From positions 11,962-75,961 of the IMG/VR virus record IMGVR_UViG_3300050821_003659: DNA of 64,000 bases; one strand, given 5' to 3'. Origin of the DNA: a virus. Numbering within the stretch: position 1 is the stretch's first letter; each line of letters begins with the position of its first letter. This document shows positions 1 through 64,000 of this stretch, piece by piece. A program made the position numbers and the translations under genes. The notes under the pieces are model-generated. The model did not search any database. It was given only the letters and a program-made list of their open reading frames with translations, and was not told where the DNA came from.

Positions 1-525
1 CTTGGGGGCCTTCTTCGGGGCCGAAACCATGTCGTACGGTGTGGCTGTCACTTTGCCGCCTTTGTCGTAAATCTTCGCTTCCATCGCGTCCTCCGCAGGG
101 TTCTCTTTATCGAACGCCTCGCTCTTTTCATACTTCTTGTTCTGCTTCTCGGTCAGAACGCGTTCGCCTTCCTTCAGGATAGCGACGTGATGTTTTCCAT
201 CACCGACATTGACCTTGCTCTTTTTGACCTTGCCGCCTTTGTCGAAGACGGGCAGGGATTGGCCGAGAGGCTTCACCATCTCGCGAGTGTCGATCCGCTT
301 CTCGCCGGGACGGTCGCCATACTTACGACCAGAGTTCAGCCTGTCACCTGCGACAGCAGCCTCGGCGGGCTTGTCTGGAGTTTCCGCGTTGCCGAGAGCG
401 TTGCGGGTCATCTTCGCCCGCTCTGCTAATTCGTTGCCCAGACTGTCAGTCTGTTTGTTGCCTTCGCTGATGGCCTTTGCTCGGCTCTTTACTTCACCGA
501 CCAGCTTGTCGAAAATTCCCGGCAT
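1..525 (-). CDS. Hypothetical virion-associated protein, partial (runs off window start)
   Basis: ATG at 525 with GGAG RBS and an open frame to position 1. Contains repeated [FY]DKGGKV and AILKEGERVLTEKQ, resembling motifs in tape-measure/virion proteins. Confidence 0.6.
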   Translation of the reverse strand, partial: MPGIFDKLVGEVKSRAKAISEGNKQTDSLGNELAERAKMTRNALGNAETPDKPAEAAVAGDRLNSGRKYGDRPGEKRIDTREMVKPLGQSLPVFDKGGKVKKSKVNVGDGKHHVAILKEGERVLTEKQNKKYEKSEAFDKENPAEDAMEAKIYDKGGKVTATPYDMVSAPKKAPK

Positions 526-533
526 GATAGCTC

Positions 534-1049
534 CTATTTCTTGAAGAACGTCGGAAGAGTCTTCCAACGCTCACGGGCCTTAGCCCGCATCCCTGTACCG
601 GGATCGTAATCTGGGTAGAGTGAGCGAAACTTCCGCTCGGCTCCCAGCAGACTGTCGCCCATCTCTCCGATAGCTCGGAGAAACATCAGCATCAGTGTGG
701 TGCTGCGTGAGTGACCTGCGATGCAGTGCACAAGAACCTTGTCACCTGCGTCGTATCTTTCCTTGATGAACTTCAACCCCGCGTCGATCACCTCGTCGGG
801 GATCATGTCAACGTCGTCGGCGTCAATTAGGTTCAACGCCATGTGCTTCTCATCCACGCGGTAGAAGTAATAATTTTTGTCCTGCGGTGCACCGAGCGTT
901 GTGTACCCGAGGACTGCCCTGTGGCAATCGTCGGAGCCATCTTTGCACGCGGCGAGAATCGAGTACCCGCGTTTCTCTGCGATTGGCAGAGCCTCTTTGT
1001 CACCCACGTAAAGCCGTGGGATGATCTCTTCGAGAATGGCCTTGTACAT
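534..1049 (-). CDS. Dual-specificity protein phosphatase
   Basis: CX5R P-loop VLVHCIAGHSRS; N-terminal EIIPRLYVG typical of DSPs. Confidence 0.9.
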   Translation of the reverse strand: MYKAILEEIIPRLYVGDKEALPIAEKRGYSILAACKDGSDDCHRAVLGYTTLGAPQDKNYYFYRVDEKHMALNLIDADDVDMIPDEVIDAGLKFIKERYDAGDKVLVHCIAGHSRSTTLMLMFLRAIGEMGDSLLGAERKFRSLYPDYDPGTGMRAKARERWKTLPTFFKK

Positions 1050-1059
1050 CGCTCCTCCG

Positions 1060-1362
1060 TTAATCGGTCAAGATGATGCTCGACTTCGGTGCGGGCGAGG
1101 GAACCACCTTGGTTGCTACGGCGTCAGTCGGGGTAACAGTTTCTCCCGCACCCTCAGCCTTCTTCTGTGCTGCGATCTTCGCTTCCGCGACCTTCTTCAC
1201 CTGTGCCGCCATGTCAGCGACGAAAGACTTGAGAACGATGTTCGCGTAATCTGTTGCGAACTGGCATGTCGTGCTATCGAGGATGACCTTGATACCGTTC
1301 AAGTCCCATGCCTGTGCGAAGGCTTTGGTCTGCTCCAACGTGATGCTAGGAATTAGTGGCAT
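1060..1362 (-). CDS. Hypothetical protein
   Basis: 100-aa ORF with GGAGG RBS, tightly packed in the minus-strand operon. Confidence 0.7.
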   Translation of the reverse strand: MPLIPSITLEQTKAFAQAWDLNGIKVILDSTTCQFATDYANIVLKSFVADMAAQVKKVAEAKIAAQKKAEGAGETVTPTDAVATKVVPSPAPKSSIILTD

Positions 1363-1630
1363 CTGACCCTCCCTTCCATCGCGACAGAAAGTCGCTCACA
1401 TCCATCTTGTCTTCCTTCGGCTCCTCTGGGGGCTGAGGCTCAGCCGCCGCTGCGGACTGCTCTTTGTATCGAGCGACTCCGGGGGGCGGCATCGTGATCG
1501 GGATCATCTTGGTGACGACCGCGAGTGCGTATGTACAATATATACGGATCGACCACGGGCAATCTTTGTCCCTTGCGAACTGCTTCCAAAACGCAAGGAT
1601 AGTTTCTTCGTCTCGACGCTTTCGCGGCAT
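1346..1630 (-). CDS. Hypothetical protein
   Basis: 94-aa ORF with GGAGGAG RBS. Confidence 0.65.
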   Translation of the reverse strand: MPRKRRDEETILAFWKQFARDKDCPWSIRIYCTYALAVVTKMIPITMPPPGVARYKEQSAAAAEPQPPEEPKEDKMDVSDFLSRWKGGSDATNS

Positions 1631-1648
1631 CTCTCCTCCAAAATGTTT

Positions 1649-2014
1649 TTAGAACAGGGTGATGTTCGAAAGCAACGCACCCTTCTTGAATAGACCCCGC
1701 TCGGTCAGTTTCTTGTGCCAGTCGTCAAATGCCTCACCATGCTCGTCTTTGTAGTTCGTCGCGATGTGAACCATCTCGTGTGCCAGCGACGATAGCTTGA
1801 TCGACGCGGTCGGGTTCTTCGCTTTGTTGAGCAGGATTAAATACTTGTGCTTGTTGTCGGGGTTGTCGATAGGAGAGCAGGAGGCGACATCTGATTCCTC
1901 GCCCGCTCGTGCCCAGCGTACGATAACATTGTCAGGCAGTTCGTTGTTGAAGAACCGCTTGTTGATGTTCCGATACCACTTCTTGAGGCTAGCATCCGAG
2001 TGCTGGTCAGCCAT
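1649..2014 (-). CDS. SprT-like zinc metalloprotease
   Basis: HEMVH zinc motif, INKRFFNNELP N-terminus and HGEAF downstream; start MADQH chosen after GGAG. Confidence 0.8.
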   Translation of the reverse strand: MADQHSDASLKKWYRNINKRFFNNELPDNVIVRWARAGEESDVASCSPIDNPDNKHKYLILLNKAKNPTASIKLSSLAHEMVHIATNYKDEHGEAFDDWHKKLTERGLFKKGALLSNITLF

Positions 2015-2091
2015 ACTGTCTCCAAGAAACACGCGGGGGAGTGGAGAACTTATCGTCACACTCCCCACAAAGCAGGGCGTCCCCTGCGATG

Positions 2092-2382
2092 TTACTCGGT
2101 TTGAGGTGCCAGCGACAGACCGTTCGACTCGATCTGAGCGGAGTTGACTGTCGGATCGACGCCGACGCCAGAAGTGCATGCCAGCCAGTTTGCGACACCT
2201 GCGGTGCCGTCTGTGGTCAGGTCAGTCGCGTTCTGAACAGTGCCATCGATCAGCTTGATCCCGGCCTTGCCCGGAGGCACGGTGCCGAGAATGTTTCCAG
2301 AGTCGTACGGCTTGACGTTTGCAGAGTCGATGCCGTATTGGGCGACCTTCCCTGCGGTGCGTGCTGCTAAAGTTGTTGCCAT
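2092..2382 (-). CDS. Hypothetical (possible small virion) protein
   Basis: ORF MATTLAART with AGGAG RBS; Gly/Thr/Ala-rich. Confidence 0.6.
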   Translation of the reverse strand: MATTLAARTAGKVAQYGIDSANVKPYDSGNILGTVPPGKAGIKLIDGTVQNATDLTTDGTAGVANWLACTSGVGVDPTVNSAQIESNGLSLAPQTE

Positions 2383-2390
2383 GATATCTC

Positions 2391-3302
2391 CTAGCCCCAC
2401 CAATCAATCGTCAGCCCATCGGCTGCGTAATTGATCCCCGGCTTTCTCTTCGGCGTCAGTCCAACACGGTACACGTCGCCCACAGGATATTTCCAATCCC
2501 GGTTGCGATCATATTGATGGACGATGCAGAACGGCGTGTCGCTGCCCTGCGGATAGAGGATGCCGTTTCTCAAATCTGGTTTGGGGTCAAGCCAGAAATG
2601 GTTCGGGAGGTTCCCGAAGCAATATCCGACAACTGCGAAGCCTTCGCTCAGTCGGGGTACGACGGTGATGCCTTTGAAATCGTCTTCACGTGCGATGACG
2701 TTCAACGCCGCTTGCTCAACGATTTGGTGGGTGTCCCACTTGCAAATCTCGATGGTGCGGCGGAATATTTCTGCCATCTCTGCGGGCGTTCCTGCGAACG
2801 TGCCGCCGTTCAGGGCTTCCTCTTCGCGGATGCGTGCGTACGTCTCGGGAGTGAAAATGTTCTTCACCCAGTTGTCGTTGCACTGCTCGTTCTTGATGAG
2901 GTAGCTCTCTGTGGCGATGACGATCTTCTTGTCACCAACCAGATTCTTCTCCAACCAGATCGACGGGTCGGTCTGGAAGATGAGATCGCGGATGTCCATC
3001 CACATGATGTAGCGGAACTCGTGCCCTCGTTCTTTGATGAACTGATACGCGAGGGTGTCGCGATACTCGTAAAAGTTTTTGTGCATCTCGTGCCACGAAC
3101 CTGTCGGCGCCTTCTGCTCCACGTCGATTAACTCGAACCCGTACTCGATCAACTGCTGTCGCACGTTCTGTGCAAGGCTCCAAACTAACAGAATCTTGCG
3201 TCCGCGAAAGCCGCTGCGTTTGATGCTCACCATGTAGGCTTCTATCCAACTGAAGTCCACGTTGGCGAATACACCGAGTAATAGGTCGTTAGTCGCGTCC
3301 AT
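2391..3302 (-). CDS. Glycosyltransferase-like protein
   Basis: MDIRDLIFQTDP (DxxD), LNGGTFAG, EQAALN and IVHQYDR motifs of GT-A fold nucleotide-sugar transferases. Confidence 0.75.
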   Translation of the reverse strand: MDATNDLLLGVFANVDFSWIEAYMVSIKRSGFRGRKILLVWSLAQNVRQQLIEYGFELIDVEQKAPTGSWHEMHKNFYEYRDTLAYQFIKERGHEFRYIMWMDIRDLIFQTDPSIWLEKNLVGDKKIVIATESYLIKNEQCNDNWVKNIFTPETYARIREEEALNGGTFAGTPAEMAEIFRRTIEICKWDTHQIVEQAALNVIAREDDFKGITVVPRLSEGFAVVGYCFGNLPNHFWLDPKPDLRNGILYPQGSDTPFCIVHQYDRNRDWKYPVGDVYRVGLTPKRKPGINYAADGLTIDWWG

Positions 3303-4155
3303 CTCTCCCCCGAAATTCCTTGGCGTAAACCGCGAGTGCCTCTTTCCAATGCCGAGGCGTGAAGCCCTCGATCCGGCTGTTCAGAAGAACTTCGCTCTTA
3401 GGTCGTGGGGCGTGATACTCTCGCTCGAAGAACGAGGAGTTCACTCTTTGAACCGCTACCGACACTCCCAAGAGGCGAACAAACTCTTGTGCGATCTCGA
3501 ATCGGCTGGCTGAGCCATTGCAGCAGACGTGAAAGATTCCACGTCGTCCCGATGAGAGGATGCAATCGAGTGCGACCGCGAGATCGGGGAGATACGACAG
3601 AGAACCGAACTTGTCCTCGACTGCGGAGATGATTTTGTGACCAGCGGCGATTTGCCTGTAAATCTTTCCGATGAACTTCGTGTCGTCCACAGGCCCGCCG
3701 CCGAAGCACCACTCGGTGCGGAGGACGATGTGATCCCGAAGTGAGCGGGCGATGTTTTCACCCATCAGCTTCGTTTTACCGTACGTTGAAATCGGGCGGG
3801 GCAGTGAAACCGCGTCGTACGCAGGGTCTTGTCCGTCGAACACGCACGCGGAACTGAGATAGACGTACGTCGCACCTGCATGCTCAGCACAGAGGGCCGC
3901 GTTTGCGGAGCCGAGTGCGTGAAGCTGTAGGGCGACTGCGGGGAACGTCTCGCACTTCTCCATATCGCAGAGAGCCACGAGATTGATTACCGCGTCGGGT
4001 TTGAATTGTGTGATGGATTCGTTCAGGGCGTGAAAATCTTGAATGTTCACCGCACGGTGCGTCGGGGCGAGGACGGTGTGTTCGATGCTGAAGTGCTTGA
4101 TGAGGGCGGAACCAATCATGCCTGATCCGCCAAGAATGTAAATCCTCATTAGCAT
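3289..4155 (-). CDS. rfbD: dTDP-4-dehydrorhamnose reductase-like SDR
   Basis: GGSGMIG Rossmann motif, SSACVFDG, YGKTK catalytic motif, APRPKS C-terminal motif. Confidence 0.85.
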   Translation of the reverse strand: MLMRIYILGGSGMIGSALIKHFSIEHTVLAPTHRAVNIQDFHALNESITQFKPDAVINLVALCDMEKCETFPAVALQLHALGSANAALCAEHAGATYVYLSSACVFDGQDPAYDAVSLPRPISTYGKTKLMGENIARSLRDHIVLRTEWCFGGGPVDDTKFIGKIYRQIAAGHKIISAVEDKFGSLSYLPDLAVALDCILSSGRRGIFHVCCNGSASRFEIAQEFVRLLGVSVAVQRVNSSFFEREYHAPRPKSEVLLNSRIEGFTPRHWKEALAVYAKEFRGRDGRD

Positions 4156-5135
4156 CCCCCTTCTCGCATGCCCCCTTTCGGGTCGGTGTGAGCCTGAATC
4201 AAAACTTCGCCTAGCTGGATGATGTTCTCACGAGTCCAGCCTTTCGCTTTGATGATGCCGCGATAGTAAATCTGGTCATGCACCATCGAACCCGGAACCC
4301 ATGTCGGAGTCGCGTCTTCTGCTCGAAGCCACGCCTCTTGGGTGTCATAACTGAAATCGCAGATCGTGCTGTCCAATCGCATCCCGCAGTGAACTACTCT
4401 CACCTTCGGGTCTGCAAACGGTGCGGCCATCTTCGAGAGATAACCGGGGAGCATGTCGTTGTCGTCATCGAAGCAGCAGACGAGATCGCCTGTCACATAC
4501 GGATAACCACAATTCTTCGCGTAGCAAGGATTCGCTACGTCGCTGTGCTCGAACACTCTGATACGCGGATCATCGGGTAGGCTTACAACCCCATCCTTCT
4601 CGTTGTTGACAACGATCAGTTCCCAGTTTTTATGATCCTGCTCTAACAGAGTTTTCACAGTCCGCCCGATGATGTGCTGGCGGCGAAACGTTCCCATAAT
4701 GATACTGACCTTCGGCTGGTAATTCGGATCAACGACATATTGACTGTCGTCGATCAACATGAGCCAGCGGTATCGGCAGTAAGGAAAAAGTTGTGGCGGG
4801 GTCAGGTCTTCCTCAAATTCGAGGAACTCCATCGGATGCCCCTTGACCAGTCGGGTCAACTCCGCTTTGATCGCGGAGACGCGTTCACGATTCGTGACGT
4901 TGAGGAAGCAGTAGGAGACGCCGTTCGTGCCGTCGATATTGGCTGTCCACCACTCGGGAAGAGGGTAGGGCCACTTGTGCTCCTCAGGTTTGACTGGCTG
5001 TTGAGCGAACCAATCGAGCGTGAGTCCGTCCGCTGCGTAGCGACAACCGGGGGCACGATAAGGTCGGACAACAAGCGGGGGACGCTTCTGTCCCTGCGGG
5101 CCGAACGATGTGAGATTAGGCTTGACTTGCGACAT
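4149..5135 (-). CDS. Family 2 glycosyltransferase with N-terminal extension
   Basis: PKVSIIMGTFRR...WELIVVNN...FDDDN GT2 signature. Confidence 0.85.
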   Translation of the reverse strand: MSQVKPNLTSFGPQGQKRPPLVVRPYRAPGCRYAADGLTLDWFAQQPVKPEEHKWPYPLPEWWTANIDGTNGVSYCFLNVTNRERVSAIKAELTRLVKGHPMEFLEFEEDLTPPQLFPYCRYRWLMLIDDSQYVVDPNYQPKVSIIMGTFRRQHIIGRTVKTLLEQDHKNWELIVVNNEKDGVVSLPDDPRIRVFEHSDVANPCYAKNCGYPYVTGDLVCCFDDDNDMLPGYLSKMAAPFADPKVRVVHCGMRLDSTICDFSYDTQEAWLRAEDATPTWVPGSMVHDQIYYRGIIKAKGWTRENIIQLGEVLIQAHTDPKGGMREGGC

Positions 5136-5826
5136 GAAGCCTCCGCATTACATCAGGAGTGCAAGAATGGAACGACGAGATTCCTGTCGGGTCGATGTCA
5201 ATCGGCACCTTGTACCCAGTGCCCCATTGGTTCCGCATCGAAGGGATGTGGTGCATCACGACTCGATTGTCGCGTGCGACCTTCCCTATCCAAACGTCAT
5301 CTGCGTACGTCGTCACGCTCGATGAGATAACCAAGTCCATCATGCGGCGTGAAAGGAACATGCAGCCGCCCGGATGAAAATCATTCGTGGCACATGCACC
5401 TGAATAGTCGAAGTCGGCCCAATCAGTGGCGAGAAGCCTGTCGAGATAGACGAACGTGTCGTCATCGCAACGCAGGATGTGAGTGTAGCCGTGTTCAATC
5501 GCCCAGCGACAGATCGCCTTCATCTTCGCGGGGTTCTCCGTGTACTGATCGCCGCAGTCGAGGAACACCTCGTCGGCCAGCGGTTCGCGGAGCAGAGTCT
5601 TGTCGGGCACGCGTTGGTTGCGTTTCGCGTCACGCAGTTTTGTGCCGTAGAAAAATTTGTAGTCAACACCTTCGGGAAGTTTTGTGAGCCACGTCGCACG
5701 GATCGTGTTGACGCGTGCTTGCTGATCGGTGCATCGCAGGTTCTGCTGAGTGCACCAGTCCACAGTGAGATCATCGATGTAGTAATCGAGACGATGACAC
5801 GTCATGATGGCGATGAGTAGCTTCAT
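5116..5826 (-). CDS. Galactosyltransferase/Fringe-like (GT31) glycosyltransferase
   Basis: KLLIAIMT, IRATW, RCDDDTFV, GGCMFLSR and ADDVWIG motifs. Confidence 0.8.
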   Translation of the reverse strand: MKLLIAIMTCHRLDYYIDDLTVDWCTQQNLRCTDQQARVNTIRATWLTKLPEGVDYKFFYGTKLRDAKRNQRVPDKTLLREPLADEVFLDCGDQYTENPAKMKAICRWAIEHGYTHILRCDDDTFVYLDRLLATDWADFDYSGACATNDFHPGGCMFLSRRMMDLVISSSVTTYADDVWIGKVARDNRVVMHHIPSMRNQWGTGYKVPIDIDPTGISSFHSCTPDVMRRLHVASQA

Positions 5827-6319
5827 TTTCCCCTCCAGAAAAAAGTAAAGCCCACTCAACGCTTGGCAGCGGAGCGGGCTTTGATCTCGGTGGTGTCGCC
5901 GCGTTGAACGCGACGAGGAGGAGGGTCACCACCGTCTCTCGTGGATGTTTGGCGGTTTTACTTAGTTGAGCGTCCGATTAGGTAAGGATTCATCTCATTC
6001 GAGGGCACCGTCGAGCCAAAAGGTCTTCATTCTCCCTTACTATATGCACCGCTTTTCCCTTTTTCGGGAGAAGATTGTCCGTAAGTGCATGAAAAGAAAG
6101 CAAATATATTAGTTCGTTATCTCCCCGTTCTCGTCCCCTTTCTTATAACTGATGTCGAGATCGCCCCCTTTTGGGCGAGTTCCCATTGCCTGTGCCCCGT
6201 GTAGAGCGTCGAGGATCGCGGTGCCGCCGACGTACGAAACGCGTTTAGATCGCCCACGTTCCATCGACAGCCCTTCCTTGCGAAGACGCTTTTCCCAGTA
6301 CTCGGGTGAGTCTTTCTGC

Positions 6320-6520
6320 TTATGGGCCAACGGACAACTCCCCGAACGGGCGTTGCCAACCGTACTTGTCGTCCAGCACGAGTTGAGATTTCTCTTTCTG
6401 ATCTTGGGTGAGGAACACGGTGTTGTCAACCATCTTCTGATAGTTGGGGTCGCTGCTGTACTGCTCAGCGTTCTTGATGATGAAGTTCGCACGACGTTCT
6501 CGTTCGATCTCAGGTGTCAT
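6320..6520 (-). CDS. Hypothetical protein
   Basis: ORF MTPEIER overlapping the upstream stop (ATGA). Confidence 0.55.
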   Translation of the reverse strand: MTPEIERERRANFIIKNAEQYSSDPNYQKMVDNTVFLTQDQKEKSQLVLDDKYGWQRPFGELSVGP

Positions 6521-6708
6521 TGAGTCCCCTTTCGTTTCATCTCTTGACAGGCCGCACACTTCGGGTCAAACTTCCCCTCGTGGCATGCGAACTGATGATT
6601 CTGCGTGGGGCTAGTGCCCAAGAAGCGATGACGATCTCCTGTATCAACGCGACCGTACGGCTTCGTTGGGTATGTCGGCCCGACGCGGTTGTATTGCAGA
6701 AGTTTCAT
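6517..6708 (-). CDS. Small hypothetical protein
   Basis: 63-aa ORF with a purine-rich RBS, downstream of a minus-strand TTGCAA-17-GATGAT promoter-like site. Confidence 0.55.
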   Translation of the reverse strand: MKLLQYNRVGPTYPTKPYGRVDTGDRHRFLGTSPTQNHQFACHEGKFDPKCAACQEMKRKGTQ

Positions 6709-6789
6709 CTCTTCCCCCTAAGTTCATCATCGCTTTTTTGCGGGAAGATTGCAACAGAAATCTTTCAAAAAGTTTTTGTGAAATAAAAC

Positions 6790-6818
6790 TTGACATCGTC
6801 GCCGCGATGCGTCACTAT
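6790..6818 (+). promoter_or_regulatory. Sigma70-type promoter (divergent control region)
   Basis: TTGACA-17 bp-CACTAT with an AT-rich upstream tract. Confidence 0.75.
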
Positions 6819-6891
6819 GTACTTAGGGAGAAGAACGACTGCTCCCGTCTGTAGTACCCAACGCCCAATTGAGGCAGAAAAGAGATGACCT

Positions 6892-7296
6892 ATGAGTCTG
6901 ATTGTAAAAGATCGTGTGTTCGAGCAGATGACCGAAGGGCTTCACAACGTGGCAATCACGCGTGTTGAAGACCTTGGGTTGCAGGACACAATGTACGGCA
7001 GCAAAGATCAAGCCCGGATTTTCTTCACCGCTCAGGATCAGAAGGATGTCGAAGGCAAGGCAGTCGATTGCCCGATGACGGTGACCACCACCTCGCTGCA
7101 TCCCAAGAGCAAGCTGGCGAAGCTGCTCAACTCTCTCGGCATCACCGCCGACGACACGTTTGACCTGAACTCCCTTGTGGGGATCAAGTGCCAAGTCGTG
7201 ATCGAGCAGAACACGAACAAAGAGACTGGCAAGCCGTACGCCAAGATCGTCTCTGTGCTCAAGAATCGCAAGGCGTCCGCACCTACCGAGGTGTAG
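6892..7296 (+). CDS. Phage ssDNA-binding/OB-fold-like protein
   Basis: EGLHNVAITRVED...LVGIKCQVVIE...YAKI pattern of DUF669-like phage SSBs; first gene of the replication operon. Confidence 0.55.
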   Translation: MSLIVKDRVFEQMTEGLHNVAITRVEDLGLQDTMYGSKDQARIFFTAQDQKDVEGKAVDCPMTVTTTSLHPKSKLAKLLNSLGITADDTFDLNSLVGIKCQVVIEQNTNKETGKPYAKIVSVLKNRKASAPTEV

Positions 7297-7311
7297 TCGT
7301 CTACAAAGTAC

Positions 7312-7341
7312 ACGGGGTCAGCAATGGCCCCGTTCTTTTTT
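7312..7341 (+). terminator. Rho-independent terminator/attenuator
   Basis: ACGGGGTCA/TGGCCCCGT hairpin followed by a T-tract. Confidence 0.7.
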
Positions 7342-7356
7342 GTCCGAGGAGTTTTG

Positions 7357-9474
7357 ATGGCTGACCCCAAGATTGTCGCAGAGCTAAAAGCAGCCGCTGA
7401 AGACGCCCTGTCCCGTGGATTCGCGATTCTCACGTGCGAACCTCATGACAAGGCACCGTACGCCAAGTACAGTCCCCATGCGGTCAATTCATCAACCCGA
7501 AAACCAGAAGTCGCACTCGCCGCGTGGGTCGCGGGCGAGGAGGCCAACTATGGCGTTGGCTGTGGCCCCAGTAACATCACCGTGGTTGACGTGGATCACG
7601 GGATCAATAATCTCGAAGAGTTCGAAGCGTGGCGAACCAAGCACGGTCTGCCTGAGACGTTCACTGTCATCTCAGGACGTGACGGCTTTGGTGCCCACAT
7701 GTACTATTCAGGCAGTGTGCCGACCTGTGGATTCAACATTGGTGAAGTCACCGGAGAACTGAAGGGTATCGGAGGATACGTCGTCGGCCCCGGCTCGATT
7801 CACCCGAGCGGCAAGAAGTATGCGTTGCTGAAAGACGTGGCTGTAGCTCCGCTTCCAGACGGACTCGTCGCGATGGCGAAGTCTAAGACGAAAGAGAAGC
7901 TGGAGTACAAGCCGAAGGCCCAAGGTGGCGGACTGATCGCGGCGGGCAACCGCTGGATTCACCTGCAATCAAAGGCGGGCACGTTCCGCAATGCAGGGCT
8001 GGATGAGGAAGGCATTTACCTCGCTCTGAAAAACTTCGCAGAGAACAACTGCGAGGATGGAGCGAATTATCCAGACGACAAGATTCGATCTCTCGCGAAG
8101 GCTGCGGTCGGCGTGTTCGATGCGACCGAGTCCGCACCTGTCATCTTTTTCAGCGACAACAACACGAAGCTGAAGGTCGGCATCGAAGAGTTGCCAAACG
8201 ACGCCGCAGAGGGCGACTGGCTTGGTGAGATGGCTCATCACGTCTCGGACGGGACTTTTATTCCGCTATCATTTGCACGCACACAGATCAAGACGATCCT
8301 TGCCTCATCGATCAACGGACTTGTCGGCTTCCCGAGCCAGCCTGATATTCACATGAAGCAGTGGTCGGTTCTCGTCTCGTCCCAGCCCGAGTCTGGTAAG
8401 GGCGAGTCGTGGAAACGCACGGCAGAAGCGGCTCTCGCGAACTACATCAAGAAGTCGAGCGTCGGACTCCCGAAGGCAGGATACTTCTCTTCGGGTGAGC
8501 ACATGGTCAAGTACCTTGCTGATCCTGAAAACGGATTTCCCGACAACGGACTCGGCGGACGAAACGTCCTCGTGTACTTTGACGAGTTGAAGTCTCTGTT
8601 CGAGAAGGGAGCGTCTGTCGGATCGACGTTGTTCTCGAAGATGATCGAACTCTACGAACGCGACGACTCCAGTGCGGGATCACTCTCGCACGAGGGCGGC
8701 GAGTTCAAGAACATCGCACTCTCGTTCACCGGAGGTTTCACTGGATCGTCGTTCGATGCGGCGGTTGCTGGCAAAGGTGCGGGCGGCGACGGATTTCTGT
8801 CGCGTTGCGTCCTCGCGTACACTGGCGACGTGAAGCACTGCGGCGACTGGGCGGATCAGGACACTGCGGCGATCAATGCTCTCTCGCAGAAGATGCTCAA
8901 GAAGTACAGCGAGTTGTTGCAATCGTTTCTCGATAAGAAGAACGCTGATTCCGGTAAAGAGGAGTTCGATCCTCTAAAGTGGCGATACGTGCCTGTAGAA
9001 ACATCCGAAGCGAAGCAACTCCGCATGGACTTTCAGAAGTGGCTCTTTGAAAAACGCAAAGAGCACAACGAACGTCATCCGGGGTTGGGATACATGTCGC
9101 GTATCGAGGCTCACTTCAAACGCGATCTGCTGATGCGGACAGTGTTCTCTGATGACACGACGATCACTGCTGACAAGACGCAGAGGGCCATCGACTGGGC
9201 GAAGCATGAGTTGTATCTGCGTGAGGAACTCTGGCCTGTTGATCGAGGCTCTGTGGTCACTCGCATGGAGGCAACGATCATCCGGGCGTTGGAGAAGCAC
9301 GAGCACCTCACGAAGATGGAACTGCAACGCTTCTGCAACGTCAAGCGATCCGAATCAGGCGGCGTCGGAACGTTCAATATGGCGTGGAAGAACATGATGC
9401 AGGGCGGCTGCGTCGAGGTGGTTGGCAAGACGCACAAGGGCACGGAGAAGTTCGGATTGGTCGAAGGCTTCTAA
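7357..9474 (+). CDS. Bifunctional primase-polymerase with C-terminal helicase-like (DUF3987-type) domain
   Basis: ANYGVGCG, VVDVD, GAHMYY and GGYVVGPGSIHPSGKKY Prim-Pol motifs; Walker-like PESGKGES and YFDEL. Confidence 0.85.
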   Translation: MADPKIVAELKAAAEDALSRGFAILTCEPHDKAPYAKYSPHAVNSSTRKPEVALAAWVAGEEANYGVGCGPSNITVVDVDHGINNLEEFEAWRTKHGLPETFTVISGRDGFGAHMYYSGSVPTCGFNIGEVTGELKGIGGYVVGPGSIHPSGKKYALLKDVAVAPLPDGLVAMAKSKTKEKLEYKPKAQGGGLIAAGNRWIHLQSKAGTFRNAGLDEEGIYLALKNFAENNCEDGANYPDDKIRSLAKAAVGVFDATESAPVIFFSDNNTKLKVGIEELPNDAAEGDWLGEMAHHVSDGTFIPLSFARTQIKTILASSINGLVGFPSQPDIHMKQWSVLVSSQPESGKGESWKRTAEAALANYIKKSSVGLPKAGYFSSGEHMVKYLADPENGFPDNGLGGRNVLVYFDELKSLFEKGASVGSTLFSKMIELYERDDSSAGSLSHEGGEFKNIALSFTGGFTGSSFDAAVAGKGAGGDGFLSRCVLAYTGDVKHCGDWADQDTAAINALSQKMLKKYSELLQSFLDKKNADSGKEEFDPLKWRYVPVETSEAKQLRMDFQKWLFEKRKEHNERHPGLGYMSRIEAHFKRDLLMRTVFSDDTTITADKTQRAIDWAKHELYLREELWPVDRGSVVTRMEATIIRALEKHEHLTKMELQRFCNVKRSESGGVGTFNMAWKNMMQGGCVEVVGKTHKGTEKFGLVEGF

Positions 9475-9580
9475 TCGGAGTCAGAGGCTCCTGACAGACC
9501 CCCCTAAGCTCGTACGCACAAATATTCTTTTGTTTCATATATTTACAGACATACAGGGGGGTGTCACGGGAACTCTTCGT

Positions 9581-9667
9581 GACTACGATTCCCAAAACAG
9601 CCCCTAAACCTTTGAAACTAAAGAAAGAGCGGAGAAAACAACTTGACTACGATTCAGACTACGATTC
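9581..9667 (+). repeat. Three GACTACGATTC direct repeats next to an AT-rich tract (candidate origin)
   Basis: Copies at 9581, 9645 and 9657; AT-rich 9519-9546. Confidence 0.6.
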
Positions 9668-9954
9668 GCGGCAAAGAGCCAAAAGTCGTCTATCTCGATG
9701 GAAACATTGAGCTTGGATGGTTTCGGATGGGCCGGGGCGTTCCTGACGGCGTGTCTGTGGCTCCTGTAGGAGGGACAATCCACCTCCAGACCTTCCGCAT
9801 CGCGGAGTGTGCGAGGTTGAAGGATGCCCGCCTCTTTCGCGATCTGTTTCACAAACGGTTCCGGCACTGCTGGGCACGCGGCGACTGGTTTAAGAACCTC
9901 GACATCGTGGACGCGATCAAAGCATTCGACGTGTTGATGAGGAGTGAACAGTGA
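9643..9954 (+). CDS. T5orf172/Mug113-like (GIY-YIG superfamily) protein
   Basis: C-terminal HKRFRHCWARGDWF resembles the H..F....RGEWF motif. Confidence 0.5.
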   Translation: MTTIQTTIRGKEPKVVYLDGNIELGWFRMGRGVPDGVSVAPVGGTIHLQTFRIAECARLKDARLFRDLFHKRFRHCWARGDWFKNLDIVDAIKAFDVLMRSEQ

Positions 9955-12038
9955 GACGACTCTGGCTGGACTTCGAAACTCGTTCGATGCTGAACATCAA
10001 AAAGGTCGGTCTTGACCGCTACGGCAAGGACAAGACGACTCAGGTGCTCATGCTGGCGTGGGCTTTTGATTACGACAAACCCCGTCTGTGGCTCCCCTGT
10101 CTCGGGGAACCGATGCCCCCGGAACTCTACGCCGGATTGACAGACCCGACAGTTCTGAAGTGTGCGTGGAACTTTAACTTCGAAAAAGACATCCTGCACT
10201 TTCAACTCGGGATCGCGATTCCGCTGGTTGAGTGGTACGACCCCGCAACGCTTTGTGCTTACATGTCGCTGCCTATCGGCTTGCACCGAGCCAGCCAAGC
10301 ACTCGACATCGACACGAAGAAAGTTCACATCACGGGCGACGAGCGTCCTGTGAAGATGTTCTCGAATCCGTCGAAGCAGTTGAAACGCGTGCTGAAGAAA
10401 AATCCTGACGCACCTGCGTTTTACTTCAAGGATTGGAACTCGCATCCTGAGGACTGGGCGATCTTCTGCTCGTACTGTATTCAGGACGTGGAGGCGGAAC
10501 GCGGCGTGTGGGAGGCTGCGGTCGCATTCAACTCCCCGATGACGCACGGCGAGAAAGAGGCGTGGCTCCTCGACCAGAGGATGAACGACAACGGTGTCTG
10601 GATCGACATGCAGTACGTCCTGAACGCGATGAAGGTCGCACAGGGCGAGGCCGACCAGATCATCGCAGAGATGAAACTGGAAACGGGTCTGGAGAATCCG
10701 AACAGCCGCGACCAGATTCTCGAATGGTTGCAAGCACGCAATTATCCGTTCGAGAGCGTGGACGTTGAGCACATCGAGGAGGCACTGAAAGAACAGAAGC
10801 GTTACAAGATGCCGCCACTCGCGATCAAGATTCTGCTGCTGAAGCAGAAGCTGGGCGGCTCCGCGTACAAGAAGCTGCAAAGCATTCTCGACCGCGTCGG
10901 CCCTGATGGTCGCTTGCGAGATCAGTTCACTTATCACGGAGCACACACGGGTCGGTGGTCTGGACGCGGCGTGCAGTTGCAAAATCTGTACAAGCCTGAC
11001 CGTGAAGTCTCTCGTGCGTTGGAGCAGCTAGTCACCGCACTGCGAGACGGTACGCTCGACATTCCGAATGTCATCACCACGTTTGACGCGGAGATTGACA
11101 CATGGAACTCCGCAAATCCTGCGGAGAAACCAAAGAAGCACCTTGACCCGAAGCCCTTCACACCGATGGAGGTGGTCGCGTCAACGATCCGGGCCGCGTT
11201 CGCTGCGGCACCGGGGAACAAACTGGTTGTCGGTGACCTTGCACAGATCGAGTCACGCGTGCTGGCTGCAATCGCACAGTGTCCGACGATGCTCTCCGCG
11301 TACGCAGAGGGCCGCGATCTTTACAAGGAAGTGATGGCGGCACAACTCGGCATTCCGCTGAGCGAAGTCACCAAGGCACACCGCGACCGAGGCAAGGTCA
11401 TCATCCTCGGCTGCGGATACGGGATGGGCTGGGAAAAGTTCATCGACTACGCCCTCACGTACGGCATCGTGCTCACCGAGAAGGAAGCGAAGGATGCAGT
11501 CTGGGGATTCCGCGAGACGTACAGCGAGATCGTGGACTTCTGGGCAGAGATCAATCAGGCAGTCATCACGGCGTTCAAGGCGGGCATCTGCGTGTACGTA
11601 CGCGGGCTGGTCGTAGATGGGCGAGATGAGAAGTGCCTGAAGATCAAGCTGCCGAGCGGACGGTACATTCACTACCACAAGCCGACACTGCTGTTCGAGC
11701 CTCCACCGTGGGGCGGGCCACCTAAAGAGTCGATCAGCTTCATCATGTACGGCTCGAAGGGTGCGGAGAGCAAGCGGCTTTACGGCGGGCTGCTCACTGA
11801 GAACATCGTTCAAGCGGTCGCACGCGATCTGTTGTTGAACGGCATGCTTGAGGCCGAGAAGATGGGCTTCAAGATCATTATGACGATTCACGACGAGATA
11901 GCTGGTGAGGTGCCAATAGATTCTCCGCTGGGAGAGAAGGAACTTCTGGCGGCGATGTGCATCGTCCCCGAGTGGGGCGAGGGCATGGGGTTCGTACTCA
12001 AGGCAGAAGGGTACGAGAATCCGTACTACAAGAAATAG
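9951..12038 (+). CDS. Phage family A DNA polymerase with 3'-5' exonuclease
   Basis: LDFETRS ExoI, HTGRWSG..VQLQN, DLAQIESRVLA (motif A), RDRGKVIILGCGYG (motif B), TIHDEI (motif C). Confidence 0.95.
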   Translation: MRRLWLDFETRSMLNIKKVGLDRYGKDKTTQVLMLAWAFDYDKPRLWLPCLGEPMPPELYAGLTDPTVLKCAWNFNFEKDILHFQLGIAIPLVEWYDPATLCAYMSLPIGLHRASQALDIDTKKVHITGDERPVKMFSNPSKQLKRVLKKNPDAPAFYFKDWNSHPEDWAIFCSYCIQDVEAERGVWEAAVAFNSPMTHGEKEAWLLDQRMNDNGVWIDMQYVLNAMKVAQGEADQIIAEMKLETGLENPNSRDQILEWLQARNYPFESVDVEHIEEALKEQKRYKMPPLAIKILLLKQKLGGSAYKKLQSILDRVGPDGRLRDQFTYHGAHTGRWSGRGVQLQNLYKPDREVSRALEQLVTALRDGTLDIPNVITTFDAEIDTWNSANPAEKPKKHLDPKPFTPMEVVASTIRAAFAAAPGNKLVVGDLAQIESRVLAAIAQCPTMLSAYAEGRDLYKEVMAAQLGIPLSEVTKAHRDRGKVIILGCGYGMGWEKFIDYALTYGIVLTEKEAKDAVWGFRETYSEIVDFWAEINQAVITAFKAGICVYVRGLVVDGRDEKCLKIKLPSGRYIHYHKPTLLFEPPPWGGPPKESISFIMYGSKGAESKRLYGGLLTENIVQAVARDLLLNGMLEAEKMGFKIIMTIHDEIAGEVPIDSPLGEKELLAAMCIVPEWGEGMGFVLKAEGYENPYYKK

Positions 12039-12039
12039 C

Positions 12040-12068
12040 TTGACACGGGGCGTGGCGGCTGCTACGCT
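12040..12068 (+). promoter_or_regulatory. Sigma70-type promoter
   Basis: TTGACA-17-TACGCT with TG extension. Confidence 0.65.
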
Positions 12069-12074
12069 CCTGTC

Positions 12075-12236
12075 ATGACGAAACTGAAGTGCGGATGCAA
12101 ACCGACAGATGCCTGTCCACACGCTCTGGCTCACGTCTTCTTCATCACGAAGACTGTGTCGAAGCCAAAGACACACGAGTGTGTTGTGTGCCACGGGCCT
12201 TACCCAAACTGCCGATGTTTCGAGGAGGAAAAATGA
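12075..12236 (+). CDS. Small Cys-rich protein (probably leaderless)
   Basis: 53-aa ORF MTKLKCGCKP...CVVCHGPYPNCRC; stop overlaps the next ATG. Confidence 0.55.
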   Translation: MTKLKCGCKPTDACPHALAHVFFITKTVSKPKTHECVVCHGPYPNCRCFEEEK

Positions 12237-12433
12237 AAATCGAAGTGACGCCCATTCAGGGCACAGCAAATCAGTTCACCGTCACGCTGGCGGGAAATTA
12301 CCGTCTGGCGTTTGCGGGCACGCAGGACAACGCAGTTCAAGTCGCGGCTGACCTTCGCAAGTCGATCAACCGCAGCGGTCGCAAGACTTCAAAAAAGGTC
12401 TTGACAGCGACCCCCATCCTTGCTACTGTGTAA
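12233..12433 (+). CDS. Hypothetical protein
   Basis: GAGGAGG RBS; MKIEVTP. Confidence 0.65.
   Translation: MKIEVTPIQGTANQFTVTLAGNYRLAFAGTQDNAVQVAADLRKSINRSGRKTSKKVLTATPILATV
12401..12429 (+). promoter_or_regulatory. Sigma70-type promoter upstream of the ncRNA cluster
   Basis: TTGACA-17-TACTGT with TG extension. Confidence 0.7.
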
Positions 12434-12535
12434 GTAGAGGGGAGTGAGGTAAAGCGGCTCCCTACCAGCCCTTGACAGAACACCGCATCTGGGCGATCAT
12501 GCCGCTTGGGTCACTCCCAAATTTTAGGAGGAACG

Positions 12536-12778
12536 ATGACAGTTTTCGGAGCGATTGTAGCAGCAGTTTTGCGGAAGGCCGAGGCGTTCCTCGCGGAATG
12601 CAAGGCCCTCGTCGTGAAGGCCAAGGCGATTGAGAAGAATCTCGTCGCGACGGCTGAGCACGATGTGCACGAAGTGATCTTGAAGGCGAAGGAAGACGTG
12701 ATCGACATCGAGACGAAGGTCGAGAACGAAGTCAAGACTCTGAAGAACGAGTTGGTTGACAAAATCTCGAAGCTGTAA
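12536..12778 (+). CDS. Small helical protein
   Basis: AGGAGG RBS; amphipathic coiled-coil-like sequence. Confidence 0.7.
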   Translation: MTVFGAIVAAVLRKAEAFLAECKALVVKAKAIEKNLVATAEHDVHEVILKAKEDVIDIETKVENEVKTLKNELVDKISKL

Positions 12779-12783
12779 GTTAC

Positions 12784-12932
12784 GGGCACACGCGGTTACG
12801 GAACTGGGTGTTCAATCACTCAGATCGCAACCAACGGAGACTTTGTCAGAAAAGAACGCACGTGAAACGTCGCGACGAGTAGCGTGCAAGTAATCCGTTG
12901 GGAATGGTGGTTCGAGTCCACAGGTGCCCACC
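12784..12932 (+). ncRNA. tRNA-like RNA with a large internal domain
   Basis: GGGCAC/GTGCCC acceptor stem + ACC; T arm GTGG-TTCGAGT-CCAC; internal helices CTGGGTG/CACTCAG, CCAACGGA/TCCGTTGG and GCACG/CGTGC. Confidence 0.65.
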
Positions 12933-13149
12933 GACATTGAGGTTGCTGATGTGAGAAGGCTAAACTCTGACGTGTAAAATGCGACCGAGCCTTGGAAGTA
13001 GGTCGTGTTTCCAAAAAGTTTGACCCCCAATTGATAGGCAGATACTGTCAGCACGTGAAGTCGTGCGTCGAGCCGCCACGTAAGGGGCGGGGAGATATAG
13101 TCATAATGCTGCTGGGTCATTTTGGGCGAGGGGCTTCACTCGCCCACCG

Positions 13150-13500
13150 AATTACGCAAGTATGAAGGCGTTGTTTCCGTTTTCGGACGCGGGTTCGATT
13201 CCCGCCGCCTCCACCAAAGATGCTGAATCAGCGACACAGTGTGCACACGTCGTGTGATTGAGGTTCGTTTAACTCCTCACGATAGAACACGCTTGAGAGG
13301 TTCAGCACTTTTGATGGGGGCGTCAAGGCTTCGACGGAGGCGATGAGATGGCGTTGGACTTGCCGAGGTTGTATGGCTCCTCGTTAAACAGACATGCAAA
13401 AACCAAACGCAGAGACTAAACCCCTCGCGATGGCTGCTGCCGCTGGTCGGTAGAAGTCAGGAGGCTTTGCTCCCACCTTCTCAAATAACGGGAGCACTTT
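13150..13500 (+). ncRNA. ssrA: Circularly permuted (two-piece) tmRNA
   Basis: The acceptor piece ending GGGTTCGATTCCCGCCGCCTCCACCA (13216) precedes the coding piece starting GGGGGCG...TTCGAC (13316). G3-U70 pair, P2 pairing and pk1 (CGAGG/CCTCG, TTGTATG/CATGCAA) are present. Resume codon GCA at 13409; tag AETKPLAMAAAAGR-stop. Outer ends are approximate. Confidence 0.92.
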
Positions 13501-13633
13501 CATAGTCGCTCGTGATAGCATGAGGGCGACTGTTCAACCAGTTCGAACAAACGCACGGCACCTTGAGTACCCGTGCGACCCGTTGTCCCCATCGGATTGT
13601 GGCGGGACGTGAATCGTTGAACGAGCGACTATG
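13501..13633 (+). ncRNA. Structured RNA closed by a 13-bp perfect stem
   Basis: CATAGTCGCTCGT/ACGAGCGACTATG plus internal GTTCAAC/GTTGAAC and CGCACGG/CCGTGCG. Confidence 0.55.
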
Positions 13634-13638
13634 AACTT

Positions 13639-13791
13639 ATGAACACACTGAAACTAGCACACGCGGTCATCGTAGCAATGTCAGTCGAGAGCCTCGTGGC
13701 ATCGGCTGCATTCGCGTACGAACACAACTGGAAACTCGCACTGTACTGGTTTCTCGTCTCTGCGATCAATGCGGTCGCATCGACGTTTTGA
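13639..13791 (+). CDS. Small two-helix membrane protein
   Basis: 50-aa hydrophobic ORF MNTLKLAHAVIV...WKLALYWFLVSAINAVASTF; weak RBS. Confidence 0.5.
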   Translation: MNTLKLAHAVIVAMSVESLVASAAFAYEHNWKLALYWFLVSAINAVASTF

Positions 13792-13907
13792 CATCCGCAC
13801 CCACCTACACCCATGCACCGCGTTCATGACGGTGGTGTAAGCATGGTGATATGGATCGAGCCGTGGTGGGCGGGGGAGCTAGTCTCCCCCCGACATTAGG
13901 AGGAGCA

Positions 13908-14288
13908 ATGGCTGTGAAGAAAAAGCCGAGCAAACGCGTCACGATGAGAAAACCGAGACAAAATAAGCTGGCACAGGTCGCCGCCGAACTCGCACGCACG
14001 AAGATCGAGATCGCGAAGAAGTCAGTTGCGGGGACTGCTTGGAAGGCACCCGCGATCAACGTCCGTCCTATCGCGGAGCCTCAGGCATTCTGGGTTCGGG
14101 CACGCATGATCGAGACGCCGGAAATTGGCTACGGGCCGAAGACGTTCCTCGCCCGCATACCAGTTACACTCACGACGATCCCTGAACTGCCCGAGGTGGT
14201 TCGGATCGCGAATCAGTTTTTTGTGTTGACGACCACGCTGCCTGTCACGTACAGTCAGAAGCAGTACGCAGAGGCCACAAGACTATGA
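13908..14288 (+). CDS. Hypothetical basic protein
   Basis: AGGAGG RBS. Confidence 0.7.
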   Translation: MAVKKKPSKRVTMRKPRQNKLAQVAAELARTKIEIAKKSVAGTAWKAPAINVRPIAEPQAFWVRARMIETPEIGYGPKTFLARIPVTLTTIPELPEVVRIANQFFVLTTTLPVTYSQKQYAEATRL

Positions 14289-15211
14289 GCGAAATCTTCA
14301 TCACTTCCGACGAGCACTATGGGCACGCGAACATCATCCAGTTCTGCGACCGTCCCTTCGTCTCGACGGAGCAGATGCAGGAGACGATCATCGAGCGGCA
14401 CAACAAGAAAGTTCCGAACAACAAGCACCACCTCACTATCCACGCAGGTGACATGTTCTGGCAGACGATGACTGAGGGAGAAGCCCTCGCCATCCTCACG
14501 CGGCTGAACGGTCGGCACGCGTTTCTCTACGGTAATCACGACGAGTTGATGGAGCGGTCGCGGCTGCTGCCTGATGCGTTCGAGTGGGTTCGCGGTCGCA
14601 ACAAAGAGAACACGAGCCACAGCGTTCAGTTCAACAAGCATCGCATCGTCATCAGTCACTTCGCTCAGCGAGTCTGGCAGAACAGTCACAAAGGTTCGTG
14701 GCACGTGTACGGGCACTCGCACGGTGAGATCGCTGAGTTGGGCAAGTCGTTCGACATCGGCGTTGACTGTCACAACTTCGAACCGTGGTCGCTTGAAGAG
14801 ATCGAAGCGAAGATGAGCAAGCTGTCCTCGCATCACGTGATCCCTGCGGCGAAGCGGTGGCACCCTTGCAATCCGGCAGAGTCGCAATACTGCGGCGTCT
14901 GTCCTGACTGCCTTGCTCACCTCCGCGAGACGGGCACCTCCCTGATGCCTCGACGCGGCGACGGTGATCCCCTCCCCCTCGGCTCTTTGTACGAGAAGCC
15001 GATCATGGGGCACGACGGAAAGACCGCGATAGGCACCATCGTCGCGTACGATCCGAGCATCAAGAACGCCAGTGTAGCTCAGACGGTAGAGCAGGGCACC
15101 TGTAATGCCAAGGTCGGGGGTTCAAATCCCTCCGCTGGCTCCACTGTTCACTTCCATCCCGTGGGCGAGACTTGCGGGTTCTGTGCAATGCAGGGAAGGA
15201 TGGATATATGA
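14285..15211 (+). CDS. Calcineurin-like metallophosphoesterase with C-terminal extension
   Basis: SDEHYGH, HAGD, GNHD and GHSH motifs. Confidence 0.9.
   Translation: MSEIFITSDEHYGHANIIQFCDRPFVSTEQMQETIIERHNKKVPNNKHHLTIHAGDMFWQTMTEGEALAILTRLNGRHAFLYGNHDELMERSRLLPDAFEWVRGRNKENTSHSVQFNKHRIVISHFAQRVWQNSHKGSWHVYGHSHGEIAELGKSFDIGVDCHNFEPWSLEEIEAKMSKLSSHHVIPAAKRWHPCNPAESQYCGVCPDCLAHLRETGTSLMPRRGDGDPLPLGSLYEKPIMGHDGKTAIGTIVAYDPSIKNASVAQTVEQGTCNAKVGGSNPSAGSTVHFHPVGETCGFCAMQGRMDI
15068..15143 (+). tRNA. tRNA-Thr(UGU), nested in a CDS
   Basis: GCCAGTG/CGCTGGC acceptor, canonical D and T arms, loop CCTGTAA, TCCA end. Confidence 0.8.
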
Positions 15212-15393
15212 ACAAAGACAAGCGGGACTGGCTTTTCATGGCAGGAGTCGCGGCTGTGATCTGGCTCTGGGCGAGTGCGTTCTGTCTTACGATGGCAGTG
15301 CTCGGTCAGTGTCTTCCGAAAGACTTGTTCTGGTACGGACTCAGCACACTTGCAAGCGGGGTGACTTTCAAAACAATCTTTGACCAATTCTAG
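15208..15393 (+). CDS. Small membrane protein
   Basis: Hydrophobic ORF with ATGA overlap. Confidence 0.55.
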   Translation: MNKDKRDWLFMAGVAAVIWLWASAFCLTMAVLGQCLPKDLFWYGLSTLASGVTFKTIFDQF

Positions 15394-15401
15394 GAGACAG
15401 C

Positions 15402-16067
15402 ATGGCGATGACAGGCGACATCAAATCGTACATGCAGCAGTGGCTCCAAACGGCAACGAAGGGCGATGTCGTCGTAGACTACGCGTGGTTTCAAGACCGC
15501 ATGGAGTTGCGGTGCAAGAAGTGCCACGCGGTGTTCCGCTGCACGCTGCCTGAGAGTCCGACTGAGATTGACTGGTCAATCCAGAAGTGGGTAAAGCAGC
15601 ACGCACCCGGAGGAGAGCACGACACAAAAGAGTTGCACTGTCCTGTCGATCCGATTCCGCTCACTGCGGACTTTCACAAGCTGCCGAGTTTCAATCCGAT
15701 TCCGTTACAGACGGGCGGGCAAACAGGGATCATCGACGCCAGCGAAGCGAAGGCCGCGATCCTGAAAGCCCAGATGGAGACGTACAAAGCTGAGCAGGAA
15801 AAGAAAGACATCGACGGCAAGGTTGAGTGGTTGAAGAAGACGGCGGCACAGAAGGCTGAGGTTGCTGCGGCACAGACTGAGAAGGCGAAGGAACAAGCTC
15901 TTGCGAATCTGCTTCTGATGATGACACAGATGACGCAGAACCCCCAGATCGTCAAGGCGATGAAGCCGCCAGAGGCCGTCCTTCCGAAAGAATGGGAGAC
16001 AACAGTCACGCCGCAACCGAGAATACCGAAGGCCGCGAAGATCGTCACAGGACGGAGGTTCCGATGA
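15402..16067 (+). CDS. Hypothetical protein with CxxC and a GRRFR C-terminus
   Basis: AGGAG RBS; 221 aa. Confidence 0.75.
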   Translation: MAMTGDIKSYMQQWLQTATKGDVVVDYAWFQDRMELRCKKCHAVFRCTLPESPTEIDWSIQKWVKQHAPGGEHDTKELHCPVDPIPLTADFHKLPSFNPIPLQTGGQTGIIDASEAKAAILKAQMETYKAEQEKKDIDGKVEWLKKTAAQKAEVAAAQTEKAKEQALANLLLMMTQMTQNPQIVKAMKPPEAVLPKEWETTVTPQPRIPKAAKIVTGRRFR

Positions 16068-16492
16068 GACTGACCGCACGTGAAAAAGATTCTGACATGT
16101 TCGAGCGGCTGCTGAGAATCAACGACGAGAGTTTCAATCTTGATGAGCGGGCGTCCCGCGAGAAGTTCAAGGCCCTGTTCGATGCGAACGCGGTGTACGT
16201 TGACAGTGCACTGACACCAGCCGCCTTCGCGATAGTCACTGATCGCGGCGGGCCTTATGTCATCGTGATCGCGGTGACGAGCAGTCTGCGGGGTCAGGGC
16301 GTCGGCTCTGCTCTCCTGCGGGAGATCGCAGAGTACAGCCGAGCATGTGGTGAGTACGGCGTGGCTCTGATGTGCAAGATTGACAACTGGCAAGCCCAGA
16401 GACTATACTTGAAAAATGAGTACCGAGTGGTTCGCGTCGTGCCGGGATATTACGGAGCGACAGACGGGCTTCTCATGAGGAGAAAAATATGA
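16064..16492 (+). CDS. GNAT acetyltransferase (RimI-like)
   Basis: IAVTSSLRGQGVGSALL acetyl-CoA motif; NWQAQRLY; GYYG..DGLLM. Confidence 0.9.
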   Translation: MRLTAREKDSDMFERLLRINDESFNLDERASREKFKALFDANAVYVDSALTPAAFAIVTDRGGPYVIVIAVTSSLRGQGVGSALLREIAEYSRACGEYGVALMCKIDNWQAQRLYLKNEYRVVRVVPGYYGATDGLLMRRKI

Positions 16493-17325
16493 CCAACATC
16501 GAATGCACCAAGTGCGGAGACGTAGTCGAAGTCACGGCGGACACCGTCGTGCTGCCTTTCGTTTGCATGTCCTGCGAAGACGCCATCGCGAAGTTCACGC
16601 AGGAGTTCGTTCCGCCCGCCCCCGTCACCGACGAACAGGCCGAGGTTGCCGCGTTCTACGAGAAGATGGCTCCCGAGTCTGAGACGACCGAGCCTGAGGA
16701 AGAGTTCGCGACCGTCGAGAACACGACGCTTCTCATCGCTGACCTTGAGGAGCAGTTGCGTCAGGAGAGAATCCTGTCAGACTCGCTGAAACTCCGCATC
16801 GAAAACGGAGAGGAAAAGAACACTCAACTGCTGATCGAGAAGAATCGTCAGGCTGACACGATCCGTACGCGTGGAGTACAGATCGAGAATCAGGCGAAGA
16901 CCATCGCGTCGTATGAGAACGACATCGACGGGCTGCTCGATAAGCAGGTACGCTCGAACGTCGCCCTCCAGTTCCTGAAGGCCGTTATCTACCAACTCGG
17001 CAAGGCCGGGATGGAACTTCGCAAGGAAGTTGATACGCTGAAGACCAAGGTCGTGAGTGAGCAGCGACGTACGGAGATCGAGAAGATGATCTCGCAGATG
17101 AATGCGTCCTCCGCAAATGGATACGCTTCTCAGGCTGCTGACCTGCGATACGAGATCGACCAGTTGAACGCCGAGATCGATACTCTGAAGCTGAACCTGA
17201 AGTGCACGAAAGAAGAACTAGCGACCGAACGTCGTAAGTCTCTTTGGACGCGGTTCGTAGAGCAGTGGCGTGCAGAGGCGAAGCGTGCTGCTGAAGAGAA
17301 CAAGGACTACTACGGCGAGATATAA
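16489..17325 (+). CDS. Coiled-coil protein with N-terminal Zn ribbon
   Basis: CTKC...CMSC followed by a long heptad region. Confidence 0.75.
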   Translation: MTNIECTKCGDVVEVTADTVVLPFVCMSCEDAIAKFTQEFVPPAPVTDEQAEVAAFYEKMAPESETTEPEEEFATVENTTLLIADLEEQLRQERILSDSLKLRIENGEEKNTQLLIEKNRQADTIRTRGVQIENQAKTIASYENDIDGLLDKQVRSNVALQFLKAVIYQLGKAGMELRKEVDTLKTKVVSEQRRTEIEKMISQMNASSANGYASQAADLRYEIDQLNAEIDTLKLNLKCTKEELATERRKSLWTRFVEQWRAEAKRAAEENKDYYGEI

Positions 17326-17556
17326 ATGACCGACCCCTTCAAGTTTCAACGTGCGTTGTTTCCCGAGATGGAGCCTCGCACGATTGTTGTCTCGAAGGGC
17401 GGCACGCCGCACAGGTGTTACGTCGTCTGGTGCGACAAGATCACAGACGAGATCAGAAAGAGGGTTCGGGGCAAGAACAGTAAGCTGTTCGTCTCGATGC
17501 ACACAAGTCATAGTGAACCAAACGACGAGGAGGTAGCATGGGAATTAAAAATCTAA
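17326..17556 (+). CDS. Hypothetical protein
   Basis: ORF abutting the upstream stop. Confidence 0.55.
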   Translation: MTDPFKFQRALFPEMEPRTIVVSKGGTPHRCYVVWCDKITDEIRKRVRGKNSKLFVSMHTSHSEPNDEEVAWELKI

Positions 17557-18224
17557 TGCTCGTTCTTCTCCTCGTCGCCTCCTCTTTCGCACGCACCAAA
17601 ATGTTTCCTGCAACACATGACTCTGTCCCTGCTGAGAACAGGAGAGCCGAGATGCTGGGTCTGAAGAGGTACGAGACATTGGAGCAAGTCCAACAGGACG
17701 TAGCTTCTCTCAAACTCGTACCTCTCACAGTTCCGACATCGAACAAGTTGCCGTTGAACCGGAGATACGCTCTGCCAGAGACGGTTGCCTTCGTGGAGAA
17801 GTTGGATCATGACTTCTATGAGATGACTGAGCATCGTCTGGTGGTTGACTCCGCAGTTCGTCCGCGTGACGTGCAGAAACGTCTGACACGCCGCAACCGG
17901 AACGCCGCCCCAGCGGATGGGGCAAGAGCATCAAGTCATGAACGTGGCACGACAGTTGATCTCGCCCGCCCCCGTAAAAAGGGCGACCTGCGATGGCTTC
18001 TGCTGCGGCTGGCCTATTACAAGGCACGCGGCGATATTCTGGTCATCGAGGAGCGGGCCTGTATCCACGTCTTTGTCGGAGGGTCGCATGAGTTGCGTCT
18101 ACAAGATTCGCAGGAAGTCGGATGGTCTGTACTCGAAGGGCAAGACCAGCCCCAGTTTCAACAAGGTGGGCAAGACGTGGAGTTCGTGGAGGAATCTCGT
18201 CCTGCACCTCTCCCTTGTCCGTGA
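17538..18224 (+). CDS. Secreted M15-like peptidase (DUF5715-like)
   Basis: Signal peptide; DSAVRP..VQKRL...NRNAA...SSHERGTTVD...CIHV motif. Confidence 0.7.
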   Translation: MGIKNLMLVLLLVASSFARTKMFPATHDSVPAENRRAEMLGLKRYETLEQVQQDVASLKLVPLTVPTSNKLPLNRRYALPETVAFVEKLDHDFYEMTEHRLVVDSAVRPRDVQKRLTRRNRNAAPADGARASSHERGTTVDLARPRKKGDLRWLLLRLAYYKARGDILVIEERACIHVFVGGSHELRLQDSQEVGWSVLEGQDQPQFQQGGQDVEFVEESRPAPLPCP

Positions 18225-18375
18225 CGGTCTGACTCACGTGAAGCCACAGGACAGGCTCCGTGAGGTGTACAACGGCTGCGAGATCGTGGAGTTCAAGGAA
18301 ACGAGCAGCGTGCGGATCGACAGCTTCTTCGCAACATTTTTTGAAGAGAAGAAATCTCGCTTCGAGGGGGACTGA
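18088..18375 (+). CDS. Hypothetical protein
   Basis: GGAGG RBS; MSCVYKIRRKSDGLYSKG. Confidence 0.65.
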   Translation: MSCVYKIRRKSDGLYSKGKTSPSFNKVGKTWSSWRNLVLHLSLVRDGLTHVKPQDRLREVYNGCEIVEFKETSSVRIDSFFATFFEEKKSRFEGD

Positions 18376-18602
18376 TGAGCTATCTCACATTCACGGAGTA
18401 TCCAGCAAAGGGAGTGACGAAACGCTGGACGGTCGCATCGAAGACGGGCGTTGTTCTCGGAGAGGTGAAGTGGTACTCCGCGTGGCGTCGGTACATCTTC
18501 TTTCCGAACGCACTCACGTGTTACGACGCCGACTGTCTGCTCGACATCGTGACGTTTCTCAATTCGCAGATGCAGTGCTATCGCGATCAGAGAACCGTAT
18601 GA
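18375..18602 (+). CDS. Hypothetical protein
   Basis: TGATG overlap; LGEVKWYSAWRRYIFFP. Confidence 0.7.
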   Translation: MSYLTFTEYPAKGVTKRWTVASKTGVVLGEVKWYSAWRRYIFFPNALTCYDADCLLDIVTFLNSQMQCYRDQRTV

Positions 18603-18686
18603 ACCACTGGGAGACACCCGAGGAGTTCCGAAGCTGGTGCCTGAGGATGGCGGCACTGCTCGACAAGAATCTGGAGGAGGCGAAAC

Positions 18687-18920
18687 GTGGAAAGCCAAGT
18701 GACGATCAACGCGGAGCAGTTGTCGAAGACCGCACAGCATCTGCGGACGACACTGTTCGAGATGAGCAAGACAGTCGAGCGGTTCGATAACACGTCCGCC
18801 GCACTGATGCAGTACAGCGAAGGCTTCCTCGAACGTCTGGAAGCGATCATGAAACGAATGGAGAAGATCAATGAGCCAACCATCCACCCCGACGCCGTTC
18901 GCCCCGCTACTTTCCTGTGA
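18687..18920 (+). CDS. Hypothetical protein
   Basis: GTG start after GGAGGAGG. Confidence 0.55.
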   Translation: MESQVTINAEQLSKTAQHLRTTLFEMSKTVERFDNTSAALMQYSEGFLERLEAIMKRMEKINEPTIHPDAVRPATFL

Positions 18921-19248
18921 GATCACGACTGAGACGGTCGTCGCGACTGACGGGCACGAGGAGCATCCCGAGTCGATGCGTCCCCGAGTGTTCCTCACTG
19001 TCGTACAGAACGACAGCCGAGGGGACATCTTTTACGCGAGACATTACGAAGTTCTCGCCACAGGGTATGTGATCCCGTGGCAGACGCTGCCTGAGGGCAA
19101 GTTCGACTATCTGCACTTCTCGGTGCCCACGCTGAAAGCCTTCCGGCTGGCACACGCCAGCAATCCGAGTACGGCATTCTGGAACGGCACGCTGCGTCGG
19201 GTGTACGAATCTGTCGGCCCGAGCATTCCGACACTGGAGATGAAATGA
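18871..19248 (+). CDS. Hypothetical protein
   Basis: GGAG RBS, operon packing. Confidence 0.6.
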   Translation: MSQPSTPTPFAPLLSCEITTETVVATDGHEEHPESMRPRVFLTVVQNDSRGDIFYARHYEVLATGYVIPWQTLPEGKFDYLHFSVPTLKAFRLAHASNPSTAFWNGTLRRVYESVGPSIPTLEMK

Positions 19249-19927
19249 TCCGACATCTGCACATGACGCCGGGGCCGAGCATCGCTGACCCCTGCAACAC
19301 CGCCGTCTTTTACGAGGCACGGTACGCCGACCCGAAGCTGGGTCAGGAGCATAAAATCTGGGGCGGCTGGCGATGCCGTCTGATCCGCTGGCTCGTTCAG
19401 CGGTGGATGCCGACGCCGACCGTCTGGTGGGCTGATCTGAGGAAACGTGAGACTACCGTCACCACCGATCCCCGCTGAAGTGTGGGAGTTCCTGAGGATC
19501 GCAGAGGAGCAAAATGACCGAATCACAGGCGTACAGGATGCTGGGCTGGCCCGCAGGGGGCGGGGAGCCACACAGCGAGAACAGGTTCGTCCTGCCACTG
19601 AGCGGGAGTGAGTCCGAGGACTGGTTCGTCACCCGATGTTACGACTGTCGATGGAGCGGCGTCTCGCTGGGACATATTCTTCCAGAGGGATGTCCGTCGT
19701 GCGGAAAGGCGTGGAGCCATGTCATCGGATAACCGTGTACCAGATAAACCCGAGAACGATCCTCTCGTGATAATGGAGGAGTACGTCGCCGGGGAGTGGA
19801 TCAGGGTGCCGCAGTACCCCCGGCTCCTGCACCCCGTGCACGGGGCCTCCTGCCTGTCGGCTCTCAAGCGGGTGCACAAGTCGAGGAAGTTTCGACTCAC
19901 ACCTGTCCCAGAAGAGGACATACCGTT

Positions 19928-20338
19928 TTGAGCATCGACAGCGTAGTCGCCAATCTCGCGGCCCAACTGTCGCACAGAGCCGCCGTGTCGATGAACGCCA
20001 TCCTCGCTGGCATGGCTCCGAGCCAGAAGGAACTTTTCACCCTCCCGGCTCCGGGCATCTGGGTTTACAAAGTAGAGTACCGAGTCTGGCTCCGATACGC
20101 GGACGGGCGAGAGTGCTGGTCGCCAGACTGGTACCACGCTGTGAACGGCAGAACCTGCCTCGCGTGGTACAAGCGACGGGCCGACGCGGAGAAGGCTCTC
20201 GTGCGTCACAGGGCACGGCATTCGTGCTGGGGAGTCAAAGAGTACCGCGTGCGTGCTGAGACGCACCCCGAGTATCCCTACCGCCGCGATCTCGATCCCC
20301 GAGCCAAGAACATCAACAGACTACGATCTATAAAGTAA
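19928..20338 (+). CDS. Hypothetical protein (last gene before the non-coding region)
   Basis: Open frame ending just before a terminator; start uncertain. Confidence 0.5.
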   Translation: MSIDSVVANLAAQLSHRAAVSMNAILAGMAPSQKELFTLPAPGIWVYKVEYRVWLRYADGRECWSPDWYHAVNGRTCLAWYKRRADAEKALVRHRARHSCWGVKEYRVRAETHPEYPYRRDLDPRAKNINRLRSIK

Positions 20339-20342
20339 ACTC

Positions 20343-20377
20343 GCCACGTACCCGTGATTCGGGGCGTGGCGTTTTTG
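20343..20377 (+). terminator. Rho-independent terminator
   Basis: CGCCACG/CGTGGCG stem followed by TTTTT. Confidence 0.75.
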
Positions 20378-20379
20378 CG

Positions 20380-21700
20380 TTTCCCTTCCTGCCCCGGTGC
20401 CGCCCCGATCCCTCCCGCTGAGCACGGCGTTCCAGATTCGCGAATACGGAATGCAGCTTAGCCAGAGGGGGGTCGCAGGGGAGGTAACCTCCTATGAAAA
20501 ACCATATATGCAGGGGGACTCAGTCAGGGAGTCCCTTAGGGGAGGTATGAAAAATAATATCCCCCCATGCGTCGAGTAGAGGGTCAGGAGTCCCTTGGCT
20601 AAGCCAAGCTCCGCTGGCCCGCGAGGGGTGCCGGGACTCCCCCGCCGCCGCCCTCGGCCCTAAGTACTGACCCCCTGTCAACGCTCTGATTCCAAAGAGT
20701 TTAGTACCCCTGACCCTGTACCCCTTTCGCTCTGTGTTCTCCCCGAGCTAACTCGTTTACAATGTGCAGTTACAGCGGTGGGACGCCACGCGAGTGCAGA
20801 ATGTAGCGTAAGGCGTGTAGAATCACAGCGTTACAGCGTCCTGCACCAATATAGTGTTTTGGTGCACGGCATTTCAGCGTCCCGCGTCCCACTTCAGAGG
20901 GGCGAAGGGATTGCGTAGCCAAACCGACCAGTTGGTTGTGACGCTGGGACACAGCGAAGGGAAAGCGATGATATGGTTTATCATAGATCGCTACTGTTTC
21001 TCATAGGCGAATGGAATGCGTAAGGCTGTGTACTGTGTAAACGGTACAGCGAATGAACAGCGAATGCTGTAACCCTGCGTGTGGTGTATTGTGTACAGTG
21101 GCTGCGTGCTGTGCTCTGCGTGTGGCGTGCAGTGCTTCGCCTTTGGTTCTCCCTTGAGTGTATTCCTATCAGAGTCCTTAGCGTCTGCCCGATTTGCCCG
21201 AGTTCGCCGTGCGTTCGCCCTGCGTTGGTTTGTATCAGGTATTGGCCCGCCCAGTGACTATATACGATACAGATCGATCAGGCGAAGAGAATGCGAAGGT
21301 CTGCATGAAACGTTCCTGACGCTGGGGCGAACATAGAGCGAATGTGACGTATACATCACATTTGACTGATGAGTACACAGTTGCAATTCTGTTATCTAAT
21401 CAGTAACGCATGCGTGTGTCATATCGTGCACACGCGGTGCCGTGCGTGGGTGAGCTATGACGCGTTACGCTTCGCCCTGCGTTCGCCCTGCACTGTCGTG
21501 CCTTGACAGTCTCTGGTCTGTCTGCCTGTCGGTGCAATCGATTGGCCCGATTCGTTCAATTTTCGCCTCTGTTCACGGTGCGTGAACGTCACCAAATGTT
21601 GAACAGTTGGTGACAGTCAATAGCACGAAAGTGTGTACATGGTACATGCACCTTCGTGCCATTGCACGCAATACAAGGAAGAGTAGAATAGTCACAGTAA
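20380..21700. other. Approx. 1.3-kb non-coding region (possible genome terminus, packaging or control region)
   Basis: No convincing ORF; GAGTCCC/GGGACTC repeats, TTCGCCCTGC and ATTGGCCCG repeats. Confidence 0.5.
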
Positions 21701-21709
21701 AGGGAGGCT

Positions 21710-22297
21710 GTGATGAACGAATGCACATGCAAGGCAGTAGCGATTGACGGGCAGGTCTGGCATTCGATGTCGTGCCCAGCGAACGTCAAGGTGCGTGAGC
21801 ATGCCAAGCTATCGCGTGCAGGTCTGAAGGCTGTGCGGATGGGCGTGCGTGACGCGGGTTTCGAAGCCGAGGACAATGACTGTTTCGTCAAGGCAGTTCA
21901 GGCCATCACTGGCGTGCCCTATCGCGATGCACACGCGTTCGTGGCGAAGCGTTTCAACCGCAAGGTAGGCCGAGGCACCTTCGATGTCGTCACAATCACA
22001 ATGGCGATAGAAACAGGCAAGGAACTGATCTACGGCTTCCGCCTGTTCATCAAGCCCGCTGCGATAGGCACAGGCATACGCCGCAGCCGTTTCGGGTATC
22101 GTCAGGTCACACGCTATCGCACACTCGAACAGTTCGCACGCACGCATCGCACGGGACGCTGGTTGCTCTGGTCGAATGACCACGCGTTTGCAATGGTCGA
22201 TGGCGTCGTGTACGATAGCGGTGCCGCTGGTGCACGCACGCAGGTCACTGGCGTTTGCGAGTTCATCGAGTCCAGCAAGGTCGAAGGGGGCAACTAA
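21710..22297 (+). CDS. Hypothetical phage early protein
   Basis: GGGAGG RBS; NDCFVKAV...HAFAMVDGVVYD, a C-H-D pattern common in phage proteins. Confidence 0.75.
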   Translation: MMNECTCKAVAIDGQVWHSMSCPANVKVREHAKLSRAGLKAVRMGVRDAGFEAEDNDCFVKAVQAITGVPYRDAHAFVAKRFNRKVGRGTFDVVTITMAIETGKELIYGFRLFIKPAAIGTGIRRSRFGYRQVTRYRTLEQFARTHRTGRWLLWSNDHAFAMVDGVVYDSGAAGARTQVTGVCEFIESSKVEGGN

Positions 22298-22473
22298 TGA
22301 AACGCATGTGGATCAATCAGCCGTCAACTCTTCAGCCGCATCACAGCATGCACGGCGTGAACGTGCTAGCGTGCGAGGAACGTCCGGGCACAATGCGTGT
22401 TTACTTTCTGTCTGGCAACGTGGTCAGTCAGGAAATGTTTTCTAACTGTCTCTCACTTGGATGGAGGAGCTAA
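22297..22473 (+). CDS. Small hypothetical protein
   Basis: TAATG overlaps on both sides. Confidence 0.65.
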   Translation: MKRMWINQPSTLQPHHSMHGVNVLACEERPGTMRVYFLSGNVVSQEMFSNCLSLGWRS

Positions 22474-22808
22474 TGACAGGTATAACGCAGGGTCGCAGGT
22501 TTCGCTCAACGTCGCCGTTCACGTTCAAGCCGCAGGTCACGCGTCAACGCACGCCAGCACAGCAACTGCAAGCCGACACGCGTCGTGTGAACCGTGCACT
22601 GCACGCGTTTGGCAACTATCACGACTTCATCCCGCTCGATGCCGTCAACATCGAGTTGGCGGATGCTGGCTTTGATGAGTTGCCAGACATGCTGCTGTGC
22701 GGTGCACAAGGATCGATCAATGAGTCTGTCGGTCGCAACCGCTGGCTCTCGCTCACGTGGTACAAAATGGAATCCGGTCGCTATGAGGTGGTGGCTTATG
22801 TCTCCTAA
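22473..22808 (+). CDS. Hypothetical protein with N-terminal ITQGRRFR
   Basis: GGAGGAG RBS. Confidence 0.75.
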   Translation: MTGITQGRRFRSTSPFTFKPQVTRQRTPAQQLQADTRRVNRALHAFGNYHDFIPLDAVNIELADAGFDELPDMLLCGAQGSINESVGRNRWLSLTWYKMESGRYEVVAYVS

Positions 22809-23015
22809 CATCGAAGTGCACGTCACGCTGTTCGACACTCAGGTCGCTATGCTGCATGCACTGCATCGCAGCGATCCGTTTCAGAACACCAACTCACAGG
22901 GCGTCGTATACGCTGAGACGCCCTGCTGGTCGCTGCTGGCAATGCCTGTGCCTGAACTGCACAGTGCAGAGACGCAGGAACGTCGCAGACTTCAACGCAT
23001 CACATGGAGGGCACG

Positions 23016-23267
23016 ATGAGAGGCGGACTGGTCTGGCAGTATCTCGAACGTAAACTGGAATGGGCCGCGAGTGTGCAGACTGTCGCGAAGCTGGCACGCG
23101 TGCAGTCGTATCTCGCAAACCGTCCCATGCTCGACTACACGCAGCCGTGCAACATCGAATCACACTGGGATGCGATATACCTGATCGATGCTGTGCGTCG
23201 TGCGTGCAAGTACAATCACGGCGTCTGCTACTCTGGTCAACTCGCGAAGTACAGGAGGGCACGATGA
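23016..23267 (+). CDS. Hypothetical protein
   Basis: GGAGG RBS; ATGA overlap. Confidence 0.6.
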   Translation: MRGGLVWQYLERKLEWAASVQTVAKLARVQSYLANRPMLDYTQPCNIESHWDAIYLIDAVRRACKYNHGVCYSGQLAKYRRAR

Positions 23268-23431
23268 AAGCTGACTCAACACTCATCTCAATAGCCGCAG
23301 ACCTCGATACGTTCGCACGGTTCTATGCGGACGAAGTCAAACAGGAGTATGCGTTCGCACTGCAATATGGCAGCGAGGAAGATGCCGCCGAAGTCGCCGC
23401 TGATCTAATGAAGCTGAGGTGTGACGCGTGA
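23264..23431 (+). CDS. Small acidic protein
   Basis: AGGAGG RBS. Confidence 0.55.
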   Translation: MKADSTLISIAADLDTFARFYADEVKQEYAFALQYGSEEDAAEVAADLMKLRCDA

Positions 23432-23832
23432 CACGCGACCGCATCATCCAACGCATACAGGATGCACTCTCGCCTGATCTAATCGACAAGCACTGGCAGG
23501 AGCAAGCGAAGGAACGTCCCCTGCATAACTACTGCTATGTCGCAAGCGAGGCACTGTATCACGCGTGGGGGCGTGCGTTTGGTTTCAAGCCCGCTCACAT
23601 CAAAGTGCACATCGGACACGGCACACGCTGTAATCACTGGCTGCTGCGTCGTGGCGATGAGGTGCTCGACATCACAGCGTCACAGTTTGGTCGCGTGCGT
23701 ATCCCATACCGTAAGGCGATCAACTGCGGTTTTCTCACTGGTGAGCGACCGTCGAATGCGTGCAAGGAAATTCTTCGACGCATCAGAATCGAACCTGAGT
23801 ATCTGGCAAACTATCGCGACGAGGTGAAGTGA
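23428..23832 (+). CDS. Papain/transglutaminase-fold-like protein
   Basis: CYVASE...NHW...LDITASQF putative Cys-His-Asp triad. Confidence 0.55.
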   Translation: MTRDRIIQRIQDALSPDLIDKHWQEQAKERPLHNYCYVASEALYHAWGRAFGFKPAHIKVHIGHGTRCNHWLLRRGDEVLDITASQFGRVRIPYRKAINCGFLTGERPSNACKEILRRIRIEPEYLANYRDEVK

Positions 23833-24173
23833 TGATCTGCCCATACTGCGGTGAGCACATGCACAGGACTGGCGAGGTGCCGAAGCGACCGAAGGGAATG
23901 CCGCGTCCGCAGTGGCGTGCGATGCACAAGAGACGCATAGCAACGCGGGATCACATCCTGCCACGCTCACGTGGTGGTGCTGGTCAACGCACGGTGCGTG
24001 TCTGTCACCAGTGCAACATGGAGAAGGGTGCACTCACGCTGAGCGAATATCGTGCAGTGTTGACGCGGTCGAAACGCATGCCGCACCTGTTTCACTTCGA
24101 GCGACAGATACCACGACTGCTGGTGACAGTTCTGTGTGCACGCATGTGGTGGATCGTCCGACTCGCCTTCTAA
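23829..24173 (+). CDS. HNH endonuclease-like protein
   Basis: CPYCG...TRDHILPRSRGG...CHQCNMEKG. Confidence 0.85.
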   Translation: MMICPYCGEHMHRTGEVPKRPKGMPRPQWRAMHKRRIATRDHILPRSRGGAGQRTVRVCHQCNMEKGALTLSEYRAVLTRSKRMPHLFHFERQIPRLLVTVLCARMWWIVRLAF

Positions 24174-24211
24174 CTTGTTGAAAACAAGCCAAATATAGTT
24201 GTATTTTTTCC

Positions 24212-24267
24212 TTGCAATAGTGTGGGCGTATGCTATGATTGTTTCAGTTCAGTTGATTCTTTGACAA
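24212..24267 (+). promoter_or_regulatory. Strong sigma70 promoter followed by a boxA-like element
   Basis: AT-rich UP tract, TTGCAA-16-TATGAT with TG extension, then GATTCTTTGACAA. Confidence 0.7.
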
Positions 24268-24693
24268 CCTAGAGCACAGGCCCACAGGGGAGATTCAAAG
24301 CTAAAGCCTCTGAGACTAGCCGGGACGAGCCGAATAAAGTCGATACAGTCGCCTTCGCCGGGACTGTGCCAGCGTAAAGCACTAATCTAGGCTCTGCTGA
24401 GATGCCGCACCAATGCCTCAGCAACGTAGTACAGCAGCCGCACATGAGGATGCTAACCGCGAGAAACGCCACAAGCGTACGGCACGGTAAGAGCGGAGGG
24501 CACGAGACGCAAGAGCAACTGTCGCTCTAATCGCAAGGTTGAACCCGATACCTAAAATCGGCGGTTTACCGAATCGAAAACGTGTTCAGCACACGAACCC
24601 AGAAAGCAGATTGCCTTCGATGGCACACGGCACGTGCAGACGACCGTATCTGACGACAACGAGAAGCGTATGCTGAGCGAGTGAGTCGATTCT
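24268..24693 (+). ncRNA. Long structured leader RNA
   Basis: No credible ORF; hairpins CAGTC/GACTG, GCTGAG/CTCAGC, CCGAT/ATCGG, CGTGT/ACACG and GAATCGA/TCGATTC. Confidence 0.45.
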
Positions 24694-24827
24694 ATGAAAC
24701 AAGAATACGAAAGTCGCATGGACGCGGCACTGTTAGTTATCCGCATGTGGAACGCGTCACACCTTCCTGAACAGAAACGCGTAGCAGAACACATCTACAA
24801 CTTCGCAGAACAACTGAGGAGATTATC

Positions 24828-25298
24828 ATGTCAGCAGGACTGAGCCGTAAGCAGATCACATCCCGCATCTACACCCGCTTGCAGTCGATCAAGTACGACC
24901 TTTCGAAAGCTGGCGTGTCCACCATATACAAGCGTGGCGGCACGCTGGTGTTCAACGAAGGCGACTCGCACATCGATGGCGGCTTCAACGTCACCTATGG
25001 CGTCTCGACCGCGTCGAATGGTGAGACGTTTGGCTTCGCTCATCTCTACGTTGTCTTCGAAGGCGTGACCACGCAGTACGGTCGCTACGACGGTGAGACG
25101 TTCGAGAAGGGCATCGAGTTCATCAAGACGCACTTCGCACCGAAGCCCGCTGTTGAAGATGACACGCTCGACTGCTCTGGCGTGTGCAAGGACTGCGGCA
25201 ACGGCACGATGAACAACAAGCTGCACGAAGCCTTCGACTTCAACGGCAACGGAGTGTACTGCCTCAACTGTGGCAGCACACACCTCGACCTTCTGTAG
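24828..25298 (+). CDS. Hypothetical protein with C-terminal Zn ribbon
   Basis: GAGGAG RBS; CKDC...CLNC. Confidence 0.75.
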   Translation: MSAGLSRKQITSRIYTRLQSIKYDLSKAGVSTIYKRGGTLVFNEGDSHIDGGFNVTYGVSTASNGETFGFAHLYVVFEGVTTQYGRYDGETFEKGIEFIKTHFAPKPAVEDDTLDCSGVCKDCGNGTMNNKLHEAFDFNGNGVYCLNCGSTHLDLL

Positions 25299-25311
25299 AT
25301 ACAAGGCACGC

Positions 25312-25436
25312 TGATGTCGTGCCTCATGCTAACACCTTAGGCCGGATCGTAGGGGACTGGCAGCACACTCGAAGCACCCTGTGGGCGTGTGCGATGGATG
25401 CAGGTTCGAATCCTGCTAGCGTGAGAGACGACATCA
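25312..25436 (+). ncRNA. tRNA-like domain on an extended stem
   Basis: Perfect T arm GCAGG-TTCGAAT-CCTGC; cloverleaf arms; closing helix with a GC/AG internal loop; no CCA. Confidence 0.6.
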
Positions 25437-25451
25437 ACGTCTGGAGGCAAT

Positions 25452-25670
25452 ATGATTATCACAGAGACGGTGCACGACAGCGGTCGCTCGTTTCGCACAT
25501 CACGTGAGCGGTTCATCAGCATGGAGCAAGCACTCAACATCCACGACCCTTTCATCATGTCCGGTTACAAGGGACTGGCGAACGGGCCAAACTGGGAGAA
25601 GGGCGAAGCGTATGGCCCTGAGTGGCGTGAGTACTTCTATCCCCCACAACGCAACGGAATGGGGCAGTAA
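25452..25670 (+). CDS. Hypothetical protein
   Basis: GGAGG RBS. Confidence 0.65.
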   Translation: MIITETVHDSGRSFRTSRERFISMEQALNIHDPFIMSGYKGLANGPNWEKGEAYGPEWREYFYPPQRNGMGQ

Positions 25671-25767
25671 CGAGGCTAGTAGCCTCGCACAGCATCACGA
25701 CGAACGCTGGCCTTGCCTGAGCAATCACCTTGGCCTATATCGTGGTGCTGTGTGAGTCTTCTGACTC
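25671..25767 (+). repeat. Structured intergenic element, copy 1
   Basis: CGAGGC-TAGTA-GCCTCG, a long CACA...TGTG stem and a GAGTC/GACTC hairpin; second copy at 30347. Confidence 0.65.
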
Positions 25768-25778
25768 TGGAGATTACA

Positions 25779-26168
25779 GTGCTGAGCAAACATCGCAGAC
25801 AGATGTCACCCGCTGAGATACGATTCGCGGAGACTACGGTTCACGCAGTGGACACGTGGTGCTTCGACAACGATCACCTGCTACAACGCATGCAGCAGAA
25901 GCAGATCAGCAAGAAGGACGCGGTACTCGCTGCGAAGTACGGCGAAGTCATCCGCGTTCAAGACGACGGTCGCGTGGTAATGCGGCTGATGCGACCAACG
26001 CAGCCGTTCGCGACTGACAAGGTCGGCACCGTCGTTTGCGTCTCGCTGCTCGACAAGACAATCGTCACCGCATGGCACAATGACCCGAAAGACAATCACA
26101 TGTCTGCGGGCTTGGATGCGTACACTTGGCAGGTCAACGTCATCGAATATCTGAGGAGCATACAATGA
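25779..26168 (+). CDS. DUF4258-like protein
   Basis: HLLQRMQQKQISKKD...GEVI...VVCVS....IVTAW pattern; GTG start after GGAG. Confidence 0.55.
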   Translation: MLSKHRRQMSPAEIRFAETTVHAVDTWCFDNDHLLQRMQQKQISKKDAVLAAKYGEVIRVQDDGRVVMRLMRPTQPFATDKVGTVVCVSLLDKTIVTAWHNDPKDNHMSAGLDAYTWQVNVIEYLRSIQ

Positions 26169-27718
26169 AAACTTTCATCGAGTTGTTCACCGACGCCCGT
26201 GCGGTATCGACGCCGTCAGTCGCTATCAAGACCTTCGACGCAACGTCTAGCATCCTCGCTGTGCAGAACAGCATGTCCCCTGAGGAAGCTGAGTTGACGC
26301 CGTTCATCACGTGGGACGCGATACACGGTCTGCGTGGTCTGACTGACGCGGGCACCGAAGCACTCGCTACGATGTGCAACGATGCCAGCGTGCCTGAGGT
26401 TGGTATCTCATGCGATCTGCCCACCGCACTCGGCATCCTCGAACGTGCGAAGCAGGATGTCATCGCCTTCATCCACAATCCACAGTTGGTGTGGAACGAA
26501 GCGAAGTCGGTCGTGCAAGGGTACGCGAACCTTCGCAACGACTACAAGGCACGCGGCAACATGGTCGTCACACTCTTCGGAGTTGGCGACACGATGCCCA
26601 TCGAACTCCAGCAAGACACGCTGGTGCTCGAACACCCACTGCCCACGCGTGACGAACTCGCGAAGATCGTGCGAGAGACGTACGCGTACGCATACAACAG
26701 CGACCCCAAGAAGTACAAGGCGTGCAAGACAGTCGATGAGACGGTCGTTGCACTCGCGGTCGATGCACTGATCGGTCTGCCAGCGTTCCCTGCTGAGCAG
26801 AGCACAGCGATGTGCCTGAACAAAGAGTCTGGCGTGCTCGACATCGTCACACTCTGGGATCGCAAGAAGACAATCGTCGGACAACGCAAGGGCTTGACCT
26901 ACCGCACAGGCGGGCTGAAGCTGCACGACCTGTACGGCGTCGAATCGTTCAAGACCTACGGCAAGCGGCTGATGTCTGGCAGCAAGCCTCCGACAGTCAT
27001 CCTGAGAATGGACGAGATACAACGTCAACTCTCAGGCAACGATACAGACTCAAGCGGCGTCAAGGGTGACCTGCTTGGTGAGTGGCTGACGTGGATCAAC
27101 GACCACGACATCTACTGCACTCTGCTCCTCGGCGTTCCGGGCAGCAGCAAGTCACACAGCATCGACTGCATCGCTGGTGAGTACGGCAAGCCTGTGATCG
27201 ACTACTCGATCTCACGCATGCAAGACTCGCTGGTCGGCAACAGCAACAAGAACATGACGGTCGCCAACAGCACCGTGGACTCGATCAGCGACAAGAACGT
27301 ATGGCTTGTAGCTACGGCGAACAAGCTGGACGGTCTGCCGCCTGAGTTGCTCTCTCGCTTCGCGGACATCTTCTTCTTCGATGCACCGGACGCGGATGAG
27401 TTGGCTGGCATCATGAACCTGAAGCTGGAGGCATACAAACTCGACACGACTCAGCCGCATCCTGACATGACGGGCTGGACTGGTCGTGACGTGAAGAACT
27501 GTGCTGTGAAAGCACAGCGTATGAACTCCACCGTTGTCGAGTGCGGCGAGTACATCATCCCACTGATGACATCGCAGAAGGAAGCGATGGACAAGTTGAG
27601 GCACGATGCTGCTGACCGCTTCCTCAGTGCTTCGAAGCCCGGAGTATACAAGTACACCGAGCCGACAGTGAAGCACACCGCGACCGTGAAGATCACGGAA
27701 GGTCGCAAGATGCGGTAG
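26165..27718 (+). CDS. Ycf46-like AAA+ ATPase with rearranged motif order
   Basis: ILRMDE, LLLGVPGSSKS, VATANKLDGLPPELLSRF..IFFFDAP and GWTGRDV motifs. Confidence 0.85.
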   Translation: MKTFIELFTDARAVSTPSVAIKTFDATSSILAVQNSMSPEEAELTPFITWDAIHGLRGLTDAGTEALATMCNDASVPEVGISCDLPTALGILERAKQDVIAFIHNPQLVWNEAKSVVQGYANLRNDYKARGNMVVTLFGVGDTMPIELQQDTLVLEHPLPTRDELAKIVRETYAYAYNSDPKKYKACKTVDETVVALAVDALIGLPAFPAEQSTAMCLNKESGVLDIVTLWDRKKTIVGQRKGLTYRTGGLKLHDLYGVESFKTYGKRLMSGSKPPTVILRMDEIQRQLSGNDTDSSGVKGDLLGEWLTWINDHDIYCTLLLGVPGSSKSHSIDCIAGEYGKPVIDYSISRMQDSLVGNSNKNMTVANSTVDSISDKNVWLVATANKLDGLPPELLSRFADIFFFDAPDADELAGIMNLKLEAYKLDTTQPHPDMTGWTGRDVKNCAVKAQRMNSTVVECGEYIIPLMTSQKEAMDKLRHDAADRFLSASKPGVYKYTEPTVKHTATVKITEGRKMR

Positions 27719-27859
27719 TCCAACCGTCTATACGCTCACTCATGACGTTAAACTGTGTGAACTGAAGTCGCATCAAGTGCGGCGACTCAGGCTGACCGAG
27801 GCACGACGTAGTCACAAAATAAATCGTGCCACACATTCTGCTCCACTGGAGAAAACATC

Positions 27860-28789
27860 ATGGCGTCACCAGCACCTGCTCTCTCAACTCTGACCACCGA
27901 CGTAGCGAAACTCGACCTGAGCAAGACTGAGGACTGCGTCTTCATCACGACCCACTTCACGATGGGCATCGGTCGCATGAAGCAGATCACCAACCTGAAC
28001 GTCATCACCGACGCAGACCAGAGCCAGTTGCGTCACCAGAAGAAACTGATCGACTCTCCTGAACTCGAAGAGATCAGAAGCCAAGACGGTTTCCTCAAGC
28101 GTTACCTCGACAGCAAGATGTGCCGCTACTCTGAGTCCACTGGGTTTCTGCCACACGTGTTCCTGAAAGAAGTTGACCGTGCGATCATCGCGTACCAGAC
28201 CATCCGGCGTCCGAAGCTGGTGCAGAAGTTCATGGAGAAGTACCGAGCACTCGAAGCGATGGACTTCGCACCGCTGAAGGCTGCACTCGGTTCGCACTTC
28301 AACCGCAGCGACTATCCATCGAGCGAGATCGTAGAGCGTGGCTTCGACTTCACGTTCTACTACCGTCCGGTTGGCAAGGTAAACCTCGAAGGCATCAGCG
28401 ATGTCATCATCGCACGCGAAGCCGAAAAGGAACAGGCCATCCGCCTCGCAGCCGTCACAGAGTGGCGTGACGCACTGCGGTTGGCTGGTGCAGAGATGGT
28501 CGATGCACTCTTCGACATGCTCAAACCTGAGGCTGGCAAGACGAAGAAGCTGTACGGTTGCCACGTCGAAAAGTTGCAAGAGTTCCTCGCGACGTTGCCT
28601 GACCGTGACCTAGCGAACGACACAGACTTCACCAAGAACATGAACGTGGTGAAGGCTGCACTCGAAGGCGTCACCATCGACAGACTGCGAGAGAGCAAGA
28701 GCCTCCAGCAGTACGTTGCTGACAAGGTCGCCACGGTTCGCGAGGACATCAAGAACCTGACAATCGTCTCCGGTCGTCGCTTCCGGTAG
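27860..28789 (+). CDS. DUF3150-like protein
   Basis: KKLID...LGSHFNRSDYPS pattern recalled from phage proteins adjacent to AAA ATPases. Confidence 0.55.
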   Translation: MASPAPALSTLTTDVAKLDLSKTEDCVFITTHFTMGIGRMKQITNLNVITDADQSQLRHQKKLIDSPELEEIRSQDGFLKRYLDSKMCRYSESTGFLPHVFLKEVDRAIIAYQTIRRPKLVQKFMEKYRALEAMDFAPLKAALGSHFNRSDYPSSEIVERGFDFTFYYRPVGKVNLEGISDVIIAREAEKEQAIRLAAVTEWRDALRLAGAEMVDALFDMLKPEAGKTKKLYGCHVEKLQEFLATLPDRDLANDTDFTKNMNVVKAALEGVTIDRLRESKSLQQYVADKVATVREDIKNLTIVSGRRFR

Positions 28790-28844
28790 ACACAGACAGG
28801 GGCGGGTTGACAACAGCCCGCCCTTTGATTATCATGAGGGCCAC

Positions 28845-29261
28845 ATGGACAAACCATTCGCACCAACGCCGCAGAAGATCGTGACCATCACCATCGACGA
28901 GAACGGCGACCAAGTCTTTCTGAAGACCGACTCCGCTGATGTGTTTCTCGAACAGGGCGAAGTCATCACACGTCGTGCATCGCACGTTGAACCCGCCGAC
29001 TTCTGGCGGCGTCTGGCGTTCAGTGTACTTCGTAAACTCACACCCGACACGAGCCGCATCGCAGCGTGGACACGCACATGGAACTGCCTCTGGCGTGTGA
29101 ACACGAAGCCTGTCGGTGGCCCGATACTCACGCACTTCCATGTGAAGCCCGAGACGCAGTCGCTGATGTGGGACGCCATCGCGTGGTTCCCCAACAGGCA
29201 GGATGCAATCGATGCTGAGGTTCAGTTTCTGAATCGCTGGTTCGCTGAGAGGACAATCTAA
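28845..29261 (+). CDS. Conserved AAA-module accessory protein
   Basis: ITIDENG...RRASHVEP...RQDAIDAEVQFL. Confidence 0.65.
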   Translation: MDKPFAPTPQKIVTITIDENGDQVFLKTDSADVFLEQGEVITRRASHVEPADFWRRLAFSVLRKLTPDTSRIAAWTRTWNCLWRVNTKPVGGPILTHFHVKPETQSLMWDAIAWFPNRQDAIDAEVQFLNRWFAERTI

Positions 29262-29668
29262 TGAGTGCATACCACACGCAGAAGACGCAGTACAAAGATC
29301 GCGACTGTCTAGTGAAGGCCCTGAACGATCAAGGCTACACGACAGTCGAAGTGCATGAAGTCGCGACGAACCTGTACGGTTATCACGGTGACATGCGTTC
29401 GCAGAAGGCCAACGTCATCGTCCGCCGTCAGTACGTTGGATGTGCAGCGAACGACCTTGGCTTCGTGAAGGCTGAAGACGGCACGTACAGTGCAATCGTC
29501 TCTCAGTTCGACAGCGGCAAGCATGACGCGGGCTGGTTCAAGGGGCTGAAGAAGTCCTACACCGAAGCACGCGACATGAAGACCGCAGCGGCACAGGGTT
29601 TCAAGTTCCTCGGCAAGAAGATCGTCGGGGGCAAAGTTCAACTCCAGTTCGCAGACACGAGGAGCTAA
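29261..29668 (+). CDS. DUF1257 (Ycf35-like) protein
   Basis: MSAYHTQKTQYKDRDCLVKAL...LYGYHGD...NDLGF. Confidence 0.8.
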   Translation: MSAYHTQKTQYKDRDCLVKALNDQGYTTVEVHEVATNLYGYHGDMRSQKANVIVRRQYVGCAANDLGFVKAEDGTYSAIVSQFDSGKHDAGWFKGLKKSYTEARDMKTAAAQGFKFLGKKIVGGKVQLQFADTRS

Positions 29669-29669
29669 C

Positions 29670-29861
29670 ATGGCACTCAAGATAATCACCATCACCATCG
29701 ATGAAGAGGGCGACCAGACGGTCGATCTCACTGGCTACCACGGCAAAGGCTGCGACGCCGTCGCTGATGTCTTCGGTCGAGCACTCGGAGAGACGACCAA
29801 GGTCACTCACAAGCCTGAGTTTAACAAGCCAGCGATCAACAAGAACCTGCTAAGACACTAG
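29670..29861 (+). CDS. DUF2997 protein
   Basis: ITITIDEEG...GYHGKGC...ALG...HKPEF. Confidence 0.8.
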   Translation: MALKIITITIDEEGDQTVDLTGYHGKGCDAVADVFGRALGETTKVTHKPEFNKPAINKNLLRH

Positions 29862-29906
29862 CAGAACGGGGGCAGCGATGCCCCCAGATTGCCTTGGAGG
29901 GCAAAC

Positions 29907-30041
29907 ATGAGCAGATACTCTCGCGACTCTGACTACTCGTTTCTGATCTTCTTCGTGTGGCTGGCTGGCGTCGTAGGCACCGTGGCGTTCTGGGGCACAG
30001 TGTTCTATGTCGCGTGGCACTTCCTGAGCAAGTACTGGTAA
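29907..30041 (+). CDS. Small membrane protein
   Basis: 44-aa hydrophobic ORF with GGAGG RBS. Confidence 0.6.
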   Translation: MSRYSRDSDYSFLIFFVWLAGVVGTVAFWGTVFYVAWHFLSKYW

Positions 30042-30048
30042 CCGCTCA

Positions 30049-30152
30049 CGGCGTCGATGGAGGGCAGCAGCATGAGGGCTGCAATGCAGAGGGTGCGGCC
30101 ACACCCCGAGCAAGCGAGTACCGCAAACACTCGCAGCACTCCACCGACGCCG
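30049..30152 (+). ncRNA. Multi-branch structured RNA
   Basis: CGGCGTCG-A-TGGAG/CTCCA-C-CGACGCCG closing stem with three internal hairpins. Confidence 0.55.
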
Positions 30153-30346
30153 CGATTATGGCAAACACACGGATCGTAATCTCAATGCCTGTGGACGCGA
30201 TGAAACGTCTGCAAGAGAAACTGGCAACGATGACACCCGAGCAGATCAATGCCGAGTTCGGCGTTCCGGTTTTGAGCATCACCTACCCTTCGACAATCGA
30301 GTTGGAAGTTGAAGACGAAGTGAACCACGAAACACGAGCAGGTAAG

Positions 30347-30474
30347 CGAGGCTAGTTGCCTCGCACAACACTCGGTGAGCAATGCACTGGTGAGGGAACG
30401 CCGCCAGCAACACGCTGGTTTGCCCCCATATATTCCAAGTGCTAGGCCGAGTGTTGTGTGAGTCAACCCGACTC
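30347..30474 (+). repeat. Structured intergenic element, copy 2
   Basis: Same three-part layout as 25671-25767, with a different but still complementary long stem. Confidence 0.65.
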
Positions 30475-30489
30475 TAAAAGGGAGAACAC

Positions 30490-31047
30490 ATGATAAACAA
30501 ACTCGCAGTAGAGTTTCTGAACGACGCCATCAAGCATCTGCAATCGCAGTCGTACTCTGACTCCGGTCGCGGTCTGTCCTTCCAGCAGTGGTTCAAGACG
30601 CTGGAGAACTCCATCGAAAAACTTCGCGAGGCCAAGAGCCGCGTGCCTCACGTGAAGACGCCCATCGAGAAGGCGACCACGGTGTTCGATGTCGTGGACG
30701 CGACGAACGATGTCGCGGAGTCTGTCGGCACGCTGGTCGTGATCGACATGCAGCGTCTCGAACGCGAGGTGCTGATCGGCAGCATCGCAGATGCGGACGT
30801 GCAGAAACTTCTGCCCTTCGCCAACGTGATCGGTGACGGCGAGAACTTCCGCCACATCATAAACAAGTCCGCGTACGTGGTCGAAACTAACAGCCACGTG
30901 ATCGCAGAGAACGAAACACTCTGCAAGCGTGCGGGCAAGACGTGGGAGACGTACTACGGCAGCGATGCCGTCAGTGTCGCGACCTGCCCCGGTTGCCTTG
31001 CGAAAGGCAAAGCGGTCATCGTCAACCATCTACTCAAGACACTCTGA
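30490..31047 (+). CDS. Hypothetical protein with C-terminal Zn site
   Basis: GGGAG RBS; H...LC...ATCPGC. Confidence 0.75.
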   Translation: MINKLAVEFLNDAIKHLQSQSYSDSGRGLSFQQWFKTLENSIEKLREAKSRVPHVKTPIEKATTVFDVVDATNDVAESVGTLVVIDMQRLEREVLIGSIADADVQKLLPFANVIGDGENFRHIINKSAYVVETNSHVIAENETLCKRAGKTWETYYGSDAVSVATCPGCLAKGKAVIVNHLLKTL

Positions 31048-31071
31048 GGAGGTGATCCTATCTCGGCACAG

Positions 31072-31209
31072 TGCTGCTGTGCCGTCTGCTCTACTCTGTT
31101 CACGCTGACAGCATCGGGCTACCCAACGGGGGCCGACAGTGTGAGCATGGGGCTACTAAACCGCTATCGCAGGACGCTGCGGTGGAGTAGAGCAGACGAG
31201 ACAGCAGCA
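31072..31209 (+). ncRNA. Long-stem structured RNA
   Basis: 9-bp + 14-bp closing helices separated by a GC/AG internal loop. Confidence 0.6.
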
Positions 31210-31222
31210 ACGTCAAAAGTTC

Positions 31223-31312
31223 GGAAGGTTGGGTGAGTGGATGAAACCATCGCTCTGCTAAGGCGACGTACCCGCAAGGGTGCCGTAGGTTCGAATCCTA
31301 CACCTTCCGCCA
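31223..31312 (+). tRNA. tRNA-Ser(GCU)
   Basis: Full cloverleaf, long variable arm, loop CTGCTAA, GCCA end. Confidence 0.95.
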
Positions 31313-31879
31313 AGCGTGTCGGACTATCCGTTGGGACGTTTCTAGAGCCACCCCCAACGGTGGAGAGCCGATATCCAGCAGTCTGCACTGGGGAGTATAA
31401 GAGCGGCGTCATGAACCGTTCGCCCTATCACTGAGACTTCTGGAGTATCTGCTGGTTCCACGGAGGACACATGGAAACAACTTTATTGTTGCTGGCAATC
31501 GCGTTACTTCTAGCGTTCAGGGGGGCATAATGGCAACCGAAGAGAGCAGGGCAATACTTCCGCCAACAATCGCTGGGCTTGACCTTGCCATCACGGTCAC
31601 TCTCGGTCTGCGACGGTGCGGTCACAAGACGCGGCTGGTCGAGCGTGCCATCTGTGGCTTCCCTGTCATCGAAGTTCTGGCAACTCCACCGCCGCGACCG
31701 ACGCGTGCGGAACGGGGGTGCAACCTTGGACTGTGACACGATCCCCGAGTACGTGCTGAGGCTGTGGAAGCTGATGGAACCCCCACGCAGCCTCAGCTTG
31801 AACGCGGCGAAGGCGGTTGTCAACGCCGCGATGTACGGTGTAGGATGTATCGAAGGCAAAGTGAGAGAGGAGCAACAAC

Positions 31880-32116
31880 GTGTCGAAGAAAACGCTCGAC
31901 GTGATCTTCGTTGAATATCTGAAAGAGCAGGTTGAGGATGCGAAGGCTGAGTACGTGGGCATCCAAGAGTGCGAGGGTGTTGGATACGATCTCGTCCTCT
32001 TCAACTCCCCCAAGACGGGCAGCACGCTAGCCGTCAAATCAAATGTCGATGACGTGCGTGACGCAGTCGCCAAGCGTCTCGCCGCTCACGACAGGGACTG
32101 GAAGAAACATGGATAA
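31880..32116 (+). CDS. Hypothetical protein
   Basis: GAGGAG RBS with GTG start. Confidence 0.65.
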   Translation: MSKKTLDVIFVEYLKEQVEDAKAEYVGIQECEGVGYDLVLFNSPKTGSTLAVKSNVDDVRDAVAKRLAAHDRDWKKHG

Positions 32117-32423
32117 CCAGTGGGGAGTGGGCGTGCCTGACTCAGCGATCATCATGCTTGCCAGACTGATGCTCACACGCATCAAGCTGAAGGGCATGAA
32201 GGTCACGACGAGACAGGACGCCATCGCGATCATCAAGGGGCTACGACCCGCAGTGAGCAAGGACACTCCGCTCAGTGCCGTCGTGAAGCCTGTGACTGAC
32301 AAGCCTGTCGTGGAAGGCAGGTGCTCGTCCTGCGGCAAGCCGTTGCTGAGGGGTTCCCTCTGTCGTACGGTCTGGACGATGCACGACGGGGAGCACATCA
32401 GATGTCCGGGCGGGAAAATATAA
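32109..32423 (+). CDS. Hypothetical protein
   Basis: Operon packing; CSSC motif. Confidence 0.55.
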   Translation: MDNQWGVGVPDSAIIMLARLMLTRIKLKGMKVTTRQDAIAIIKGLRPAVSKDTPLSAVVKPVTDKPVVEGRCSSCGKPLLRGSLCRTVWTMHDGEHIRCPGGKI

Positions 32424-32424
32424 C

Positions 32425-32453
32425 TTGTCAATATAGTTCCGTTATGGCACTAT
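32425..32453 (+). promoter_or_regulatory. Sigma70-type promoter
   Basis: TTGTCA-17-CACTAT; same -10 as 6790 and 42374. Confidence 0.65.
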
Positions 32454-32476
32454 GTTGGCATCTCACGGAGGTGAGC

Positions 32477-32740
32477 ATGCAAGCAGGAAAGACAAAGGCA
32501 GAGCGTAAGGCGTCCCGAGCAGGACGTGTCGCAGATCGTCCGACGAAACGCGGCGAACGTCGTGCAGCGAACACGCTGCGGCGTGTCGAGCAGAAGACCA
32601 CGGCAACACTGAAGGAAGATCGCAAGCGTTCGTACCTCGCGACCTACACCGAGGGCGTGCGTGCGGCAAGGGAACTGAAGAAAACGTTGCGGGCTAACGC
32701 AACCACACCTGCTGAGGCAGCGACCAACGAGACGCGGTAA
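32477..32740 (+). CDS. Small basic protein
   Basis: GGAGGTGA RBS; Arg/Lys-rich. Confidence 0.7.
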   Translation: MQAGKTKAERKASRAGRVADRPTKRGERRAANTLRRVEQKTTATLKEDRKRSYLATYTEGVRAARELKKTLRANATTPAEAATNETR

Positions 32741-32839
32741 GCCGTCTCAACAACGGTGGACGGGGGAGAGGCTGGTGACTCGATGATCCCGTCCGCTGAT
32801 TAAGAAAAACTATACCACTTTTTCTCAACGGAGGATGCG

Positions 32840-33304
32840 ATGGACGGGCAACTCGACAGTGCAGAGCAGCAACTGAAACTGATGCAGGTGATCGAGAAGT
32901 TCGCGGAGACGCGGACGACCGAGAAGTCGGGCCGCATGCACGGACTTGAGACTGTCGAGGGTGCGTACTGCATGTGCGACTCCACGAGCGATGCGTTCAT
33001 CCGCTTCGCACACGCTGCGGGCGTCACGCTCGAACTCTCCCGCTATGACTTCGATCTCGACACGACAATATGTTTGCCTGAGGGCGGCATCCAGTCTCAG
33101 CCGTCACCACGCAACCCCGACCCGACACTTTACCAGCGTGGGAAACATCCGACCGCAGAGTTCCACCGTGCGGGCTGGCACGCAATCGTAGAGACGCCCG
33201 AGTTTTTTCTTGACTTCACGGCACGCCAGTATCATCATGAGGCTTGCTATCCGCACATCATCAGCAAGAAACTAGCAGCGGCAGCAGCCGCAGGAGGCGA
33301 CTGA
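32840..33304 (+). CDS. Papain/transglutaminase-fold-like protein with Ala-rich tail
   Basis: CDSTS...WHAIV...LDFTARQY; ends KKLAAAAAAGGD. Confidence 0.6.
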   Translation: MDGQLDSAEQQLKLMQVIEKFAETRTTEKSGRMHGLETVEGAYCMCDSTSDAFIRFAHAAGVTLELSRYDFDLDTTICLPEGGIQSQPSPRNPDPTLYQRGKHPTAEFHRAGWHAIVETPEFFLDFTARQYHHEACYPHIISKKLAAAAAAGGD

Positions 33305-33716
33305 TGTGTGACGAGACACCGTCTCTGTTCGACATCCTGACTCGATATGAGAACGCGATGGTGCAGGTGCACTACGAGCAGGATGACAGCGAAGCAGCAC
33401 AGACAGAACTGAGCGAGGCTCGACAGGCTCTGCTCACAATCTTACGAGAAGCACTAGGGAGGAACTGACATGTCGTTCGGAGCAAAAGAAGCACGCGAGA
33501 CACGCATCAAGGCAGACCGCAAGCCGCGAGTCAATCTCTGCGGCGACTGCGGCGACGAGATCAGCGAGACAGAACTGCTCTGCGAATCGTGCAGACGAAC
33601 GGGCGAGAATCGGTGGGAGCCAATCCATGATCTGTCCTCGCTGCAAACTCGCTAGGCCCCAGCGTTACGGCGTCATGCTTCGCTGTGGCTGCTGTGGGCG
33701 TGTATACGGTACACAA

Positions 33717-33792
33717 CTCCTGAGTCCCGAAGCCGACGAGGGGCGTGGCTGCAACCCACGTGAAACTGGTGCGAGTCCAGTTCAGGAGTCCA
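33717..33792 (+). tRNA. tRNA-Cys(GCA), atypical
   Basis: CTCCTGA/TCAGGAG acceptor, CGTGG-CTGCAAC-CCACG, T loop TGCGAGT, U73-CCA. Confidence 0.75.
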
Positions 33793-34023
33793 ACATCTGG
33801 CTGGTAGGCACGTTCTTAGGGTCACAATAACGATATTCTAACCCCGCCCTGATGGGTTTAGATCGTGGGTGACCATCGACAAGGGGGTTGCTGTGTAACG
33901 GCACAGGAACCCCCGGAACAGGGAGATCAGCATGAGGGCGTACGCGGTCGAAAGTCTGGTCGTCGTGATCCTGATGGAAGTCATCTGGATCGTGGCGAAA
34001 CTCGAAGCACTGGCGAGGTGAGT

Positions 34024-34662
34024 GTGGGATATAAGCTGACGAACAAAAATCTGGCGGTCACGCGGCTGATGCCTCGCGGCCCAAAGGCAGACAAGCGGCT
34101 GAAGTACATGCACGTCTCGCCGCAGGGCACCGTGTGTCTGACGCCGTCGTATCTCGTGCGAGTGTCGCTGCCGAATGTACCGCAGCCACGTCTGCCTGTC
34201 CTGCACATGCAGAAGCAGATCGATGACGGCGGCTGGATCAATCACGGCACCCAACACGGAGAACCGTTTGACATGGGAGAAGGTCGGCCCGCGACGAACG
34301 GCCCCGAGCACATCGTTCCTCGAATCGATGACGCGATCCCCGTGCCCGAAGATCAGACGGCGACGTTTACCTGCAACGCAGAGACGCTGCTGAAGATGCT
34401 GAAGATCGTGAACGAGGTGAGCGAAGACAGCGAGAAGCCGATACGTCTGCGGCTGTACGGCGGCGAGAACGCGACCGAGCTACGCATCGACTCATACCGT
34501 CAACCGGGAAAGCAGGAGTTCCTCGGCGTGCTCAAGTGCATGGAGTACTACGGGAGCCTGATCCCCGGCGACAAGCCGAGCGACATGCCCGTGAAAGAAG
34601 AACCACCGAAGCAGATGGTCGAGACGCTGAAGGTGAGCACAGGTCGGAGGTTCAGATCGTGA
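34024..34662 (+). CDS. Hypothetical protein (weak resemblance to sliding-clamp domains), GRRFRS tail
   Basis: GAGGTGA RBS; FTCNAETLLKML...PIRLRL pattern. Confidence 0.65.
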   Translation: MGYKLTNKNLAVTRLMPRGPKADKRLKYMHVSPQGTVCLTPSYLVRVSLPNVPQPRLPVLHMQKQIDDGGWINHGTQHGEPFDMGEGRPATNGPEHIVPRIDDAIPVPEDQTATFTCNAETLLKMLKIVNEVSEDSEKPIRLRLYGGENATELRIDSYRQPGKQEFLGVLKCMEYYGSLIPGDKPSDMPVKEEPPKQMVETLKVSTGRRFRS

Positions 34663-35717
34663 AGGGTGAAGAGGACGCGACACTGATCTCGAAACCGACA
34701 GGGAATCTACTGGGCTACTACCACCGCCTGACAGGATTCGCGAAGAAGGGCGAGTCCTGTCTGGATAGCGGCAAGTACATGTGGTCGTACACGAAGTGGT
34801 CGCAGCCTGTGAACATCGCGAACGTGATCGACAACATCGAGAAGTGGCACACGAACGTTCAGGAGTACGCGGTCGTGCGGTGCGTGAACTGCGGAGACTA
34901 TCACGGACAGAGTGACTGGTCTGGCGTGCGGTGCCCGAAGTGTGAGAAGCTGACGTTGAAGGCATCGCTGAAAGACGCGGGCGGATGGCCCCTGCCTGTC
35001 TGTGTGTTGGCGGGCAATCGAGTTCAGTTCACGCAGTACTGCAAAGATAAGGGTGAGAACCCGTACACGACAGACGCGTTCATCGACGGTTCGCAGGGCA
35101 TGATCCACGGGCACCACTTCAGCGGCATCGTGATCGTCGGAACGTTTGAAGAAAAAGTTGACGCCAATGAAATTCTGATGTACGCTAAGGCGAACCTCGA
35201 ACCCGGAGGGCAGATCACCGGAGGAAACGTCGTGAAGCCGAAGCCGCTGCTGGTGGTGAAACCCGTGAACATCTGGAAAGGTGCAGACGGCGTGCCGACA
35301 GCGTCGAAGCCGTTTCTGTTGCCGAAAAAAGAAGAACCGAAGATGAAGAACGGCGAGGTGCGAAAACTTCCCAAGGCGAATAGCCCGATGTGGGTGACGC
35401 AGTGGGCGGCACAGGGCACAGCGAAGACGCCGTACATCGTGAGCAAGAAAGATACGCCGAGTGGAGCAACGACAAGCGAGGGCTGGGCGTGCTCTTGTCC
35501 TAGCTTCACACAAAACTCTCCCCGAGCGGACTGCAAGCACATCTGCTGGGTGAGGAAGTTCGAGAACATCCCGATGAGTGCTGCACCTGTCGCGATGTTG
35601 CCAAAGGAACAGCAGGAGGCGTTCAAGAAGTTTTTGCTGGAGCAAGCGAAGGCGGGCAATCCCGCGATCAAGGTCGAGAAGAAACCGTTCATCACGCAGG
35701 GCAGGAGGTTCCGATGA
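34659..35717 (+). CDS. SWIM zinc-finger protein, GRRFR tail
   Basis: WACSCPSF......CKHI SWIM motif plus an additional CxxC pair. Confidence 0.75.
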   Translation: MKGEEDATLISKPTGNLLGYYHRLTGFAKKGESCLDSGKYMWSYTKWSQPVNIANVIDNIEKWHTNVQEYAVVRCVNCGDYHGQSDWSGVRCPKCEKLTLKASLKDAGGWPLPVCVLAGNRVQFTQYCKDKGENPYTTDAFIDGSQGMIHGHHFSGIVIVGTFEEKVDANEILMYAKANLEPGGQITGGNVVKPKPLLVVKPVNIWKGADGVPTASKPFLLPKKEEPKMKNGEVRKLPKANSPMWVTQWAAQGTAKTPYIVSKKDTPSGATTSEGWACSCPSFTQNSPRADCKHICWVRKFENIPMSAAPVAMLPKEQQEAFKKFLLEQAKAGNPAIKVEKKPFITQGRRFR

Positions 35718-36208
35718 TATCACAGCACAGGACAGACCGAGCGACCGCGTACAACCACATGCCACCACACGAGCGTGCGGCGTCGTTCATCAAATCGAGC
35801 ATCTACTTCTGTGAGCAGAATATCGGCGGTCTGCAATCGGAAATAAAAATGTGGGGCGAACCGGAGATCGTCGCACTCCTCGGTGACGAGACGTGCTACA
35901 TGAAACGTTGTCAGGCCGAGTCTGCTCTCAAAGAGCACGAAGCAGAGAAGCAGAGTTGGGAACATCTCTACGACAAACTCGGAGCGTGCCAGACGTGCAA
36001 CGGGCAAGGATGGCTCTGGCAGTGCGTCTCACAAGACGAATCGATCAAGGTGAAGTGCGACTCGTGCGGAGGGTTAGGCAAGACGTTGGCCGCGACTGCG
36101 GCGGTCAAGACTGTGGAAGCACAGAAGGCAGTTGCCGCAGCCGAAGCCGCGAAGAAGCCGACTCTGCTGGACAACATGAAGACGGCGTTGGGAAGGAAGT
36201 TCCGATGA
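35714..36208 (+). CDS. DnaJ-type Zn-finger protein, GRKFR tail
   Basis: CQTCNGQG...CDSCGGLG. Confidence 0.7.
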   Translation: MISQHRTDRATAYNHMPPHERAASFIKSSIYFCEQNIGGLQSEIKMWGEPEIVALLGDETCYMKRCQAESALKEHEAEKQSWEHLYDKLGACQTCNGQGWLWQCVSQDESIKVKCDSCGGLGKTLAATAAVKTVEAQKAVAAAEAAKKPTLLDNMKTALGRKFR

Positions 36209-36462
36209 CACTGGCGTATGTCCTCTTCAGCGTCATGTTCACGGTGCTGCTGATCGGCACCATACTCGAAGACAGGAGATCAACTCAGATGGAGCAAACG
36301 ATCAAGGCAATTCTGGCACGGTGTCACGGCAACGTGGGCGAGGCTGTGAACTACTGCGTGTCGATCATCACCACGACGAGCAACCCGCATCTGAAGCAGG
36401 AGTATCAGACGCTGCTCGACGCGATCCGACAGAACAAAGCGGAGGGTGCCCATGCTTCATAA
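36205..36462 (+). CDS. Small membrane-anchored protein
   Basis: N-terminal hydrophobic helix; ATGA overlap. Confidence 0.6.
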   Translation: MTLAYVLFSVMFTVLLIGTILEDRRSTQMEQTIKAILARCHGNVGEAVNYCVSIITTTSNPHLKQEYQTLLDAIRQNKAEGAHAS

Positions 36463-37182
36463 CGGCTACCTCGTGCATCCCGACATCTGGATGCTGTGGT
36501 TCTCGTTCGTCGTCTCGGCGTTTGTCTTCTCCTGTTACGTCATCAGGGTCGCACTCGCGACGTACGATCTAATCAAATCGCTCTGGAGGAAATAATGGCA
36601 AAGCAAGTTCAGGTGCACATCACGACGCCAACAACGAACGGCGAGATCAACCGAGTGGACTGGGTTGACGAATCGCTGAAACCGAAACCGGGAATGGTTC
36701 TCCCCATGAAGGGCGACTCACGTGTGTGGACAGTGAAGTACGCGTACACCAACACCGTACAGGACTTGAAGTGAGTTGCGGGGTCACGACTAACGGCGGG
36801 CATCAGGTCGAAGGTGCCCCACTGCACTGCGGGACGCGTCTGTACTGGAAGACGAATCCCGCACGACCACAGGACAGGGAACTCGAAGTCGTCCTGTGTG
36901 GCGAATGTAAGGCGAAGGGGGAACATGAGCAATCCACGGTTACAACGTAAAGCTGAGTGGGATGGAACCTTCAGCCTGTTGCTTGACGGCGAGGTGATCC
37001 GCGAACGGCGACCGCTGGCAGAGATCGAAGAGGCCGAAACGTACGTCGGTGCACTGGTGTCGCTGCCACGGGGGAAGTCGGTGCCCACGACACTTCCACG
37101 CTTCGAATGCCAGTGTGAGGACTGCATGGAGCCGACGCTGCGGGACACGGGCGAGATCGACCCGCCGTCTCTCAGATAGTGC

Positions 37183-37211
37183 TTGACTCGGTCACCTCGC
37201 TTGTGTATCCT
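37183..37211 (+). promoter_or_regulatory. Sigma70-type promoter
   Basis: TTGACT-17-TATCCT. Confidence 0.65.
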
Positions 37212-37230
37212 GTAAATAGAGGGGTGTACC

Positions 37231-37713
37231 ATGAAAAGCCTTTCCAAAGACGAGTTGAAGTCGCTGCTCGAAGTCGCTGGCCCGGACAGACTTCTGTTCA
37301 CGGTGATGTTCAATCACGGGCTGCGGGTGTCTGAGGCTATCGCCCTGAACGACACGAACGTCGTAGACGGACACCTTGTGGTGCAGCGTCTGAAGGGTTC
37401 GGAGAAGACCACCCAGCGTATCCTCGCGGACGAGGCACAACTGCTCACGATGAAGGGCCGCTTCTTCCCGATGTCTCGCTGGACTGTGAACCGCCGTCTG
37501 CAAGAGGCGGGCGTGAAGGCGGGAATCCCCGAGCACAAGCTGCACGCTCACGTGTTGAAGCACACGACGGGGCGACTGGCGTATAAGGGCGGCTGCGGAG
37601 TGGCTGAGATACAGTCGATCCTCGGTCACAAGTGTGGCGGCAACTCGATGATCTACATGCAAGCTGATGAGTCCGAAGCGTACGCGGCGTTTGCTGCGGC
37701 GGTAGGCAAATAG
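37231..37713 (+). CDS. Short tyrosine recombinase (catalytic domain only, FimB-like)
   Basis: HGLRVSE, RLKGS, HAHVLKH, LGH and MIY catalytic residues. Confidence 0.85.
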   Translation: MKSLSKDELKSLLEVAGPDRLLFTVMFNHGLRVSEAIALNDTNVVDGHLVVQRLKGSEKTTQRILADEAQLLTMKGRFFPMSRWTVNRRLQEAGVKAGIPEHKLHAHVLKHTTGRLAYKGGCGVAEIQSILGHKCGGNSMIYMQADESEAYAAFAAAVGK

Positions 37714-37721
37714 GAGGAAAC

Positions 37722-38087
37722 ATGGGATACAATCTGGAGCAGTGCACGGACGAGGGAGACACGATCTCACACGCGTTGGCACGCACGGCGACGGGCACGG
37801 CTTTACTGCTCTCGCCTGAGATGCAGGAGATCGAACGAGAGATCGAGTACATGGAGCAGCGTGCGGAGAACCGCAACCCCGGAGAGAACAAACTTCTAGG
37901 CATGCTGGCTCTGGGCAACGCGTTTCGCTTTGTCGAGAATCTGTTTCGCACCGAGCAGATCGACTGGCTCACATACGCACGTGCGGGGCGAATCCTCTGC
38001 GACAGATACGAGGCTCTGCGGAAAGATGCGTACATCATCGACTTCAGCAAGACGATGAACTCTGCCTTCGGAAAGGAAACCCTGTGA
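37722..38087 (+). CDS. Hypothetical protein
   Basis: AGGAGG RBS. Confidence 0.7.
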   Translation: MGYNLEQCTDEGDTISHALARTATGTALLLSPEMQEIEREIEYMEQRAENRNPGENKLLGMLALGNAFRFVENLFRTEQIDWLTYARAGRILCDRYEALRKDAYIIDFSKTMNSAFGKETL

Positions 38088-38605
38088 AACGACTGCTCAT
38101 GCTGAAGTTGGTTGCTCTGCTGCTGGTTGGCACCGCACACGCTCAGATGGACAAGGTCGCCAAGTTCGCCACAGCAATCGCCCGCACCGAAGGTTTTTTC
38201 GTGAAGGGCACGATACCCAACCGCTATCACAACCCCGGCGACATCCGGGCCGAGAAGCTGCACGTCTACCCCGGACAGGTCGGACTCTCGAAGCGAGGAT
38301 ACGTGATCTTCAAAAATGACGCGTGGGGCTGGGCTGCACTCGAACGTCAAATCCAGAAGGTGATCGACGGCACGTCTACAAAGTACACGCAGGACATGAC
38401 GATGCTCCAGATCGCGAAAGTTTACGCGGCGAGTCCGCAGTGGCCCAAGACGCTCTGCAAAATCCTGCGGATCAGTCCTCGGCTCACGTTCCAAGAGTAC
38501 TTCGATCTTGCACCACGAGTGAACGTCACGGAGTTGCGTTATGATATCTTGCGGACACTTGCCGGAACATCTCTGCCCGAGATGCCAACGTTGCAGGGCA
38601 TGTAG
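38084..38605 (+). CDS. Secreted lysozyme-like protein
   Basis: Signal peptide; AIARTEG...RYHNPGDIR...YVIF...GWAAL. Confidence 0.55.
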   Translation: MKRLLMLKLVALLLVGTAHAQMDKVAKFATAIARTEGFFVKGTIPNRYHNPGDIRAEKLHVYPGQVGLSKRGYVIFKNDAWGWAALERQIQKVIDGTSTKYTQDMTMLQIAKVYAASPQWPKTLCKILRISPRLTFQEYFDLAPRVNVTELRYDILRTLAGTSLPEMPTLQGM

Positions 38606-38685
38606 TCACACGTACGTCGAACGGGCTGATGGCTGGTGGATCAAGTGCCCGACAGGACGCTGGCACAAACCAACGTGGAGGGAAG

Positions 38686-39489
38686 ATGGCTACAACACGC
38701 GAGTTAATCCAGTCGGTAGCGAAGTCGCCGCTGATGCAAAAGATGAACACGGATCACCTCATCCATCTTTTTGAGGGCGGGTCTGCACTGCACGGTGCAC
38801 GGCTGGCTACGAAGTCAGACCTTGACATCTGCGGCGTGTTCATCGAGCCGAAGGCGAACGTCTTCGGACTCACGCCTTTCGAGCACATGGTGACGAGCAC
38901 GAGCGATCAGACCGAGCGGAACACGAGCGATGACACAGACATCTGCCTCTACGGTCTGAAACGCTGGGCCGAGCTAGCCTGTAAGGGCAACCCGACAGCG
39001 ATCAGCTACCTGTTCGCAGAGAACTGTGCACCGACGAACTGGCTCTGGGGCTACGCCGTCCTCGGTCGCATGAAGGAAGCGATCATCAGCAAGAAGGCCG
39101 CGTTGCACTTCCTCGGCTTTGTCGATGGACAGATGAAACGGCTGCTGGGCCAGAAGGGTCAGGGCAAGCACGGGCAGCGTCCCGAGCTAATCGAGAACTT
39201 CGGATACGACACGAAGGCCGCGATGCACGCGATGCGGCTGTGTGGCGAAGGTCTGGAGTTGATGCGTGAGGGTTTCATCCGATATCCACGCCCCAATGCG
39301 AAAGACTTAATCCGAATCCGCGAGGGAGGATGGTCGCTTGACATTGTGAATCGCGAGGTGTCACGCGGGCTGTACGAACTCGAAGATGCGATGGAAAAAT
39401 CTTCCTTGCGTTCGAAGCCCGACTACGATATCGTGAACGAGGAGTTGGTGAATGCCTACGAAGAGTTTTACTACCACCGAGAAAACTGA
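38686..39489 (+). CDS. Pol-beta superfamily nucleotidyltransferase
   Basis: GSALHG...SDLDICGVFI, KGNP and GYDTKAAMHAMRL motifs. Confidence 0.85.
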   Translation: MATTRELIQSVAKSPLMQKMNTDHLIHLFEGGSALHGARLATKSDLDICGVFIEPKANVFGLTPFEHMVTSTSDQTERNTSDDTDICLYGLKRWAELACKGNPTAISYLFAENCAPTNWLWGYAVLGRMKEAIISKKAALHFLGFVDGQMKRLLGQKGQGKHGQRPELIENFGYDTKAAMHAMRLCGEGLELMREGFIRYPRPNAKDLIRIREGGWSLDIVNREVSRGLYELEDAMEKSSLRSKPDYDIVNEELVNAYEEFYYHREN

Positions 39490-39633
39490 GTTGCCGAAGG
39501 GCTTCACCTGTGAGTGTGGGACGTTCAACCGCTTTCCCCCTTACGTATATGCCCACTGGGACATCATTCTGGTGTTCACGTGCGAGTGCAAACGCAAATA
39601 TATCATCAGGCGAGGAATCGCTTTGGAGGACAA

Positions 39634-39861
39634 ATGAAAAACGTAATCAGTCTCATGCAGTTGAAGGCCAATCTTCAGAGCGAAGAAGACAAGCGTCAGG
39701 CTCTGATCGACCAAGGACGCCGAGCGTATAAACTCGGCATCGAAGAAGTGAACTGTCCGCTCAAGGAACTGAGCGAACGCAAACTGTGGAGCCTCGGCTG
39801 GACAAAAGCCCGGAACGAGTTCCTCGAACTCTTGCGGCGGAACGGAGGCAACATGAGATAA
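39634..39861 (+). CDS. Hypothetical protein
   Basis: GGAGGA RBS; GRRAY...CP...W..GW, an RMF-like pattern. Confidence 0.6.
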   Translation: MKNVISLMQLKANLQSEEDKRQALIDQGRRAYKLGIEEVNCPLKELSERKLWSLGWTKARNEFLELLRRNGGNMR

Positions 39862-39899
39862 CAACCAAATCAACACCTAAGACTGATAATAAGCACCAC

Positions 39900-40270
39900 C
39901 TATAGAACTTACAGAGGCAAGGCCCACCGACTGTGCGTGGGTGTTCTGAGGCACGAACGAGTAGCACCGTCTAGTCCACGCGTGCGATGCGGTCGTGATA
40001 GGAGCGAACAGCACAGAGGGTCAAAGCCGCCGAGACAGTAGCGAAGGGCTGGCTGTAGGGTGCCGCACGGGGAGGAATCCCATCCGAAAGGTAAACGTGA
40101 GACATCGTCTGACACCGAGGAGTGCGGATCGGGGAGCAAACGCCCGTGCCGTAAAAGAGAGAACCGAGTATACAGCACGGTGGGGATCGACTCCCGCTGC
40201 GTGCGACAGCCTCTCATCACTTCGTTGACGATGCCAAATGCTGATGCGTCCTACCCTACCGGAACAAAAA
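39900..40270 (+). ncRNA. Candidate large structured RNA
   Basis: GNRA hairpins, a T-loop, several AGTA/GAA pairs and long-range helices; no credible ORF. Confidence 0.5.
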
Positions 40271-40302
40271 CAAAGTGGGGAGAAAAACATGGAGAGAATA
40301 TC

Positions 40303-40695
40303 ATGACTACCAAAAGTTCACGACGCAACATCGTTCGCGATGTCGATGGCGACCGCTATCTGCTCACCTCACGTCGCATCGTCCAGATGGACAGTGCGGA
40401 CGCGAAGGAAGGCACACCGTGGTACGCGTACAATGCCGAGATCAAACGCGTCACGGCTGACGGCATCGAAGGCTTCAACCTCATCAACGTCTCGTCTCGT
40501 GTGAGCACTGACAGCAATGCGACCATACGTGTGCAGGTTCGTTTCGGCAAGACATCCGACGAAGCGAAGGGCCTTCATATCGGGACGTATCAGATCGGCT
40601 GCGGTCACTTCACCCGCAAGACGTTTCTGCGTATCCTCAAGAACGCTGGTGTGCAGACCACCAAGAAAGCGTTCGCAGCAGTGGCGGGCTTATGA
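40303..40695 (+). CDS. Hypothetical protein, tail KKAFAAVAGL
   Basis: GGAG RBS. Confidence 0.7.
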   Translation: MTTKSSRRNIVRDVDGDRYLLTSRRIVQMDSADAKEGTPWYAYNAEIKRVTADGIEGFNLINVSSRVSTDSNATIRVQVRFGKTSDEAKGLHIGTYQIGCGHFTRKTFLRILKNAGVQTTKKAFAAVAGL

Positions 40696-40976
40696 AGACC
40701 CTAGCCCAAGAGTACGCCGAGTACTCGCGGCAGCAAGCAGGTGACGGTTCTGTGAGTCCGACAGTCGATACTGGTTTTCGAATGCCGCCCACTGAACCCT
40801 TCACCTACACGCCGCGACCGAATCCCCCGACCAAGGAACTCTGGGACATCGACACCGTCCACGAGGACGACATCACCTCGAAAGAGTCCACCGGAATCCG
40901 GGGTATCAACTTCATCACCATCGACGTTGCGAAGGCACGAGCACGAAAGAACCAGTTGACACCTGTGCTACAATAG
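40692..40976 (+). CDS. Hypothetical protein
   Basis: ATGA overlap. Confidence 0.55.
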   Translation: MKTLAQEYAEYSRQQAGDGSVSPTVDTGFRMPPTEPFTYTPRPNPPTKELWDIDTVHEDDITSKESTGIRGINFITIDVAKARARKNQLTPVLQ

Positions 40977-40989
40977 TTCAGGAGGAAAC

Positions 40990-41304
40990 ATGGCTCGTTT
41001 ATCGAAGCGTACGAAACCTGAACCCGTCCCCCAGACTGATGCGGTCGTCGGTCGCGATCTGATCGAACACTACCGCAAGCAGAGCGAAGAACAGGCGGAC
41101 AAGCTGACCGAGGGTGAAGCCTGCCAGTACTGGGATGACGGCTGGCGTTACGGGCACATCGAGAAGTTGCCCGATGCAGATGAACCGAAGTACGGACAGG
41201 TGAGGATCGTGCATCAGGTCACAGGCCGCGTCTGGGTTCCAGCACGTGATGTGAAGCCGATGAACCAAGAGTGGGAGCAGTACTTTGCGTGGAGGCGGGA
41301 ATGA
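40990..41304 (+). CDS. Hypothetical SH3-like protein
   Basis: AGGAGG RBS. Confidence 0.7.
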   Translation: MARLSKRTKPEPVPQTDAVVGRDLIEHYRKQSEEQADKLTEGEACQYWDDGWRYGHIEKLPDADEPKYGQVRIVHQVTGRVWVPARDVKPMNQEWEQYFAWRRE

Positions 41305-42377
41305 GTCTGGTCATAAAGCGTTACCCTGATCTTTCGCCGCCCGTGCTCTTTTATTCTGGCACGGAATCGTTGCGGTTCAGTGAGGCTCACTGGCTCTGGC
41401 TCCGCGAGACGACGACAGGTCTGGTGCCGTTGGACGGTGTCACGACCGTTTTGAAAGCAACACACAACGCAGCCGAGCCGCTCATCAACTGGGCACTGCG
41501 TCAGGGCTTCGACAAGTTCAAGGCGATGTTGTCGAAACACATGGGGCCGAATCATGCGTACGAACTCTGGGAAACGGAACTCGACAGTCTCATCGTTGAG
41601 GCAAAGAAAGCTGCAAAGGAAAAACTCAATGACGCTGGTGATGTTGGAACGCAAGCCCACCGCCACCTTGAAAAAGTTGCCAAGGCGACTCTTGGCTCTG
41701 ATACACGAAGACTTGCTGAGCTAATCGCCCTGATGCCGGAAGACCCGCGTGCCGAGTCCTGCGTCATCGCGGCGATCCTCTGGTGCGTCGAGCACGACAT
41801 CGAGTGGATATACTCAGAACGGCCCGTGTACCATATAGACCACGGGTACTGCGGCACGCTGGATAACGTCGCGTGGGCGTCAAGCTGCAAGAACCCGCTC
41901 TGTTGCCCCACACCGTTCACACGGCGTCGGGTGCAGGTCGATTACAAGAGTTCGAATGCCCTGAGGGTAGAATATTGCCTTCAAACAGCGGCGTACACCG
42001 CTGCTCTCGAACGCGAGAAACCGGACGAGGTGATCGATGACAGGTTCATCCTCCGACTCGATAAAGAGACGGCGGCGTTCGAACCGTGGCACCTTGAGGG
42101 CCGAGATTTGCAGAAGCAAGACTTCGCGGCCTACCTCGATGCCCTAGCCTGTTTTCGGTCTGGGCGTGCGGTCGAGGCCCGGATGAACACTATCCGCGAG
42201 GTTCGGCGGGCGGCTGAGAGGGAGATCAAGAAGGCGGCGAAGGAAGCTGCCCACCGCAAGGAATGCCCGAAGGCGGCTGACTACAAGGGTTCCCGGCTCA
42301 CGAAGTGCTTCGAGGACGGGACGCAGTGCGAGGCGTGCCGTGCAAAATATATTGCGAATCACCCAGAAAACAGTTGA
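41301..42377 (+). CDS. PD-(D/E)XK exonuclease
   Basis: GVTTVL, GTQAH, SERPVY, YCGTLD, VDYKSS and LQTAAY motifs. Confidence 0.85.
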   Translation: MSLVIKRYPDLSPPVLFYSGTESLRFSEAHWLWLRETTTGLVPLDGVTTVLKATHNAAEPLINWALRQGFDKFKAMLSKHMGPNHAYELWETELDSLIVEAKKAAKEKLNDAGDVGTQAHRHLEKVAKATLGSDTRRLAELIALMPEDPRAESCVIAAILWCVEHDIEWIYSERPVYHIDHGYCGTLDNVAWASSCKNPLCCPTPFTRRRVQVDYKSSNALRVEYCLQTAAYTAALEREKPDEVIDDRFILRLDKETAAFEPWHLEGRDLQKQDFAAYLDALACFRSGRAVEARMNTIREVRRAAEREIKKAAKEAAHRKECPKAADYKGSRLTKCFEDGTQCEACRAKYIANHPENS

Positions 42378-42402
42378 CACGGTACACCAGTTCTGTCACT
42401 AT
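42374..42402 (+). promoter_or_regulatory. Sigma70-type promoter
   Basis: TTGACA-17-CACTAT. Confidence 0.7.
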
Positions 42403-42418
42403 GAATGTAGGGGGGAAC

Positions 42419-43042
42419 ATGCAAAAATTATATCGCGGTGAACTGGTCGAGGTGATCGAGGAGAGTGGTTCCCTCGTTCGAGTGCGGTACGCCAATGGCG
42501 ACGAAAGCAACTGGTTCCCGGCTACCCTGCTGAAAGAACCGAAGCCTGTGAAGCTGCGAATCTCCCGAGACGCCGACTACGAAGCCGCCGTCACCGAAGG
42601 TCTGACGCACTTCTACACCGTTGACACGTTCGACCGAGACGAACCGAAGCTGAACATCCCCGAGTACAACTGGCTGAAGGTTGAACTTCAGTCTCGCGGA
42701 TACGTCATCACCGTTTACTCCGCAACGAAAGACGCACAGAAGACGGCTGAGACGCTGGCGACTCTGGCGGGTGTCACTGCGGAGCAAGCGTTGCCGTTTA
42801 TCACCGTGCGAGATCGCAAGGGTGGGCCGAAGTGGAACGTTGACTTCGCAAACTTTCCAGCGTTGAACACCTCCGTGCGTGACCTGCTCGAAGTGAACTT
42901 CGGGCACATGCGTGCGAAGGGACGCAAACCGAACATCCGTAAAATCCGCATCGGCTCAACGAAGCTGGTGCAAAAACTTATCAGCGAGGGCTTCACCGTC
43001 ACGAAGCGGTCGGAAGAGACTTCGCAACTGGAGGGGAAATGA
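42419..43042 (+). CDS. Hypothetical protein
   Basis: ORF after the promoter; SH3-like N-terminus. Confidence 0.7.
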   Translation: MQKLYRGELVEVIEESGSLVRVRYANGDESNWFPATLLKEPKPVKLRISRDADYEAAVTEGLTHFYTVDTFDRDEPKLNIPEYNWLKVELQSRGYVITVYSATKDAQKTAETLATLAGVTAEQALPFITVRDRKGGPKWNVDFANFPALNTSVRDLLEVNFGHMRAKGRKPNIRKIRIGSTKLVQKLISEGFTVTKRSEETSQLEGK

Positions 43043-43794
43043 CTTTCACCAAAGGACAGATCGTGTATCACCCCACGCTGGGTAAAGGCGTCGTCGGTTT
43101 AGTGGATGAGAAGGTTCGCGTCAAGTGGGCGGGGCAGAAGTTCGAGAACTGCTATCTTCCCTCAGCGAACGTTCTGTCTGAGTTGATCGACAAACCTGTC
43201 AAGGCTGGCAAGCCCCCTGTGCTTCCGCCTGATCTAACACAGATCAAAATCGCGGGCGACGACTCTGGGTTTCAGTTTCCTGACGAGCAGAAACTTCTGG
43301 CACTCATCGAAACGAAGCGGGTGCCACGCACCACAGCGTATGAAGAGACGAGCCGTCTCGCGTATCTACTGCGACCGGACTCTCTCAAACTCGCAGACTC
43401 TGCTAAGGCTGCGGAGGAAGACGCACACACAGTTGTGTTCGAAGCGATACAGCAGGTCGGCGGTGTCTTCACGACGGTGCCCGCACAGACTGCGGTCGCC
43501 GCTGACGGACAGAAGACTGAAGTCGGTGAACTGTACCTGAACGTCTTCGCTGAGAAGAAGATCGTGGTCTGGCTGCGTACGTCGCAACCGAACGCGTCTC
43601 AGTCCAAGTTTTATACGTTCGTCCGTGATGAGGTGCTGCCTGTGCAGTTTCCGGGCTACACCGTGTACGTCACGACTCACGGGGATGTGCCGTCAAAGAA
43701 TCCCTCTGTCAACGTCCGAGCACGCGACATGTGGACGGCAGTCACGGGGCATGTCGGAGCGTATGCTCGACTCGAATCTCTGTTCACTTACTAG
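43039..43794 (+). CDS. Hypothetical protein
   Basis: GGAGG RBS; FTKGQIVYHPTLGKGVV SH3/Tudor-like N-terminus. Confidence 0.75.
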   Translation: MTFTKGQIVYHPTLGKGVVGLVDEKVRVKWAGQKFENCYLPSANVLSELIDKPVKAGKPPVLPPDLTQIKIAGDDSGFQFPDEQKLLALIETKRVPRTTAYEETSRLAYLLRPDSLKLADSAKAAEEDAHTVVFEAIQQVGGVFTTVPAQTAVAADGQKTEVGELYLNVFAEKKIVVWLRTSQPNASQSKFYTFVRDEVLPVQFPGYTVYVTTHGDVPSKNPSVNVRARDMWTAVTGHVGAYARLESLFTY

Positions 43795-43984
43795 GAGGCA
43801 TCATGCTGAATCGTTTCTACTGGATCGGACTCAAGTCGCAGCCGTCGAGTTTTTCCTCTCGTCGCAACCGCTCTGGTCAACTGACCGAGCACATCGAAGC
43901 CATCCGCGAGAATCTTCTGCGTGCCGCTGAGGTACTCGCCCACATCGGAGAGCAGCCCGCTCAACTGCTGCTCACTGAGGGAAA

Positions 43985-45175
43985 ATGAACTTCTATACCT
44001 ACATCGGACTGACGCCCACGGAGTTTCAGGAGCAGTACATCGATGCAGGGTACGTGTCGATGCAGAAGCATCACGAGTTTCCGCTGGCGATCTTTGCCTA
44101 CGCACGCGACACCGTGAAAGAGCAGAAGTGGGATCACGTCACCTCGCGTTGCCGTGGCATCGTCATCAACACAGAGACAGGTGAGATCGTCTCTCGCCCG
44201 TTCGAGAAGTTTCACAACTACGGCAGCGAACTCGGCTGCATGGACACTCTGGGTGAGATGTTGAACGGTCACGAGCCGACCATCTGGGAAAAGATGGACG
44301 GGTTCATGTGTACTCTGTATACGTGGCAAGGCGTTGACTACATCGCGTCGAAGGGATCGTTTCACTCGATCCACGCGAAGTGGGCGACCGCGTGGCTACG
44401 GAAAAAGTTTAGCACCTCTCTTGGCATCCCTGCGGGCCACACCGCTGTGTTCGAAGGGCTGCACCGCGATCTGCGGATCGTCGTTGACTACGGGCTGCGT
44501 CAAGAACTTGTTCTTCTCGCGATCATCAACAACGAGACAGGAGAAGAGTTTTCGCCCGGAGCACTGTTCGCGTTCGCGGACAGCAAGGGCCTGTCAACTC
44601 CGAAGCCGTACAACATCGGACTAGACGCCGCCGTTCGAATCACAATGGCGACTGGCGTCTTCGAAGACGGAGGAGACGAGGGCTTTGTGCTCACGTGGTA
44701 TCAGAAGGGCCAACCGCCCTTCCGCTTGAAGTTGAAGTACATCGAGTACCTGCGACTGCACCGGATGGTCACGGGCGTGTCTCCCAAACGCATCTGGGAA
44801 GTTTTGGCGAACAACCAATCGTCAGAGTTGGACGAATACCTCAAGCAATCGACTCCGTGGTTCAGTGCCTTCGTCAACAAATGGCTGAAGGCCCTGACAC
44901 TGGAGTTCAAACGAATCGAGAAGGAAGTGGAGACACGCTACGCGTTCTCAGGCGTGAACCCGAATGACTTCCTGCAACCAAACAACACCGTCCCTGTGGA
45001 CTTCGCTGGGCTGCGGAAAGCCTATGCCCTGAAGTTCACGACCGAAGAGAACAAGCCGTACTCGGCGGGGCTGTTCGCACTGCTGGATGGCAAGGACATC
45101 AAGCCTGTCATCTGGAAGATGGTCAAGCACATGACTGCCGGGGCGAACCCGATGGTCGATGCACACAACACATAG
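43985..45175 (+). CDS. RNA ligase, T4 Rnl1-like
   Basis: CRGIV, RPFEKFHN, EKMDG (motif I), SKGSF, EGFVL and KLK motifs. Confidence 0.9.
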   Translation: MNFYTYIGLTPTEFQEQYIDAGYVSMQKHHEFPLAIFAYARDTVKEQKWDHVTSRCRGIVINTETGEIVSRPFEKFHNYGSELGCMDTLGEMLNGHEPTIWEKMDGFMCTLYTWQGVDYIASKGSFHSIHAKWATAWLRKKFSTSLGIPAGHTAVFEGLHRDLRIVVDYGLRQELVLLAIINNETGEEFSPGALFAFADSKGLSTPKPYNIGLDAAVRITMATGVFEDGGDEGFVLTWYQKGQPPFRLKLKYIEYLRLHRMVTGVSPKRIWEVLANNQSSELDEYLKQSTPWFSAFVNKWLKALTLEFKRIEKEVETRYAFSGVNPNDFLQPNNTVPVDFAGLRKAYALKFTTEENKPYSAGLFALLDGKDIKPVIWKMVKHMTAGANPMVDAHNT

Positions 45176-45183
45176 GAGGAAAC

Positions 45184-45525
45184 ATGGCAACAAAAATCCG
45201 TAAGTTCAAGGTCGTGAAGCCGACCCTCAAGGCTGTACAGGCACAGTTTGCCGCGTACAAGGTGAACGCTCTGGCTCTCATCAACAAGTTCCGCTATGCC
45301 GGGGCTGAGACGTTCTTCTCGGTGAAGGGATACGAGAAGGTCGAAGGCAAGCTGAAGCCGAACGTCATCAACGTGCCCGAGCTACTCGCCATCGTTGGCA
45401 CAGCGAAGCGTCTGGGCAAGCTGGTTGTCCTCACGACTTCCGGCGTGGAAGACGGTGGACAGGTGAACGTCCTGCTGCAAGACGATCCGTCTCGCGTCGT
45501 GATCCCATCTGAACTGACGTACTAG
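45184..45525 (+). CDS. Hypothetical protein
   Basis: AGGAGG RBS. Confidence 0.7.
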   Translation: MATKIRKFKVVKPTLKAVQAQFAAYKVNALALINKFRYAGAETFFSVKGYEKVEGKLKPNVINVPELLAIVGTAKRLGKLVVLTTSGVEDGGQVNVLLQDDPSRVVIPSELTY

Positions 45526-45533
45526 GAGGAAGC

Positions 45534-46025
45534 ATGCGTAAGGACACACTCGCTGCGGGGGCACGCTCCGCAAAGTTTGCTGGCGGCGTCGGAGAGAACG
45601 ACATCGACCGGAACATCATGAGCGACGAGGATCGTGCGGCACTCGAAGCTGAGACGGCTGCGGTCGTCGTAGAGAAGACGGCGGCACCGAAGAAAGTGTT
45701 CCGTCCTCTCGGCACGACTCTGCTCATTCGCCGCATCTCTGAGGAAGAGTTGTCGAGCGTCCTCATCACCGAGACTATCGAGAAAGAGAAGCCCGCAGAG
45801 GGCACCGTTCTCGCAGTCGGCAAGAAAGTTGTTGACACGGTCGTCGGTGATCGCGTAGTGTTTGGCAAGTACAGCGGCACCGAGTTCAAGCTGAACGGCG
45901 AAACGCTGCTCATCATGGACGAGGCAGATATCAAGGGCTTCATCGAAGACGAGAACCTTCCGGCGTCGAGCGTAAACTTTTCAAGCACGTACGAAGTCGG
46001 CGGCTGCATCGTCGCCCGAGCGTAA
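45534..46025 (+). CDS. groES: Co-chaperonin GroES with terminal extensions
   Basis: FRPLG...KEKPAEGTVLAVG...VGDRVVFGKYSGTEFKLNGE. Confidence 0.9.
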   Translation: MRKDTLAAGARSAKFAGGVGENDIDRNIMSDEDRAALEAETAAVVVEKTAAPKKVFRPLGTTLLIRRISEEELSSVLITETIEKEKPAEGTVLAVGKKVVDTVVGDRVVFGKYSGTEFKLNGETLLIMDEADIKGFIEDENLPASSVNFSSTYEVGGCIVARA

Positions 46026-46031
46026 CCCGGA

Positions 46032-46110
46032 GGGCACGTAGGGGAGTCTGGTCGTCCCTGCCACCTTGTCACGGTGGAGATCATGGGTTCGAATCCCATC
46101 GTGCCCGCCA
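46032..46110 (+). tRNA. tRNA-Asp(GUC)
   Basis: Cloverleaf; CCACC-TTGTCAC-GGTGG; GCCA end. Confidence 0.9.
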
Positions 46111-46121
46111 TAGGAGAAAAC

Positions 46122-46838
46122 ATGGAACCGAATATCCCAGCGGTCGTCGGAGAAGTCGAAGCTGGGCGTGCCGCGAAGGTACGCCGCGAGATCAACAAAC
46201 TCATCAAGGGTGTGAACACCAGCAACTTCGATCTGATGGACTTGCTGTTCGAGGCGAAGACCAATCACTACTACTCGCCTGAGTACGAATCTTTCAGCAA
46301 GTACGCGAAGTCTCTTGACATCAAGTACACCAAGAGCTACTATCTCGTGAAGATCAGGGCACTGATGCAGGGTGTCGGTCTTGAGCGGGCAGCGTACGAG
46401 CCTGTCGGAATGGGCAAGCTGCGTGTCATCTCGAAGCTGAACCTCGAAGGCGAGTTCAAGGGTGTTCCGATGCCCCTCGTCATCAAGGAACTGACCGAGA
46501 AGGCACTGCACATGTCTCTCGAAGATGTCACGTTCGAAGTCGATACGATCCTCGGACTCACAGAAGACGAGTCGATGGTCTGGCTGAACGTGCACCTGAA
46601 AAAGCTGGCCCGCGACAACGCGGTGAAGCCCGCTCTGGCTCTGGCGAAGAAGCACATGCCCGAATCACAGACAAAGGACGACGATGGAAACTTTGTCGAT
46701 CCCGGCGACGGTGCCGCACTCGAAATGATCTGTGCGAACTTCCTCGCTGATCCAAACTACAACCCGACCGACGAACAGGTCGCCAACGAACAGCCCGCTG
46801 AACTTGAACCCGAAGACGAACAAATCCAAGACGCATAG
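46122..46838 (+). CDS. Hypothetical protein
   Basis: AGGAG RBS; ALEMICANFLA motif. Confidence 0.75.
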   Translation: MEPNIPAVVGEVEAGRAAKVRREINKLIKGVNTSNFDLMDLLFEAKTNHYYSPEYESFSKYAKSLDIKYTKSYYLVKIRALMQGVGLERAAYEPVGMGKLRVISKLNLEGEFKGVPMPLVIKELTEKALHMSLEDVTFEVDTILGLTEDESMVWLNVHLKKLARDNAVKPALALAKKHMPESQTKDDDGNFVDPGDGAALEMICANFLADPNYNPTDEQVANEQPAELEPEDEQIQDA

Positions 46839-46847
46839 AGGTGACGC

Positions 46848-47882
46848 ATGGCAGTTCGCACACTCGATCCGAAGCGACAGAGTTACAAAGCTGAGGCACT
46901 CGCGTCACGCCTCTCCCTCCGCATCGTCGGACAGACGGGGCCGACACAGGCCCTCCTCTCCGCAATCGCAAAGTATCAGAGCGGCTTCTACGACAAGACG
47001 AAGCCTATCTTCAGCATGCTTGGACTGGGGCCTACGGGCGTCGGCAAGACTGGCGTGTTTGAAGCCTTCGCGGAGGGCCTGTTCGGTTCTCCGAAGCACA
47101 TGCTGAAGGTTGACTGTGCGGAGTTTCAGCACAGCCACGAGATCGCAAAGTTGGTCGGCTCTCCTCCCGGATATCTCGGACACCGTGAGACGCACCCGTT
47201 CTTTACGAACGCGTCTCTCGCGGCTCTGCGGACTCCTGAGCTAGACTTCACCATCGTTCTCTGGGACGAGATCGAGAAGGCAAGCGACTCTCTCTGGAAT
47301 CTCCTACTCGGCATCCTCGACAAAGGGACGCTAACCACGGGGACGAACGAGAAGGTTGACATGACGAAGACGGTTCACCTCATGACCAGCAACGTCGGCT
47401 CTGCGGACATCAGCGACGAGGCATCTATCGGCTTCGACGCTGGACAGAAGCAGATGACCGACCAGCAGGTGAGCGACACCGTGATGGCTGCGGCACGCCG
47501 CAAGTTCATGCCCGAGTTCCTCGGTCGTCTGGACGAGATCGCGGTGTTCAAGACTCTGACCGAGTCTGAGATCGCAGAGGTGCTGGGGCTGCAACTGAAC
47601 GACCTGAGCGACCGCATCATGCTCAGTGCACCTGTACCTTTCGAGTTCAACGTGTCGCCCGCTGCTATCCGGCAACTGCTGAAGGAAGGATACGACAGGC
47701 GATACAACGCACGCGGTTTGAAGCACGTGATCGAGAAGCACATCGCCCTCCCCCTTGGACGGCTGATGTCAACCGGACAGGTGATGCCAAATGACATCAT
47801 CATCGTGGACTTCGACCAGAACTGGAAATACTATGCCCAAATCCCCCTTGCCCGAGCCGCTGCGGAAGGCGATATACTTTAG
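46848..47882 (+). CDS. Single-domain Clp (ClpA/B/C D2-type) AAA+ ATPase with an IGF loop
   Basis: GPTGVGKT, GSPPGYLG pore loop, WDEIEKA, MTSNVG, SIGFD, PEFLGRLDE and NARGLK. Confidence 0.9.
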   Translation: MAVRTLDPKRQSYKAEALASRLSLRIVGQTGPTQALLSAIAKYQSGFYDKTKPIFSMLGLGPTGVGKTGVFEAFAEGLFGSPKHMLKVDCAEFQHSHEIAKLVGSPPGYLGHRETHPFFTNASLAALRTPELDFTIVLWDEIEKASDSLWNLLLGILDKGTLTTGTNEKVDMTKTVHLMTSNVGSADISDEASIGFDAGQKQMTDQQVSDTVMAAARRKFMPEFLGRLDEIAVFKTLTESEIAEVLGLQLNDLSDRIMLSAPVPFEFNVSPAAIRQLLKEGYDRRYNARGLKHVIEKHIALPLGRLMSTGQVMPNDIIIVDFDQNWKYYAQIPLARAAAEGDIL

Positions 47883-48105
47883 GGATGAGTGGAAGTGCCG
47901 TCACTGCGGCAACCGTCAAACGCTAGACCCCCATCACGTCGAGTATCGAAGTGCTGGGGGCGAACATTCAATGACCAACCTGCTCACGCTATGTCGTAAG
48001 TGTCACGACGATGAGCACGCGGGACGACTCCGAATCGAAGTTCTGGACGTGCTGACCAACGATCTCCGCGTGAGATTCTGGCGGCTGAAAGGATGGAAAC
48101 CATGA
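47833..48105 (+). CDS. HNH endonuclease
   Basis: RDEWKCRHCG...HHVEYRSAGG....NLLTLCRKCH. Confidence 0.9.
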   Translation: MPKSPLPEPLRKAIYFRDEWKCRHCGNRQTLDPHHVEYRSAGGEHSMTNLLTLCRKCHDDEHAGRLRIEVLDVLTNDLRVRFWRLKGWKP

Positions 48106-48683
48106 GCGGACTACCGAGCAGTTCTCTGGGAGAGGTACTCTTCGGCGGCGACGTGCTACCGGATGGACAGACCGTCGTGAACGCGTTGGCAAAAAAGAAA
48201 CTGAATGATCCCCTCAATGATGAAGTCGCGGCGATCACTCGCAGTGTGCAACACGACTATGATCTCGATGAGCCGAACTCTGACCGAGCGATCAAAGAGG
48301 CCGAAGACAACAACCTCGAAGTGATCTTCCCGGCTGAGAATCAGTTGCTAATCGACATCGACAGCGACCGAGCCTTCGACGTGTACATCGCGATGAAGCC
48401 TCTGCTGGAGAAGTACTACGGCATCCGCGAAGAGAAGGTCGCGTACAGCCGAAGCGGTACACCAAAGCGGCACATCACCGTCGATCTGTTCAGGACGATC
48501 ACCAACGAAGAACGCATCACACTGCAAGTGATGATGGGTTCCGACCGCGTGCGGGAGTTCCTTGGACTCATCCAGTTGGGCAACGGTGATCCGCACCCCG
48601 TGTTGTTTTTAGAAAAGAAGCCTGAGGTGACCAATGCAGGATCGACCGTATCAGATGGAAGCGGAGCAAGCGACCCTCAGTGA
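48102..48683 (+). CDS. Hypothetical protein
   Basis: LLIDID...SRSG...H, weakly reminiscent of AEP motifs. Confidence 0.6.
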   Translation: MSGLPSSSLGEVLFGGDVLPDGQTVVNALAKKKLNDPLNDEVAAITRSVQHDYDLDEPNSDRAIKEAEDNNLEVIFPAENQLLIDIDSDRAFDVYIAMKPLLEKYYGIREEKVAYSRSGTPKRHITVDLFRTITNEERITLQVMMGSDRVREFLGLIQLGNGDPHPVLFLEKKPEVTNAGSTVSDGSGASDPQ

Positions 48684-50298
48684 ATACGACAAGGGCGTGC
48701 GTCGGATGATGCACGTGATGGCGACCGGGACTGGCAAGACAGTCGTGTTCTCCAAGCTGTACGAGGCGATGAAAAGTCGATTGCCCGGACAGATGTTAGT
48801 CGTGGCACACACCGAGGAGTTGGTGAAGCAGAACGCCGACGCGATGCTGGAGTGGAATCCGGGCATCAAGGTCGGCATCGAGATGTCAGGATCGTACGCC
48901 GATGAAACGGGCGACGATGTCATCAGCACCTGCGTTGGAACGCTAGGTCGAAAGGATACCAAACGTGTCAGTCGATTTAATTGGGACAACGTGGACAAAG
49001 TCGTCATCGATGAGGCTCATCATGGGGTCACGGATGGATATCGCCGCATCCTTGACGCGGCAGGAAGCCTTCACGCTGATACTCATAAGCTGTTGCTGGG
49101 CGTTACTGCGACTCCGAACCGTCCTGACGGCGAACCCCTTTCGGACTTATTCGAGAAAGTCGCTTACGTCTATTCAATCAGACAGGCGATCAAAGACAAG
49201 TGGCTCGTCCCGATTCGAGGATATCGAACCGTAACAGACACGAGTCTGGCTGATGTGTCGAGCAATGACGGCGACTTCGTCAAAAGTGAACTGTCCGCTG
49301 CGGTGAACAACCACAAGCGGAACAATCAGATCGTGGACGTGTGGATGGCGAAGGCCGAGGGCCGACGCACGCTGTGCTTCACCGTTGACATCGAGCACGC
49401 CAAGGCACAGGCTCTGGCGTTCAACATCCGGGGCGTCGAAGCCGCCGCAGTCTGGGGCGACGATCCGATGCGGGCTGAGAAACTGGAGGCGTTCCGTGAA
49501 GGAAAAATTCGTGTACTTTGTAACTGCAATCTGCTCATTGAGGGTTTCAACGATCCGGGCATTGCGTGCGTACTACTTGCTCGTCCTACCCAAAGTGGCA
49601 TCCTATTTACCCAGATGGTAGGTCGCGGCACCCGACTGTATCCGGGCAAGCTGGATTTGATCGTGATCGACGTTGTGGACGGCACCACGAAGCACACACT
49701 GCTCACGCTGCCGACACTGATGGGCATGCAAGCCTATCTCGATCTGAAGGGCCGCTCGTTGCTTGAGGTGGTCGAGGAGTTGGAGGCACTGAAGGAAGAA
49801 CATCCGGGCGTGAACTTCGACAGTCTGGAGTCGATGGAGAAGGCGGCTTGGCTCATCGAGCAGGTCGATCTCTTCCAGATTCGATTCCCCAAGGAAGTCG
49901 AAGAGAACAGCGAACTGATGTGGTTCAAGGCGGTTGACGGCGGATACAAGATGCTCGTCCCCAAGGAAGGCGACACGCGGGCGGGCTTCCTGAAAGTTTA
50001 CGAGAACGCCATTGGTCGCTGGGAACTGGTAGGCCGGATCAACGACGTTGAATTGCACGGCACGCGTCCGACGATGGAAGAGATATTCAAGGTGAGCGAC
50101 GAACAGGTTCGCAAGCGTGTGAACAAGATGACGCTCACCAAGGTTCTGCGTGAGGCAACGTGGCACGGCAAGCCTGTCACGAAGGGCCAGCGGAAGATGC
50201 TGGAGCAGTTGTTCCCTCACAAGCAGTTCCTGTACGACCAGATGAACTCGGGGCAAGCCTCGAAACTCATCAGCGAAAGATTAGCGAGGAAGAAATGA
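48634..50298 (+). CDS. Superfamily 2 DEAH helicase
   Basis: RPYQ, ATGTGKT, DEAHH, TATP and QMVGRGTR. Confidence 0.95.
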   Translation: MQDRPYQMEAEQATLSEYDKGVRRMMHVMATGTGKTVVFSKLYEAMKSRLPGQMLVVAHTEELVKQNADAMLEWNPGIKVGIEMSGSYADETGDDVISTCVGTLGRKDTKRVSRFNWDNVDKVVIDEAHHGVTDGYRRILDAAGSLHADTHKLLLGVTATPNRPDGEPLSDLFEKVAYVYSIRQAIKDKWLVPIRGYRTVTDTSLADVSSNDGDFVKSELSAAVNNHKRNNQIVDVWMAKAEGRRTLCFTVDIEHAKAQALAFNIRGVEAAAVWGDDPMRAEKLEAFREGKIRVLCNCNLLIEGFNDPGIACVLLARPTQSGILFTQMVGRGTRLYPGKLDLIVIDVVDGTTKHTLLTLPTLMGMQAYLDLKGRSLLEVVEELEALKEEHPGVNFDSLESMEKAAWLIEQVDLFQIRFPKEVEENSELMWFKAVDGGYKMLVPKEGDTRAGFLKVYENAIGRWELVGRINDVELHGTRPTMEEIFKVSDEQVRKRVNKMTLTKVLREATWHGKPVTKGQRKMLEQLFPHKQFLYDQMNSGQASKLISERLARKK

Positions 50299-50645
50299 GA
50301 CTAGACACACTGCATCTGTCAACAGGTGAGAAGGTCGCACGTTTCTGGCGTGAGCACGCGGCGTGGTCACAGGAGACGTTCGGCACCGACCAAGAGCGAG
50401 GGCCTATCGGGGCACTCAAGCATCTGGCAAAGGAAGCTGTAGAAGCACAGGCCGACATCAGCGACCGTTCAGAATTTGCGGACTGTCTCTTCCTCACCTT
50501 CGACGCGGCACGTCGTGCGGGTATGACGCTCGATGACCTGATAGACGAGGCGTTTGCGAAGCTGGAGAAGAATCGGAAACGCGTTTGGGCTAAGCCCACC
50601 AACTCGGATGAGCCGATTGAGCACGTCCGAGGCATCCATGACTAG
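50295..50645 (+). CDS. dATP/dGTP pyrophosphohydrolase (DUF550/MazG-like)
   Basis: WSQETFG...GPIGALKHLAKE...EFADC...DAARRAG. Confidence 0.8.
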   Translation: MRLDTLHLSTGEKVARFWREHAAWSQETFGTDQERGPIGALKHLAKEAVEAQADISDRSEFADCLFLTFDAARRAGMTLDDLIDEAFAKLEKNRKRVWAKPTNSDEPIEHVRGIHD

Positions 50646-51063
50646 CAGTGAGAAGGCGAAGGACAAACGCCTTCGCGAGATTTATAATCAGACACTGGAG
50701 GAGCACAATGCAAAACGCCAAGAACAACTCAACGCCTGTGCCATCTGTCGTCGTTCCTTCACCCAGTTCCAACCCTACCAAGACCACGATCACGCGTGCT
50801 GTCCCCGGCGACAGAAACGTTACTGTGGCAAGTGCAACCGGGGTCTGCTTTGTTTCCTGTGTAACAAAAAAGTCGTAGCGTGGATCGAGTACGCTCGAAA
50901 GGTTGGCATCGACCCTCACGTCGCCATCAAGTACATTGACGACTGGACGGTGAAGATTCGTGCGAAGGGCGGCTATGAACAAAAAGAAGAAAGTCCCAAA
51001 CTTCGGAAAGCAAAAAAGAGCGTTCGATCAAGTGCTCGAAGCCTATCGAAAAACAAGGGCTAA
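50638..51063 (+). CDS. Endonuclease VII-like protein
   Basis: CAIC...DHDH...RGLLCFLCN. Confidence 0.85.
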   Translation: MTSSEKAKDKRLREIYNQTLEEHNAKRQEQLNACAICRRSFTQFQPYQDHDHACCPRRQKRYCGKCNRGLLCFLCNKKVVAWIEYARKVGIDPHVAIKYIDDWTVKIRAKGGYEQKEESPKLRKAKKSVRSSARSLSKNKG

Positions 51064-51379
51064 CGTCACTCTCATTGGATGCGTGAACATCAACCCCAGC
51101 GGAGGTGGTGGAGGATCGGTGGACAAGGCAAAGCCGCTGCCTTCAGAGTTCCGCTGCGATGTCGAGCGAGTGGTCGAGGCTCTGGTCGCGACCAAGTATC
51201 ATCTGCACTTCTGGGCGGCGTACACGTGGTACGACAGCGACGACGCTCTCGACCGCGAGATGTTCGCACAGAAGATGCTAGGCGACAGGCGGCATTCGTG
51301 GGAGCAGCGATTAGGTGCCAAGTTCATCGAGATCGGGCTTCACCCGCCGACTCTTTATTTCCGTCACAAGAGGGTCTGA
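50975..51379 (+). CDS. Hypothetical protein
   Basis: Open frame with operon packing. Confidence 0.65.
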   Translation: MNKKKKVPNFGKQKRAFDQVLEAYRKTRANVTLIGCVNINPSGGGGGSVDKAKPLPSEFRCDVERVVEALVATKYHLHFWAAYTWYDSDDALDREMFAQKMLGDRRHSWEQRLGAKFIEIGLHPPTLYFRHKRV

Positions 51380-51975
51380 TGAAATATCCTCGTCGCAAGG
51401 TCAAACGCACGAAACACGGCGACTATGAACGGGTTGTCAAGTTTCCCGTCTGGTCTGGTTATCAGGTTCACGTCATTTTCACGAACGACATCGCGGCGTC
51501 TCGCAAGGCCCGCTACGGATCGGCTGGAGCGTCTGAGGGTGCCCGAGCACTGCATTCGAGTGCAGAGGGTGGACACAGTCATCTGTTCTTCAGGATCGGC
51601 AACTCTCCTGCGGGTGTGATCTCGCACGAGTCTTGGCACGCGATTCGTTGCATGATGGTGGACTTCGGTGGAGTCACAATCATGGAGAACGAGGTGACCG
51701 CGTATCACCTCGGCTACCTCACGCAAGAAGTCGTCAGCTTTCAGATCGATCTGATGGACGCAAAGATTGGAGTTAAATCTAGCAGTAGAAAGAAGGCAAC
51801 ACATGGCAACAAAGATTCACAAAGGTCTGTGGCTGGAATGCAAGGTGTGCCCACACACTCCCGAGGAGTTGGAACTGAAAAAGCGGGAGAAGCGGGAACG
51901 CCTGAACCTTCGTCGCAAGCGGATGGACACGGGGGCGACCTTGGATACCGTCGTGAGACGACAGGTGGCCTATGA
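51379..51975 (+). CDS. HExxH-containing hypothetical protein
   Basis: ISHESWHAI...NEVTAY. Confidence 0.65.
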   Translation: MKYPRRKVKRTKHGDYERVVKFPVWSGYQVHVIFTNDIAASRKARYGSAGASEGARALHSSAEGGHSHLFFRIGNSPAGVISHESWHAIRCMMVDFGGVTIMENEVTAYHLGYLTQEVVSFQIDLMDAKIGVKSSSRKKATHGNKDSQRSVAGMQGVPTHSRGVGTEKAGEAGTPEPSSQADGHGGDLGYRRETTGGL

Positions 51976-52291
51976 GCTAGGCGGGCCTGACGCCGAACCA
52001 ACGAAGGATGAGAAGTTTCAAATCCTTCAGAAGTACGGCATCGCAGCGGCACGGATCGACCGAGGAGTGAAGAAACCCACATGGATGACGGAGGCAGCAT
52101 GGAACCAGAAACGAGCGGAGTTTTACAAGGCGACAGCGGGGCTAGTCCCGAAGGAACAGTTCAAGCGGAGCAACCGACCGCAGCCGAACCAAAGCCGTAC
52201 GGGGGACTCACGCCCGAGGAACTCGAACGCATCCCACCGGAGTTTCGCCCGGACAAAGACGGCAAGTACCCCGCGATCACCCCGCAGCTAA
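51803..52291 (+). CDS. Hypothetical basic protein
   Basis: Open frame with a purine-rich RBS; overlaps both neighbours. Confidence 0.55.
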   Translation: MATKIHKGLWLECKVCPHTPEELELKKREKRERLNLRRKRMDTGATLDTVVRRQVAYELGGPDAEPTKDEKFQILQKYGIAAARIDRGVKKPTWMTEAAWNQKRAEFYKATAGLVPKEQFKRSNRPQPNQSRTGDSRPRNSNASHRSFARTKTASTPRSPRS

Positions 52292-52746
52292 TCCGGGCGA
52301 TGCGTGGGAAGTACTTCACGGTGCGTCACGTCCTCCTGACCAACTGCGGTCACCGGATCGACATGATAAACCAGCCGAAGAATAACTGTGAGAACTGCTG
52401 GTTTCAGTGGTTCAACACTCACCCTCAACTCGTGGAGACGGCGGATCAGTTCTTCCGCACCCACGGCAAAGGCCCGCTCATCGGTATGCGTGGTCAGAAG
52501 TTTTTCAAGATGTTCGTTCGCTATATGGCGACGGTCATCCACTTCATGAAGCAGGAGGCGGAAGCCAAGGCAGCACTGGAGAAAGCAAATGAGTCTGGTA
52601 GTCAAGAACAACCCACAGGACAACCAACCAGTTCTACACCAGCAGCAAGCGGTGAAAGCGAAAGCGGAGAAGTTGCCGCCAGTAGCACCCCAGTTGTCGA
52701 AAGCGGAGAAGCTGAAGGCAATCGAGGGGCTGACTCGGTCGTTTAA
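52081..52746 (+). CDS. Hypothetical protein
   Basis: CGH...CENCW core; start possibly slightly downstream. Confidence 0.6.
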   Translation: MDDGGSMEPETSGVLQGDSGASPEGTVQAEQPTAAEPKPYGGLTPEELERIPPEFRPDKDGKYPAITPQLIRAMRGKYFTVRHVLLTNCGHRIDMINQPKNNCENCWFQWFNTHPQLVETADQFFRTHGKGPLIGMRGQKFFKMFVRYMATVIHFMKQEAEAKAALEKANESGSQEQPTGQPTSSTPAASGESESGEVAASSTPVVESGEAEGNRGADSVV

Positions 52747-53788
52747 CACCGAGTACGAAACACAACTGATCCAGAAGCTGGGCAAGAAGACGGGCGTTCG
52801 TCTCCCTTGCCTAGTCTCTGGGATGCCAACGTTCGATGAGACGCTGATGTCCTGCGGGGGAATGCCTCGCGGTCGCGTCATCGAAATTTACGGGCCTGAA
52901 TCATCCGGCAAGACGACTCTCGCTCTGCACTTCGTGGGAATGGCACAGAGGCTTGGCGAGTACGCGTTGTTCGTTGACGCGGAGCACGCACTCGATCCCA
53001 ACTACGCGAAGACGCTGGGCGTCGATGTCGATAACCTCGTCATCAGCCAGCCGGATTACGGAGAGCAAGCGTTGGAAGTTGTCGATGCTGCACTCGATAC
53101 ACGGGCGTTCGGCGTGATCGTCGTTGACTCAGTCTCGGCTCTGGTGCCGAAGGCTGAACTCGAAGGCGACATGGGCGACAGCCACATGGGTCTGCAAGCA
53201 CGACTGATGTCACAGGCGATGCGTAAGCTGGTCGCCAAGGCACACCGTGCGAACTGTCTCGTCATCTTCATCAATCAGGTGCGTGAGAAGATCGGCGTCA
53301 TGTTCGGCAATCCCGAAGTCACGACTGGCGGACGTGCGTTGAAGTTCTGGTCGTCGGTGCGTCTCGAAGTTCGTCGTCTCTCGAAGACAGACGGCGGCGA
53401 GATCAAGGACGAGCAGGGTACGCACATCGGTCACAAGATGCGGATCAAGAACGTGAAGAACAAGGTCGGCCCGCCGTTCCGTGAGACTGTGGTCGATCTC
53501 TATTACGCGAAGGGCTTCGATCTGAAAGCTGATACAATCACCTACGCCATCTCAATCGGTGCCGTGGTCGAGGGCGATCAGACGAAGGAAGACGTGAAGA
53601 ACGGCACAGGCAACGGAGTTCCCAAGGGCTGGTACGGCTTCGGTGGTGAAAATTATCGAAGAATGGACTTGACACAGGAACCCCTGTATGCGAAGATTCA
53701 AGTAGAGGCAATGGCTCGAAGGGACGTTATGCTGGCTGCGGCAGCGAAAGCGGCAACCGACTCCGTCCCCCAGACACCAGCCTCATAA
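52589..53788 (+). CDS. recA: RecA recombinase
   Basis: GGMPRGRVIEIYGPESSGKTT, DAEHALDP, GLQARLMSQAMRKL and TTGGRALKF. Confidence 0.97.
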   Translation: MSLVVKNNPQDNQPVLHQQQAVKAKAEKLPPVAPQLSKAEKLKAIEGLTRSFNTEYETQLIQKLGKKTGVRLPCLVSGMPTFDETLMSCGGMPRGRVIEIYGPESSGKTTLALHFVGMAQRLGEYALFVDAEHALDPNYAKTLGVDVDNLVISQPDYGEQALEVVDAALDTRAFGVIVVDSVSALVPKAELEGDMGDSHMGLQARLMSQAMRKLVAKAHRANCLVIFINQVREKIGVMFGNPEVTTGGRALKFWSSVRLEVRRLSKTDGGEIKDEQGTHIGHKMRIKNVKNKVGPPFRETVVDLYYAKGFDLKADTITYAISIGAVVEGDQTKEDVKNGTGNGVPKGWYGFGGENYRRMDLTQEPLYAKIQVEAMARRDVMLAAAAKAATDSVPQTPAS

Positions 53789-53844
53789 ACGGGGTGTTTC
53801 AGAACATCGAACCCCTAAAGCCTTATATACAAGGCAACCAACAC

Positions 53845-53981
53845 GTGAGTGTTGGAGAGCATCTCGGCTGGCAAGGCCCAAGGGGTCGCTGGTCTGGTGA
53901 TGCCTCCCACACCGTGGAGGACGCAACCTCACCGTCTTGCCCTGTTGCGAGGGAATGACAGGGGTGCTCTCCAACACTCAC
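53845..53981 (+). ncRNA. Structured RNA closed by a 19-bp stem
   Basis: GTGAGTGTTGGAGAGCATC/GGTGCTCTCCAACACTCAC. Confidence 0.6.
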
Positions 53982-53996
53982 CATCTAGGAGGAATC

Positions 53997-54269
53997 ATGT
54001 CGAAGAAGCAGAGCAAGAAGCCCGCCCCGGTTGTCGTGCGTGACCCACTGAAGGATGCGAAGTTCGCATACTTCTCCGTCTGTTGCAACGAAGTGGCGAA
54101 GAAGACGCCGCTCGTGGCAGCGAACCGCATCACCCAGACGTATCTGGGTGCGAAGCCTGAGGCCGAAGGCACGCTCGGCTCGTGGCGTTGCTCGAAGTGC
54201 AACAAGCCGTGCAAGTGCACACGGCACGTCCGCAAGGTGGAGGAGAACAATGGAACCAAAGAAAGCTAA
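53997..54269 (+). CDS. Small Cys-rich protein
   Basis: AGGAGG RBS; SVCC...CSKCNKPC. Confidence 0.7.
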   Translation: MSKKQSKKPAPVVVRDPLKDAKFAYFSVCCNEVAKKTPLVAANRITQTYLGAKPEAEGTLGSWRCSKCNKPCKCTRHVRKVEENNGTKES

Positions 54270-55392
54270 CCATCAGGCCAACGTCGTGCGGATCGAGAAC
54301 CTCCGTCCGCACCCAGACCCAGAGACGACGAAACTCGAACTGACTGACGTGGGCGGCTATCAGATCGTTATCGGCAAGGGCAACTTCAAGGTGGGCGATC
54401 TCGCTGTGTACGTCCAGCCTGACTCCGTTGTTCCGCAGACTGAGCCGTTCAAGTTCATCTGGGGTGAGCACGTCGGCATCGATGGCACAGTGCCCGAACG
54501 TCGGCGTCGTATCACTGTCAAGCGGCTTCGCAAAGAGTTCAGCGAGGGGCTGCTGTTGCCTATCGGAGACTTTGCAGTTACGGCGGGCAACACCACATCC
54601 ATCGCGGATGAGTTGACCCACGAGGGTGCAGATGTCAGCGAGTTGCTGGGCATCACGCACTGGGTTCCGGCGTTCGACAAGGAATCGACTGCGGCTGAGA
54701 CGGCTGCTGCTCCGAAGCGTCGTTACCCGAAGACTCTGAAGGGCTGGTTCTTCTGGACGCTCTACAAGCTGGGCTTCAAGAAGGCGGGCCGCTCTCTCGC
54801 ACAGGAAGTCGCGTTCAACTATCCCATCTACGACGTGGACGCATACAAGAATCACAAGAACTGGGTGCCTGAGGGCACGCTGGTTCAGATCACGGAGAAG
54901 ATACACGGGTCGAATGCCCGCTACACCTTCACCGAGGGCGTCTTCTACGCTGGCTCTCACGAGCAGTGGAAGCAGGACGGTGCGAACGTTTGGTGGAAGG
55001 CCGCACGGCAGTTCCCCCAGATCGAGAAGTGGTGCCGCGAGAATCCGGGGCTGGTGCTCTATGGCGAAGTAGGCCCGACACAGGGCGACAACTTTCGCTA
55101 CGGGGCGAAGAACGGCGAGGTGTTCTTCTTCGCGTTCGACGTGTACGACCCTAAGGCTAACACGTGGACGTTCGCGGGCGATGCGGGGTTCTCTTTCAAC
55201 CTCTGCGTCCCTGTCTACTCGACCGGAGCATCCTTTGGGCCAATCGTCTTTGCGTGGGTTGATGGACAGACGACAGTGCCCGGAGCCACTGGCATCCGCG
55301 AAGGTGTCGTGATCCGCATCGTCGGCAACACGACAACACGTGGCAAGCTGAAGATCGTGAGCAACAAGTTTCTGGAGAAAGACAACAAATGA
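54250..55392 (+). CDS. RNA ligase, DRB0094/Rnl2-like
   Basis: N-terminal OB-like module (FKVGDLAVYVQPDS, SEGLLLP), TEKIHGSN, LYGE, FDV and REGVV. Confidence 0.85.
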   Translation: MEPKKANHQANVVRIENLRPHPDPETTKLELTDVGGYQIVIGKGNFKVGDLAVYVQPDSVVPQTEPFKFIWGEHVGIDGTVPERRRRITVKRLRKEFSEGLLLPIGDFAVTAGNTTSIADELTHEGADVSELLGITHWVPAFDKESTAAETAAAPKRRYPKTLKGWFFWTLYKLGFKKAGRSLAQEVAFNYPIYDVDAYKNHKNWVPEGTLVQITEKIHGSNARYTFTEGVFYAGSHEQWKQDGANVWWKAARQFPQIEKWCRENPGLVLYGEVGPTQGDNFRYGAKNGEVFFFAFDVYDPKANTWTFAGDAGFSFNLCVPVYSTGASFGPIVFAWVDGQTTVPGATGIREGVVIRIVGNTTTRGKLKIVSNKFLEKDNK

Positions 55393-55544
55393 TCGCACTG
55401 ACAATAGCAGGGAGCATCGCTTCCATCCTCGGACTCGGCGTCTCCCTCTATGTTCTTGTGCGAGAGTTGCGAATCGAAAACGAAGTTCACATCCTGAAGA
55501 CTGAAGAGGAGCAATGGCATGATGAGCAAAACGTTCGCCGCTAG
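55389..55544 (+). CDS. Small single-TM protein (possible lysis accessory)
   Basis: 51-aa ORF with a hydrophobic N-terminus; ATGA overlap. Confidence 0.5.
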   Translation: MIALTIAGSIASILGLGVSLYVLVRELRIENEVHILKTEEEQWHDEQNVRR

Positions 55545-55932
55545 AATGTTAACAGGTCTGTTCCTTGGAATCGTGGTCACGGTGCTCGTGAGTCTGGGGC
55601 ACTGTGCCACGACATCGAACCGCAAAAACTCTCTTGGCACCGTCAGCTACGACCACAATCCTCTCATGTACCTTGCAGGTTCGCTCACACAGACCAGTGA
55701 CGCCGTCTCGAACATCGACGGGAATCTAAACCTGAGGATCAACCCCCTCGGTACGTACATGCTGTACGATGAGTCCGTTCTGTTCTGCGGGTTGCCTGTC
55801 GATAAGTTTCAGGGCGTCTCTGAACCGTTCGTGATGACCTACGAGCGACAGGCCCACCGAACAGTGCAGGGCATCGGCTGTCACAACCTGCTACTTGTGA
55901 ACCATGTTGTTATCGAGCAGAGGTTGAAATGA
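55519..55932 (+). CDS. Membrane-anchored hypothetical protein
   Basis: GAGGAG RBS; N-terminal TM segment. Confidence 0.65.
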   Translation: MMSKTFAARMLTGLFLGIVVTVLVSLGHCATTSNRKNSLGTVSYDHNPLMYLAGSLTQTSDAVSNIDGNLNLRINPLGTYMLYDESVLFCGLPVDKFQGVSEPFVMTYERQAHRTVQGIGCHNLLLVNHVVIEQRLK

Positions 55933-56088
55933 AAATAGGCATCGAGATCGGGCACGACGAGAAGTACCTCACCTCAGTCAATGGCTGGGTGAGATCGAGT
56001 TGGTACATCACGGTGTCGATTCCCTGTCGTGTGCAGTGGGACATGGAGTATCACTGGGGTTGGAAGAGTCGAACGTGGAGGTGGTATC

Positions 56089-56610
56089 ATGGCAATGTTT
56101 GAACTGGCGATTCCTATCGTGCTGCGGCATGAGGGCGGATTCAACAACGTGGTGGGCGATCCGGGCGGGGCGACGAACTTCGGCGTCTCACTGCGATGGC
56201 TCAAGTCACAGGGGCTGGCGGGCGATCTGAATCACGATGGCGACGTTGACATCGCAGACGTGAAGATGATGACCCAGCACGACGCTGAGGGTTTTTATCG
56301 GCAATGCTGGTGGGACGCGTATCACTACGACCGCATTCTCGCTCAGGCCGTCGCGAACAAGGTCTTCGACATGGCAGTGAACATGGGAGCGGGGCGTGCC
56401 CACAAGATCGTGCAGTCGGTTCTCGGACTGGTTGCTGATGGCATACTCGGCCCGAAGACGCTCGATGAGTTGAACACGCAGCCATCGCTGAAGGTCATTC
56501 TGAGTTTACAAAGTACACAGGCTCAGTTCTATCGCGATCTCGTGGCGGCGAATCCCGCACGACAGAAATTTCTGCAAGGCTGGCTGAACCGAGCATACGA
56601 CCGAAACTAG
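56089..56610 (+). CDS. Endolysin, glycoside hydrolase family 108
   Basis: HEGGF....GDPGGATNFG, FDMAVNMG, DGILGPKT and FLQGWLNRA. Confidence 0.92.
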   Translation: MAMFELAIPIVLRHEGGFNNVVGDPGGATNFGVSLRWLKSQGLAGDLNHDGDVDIADVKMMTQHDAEGFYRQCWWDAYHYDRILAQAVANKVFDMAVNMGAGRAHKIVQSVLGLVADGILGPKTLDELNTQPSLKVILSLQSTQAQFYRDLVAANPARQKFLQGWLNRAYDRN

Positions 56611-56618
56611 GAGACTGC

Positions 56619-56987
56619 ATGGAGGATGAGAGCCTCAAGCCAAATCTTTTAGAGAAGGGCACGCGTTGGGATCACTACAACGAACTGCGTGATCTCTTCG
56701 CCTCTGGGGTTGAAGTGCTGAAAACCCTCAGGGTCAAATCCCGTAGCGACCAAGAAAGACAAGCGAAGTTAGAGCACGCCGTCGAGATGATCGAGGGCCG
56801 ACTCAACTTCATCACCGACTTCACACAGAAGACTGGATGGGGCAGTGCGATCCGCTCCGCTGTGGACGGTGATATCGATAACATGTACCGCAAGATGAAG
56901 GTCGAACGGGAGAGAGCCAATGCCACGAGCAAAGAAAACAACGCCGCTAACGACGACGAAGGCCCTGAGGCTTATACGACAAAATAA
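56619..56987 (+). CDS. Hypothetical protein
   Basis: AGGAG RBS. Confidence 0.7.
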   Translation: MEDESLKPNLLEKGTRWDHYNELRDLFASGVEVLKTLRVKSRSDQERQAKLEHAVEMIEGRLNFITDFTQKTGWGSAIRSAVDGDIDNMYRKMKVERERANATSKENNAANDDEGPEAYTTK

Positions 56988-57423
56988 GCCCGTGACACCC
57001 AAGCAGTGGGCTGATCTCGGTTTCAAGTTTCAGTTTCTGGGACACGGTGTGTTCCGCGAAGTGTGCCGCATCAAGGGCACTGACCTTGTGGTCAAGTCCC
57101 CTCTGCGTGAGGGCACCGATGACTACAGCGAAGGGATCGCACACTCGAAGGCAGAGATGAATCGCCTCGGGCGTCTGGCCCGGATTGACGTACTCGCACC
57201 ACATCTGCCGATTGTCTATTACTACGATGCGAAGCACGGCATCGTCGTGATGAAATATTATCCGGCGATCAACGAGAAGCAGAAGGTCGAGTTGCTGGGC
57301 AAGGTCGTGCGGTCGCTGGTGAGCAAGCTGGCGGGCGTCACGATGAGCGACATTCACGAAGACAACATCCGACAGAAGCGAAGCGACTGGCAGGTCTGTG
57401 TCTTCACTGATCTCGGATACTAG
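56920..57423 (+). CDS. Minimal protein-kinase-like protein
   Basis: LGHGVFREV Gly loop, VVK, AEM, DIHEDNI and TDLGY. Confidence 0.7.
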   Translation: MPRAKKTTPLTTTKALRLIRQNKPVTPKQWADLGFKFQFLGHGVFREVCRIKGTDLVVKSPLREGTDDYSEGIAHSKAEMNRLGRLARIDVLAPHLPIVYYYDAKHGIVVMKYYPAINEKQKVELLGKVVRSLVSKLAGVTMSDIHEDNIRQKRSDWQVCVFTDLGY

Positions 57424-57628
57424 GAGACAACATGATTCGAGATAGTCAACGACAAGACTGGCAAGCACTGGTCGATTATTTAACCCCCTTCGGCAACGGG
57501 GCCTGTCTGAACTGTCTGGTAGAGGATGGCCCTGATGACGTGACAGACTTCAAGGGGCTGCTTGAGAAGTTCAAGAAAGACGACGAGGAGGCAACATGTT
57601 CACACCCGCAGGGAGTGGAGGAGGAAGC

Positions 57629-58120
57629 GTGACACAACGAGAGGTTCAGATTTACTTCGAGGCATTCAACGAGGAGTTAGACAAGCTGATACCGTCCGCG
57701 TTGAAGGGCTTTTATGAGGAGGGCAAGCGGATCAAGGTGCACGCTCTCCCAGCAGACATCAAATACGCGACGACGCTGGAGTGGTTCGGTGGTCAAACAG
57801 AGGACGGAGTGACCCGCGTGCCGCTCGATGAGTACGCCGACTACCGCAACCTCGACAGCATCGAGCCGAAAGAGATCATCGCCGGGGTGAAGGCTCTGGC
57901 ACTCATGGCAGCGGAGTCTTACATCTCGAACGTGAAAAACGCTTACATCAGGGGCGGACGCCTTCGCGGACTCTTCAGCAAAGAGAATCTGCACGTGACC
58001 GACTGGAAGGGTGCCTTCCATGTGAACGTCGTTGAGAACGGGCAAGGTCTGTGCATCGATGAGGTGAAGCCTCTCGGCTGGTGTGCGTTCCGGTATCGCT
58101 TCGCCGCAGCCAAACTTTAA
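57629..58120 (+). CDS. Hypothetical protein
   Basis: GGAGGAGG RBS with GTG start. Confidence 0.7.
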   Translation: MTQREVQIYFEAFNEELDKLIPSALKGFYEEGKRIKVHALPADIKYATTLEWFGGQTEDGVTRVPLDEYADYRNLDSIEPKEIIAGVKALALMAAESYISNVKNAYIRGGRLRGLFSKENLHVTDWKGAFHVNVVENGQGLCIDEVKPLGWCAFRYRFAAAKL

Positions 58121-58121
58121 C

Positions 58122-58194
58122 GGGGTCGAGGCAGTAGTGTCGGCTGGCACTCCAAACGCACAGTCAGGGGGTGCAACTCCCCACGTCCCCGCCA
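58122..58194 (+). tRNA. Non-canonical tRNA with CCA (Trp) anticodon
   Basis: GGGGTCG/CGTCCCC acceptor, tiny D arm, loop CTCCAAA, T loop TGCAACT, GCCA end. Confidence 0.6.
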
Positions 58195-58200
58195 AAAACG

Positions 58201-58245
58201 AAGAAAGCCCCCACGTCCTTTGCAGGATAGTGGGGGCTTCTTTAT
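58201..58245. terminator. Bidirectional terminator between convergent units
   Basis: AAGCCCCCAC/GTGGGGGCTT stem with A-rich 5' and T-rich 3' flanks. Confidence 0.8.
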
Positions 58246-58427
58246 TGCACTCCGAGTTTGATCTTCAGAGGTTGGCGATGTTTGGGCTGGTGTTTCTTGC
58301 CCTTTTTGAACTTAGACTTCGCGTAGCGAACGCTGAGCGGATGTTCCGCCAGCACTCGTGCACGGTGAGCCTGTCGTTCCGCCAACTTGCGAAGGCGGGT
58401 TGCTTCTTTTTGTTCTGGTGTACGCAT
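58242..58427 (-). CDS. Small basic protein
   Basis: AAGGAG RBS; 61 aa. Confidence 0.6.
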   Translation of the reverse strand: MRTPEQKEATRLRKLAERQAHRARVLAEHPLSVRYAKSKFKKGKKHQPKHRQPLKIKLGVQ

Positions 58428-58478
58428 GAGTAGCTCCTTTCACTACATCATGAGTCACCTCCTTTCTTAGATCAAAAA

Positions 58479-59519
58479 TTATGCTGGTTGGAACGCCGCG
58501 ATGACGGCTGCGGTTGATCCAGAGCCTTGTGTCCATGTCGGACTGACTGGCGTGGCGTCTGCCGTGAGCAGATATGCCGCCGCACCTTGAATGTTCGTGA
58601 ACCGTTTGAGCAGACCCGTGAAGCTGTCGTTGACAGTGGCAGACGACGTATCGTTGACCACACCGACGATGCCCGTGAGTACGACTCCTCCGGTTGCCGG
58701 GGTAACAGAACCCGGAACTGGGTTTGCTGTCGCTGCGACTGAGCCGTTCTCGTTGAGGAAGCAAGCTGCTGTCGTCGTTGCTCCACCGAAGGCGTAGACA
58801 AAGCCGACGCAACTTCCGCCGATGGAGAACGTGTGCCCTGCTCCAACTACCGGGGCGAAGGCGTATGCGATTCGAGTCTGTACGCCATTGGCTGTTCGGA
58901 TCGTAAGATAGTTCCACGTGTTGTTGTTACCATCTACCAACACTGGGGGAGCACCAGACTGAGCAATCACTGCTGCCAAGAAAGTCGCCCCGGTCGTGTC
59001 GAGGGTGATCGGGTTAGTCCCGGTCGAGTCAATCGACCCGCTGGTCAGGAAGGTAAAGGCTGAGGGTGCTGCGGTGTACGTCCACGCGTTCGTGAGCGTC
59101 TGGGTGCCGAGATCGGCATCGATCACTTGGACATTACCAGTACCGGGAGTGACTCCGACTTCAGAGGTGCCCGTGATCGTGTTGTCGTCAGCCACACTCC
59201 AGTTCGCCGCAACGACGCCGTCGAGGACGACATCGAAGTTGCCGAGATTCAGAAAGCCGCTGCCCGAGAGCGTGAACGGAGTCTGGGCGTTGACGGCCCC
59301 GCCGCTAGGCGAGATTCCGCTAAGGGAGAAGGTCACCGCTGGGGTGATGACGTTTCCGAACTCGTGGGGAAGCGTGATCGGGTTGCCGAAGTTCTTGGGC
59401 AACGTGACTGGATTCCCGAAGTTGTGAGTCGTCAAGTCCATCGGCGTGCCGAACTCGTGCGGTAGTGTGATGGGCGTACCGTTTCGGTAGTCGCCCGTTC
59501 GATTCAAGCCTCGTGGCAT
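58479..59519 (-). CDS. Virion protein with IPT/TIG-like domain and N-terminal repeats
   Basis: GISPSGG...TLSGSGF...TLTNAWTY IPT pattern; FGNPITLPHE repeats. Confidence 0.7.
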   Translation of the reverse strand: MPRGLNRTGDYRNGTPITLPHEFGTPMDLTTHNFGNPVTLPKNFGNPITLPHEFGNVITPAVTFSLSGISPSGGAVNAQTPFTLSGSGFLNLGNFDVVLDGVVAANWSVADDNTITGTSEVGVTPGTGNVQVIDADLGTQTLTNAWTYTAAPSAFTFLTSGSIDSTGTNPITLDTTGATFLAAVIAQSGAPPVLVDGNNNTWNYLTIRTANGVQTRIAYAFAPVVGAGHTFSIGGSCVGFVYAFGGATTTAACFLNENGSVAATANPVPGSVTPATGGVVLTGIVGVVNDTSSATVNDSFTGLLKRFTNIQGAAAYLLTADATPVSPTWTQGSGSTAAVIAAFQPA

Positions 59520-59520
59520 G

Positions 59521-59775
59521 TTATTCCTTTGCTGGAGCAGTCTCGATCAGAGCAAGCTGGTCGAGGTTGACCGTGTACTTGCCTTTTTCCAATCCGAGTT
59601 CGATGCCCACTCTATCGACAGCGTCAGACAGATTCTGGAGTGCGATTCGCTTGTTCTGCTGCGTGATCTGTAGATTCTTCTCCGCGATCTGATTGTCTGA
59701 GTCTGTCTTGATGTACTCACGCTGGGCGAGAACGATGCTCAGCTTCTGTTCGTTTGTCAGTTCAGGTTTGCTCAT
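59521..59775 (-). CDS. Small coiled-coil protein (possible fibre chaperone)
   Basis: AGGAGGAG RBS; MSKPELTNEQ. Confidence 0.65.
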   Translation of the reverse strand: MSKPELTNEQKLSIVLAQREYIKTDSDNQIAEKNLQITQQNKRIALQNLSDAVDRVGIELGLEKGKYTVNLDQLALIETAPAKE

Positions 59776-59783
59776 CTCTCCTC

Positions 59784-61115
59784 CTAGTACGGGAAGTTCT
59801 GCCCAACGCCCGCTGCGTTGCCGCCAGTGCCTTGTGCACCACGCGGAAAGATTTGACCCGTGAACGGTTTCGCTAAGGGACTGTTCGGGTCTTGAAACGA
59901 TGCACGCGGGGTCATCCACGGAGAAGCGGTCAAACCCGACGTGTGATCGTAAATTGCCGAAGGTGATGTGATCCCGAAACTCGGGAACCGCATGAACGGT
60001 GGGATGCTTCCGTTCCATTCGTAGAGCGATGTCTTGTCCATGACAGTCGCCTGAAGGGTGTAGCTTCCGGTGTTGTCGTGAAGATCGGTGTCCGCGATAC
60101 CGAGCGACAGCTTCGTCGCCCCCGCTGGAACGCGGAGGACAATGCCCGTGAACGGTGTCATCGTCGCCGCATGCGATTCTGGAACGTAATTCGGATTCCA
60201 CACAGACCAGTTCGATGAACTAACCGCGAAGACGAAGAACGTCCCGTTGTTCAGGGGGTTCGTGAACCCCGCGATAGTCACCAGATTGCCGACAGCCGCC
60301 GCTGGTGTTGGCAGACCCGACCCGTTGTACAGCGTGATCCCTGCGGTGCCCGCCGAGACTGATGTGAGTGTCATCGCGTTGTTAGGAACGATTCCGCCCC
60401 AACCCGCGAAGTCAAACGTGCCGCCAGTGACGACGTTTCCTGAGCCATCTGTGAACGCACCGACGACGCCGCCGATGGAAGTCTTAGCTCCCCACGTGAG
60501 GTACGTGACGCCCGTCTGCGTACCTGCGGAGGTAGCGATGGTCATCGTGATCGCCCCACCAGCCGTGGTGCCTGTGAACGACGAGATCGTAAACGCGACG
60601 TTGTTGATCCAGATCACGCCGGGGCTGATCGGAGTTCCGAGCATGTCGTTTGAGAACTTGTCGCCACTCACCCACGTCACTGTGGTGCCGGAGGTGTTGA
60701 CCGTTCCCGTGTGGTTCGCGGCCCGAAGGCCCTTCACCACGTTCGTCGCCATGTTGTCGTTGTCGTCGCCGCCCGCTGGCAGAGGTGTCAGACCCGTCGA
60801 GGGTGATCCTGCTGGGGTGGAGTTGCCCGCTCCTGATCCCTGTGTCGCAACGGTGCCGCTCACGTACTGCAAGAAGACGATGTTGCCCGCTGCGACCGTG
60901 AGCGTCGAGGGATTCTGTTCGCCCGCCGACGCGTGGCTCTTTCCGTAGAGGTAAGACGCGTTCTGTGCCGCTGATCCGCCCGCCGCCGACCCGTCGCAGT
61001 GTGCTGCGTTATAGGGATCGAGGGTGCCAGCAGACCCGTTGTTCGGGGTGCTCGAACCGAGCAACCACGGACGAGAACGACCGTCGAGAGATACTGAGGT
61101 TGCTGTAATTGCCAT
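59784..61115 (-). CDS. Virion structural/tail protein
   Basis: Gly/Thr/Ser-rich beta protein; VPAGATKLSLG..D....DNTGSY lectin-like motif. Confidence 0.7.
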   Translation of the reverse strand: MAITATSVSLDGRSRPWLLGSSTPNNGSAGTLDPYNAAHCDGSAAGGSAAQNASYLYGKSHASAGEQNPSTLTVAAGNIVFLQYVSGTVATQGSGAGNSTPAGSPSTGLTPLPAGGDDNDNMATNVVKGLRAANHTGTVNTSGTTVTWVSGDKFSNDMLGTPISPGVIWINNVAFTISSFTGTTAGGAITMTIATSAGTQTGVTYLTWGAKTSIGGVVGAFTDGSGNVVTGGTFDFAGWGGIVPNNAMTLTSVSAGTAGITLYNGSGLPTPAAAVGNLVTIAGFTNPLNNGTFFVFAVSSSNWSVWNPNYVPESHAATMTPFTGIVLRVPAGATKLSLGIADTDLHDNTGSYTLQATVMDKTSLYEWNGSIPPFMRFPSFGITSPSAIYDHTSGLTASPWMTPRASFQDPNSPLAKPFTGQIFPRGAQGTGGNAAGVGQNFPY

Positions 61116-61116
61116 G

Positions 61117-62271
61117 TTACTCCCAAAGAATTGCTGCTACGCTCCCGTTCGTGGCGACGTTGTCGATAGAACCGAGAGCCGCCGCTGAGTTAGAGTTCAC
61201 GAGATAGTTGTGACTCGCTCCGTAGTTCCACACAGGGATGATCGAGCCGTCAGTGACATCGGGACGGTGAAATCCGACTGCTCCGAGCACTGGCCCCGCG
61301 ATATATCCGATGAGCGGGAAGATAGGCAGAGGCGGGACAGACCCGAACTGAGCCATCGAGGTTGACTGTCCGCCCGACCAAATTGTTCCCGGCCAGCCGC
61401 AAGAGTTGTATACGGAGATTGGTGATGCTCCGATAGTTAGGTTCGGCAGAATCGAGGTGCGATTCGTCTGACCGCCCACCTGTAATAGAATCGCCCCGAA
61501 CCAGATAAAGGCGTTCGTATCTGAGCCGCTGGCGTTCTTAGAACGATCCGCGACAAACAATTGCGACCAGAGGGCCGAAGCCGTATGACCACGCCAGAGA
61601 ATGAATCGGAAGTTGTCCGCGTCTCCTGCGAAGTCGCATTCTGCAAGGACTCCGCTTGTTGTCGTGGAGTTGTCCATGACGCACGTGTTGACCGGAGCAG
61701 TCGTTGACATGGTTGTCGCCCCGGTGATGTTCCCGTTCGAGTCGATCCCTGTTCCGACCTGCATGAAGAATCGCACGGAACTGTTCGCGGCACCCTGAAT
61801 GGTGTACGTGAGACGAACGTAAATCGGCAACGTGGACGAGTTCGCACCTGTTGACTTCCAGATTTCAAACTGAAGTGGTTGCCAATCGGTCGCGTTGGAG
61901 TGCGGAGCCGTCGTCAGGTTGGTCGCGACGTTGGTCGTGATCTTCTGATACGAGATGCCGTTGCCGCCGACGCTGTTGTCTGTGACTATGTCAGCCGTCG
62001 CGTTCGCGGTGTTGCTTCCGTTCGGATATGTCGTACCTGACACCCACGCACCACGATAGGTGTACGTCGCCATCGGGTTCATCGCGACAGCGGGCAGTAC
62101 AGGGTTCGTGAAGGCATAGGAAGAACCCGACCCAGAGGCCGGAAGTTCCCCGTGCCCTGTTTGAGCCGTCCATCCAATGGTTGTGAATCCGCCGCCGAAG
62201 AACTGAGCAAACGCCTGAAAGTGAGCGAGGGTGTCCATGATCGGTGCCGAGAATGTCTGATAAGTCGCCAT
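61117..62271 (-). CDS. Virion structural/tail protein
   Basis: Thr/Asn/Gly-rich; YRGAWVSGTTY carbohydrate-binding-like segment. Confidence 0.7.
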   Translation of the reverse strand: MATYQTFSAPIMDTLAHFQAFAQFFGGGFTTIGWTAQTGHGELPASGSGSSYAFTNPVLPAVAMNPMATYTYRGAWVSGTTYPNGSNTANATADIVTDNSVGGNGISYQKITTNVATNLTTAPHSNATDWQPLQFEIWKSTGANSSTLPIYVRLTYTIQGAANSSVRFFMQVGTGIDSNGNITGATTMSTTAPVNTCVMDNSTTTSGVLAECDFAGDADNFRFILWRGHTASALWSQLFVADRSKNASGSDTNAFIWFGAILLQVGGQTNRTSILPNLTIGASPISVYNSCGWPGTIWSGGQSTSMAQFGSVPPLPIFPLIGYIAGPVLGAVGFHRPDVTDGSIIPVWNYGASHNYLVNSNSAAALGSIDNVATNGSVAAILWE

Positions 62272-63212
62272 TAGCTCTCCAGTTGAACAAGCGTGTACGT
62301 GATAACAATCGTCTGCGTGCCCGTGTCAATGTTCGTGACGCTGGCGTAAATCGCCGCAGAGACTGAGCCGTCATCGTTGAAGCCCACCACGATAGGTGAG
62401 CACGTCCACGGGGTGACTGCGTTCACCTGATCGAAATAAAAGTCAGCGATGCAGCCGTGCTGCGATCCAAGCAGCAGAGGTGTTGAGTAGGATCGGTTCA
62501 GATCAGCCGTTCGAGCCGCCGCTGTCGAGTACAGCCGGATGCGGCACTTCTTATTGCTCGTGATGGCGATGTGTTCGAGTTCGAAAGATTTGAAGAACGT
62601 CGGTGCTTGACTGCTGTCCGTTGCCCCCGCCGCGAGTGACGTGTACGTCGATGTCACTGTCGTACGATTGGCGAGTCCGGTTCCTGCTCCCGGCGTTCCC
62701 CACGTGAGATCGCCCTTCAGAAACGTCGATGCCGATGCACCTGATCCCGCGTTGAAGTCATTGGGCGAGATCGCACGGAACGTCGGTGTGACCGTCGATC
62801 CGACCGATGCTGATCCTGCGAAGAAGGTGTTCGATGTCTGCGTGCTCAGTGTGAACGAAAGCGTCGGAGTCGTGGTCGATGTCGCGACGTTAGTCGTGAA
62901 CAGAGGGGAGAGGTTGCCCGCGATGAAATTCGTCACGGTGCCTGATCCAGCTACCGCCCACGTGCCGTCACCACGCCAGAAAGTTGAGCCTGAGGCCCCT
63001 GTGCCTCCGTTGAAGTCCGCGATCACCAACGTGCGGAAGGTCGGAAGGGCTGACCCACCTGAAGTCGGCCCTGCATAGAAAGTGTTGGCTGGTTCAACAG
63101 AGGGCGACCCGCCCGCTGCCGTGCCGTGTACGTTGCCGTCTCGATCAGTTGTCCATGTCAGAGAGGGTGAATCGACAAGCCGCTTGATGTTGTAGACCTG
63201 AACCTTTGCCAT
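62271..63212 (-). CDS. Tail fibre-like protein
   Basis: Duplicated NTF.AG...PTFR....DFN.G.GAS.STF..GD.TW repeat. Confidence 0.75.
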   Translation of the reverse strand: MAKVQVYNIKRLVDSPSLTWTTDRDGNVHGTAAGGSPSVEPANTFYAGPTSGGSALPTFRTLVIADFNGGTGASGSTFWRGDGTWAVAGSGTVTNFIAGNLSPLFTTNVATSTTTPTLSFTLSTQTSNTFFAGSASVGSTVTPTFRAISPNDFNAGSGASASTFLKGDLTWGTPGAGTGLANRTTVTSTYTSLAAGATDSSQAPTFFKSFELEHIAITSNKKCRIRLYSTAAARTADLNRSYSTPLLLGSQHGCIADFYFDQVNAVTPWTCSPIVVGFNDDGSVSAAIYASVTNIDTGTQTIVITYTLVQLES

Positions 63213-63231
63213 GACTTCCTTCGGAGAAATT

Positions 63232-63305
63232 TGGTGGACAAGGCGAGAGTTGCACTCGCATCAGCACCTTGCAGGGGTGCTAGTCTCCTGTTGACGTACT
63301 CGCCC
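63232..63305 (-). tRNA. tRNA-Ala(UGC), atypical
   Basis: G3-U70, loop CCTGCAA, T loop TGCAACT, ACCA end. Confidence 0.8.
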
Positions 63306-63425
63306 ACTTTAAGCCCATCCCACGTGGTTAGTTGCACGCCCCACGCATTCAGGGCACCTCGCGACATGCTGCATCTGTGCAACCAGACTCACGCAGTATC
63401 GGTCTTTGAGGCCAGTATAATATTT

Positions 63426-63501
63426 TGGCTGGCACGGCAGGACTCGAACCTGCGACCATGCGGTTAACAGCCGCACGCTCTACCAACTGAGCTACATGCC
63501 A
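63426..63501 (-). tRNA. tRNA-Asn(GUU)
   Basis: Canonical cloverleaf with GCCA end. Confidence 0.95.
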
Positions 63502-63676
63502 GTGTTGCTGGTGCGTGCCCCAGAGCAGAGCCAGCGTGCTTGTTAAAGGCGATAGTCAGTGCTCGGTCGCTGACAACCATCAATGGAGCGGCCCGTTTGC
63601 CCGTAGGCAGCAACGTCGGCGGATATCTCACCTCGGTCGCCCGTTACCAACCCCTTCAGAGGGCTGTAGCCGCGTA

Positions 63677-63756
63677 TGGGGTGATGAGTGGGAGTCGAAC
63701 CCACCAGACGACAGCTTCACAGGCTGCGGCAACGTTCCCAGAGTTGCCATCATCAC
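63677..63756 (-). tRNA. tRNA-His(GUG), atypical D arm
   Basis: Loop CTGTGAA, C73-CCA, 6-bp D stem. Confidence 0.8.
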
Positions 63757-63762
63757 AGTCGT

Positions 63763-63837
63763 TGGAGCGGGTGAGAGGAATCGAACCTCCATACGTTGGG
63801 TGGAAGCCAACTAGCCTACCACATGGCCCACACCCGC
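63763..63837 (-). tRNA. tRNA-Gly(UCC)
   Basis: GCGGGTG acceptor, loop CTTCCAC, TCCA end. Confidence 0.9.
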
Positions 63838-63845
63838 TCAGAAAT

Positions 63846-63922
63846 TGGTCGCGGGGGCAGGATTCGAACCTGCGACACGAGGCTTATGAGGCCCCTGCTC
63901 TACCGGACTGAGCTACCCCGCA
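63846..63922 (-). tRNA. tRNA-Met(CAU), initiator-like acceptor
   Basis: TGCGGGG/CCCCGCG acceptor with U1-G72; loop CTCATAA. Confidence 0.9.
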
Positions 63923-63923
63923 A

Positions 63924-64000
63924 TGGTGAACGCTGAAGGATTCGAACCTCCGAAGCCCACTGGGGGCGACTGGGTTACAGCCAGTCCACTTTGGCCGCTC
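63924..64000 (-). tRNA. tRNA-Tyr(GUA), 5' end outside the window
   Basis: Loop CTGTAAC, long variable arm, ACCA end. Confidence 0.85.

Follow-up and report, generated by a model that had tools for sequence, protein, structure and literature searches.

A single-ring Clp ATPase and near-identical tmRNA tag and protein ends suggest a phage-run protein-destruction channel in an Acidobacteriota phage

ClpA, ClpC and ClpX dock on the ClpP protease through a tripeptide loop. E. coli ClpB does not bind ClpP; once the ClpA loop is grafted into it, it does. To our knowledge, neither Hsp104 nor Skd3, a disaggregase, has a ClpP loop. Canonical ssrA-type degrons end in hydrophobic-Ala-Ala-COOH. The pore of ClpX recognises the C-terminal ssrA tag directly, as it does MuA-type tails (PMC12723719). 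Among phages, Bacillus phage G encodes ClpX-ClpP together with a tmRNA (PMC12484599), and the Sinorhizobium jumbo phage AP-J-162 encodes Clp genes, GroES and a tmRNA (PMC11242549). Both are jumbo phages annotated with ClpX plus ClpP or with long Clp forms. The phage described here resembles them in carrying Clp components, a co-chaperonin and a tmRNA of its own, but it is a phage of ~95 kb whose only Clp component is a one-ring ATPase, with no ClpP, and its tag is mimicked by its own proteins.

The DNA analysed, referred to below as the window, is a stretch of 64,000 nucleotides of IMG/VR record IMGVR_UViG_3300050821_003659. Coordinates are those of the window, and all features located below lie on the + strand. 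The source is a soil phage of Acidobacteriota, which are among the most abundant soil phyla; 76 kb of its genome (56% G+C) were recovered, making it about 80% complete.

The ORF at 46848..47882 encodes a protein of 344 amino acids that, judged from its sequence, is an intact Clp/Hsp100 ATPase that consists solely of the second AAA+ module (D2), an assignment on which Pfam, PDB matches and a structure model agree. Its only Pfam matches are to AAA_2 (PF07724, E 3.6e-35, 121.9 bits, cut-off 27) and ClpB_D2-small (PF10431, E 2.7e-12, 47 bits, cut-off 21.9); Pfam found no N-domain, D1 or M-domain, which bears out an earlier note, made from the letters alone, that had described a D2-only Clp ATPase. 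Among solved structures its best relatives are ClpC D2 (E 3.5e-55) and ClpB D2. The model (pLDDT 86.7) has as its top structural neighbours the ClpC chains of ClpC-ClpP complexes, with TM scores of 0.76-0.78, and the PDB matches include 4d2q and 4d2x, whose titles read "BAP form bound to ClpP". Against full-length profiles the protein falls far below threshold: 186 bits for NCBIfam ClpA (cut-off 993), 229 for ClpB TIGR03346 (1232) and 33 for ClpX NF003745 (359). It is thus neither a full-length ClpB nor a ClpX-type module, and with a single AAA module it lacks the two rings and N-domain that define ClpA and ClpC.

Among the closest counterparts is the D2 ring of class I ClpC and ClpA (PDB 6em9, 3j3t, 9gi1 and 1ksf), which has the same AAA_2 plus D2-small fold (E ~1e-55), matching catalytic motifs, a pore loop with a tyrosine and, following sensor-1, a hydrophobic-Gly-Phe/Leu loop. 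Unlike those proteins, the phage ATPase has no N-domain, D1 ring or middle domain, so that the usual adaptor sites (for MecA and ClpS) are missing. ClpX is likewise a single AAA+ ring whose IGF loop docks on ClpP, but the phage protein has an Hsp100 D2-type module and lacks the zinc-binding N-domain of ClpX. Human CLPB/Skd3 and the isolated ClpB NBD2 are natural or engineered proteins in which the D2-type module is likewise the only AAA+ module (PDB matches E 1e-34 to 1e-52); compared with Skd3, which bears ankyrin repeats, the phage ATPase possesses the loop but carries no additional domain.

Catalytic motifs are intact. Walker A (GPTGVGKT, residues 61-68, 47028..47051) and Walker B (WDEIEKA, residues 139-145, 47262..47282) fall in invariant columns of homologue alignment A1, the latter with D140, E141, E143 and K144 unchanged. 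Residues invariant in A1 comprise G61-T68, D140/E141, the sensor-1 stretch T180-S-N182, the arginine finger R227 and the sensor-2 pair A288-R289. The pore-1 loop and a family signature, GSPPGYLGHRETHP (residues 104-117, 47157..47198), are invariant in 32 homologues. Within it lies the GYLG pore loop already pointed out in the earlier note (residues 108-111), and the aromatic segment GSPPGYLG is kept in 118 of 120 homologues. Past the pore loop the phage protein reads GYLGHRETHP where ClpC and ClpA read GYVGY-EGGQLTE.

This stretch marks a family of its own. The signature GSPPGYLGHRET[HS]P distinguishes a group that no curated family covers, with members on Acidobacteriota chromosomes and in many phages; ClpA, ClpB, ClpC and the long jumbo-phage forms have GY[VI]GY-EGGQLTE at the same place. 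All 80 acidobacterial chromosomal homologues carry GSPPGYLGHRET; they share 45-49% identity, are 380-557 amino acids long (median ~405) and have the same signature and loop. In a quick tree the family formed a separate clade (support 100) apart from the D2 domains of ClpA, ClpB and ClpC. With its D2-only architecture, the signature and a hydrophobic-G-[FY] loop, the phage ATPase belongs to this uncurated "GYLGHRET" family, a large, unnamed one-ring Clp family of Acidobacteriota that we found described in no paper. The closest metagenome relatives are 65-71% identical to the phage ATPase, and IMG/VR and metagenome scans gave mostly 30-57% identity among the matches listed. The deposited-phage collection searched contains no relative above 38% identity, and a megablast search of it with window positions 40000-60000 (20 kb) turned up no near-identical phage.

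The candidate ClpP-docking tripeptide lies just after sensor-1, in the loop S193-I-G-F-D197 (47424..47438), as the earlier note had reported. This loop aligns with E. coli ClpA IGL617-619 and with LGF of ClpC, and E. coli ClpB has a gap there, in agreement with the note's distinction between ClpA/ClpC and ClpB at this position. The note had staked its proposal in part on conservation of the loop, and [ILFVM]-G-[FY] is present in all 119 homologues compared: residue 194 is I in 65, L in 45, F in 5, V in 3 and M in 1, G195 never varies, position 196 is F in 117 and Y in 2, and the flanks are free to vary. Almost all distant phage and cellular members of the family keep a hydrophobic-G-[FY] loop. 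The model leaves residues 192-200 disordered, which is what a flexible docking loop would be expected to show. A complex prediction of the ATPase (alignment A1) with two copies of Acidobacterium capsulatum ClpP scored 0.28, against a mark of 0.32.

No ClpP was found in the phage's own record or in the related records searched, in any of 16 genomes or fragments of Tunturi-like phages or in six distant phage records. Nor was one found near the ATPase gene, whether in phages or in Acidobacteriota. All five genomes checked from the host phylum, Acidobacteriota, do encode ClpP. Of the 49 phage records with Clp-type ATPases that were searched, 11 encode a real ClpP; these 11 are 125-369 kb in size and have Clp ATPases of the long type (660-844 amino acids), 9 of which show a recognisable x-G-F loop.

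The phage also encodes a tagging RNA, as the earlier note had supposed: ARAGORN and Rfam (RF04321, 73.7 bits) both identify a permuted, two-piece tmRNA at 13124..13544. ARAGORN places its tag reading frame, AETKPLAMAAAAGR plus stop, at 13409..13453, and the frame is kept in relatives, where the tag ends in AMGAAAGR, AMAAAAGR, AFAAAAGR or AFAAAA. These ends differ from the ALAA/AYAA tags of the host phylum, such as ANNQELALAA and ANQQMAYAA. ARAGORN missed the permuted tmRNAs of G005, G008, G053, G054, G058, G060 and Tunturi_3 and misread that of G061; for these, the RNAs were taken from Rfam matches and the tags were read by eye against the phage's own tmRNA in alignment.

We compared 16 genomes or fragments related to the cultured Tunturiibacter phage Tunturi_3, the close genomes being gathered through the major head protein. 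The ATPase and the GroES gene are strictly co-present in five (G000, G001, G050, G051 and G057) and co-absent in the other 11, among which eight relatives retain the flanking genes. Tag type splits along the same line, 5 versus 8: tags of the five genomes end in A[FM]xAAA(GR), and those of eight genomes without the pair end in LVMA, LVLA, LLAA, MLAA or YASA. The co-occurrence of ATPase and atypical tag that the earlier note had put forward as a check therefore holds in the Tunturi-like phages, but it does not extend to the cellular members of the family, whose genomes carry ordinary ALAA/AYAA tags and which show that the family needs no unusual tag. The RNA in turn does not need the ATPase, since seven of eight complete or near-complete relatives without the ATPase have a tmRNA; G004, a complete phage, has the ATPase, and no tmRNA was found in it. 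Low-GC T4-like phages have their tmRNA 70-640 bp upstream of a family ATPase, with both on one strand. Of 160 ATPase loci, ARAGORN detected a tmRNA within 10 kb at only 2, and Rfam contributed one further record, so direct adjacency is limited to this one low-GC lineage. By portal and terminase identities the ATPase-bearing Tunturi-like phages form one monophyletic subclade, and the co-variation of ATPase, GroES, tag and tails may thus reflect a single event.

The neighbourhood of the ATPase gene mixes variable and backbone genes. A GroES-like co-chaperonin (45534..46025; Cpn10, E 3.6e-14; phrog_3188), whose proximity the earlier note had mentioned, is followed by a tRNA-Asp (46032..46110; ARAGORN, Rfam). 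Directly upstream of the ATPase lies p254 (46122..46838), a conserved backbone gene with no Pfam or PHROG family match. We considered p254 as an adaptor or partner specific to the ATPase and rejected this, since it has homologues in ATPase-bearing and ATPase-free phages alike. Downstream, the ATPase gene overlaps at its 3' end with an HNH endonuclease gene (47833..48105; PF01844, E 5.1e-09), also backbone, which in ATPase-free relatives follows p254 on the same strand at a distance of 0.1-1.2 kb. The ATPase and GroES may form an accessory proteostasis pair that would have arrived together in the Tunturi-like subclade around the backbone gene.

Several phage proteins end much as the tmRNA tag does. 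Three tails named in the earlier note end where it placed them, at 33304, 37713 and 40695. The first belongs to a protein of unknown function of 154 amino acids (p154, 32840..33304) ending LAAAAAAGGD; among its homologues, 19 of 22 end in AAAAAGG-x or a close variant, even though the linker that precedes the tail differs in both length and sequence. The second ends a short tyrosine-recombinase-like protein (37231..37713; PF00589, E 1.4e-16) with AFAAAVGK; its orthologues end in AFAAA[VA]G[KR] in ATPase-bearing genomes only. The third, KKAFAAVAGL, ends a protein of unknown function at 40231..40695, whose start is uncertain (the longest ORF begins at 40060); 9 of 12 short-protein matches have an alanine-rich end in -AG[AVL], such as KKAFAA[KQV][AV]G[AVL] or a close variant. 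Tails are conserved in the p154 and p211 families and in the recombinase orthologues, and in two of the tail-bearing families the tail is kept and the adjoining sequence drifts.

Each tail was scored by its match to the last 8 residues of the tag, giving 19 for the tail at 33304, 24 at 37713 and 20 at 40695; no internal 8-mer scored as high as the recombinase-like tail. Only 3 of 20,936 internal 8-mers reach 19, so that 0.017 tails at this level are expected among 118, and 3 are observed: tag-like C-termini exceed chance. Under a fixed yardstick, ATPase-bearing genomes have eight tag-like tails (0.56 expected) and eight genomes without the ATPase have none. These tails, like ssrA-like "C-motif 1" degrons, are short alanine-rich peptides at the extreme C-terminus that resemble the tmRNA tag of the same genome. 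Unlike canonical degrons they end in Gly-x rather than in hydrophobic-Ala-Ala-COOH; tails and tag end in G-R, G-K, G-L or G-G-D. The codons of tails and tag differ, and copying of the tails from the tag at the DNA level is rejected.

Two further kinds of tail fell away. The earlier note had counted the C-terminus of the ATPase itself among the tag mimics; this end, ARAAAEGDIL, whose coding sequence runs into the start of the HNH gene, does not resemble the tag, and its conservation is restricted to relatives of ~64% identity or above, so we reject it as a degron. Tails of the GRRFR type, which the note had also proposed to test with the ATPase, are unsupported as clients, since G-R-[RK]-x-R tails are equally present in relatives with and without the ATPase.

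We put at about 50% the probability that the protein is an active single-ring unfoldase working on host ClpP, its best candidate clients being proteins with tag-like C-termini. Six copies would assemble into a ring, whose flexible I-G-F loops would enter the hydrophobic pockets of host ClpP, the proposed partner because the phage has no ClpP. The ring would then thread proteins through the GYLG pore into ClpP and so equip the phage with its own protease specificity. As candidate clients we favour proteins with the C-terminal peptide A-[F/M/L]-A-A-x-A-G-x, which the tmRNA would add to stalled chains as AMAAAAGR and which is genetically encoded in three phage proteins. The near-identity of tag and protein ends suggests a protein-destruction channel run by the phage. 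In its strictest form, with one peptide, written by tmRNA and encoded in genes, read by a one-ring unfoldase that borrows host ClpP as a private degron channel, this idea is tentative and, on balance, doubtful. The earlier note's rewired-turnover circuit thus retains the tmRNA, the conserved loop and the enriched tails, and loses the ATPase's own tail and the GRRFR tails.

A different reader for the tails and tag is possible, if on the unlikely side: a host protease, a host adaptor or another phage protein could recognise them, or the Gly-x cap could let them evade host ClpXP, and their tie to the ATPase would then be one of ancestry. Monophyly of the ATPase-bearing genomes fits this, as does G057, which has the ATPase and a GR tag and no tag-like tail; G050, conversely, has tag-like tails, yet its tag ends in AFAAAA without GR. 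Nor were tag-like tails found in the distant ATPase-bearing phages G003-G008 and G013. However, the ATPase is the only subclade-specific Clp-type component found, ATPase and tmRNA occur together in unrelated phages too (as direct neighbours in three records), and tails are absent from all eight ATPase-free genomes although internal alanine-rich 8-mers are equally frequent in genomes with and without the ATPase. The view that such tails arise by chance in a genome of 56% G+C, in whose predicted proteome alanine makes up 8.8%, has almost nothing left to recommend it and is refuted on sequence statistics: the excess over expectation was replicated in G001, G050 and G051, the tails are conserved, and scrambled-tag controls were mostly unremarkable.

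The ATPase might instead be a ClpP-independent chaperone or remodeller that acts as unfoldase or disaggregase, alongside GroES, in phage assembly or host takeover and uses its G-F loop for some other contact. We consider this unlikely, even though the two genes come and go together in all 16 Tunturi-like genomes or fragments, single-ring D2-type Hsp100 proteins independent of ClpP exist (human CLPB/Skd3, PDB match E ~1e-34), and ClpP is not encoded near the gene in phages or Acidobacteriota. Against it, the family as a whole keeps hydrophobic-G-[FY] at the exact position of the ClpP loop between variable flanks, and the loop is lacking in E. coli ClpB, which does not bind ClpP, and, as is established, in Hsp104 and Skd3. 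A docking-type loop conserved in a phage without ClpP would also suit a decoy, a ring that blocks host ClpXP and ClpAP and so shields tagged chains and those phage proteins whose ssrA-like ends otherwise put them at risk. That role is improbable, since a passive plug needs none of the invariant Walker A and B, sensor-1, arginine-finger and sensor-2 residues or the pore-loop tyrosine.

The unfoldase reading is directly testable, because natural presence/absence variants surround the cultured pair Tunturi_3 and Tunturiibacter psychrotolerans. If docking and tag reading hold, the phage would provide a compact orthogonal degron-unfoldase pair, with an unfoldase of 344 amino acids and a tag of ~8, and a possible tool for controlled degradation in bacteria. 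It would also show a virus re-aiming a host protease. A private channel of this kind, if true, would let the phage decide when its own proteins and stalled chains are destroyed, without depending on host ClpXP and ClpAP.

The ORF at 46848-47882 (+) encodes a protein of 344 residues whose sole Pfam matches are AAA_2 and ClpB_D2-small, which bears out the earlier note's description of a Clp ATPase with a D2 ring only. Among solved structures, those closest to it by sequence come from the second AAA ring of ClpC (E 3.5e-55), ClpB and ClpA. An AlphaFold model built on an alignment of 32 homologues is confident (pLDDT 86.7), with disorder at residues 192-200, which contain the IGF motif, and in the final six residues; the structural neighbours nearest to the model are ClpC chains from ClpC-ClpP complexes and NBD2 of ClpB. 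Walker A, Walker B, sensor-1, the arginine finger, sensor-2 and the GYLG pore loop show no variation in the ATPase alignment.

SIGFD was found at 47424-47438, the position first proposed for it. When E. coli ClpA, ClpB and ClpX (from MG1655) and named ClpC and ClpB proteins were used as references, the phage IGF shared an alignment column with IGL617-619 of ClpA and LGF of ClpC, where E. coli ClpB has a gap. The earlier note's proposal hinged on conservation of this tripeptide, and it is kept in 119 homologues, as I, L, F, V or M followed by G (119/119) and then by F (117) or Y (2), while the flanking residues vary freely. In ClpA, ClpC and ClpX it is this tripeptide, by established knowledge, that docks on ClpP, and grafting it into ClpB is sufficient by itself to confer ClpP binding; 'BAP' structures, in which ClpB carries the grafted loop, are among the matches of the ATPase. 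The most likely reading, to which we give a probability of about two in three, is that the protein forms a putative ring that docks on host ClpP. Neither the 16 Tunturi-like genomes nor six records of more distant phages with the one-ring family contain a ClpP gene. Of 49 phage records that were searched and have Clp-type ATPases, 11 do encode a clear ClpP; all 11 are of 125-369 kb and have long Clp ATPases, nine of them with a recognisable ClpP-type loop. A 368-kb jumbo phage (G018, the record behind locus L025) encodes a bona fide ClpP at 222727-223757 (E 3.4e-59), with a one-piece tmRNA (66 bits) no more than about 130 bp downstream.

The ATPase is not a truncated ClpA, ClpB or ClpC. It is matched by over 8,000 proteins of about its own length, and it passes no NCBIfam model. 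In a quick maximum-likelihood tree, all one-ring forms fall in a single clade (support 100) that excludes the D2 domains of ClpA, ClpB and ClpC as well as the long jumbo-phage Clp ATPases. Directly after the pore loop the family has its own signature, GSPPGYLGHRET[HS]P, whereas the classical ClpA, ClpB and ClpC read GY[VI]GY-EGGQLTE. A scan covering a single genome for each prokaryotic species gave 80 loci, almost all of them from Acidobacteriota (Pyrinomonadaceae, Blastocatellia, Acidoferrales, Terriglobia and Bryobacteraceae). Many lie on megabase contigs amid housekeeping genes; besides its viral members, the family therefore has cellular ones in the host phylum. The cellular proteins (380-557 aa, median about 405) are 45-49% identical to the phage protein and keep the loop as [IMFL]-G-F; no ClpP or ClpX genes were found within 6 kb of their loci. 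Five Acidobacteriota genomes with a cellular homologue each contain ClpP and an ordinary one-piece tmRNA, the tag ending in ALAA or AYAA in four and read with a different ending in the fifth.

Several variants of the family were also seen. Among longer relatives, many of 700-850 aa (P0122, P0125-P0128, P0131-P0143) are this one-ring ATPase with an intein inserted (Hint and LAGLIDADG domains), and P0123 is a one-ring ATPase fused to TPR repeats. On a Pyrinomonadaceae chromosome (locus L391, 8832-9632, minus strand), a DnaJ-domain protein and a HEAT-repeat protein are encoded just downstream of the cellular ATPase, a possible chaperone context for it. The ATPase of a 455,708-bp 'virus' record (G002, locus L002) is nested within the chromosomal Acidobacteriota clade of the quick tree; the record is thus either that of a megaphage which recently took its copy from a host, or in part cellular DNA.

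The viral record holding the window is 75,961 bp long, with an estimated completeness of 80%. It shares 83% identity in the major head protein and 61% in the portal with Tunturiibacter phage Tunturi_3, a cultured 97.6-kb phage with a host in the Acidobacteriaceae, the description of which makes no mention of tmRNA, Clp or chaperonins (PMC11924767). Besides our own record, the comparison took in 15 more genomes or large fragments from this Tunturi-like group. Close relatives share the gene order GroES (45534-46025, +), tRNA-Asp, a 238-aa unknown protein (p254; 46122-46838, +), the ATPase, an HNH endonuclease, another unknown and a helicase, so that GroES is indeed encoded near the ATPase. ATPase and GroES are both present in our own record (G000), G001, G050, G051 and G057, and both absent from G052-G056, G058, G061 and Tunturi_3, which marks them as an accessory pair; p254 and the HNH gene flank the site in both sets. 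A distant relative (L082 335-1820; G003 66570-68023) has a permuted tmRNA directly upstream of its p254 homologue, the position held by GroES and tRNA-Asp in our phage.

The proposed phage tagging RNA, a permuted tmRNA at 13124-13544 (+), proved real and widespread in the group. Among genomes at least 89% complete it occurs in 5/5 with the ATPase and 7/8 without, and hence does not depend on the ATPase. The type of tag ending splits exactly with the ATPase, five versus eight: AMAAAAGR (G000), AMGAAAGR (G001), AFAAAA (G050), AMAAAAGR (G051) and AFAAAAGR (G057) with it; ELVMA, DLVMA, DLVLA, AMLLAA, GLVMA, FAYASA, QLLAA and ATMLAA without it (G052-G056, G058, G061 and Tunturi_3, in order). Permuted tmRNAs were also found in distant phages that carry the one-ring family outside this group, and most of their tags are of A-M-x-A-A type (AMGAAAGC, AMAMAAAA, LAMSAAA, FAMAA, TMSAAA). 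One distant phage is an exception, with the tag end YANA (G008), and a complete phage has the ATPase and no tmRNA (G004). Three low-GC T4-like records of unrelated backbone, two of which are closely related, have tmRNA and ATPase on one strand, with the tmRNA 70-640 bp upstream. Beside its own tmRNA, Tunturi_3, which lacks the ATPase, encodes an annotated RF-1-domain protein of 112 aa (gp125; L194 32469-32807, record 82469-82807) that looks like an ArfB-type alternative ribosome-rescue factor.

The earlier note had also pointed to phage proteins ending like the tag. For 118 predicted proteins, the C-terminal eight residues were scored against those of the tag (BLOSUM62, ungapped). The three tails named, ending at 33304, 37713 and 40695, score 19, 24 and 20, values reached in 20,936 internal 8-mers of the same genome by three, none and two, respectively; 0.017 such tails are expected and three observed. 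By a single yardstick applied to all 16 genomes there are eight in the five ATPase-bearing ones (0.56 expected) and none in the nine, complete or large, that lack the ATPase (G052-G056, G058, G059, G061 and Tunturi_3; about 0.7 expected), while tag-like internal 8-mers are equally frequent in both. Judged by these scores, the tag-like tails are not chance. Their common form is A-[F/M/L]-A-A-x-A-G-x at the extreme C-terminus, and since their codons differ they were not copied from the tag's DNA. In 19 of 22 homologues of the 154-aa protein ending at 33304, the C-terminus is AAAAAGG-x or close to it, after a linker that changes in length and sequence; in most representatives of the protein ending at 40695 the tail is rich in Ala and closes with -AG[AVL], as in KKAFAA[KQV][AV]G[AVL]. 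Orthologues of the short recombinase ending at 37713 end AFAAA[VA]G[KR] (AFAAAVGR in G001) only in ATPase-bearing genomes and have diverse ends elsewhere. Just upstream of GroES, G001 encodes a 125-aa protein (46198-46575; L108 6198-6575) ending AKAAAAGR, nearly the tag end, which has no homologue in the window; together with the recombinase end of G001 it replicates the finding in a second genome. No tag-like tails were found in the distant ATPase-bearing phages. The ATPase's own tail, also put forward, was rejected: it is variable, scores below 0 against the tag and overlaps the HNH start. In a different frame, the HNH ORF runs over the final 50-90 bases of the ATPase gene (47791-47882), which may explain this odd, poorly conserved C-terminus.

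The GRRFR tails assigned to the same circuit have to be set apart from it. G-R-[RK]-[FM]-R ends six otherwise unrelated proteins (15402-16067, 26126-27718, 27860-28789, 33865-34662, 34536-35717 and 35714-36208), whose G001 orthologues end G-R-K-[IV]-R, and in form it is reminiscent of the basic C-terminal degron of MuA type read by ClpX (RRKKAI). Tails of the form G-R-[RK]-x-R are genuine and conserved, but they occur irrespective of the ATPase, with 0-3 per genome in relatives lacking it, and therefore belong to another system.

A further, good hypothesis, though one we hold less likely than not and do not offer as a finding, is that the putative docking ring recognises the phage tag and the tag-like tails too. 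Portal and terminase are 70-88% and 65-83% identical to those of our phage in ATPase-bearing genomes and 55-63% and 45-52% in genomes without the ATPase. Given this clean divide, a single fixation in one ancestor may account for ATPase, GroES, tag type and tails alike, and the five-versus-eight split may then count as one event, not thirteen. Only two observations give independent support: ATPase and tmRNA are paired in unrelated phages, and the tails themselves are under selective constraint.

Jumbo phages were already known to carry Clp genes, GroES and tmRNAs (PMC12484599, PMC11242549), and ssrA- and MuA-type C-terminal ClpX degrons are textbook knowledge (PMC12723719). What is new is a phage without ClpP that carries a one-ring ATPase from an uncurated family, a phage tag that differs from those of the host phylum, and tag-mimicking phage proteins limited to the lineage that carries the unfoldase.
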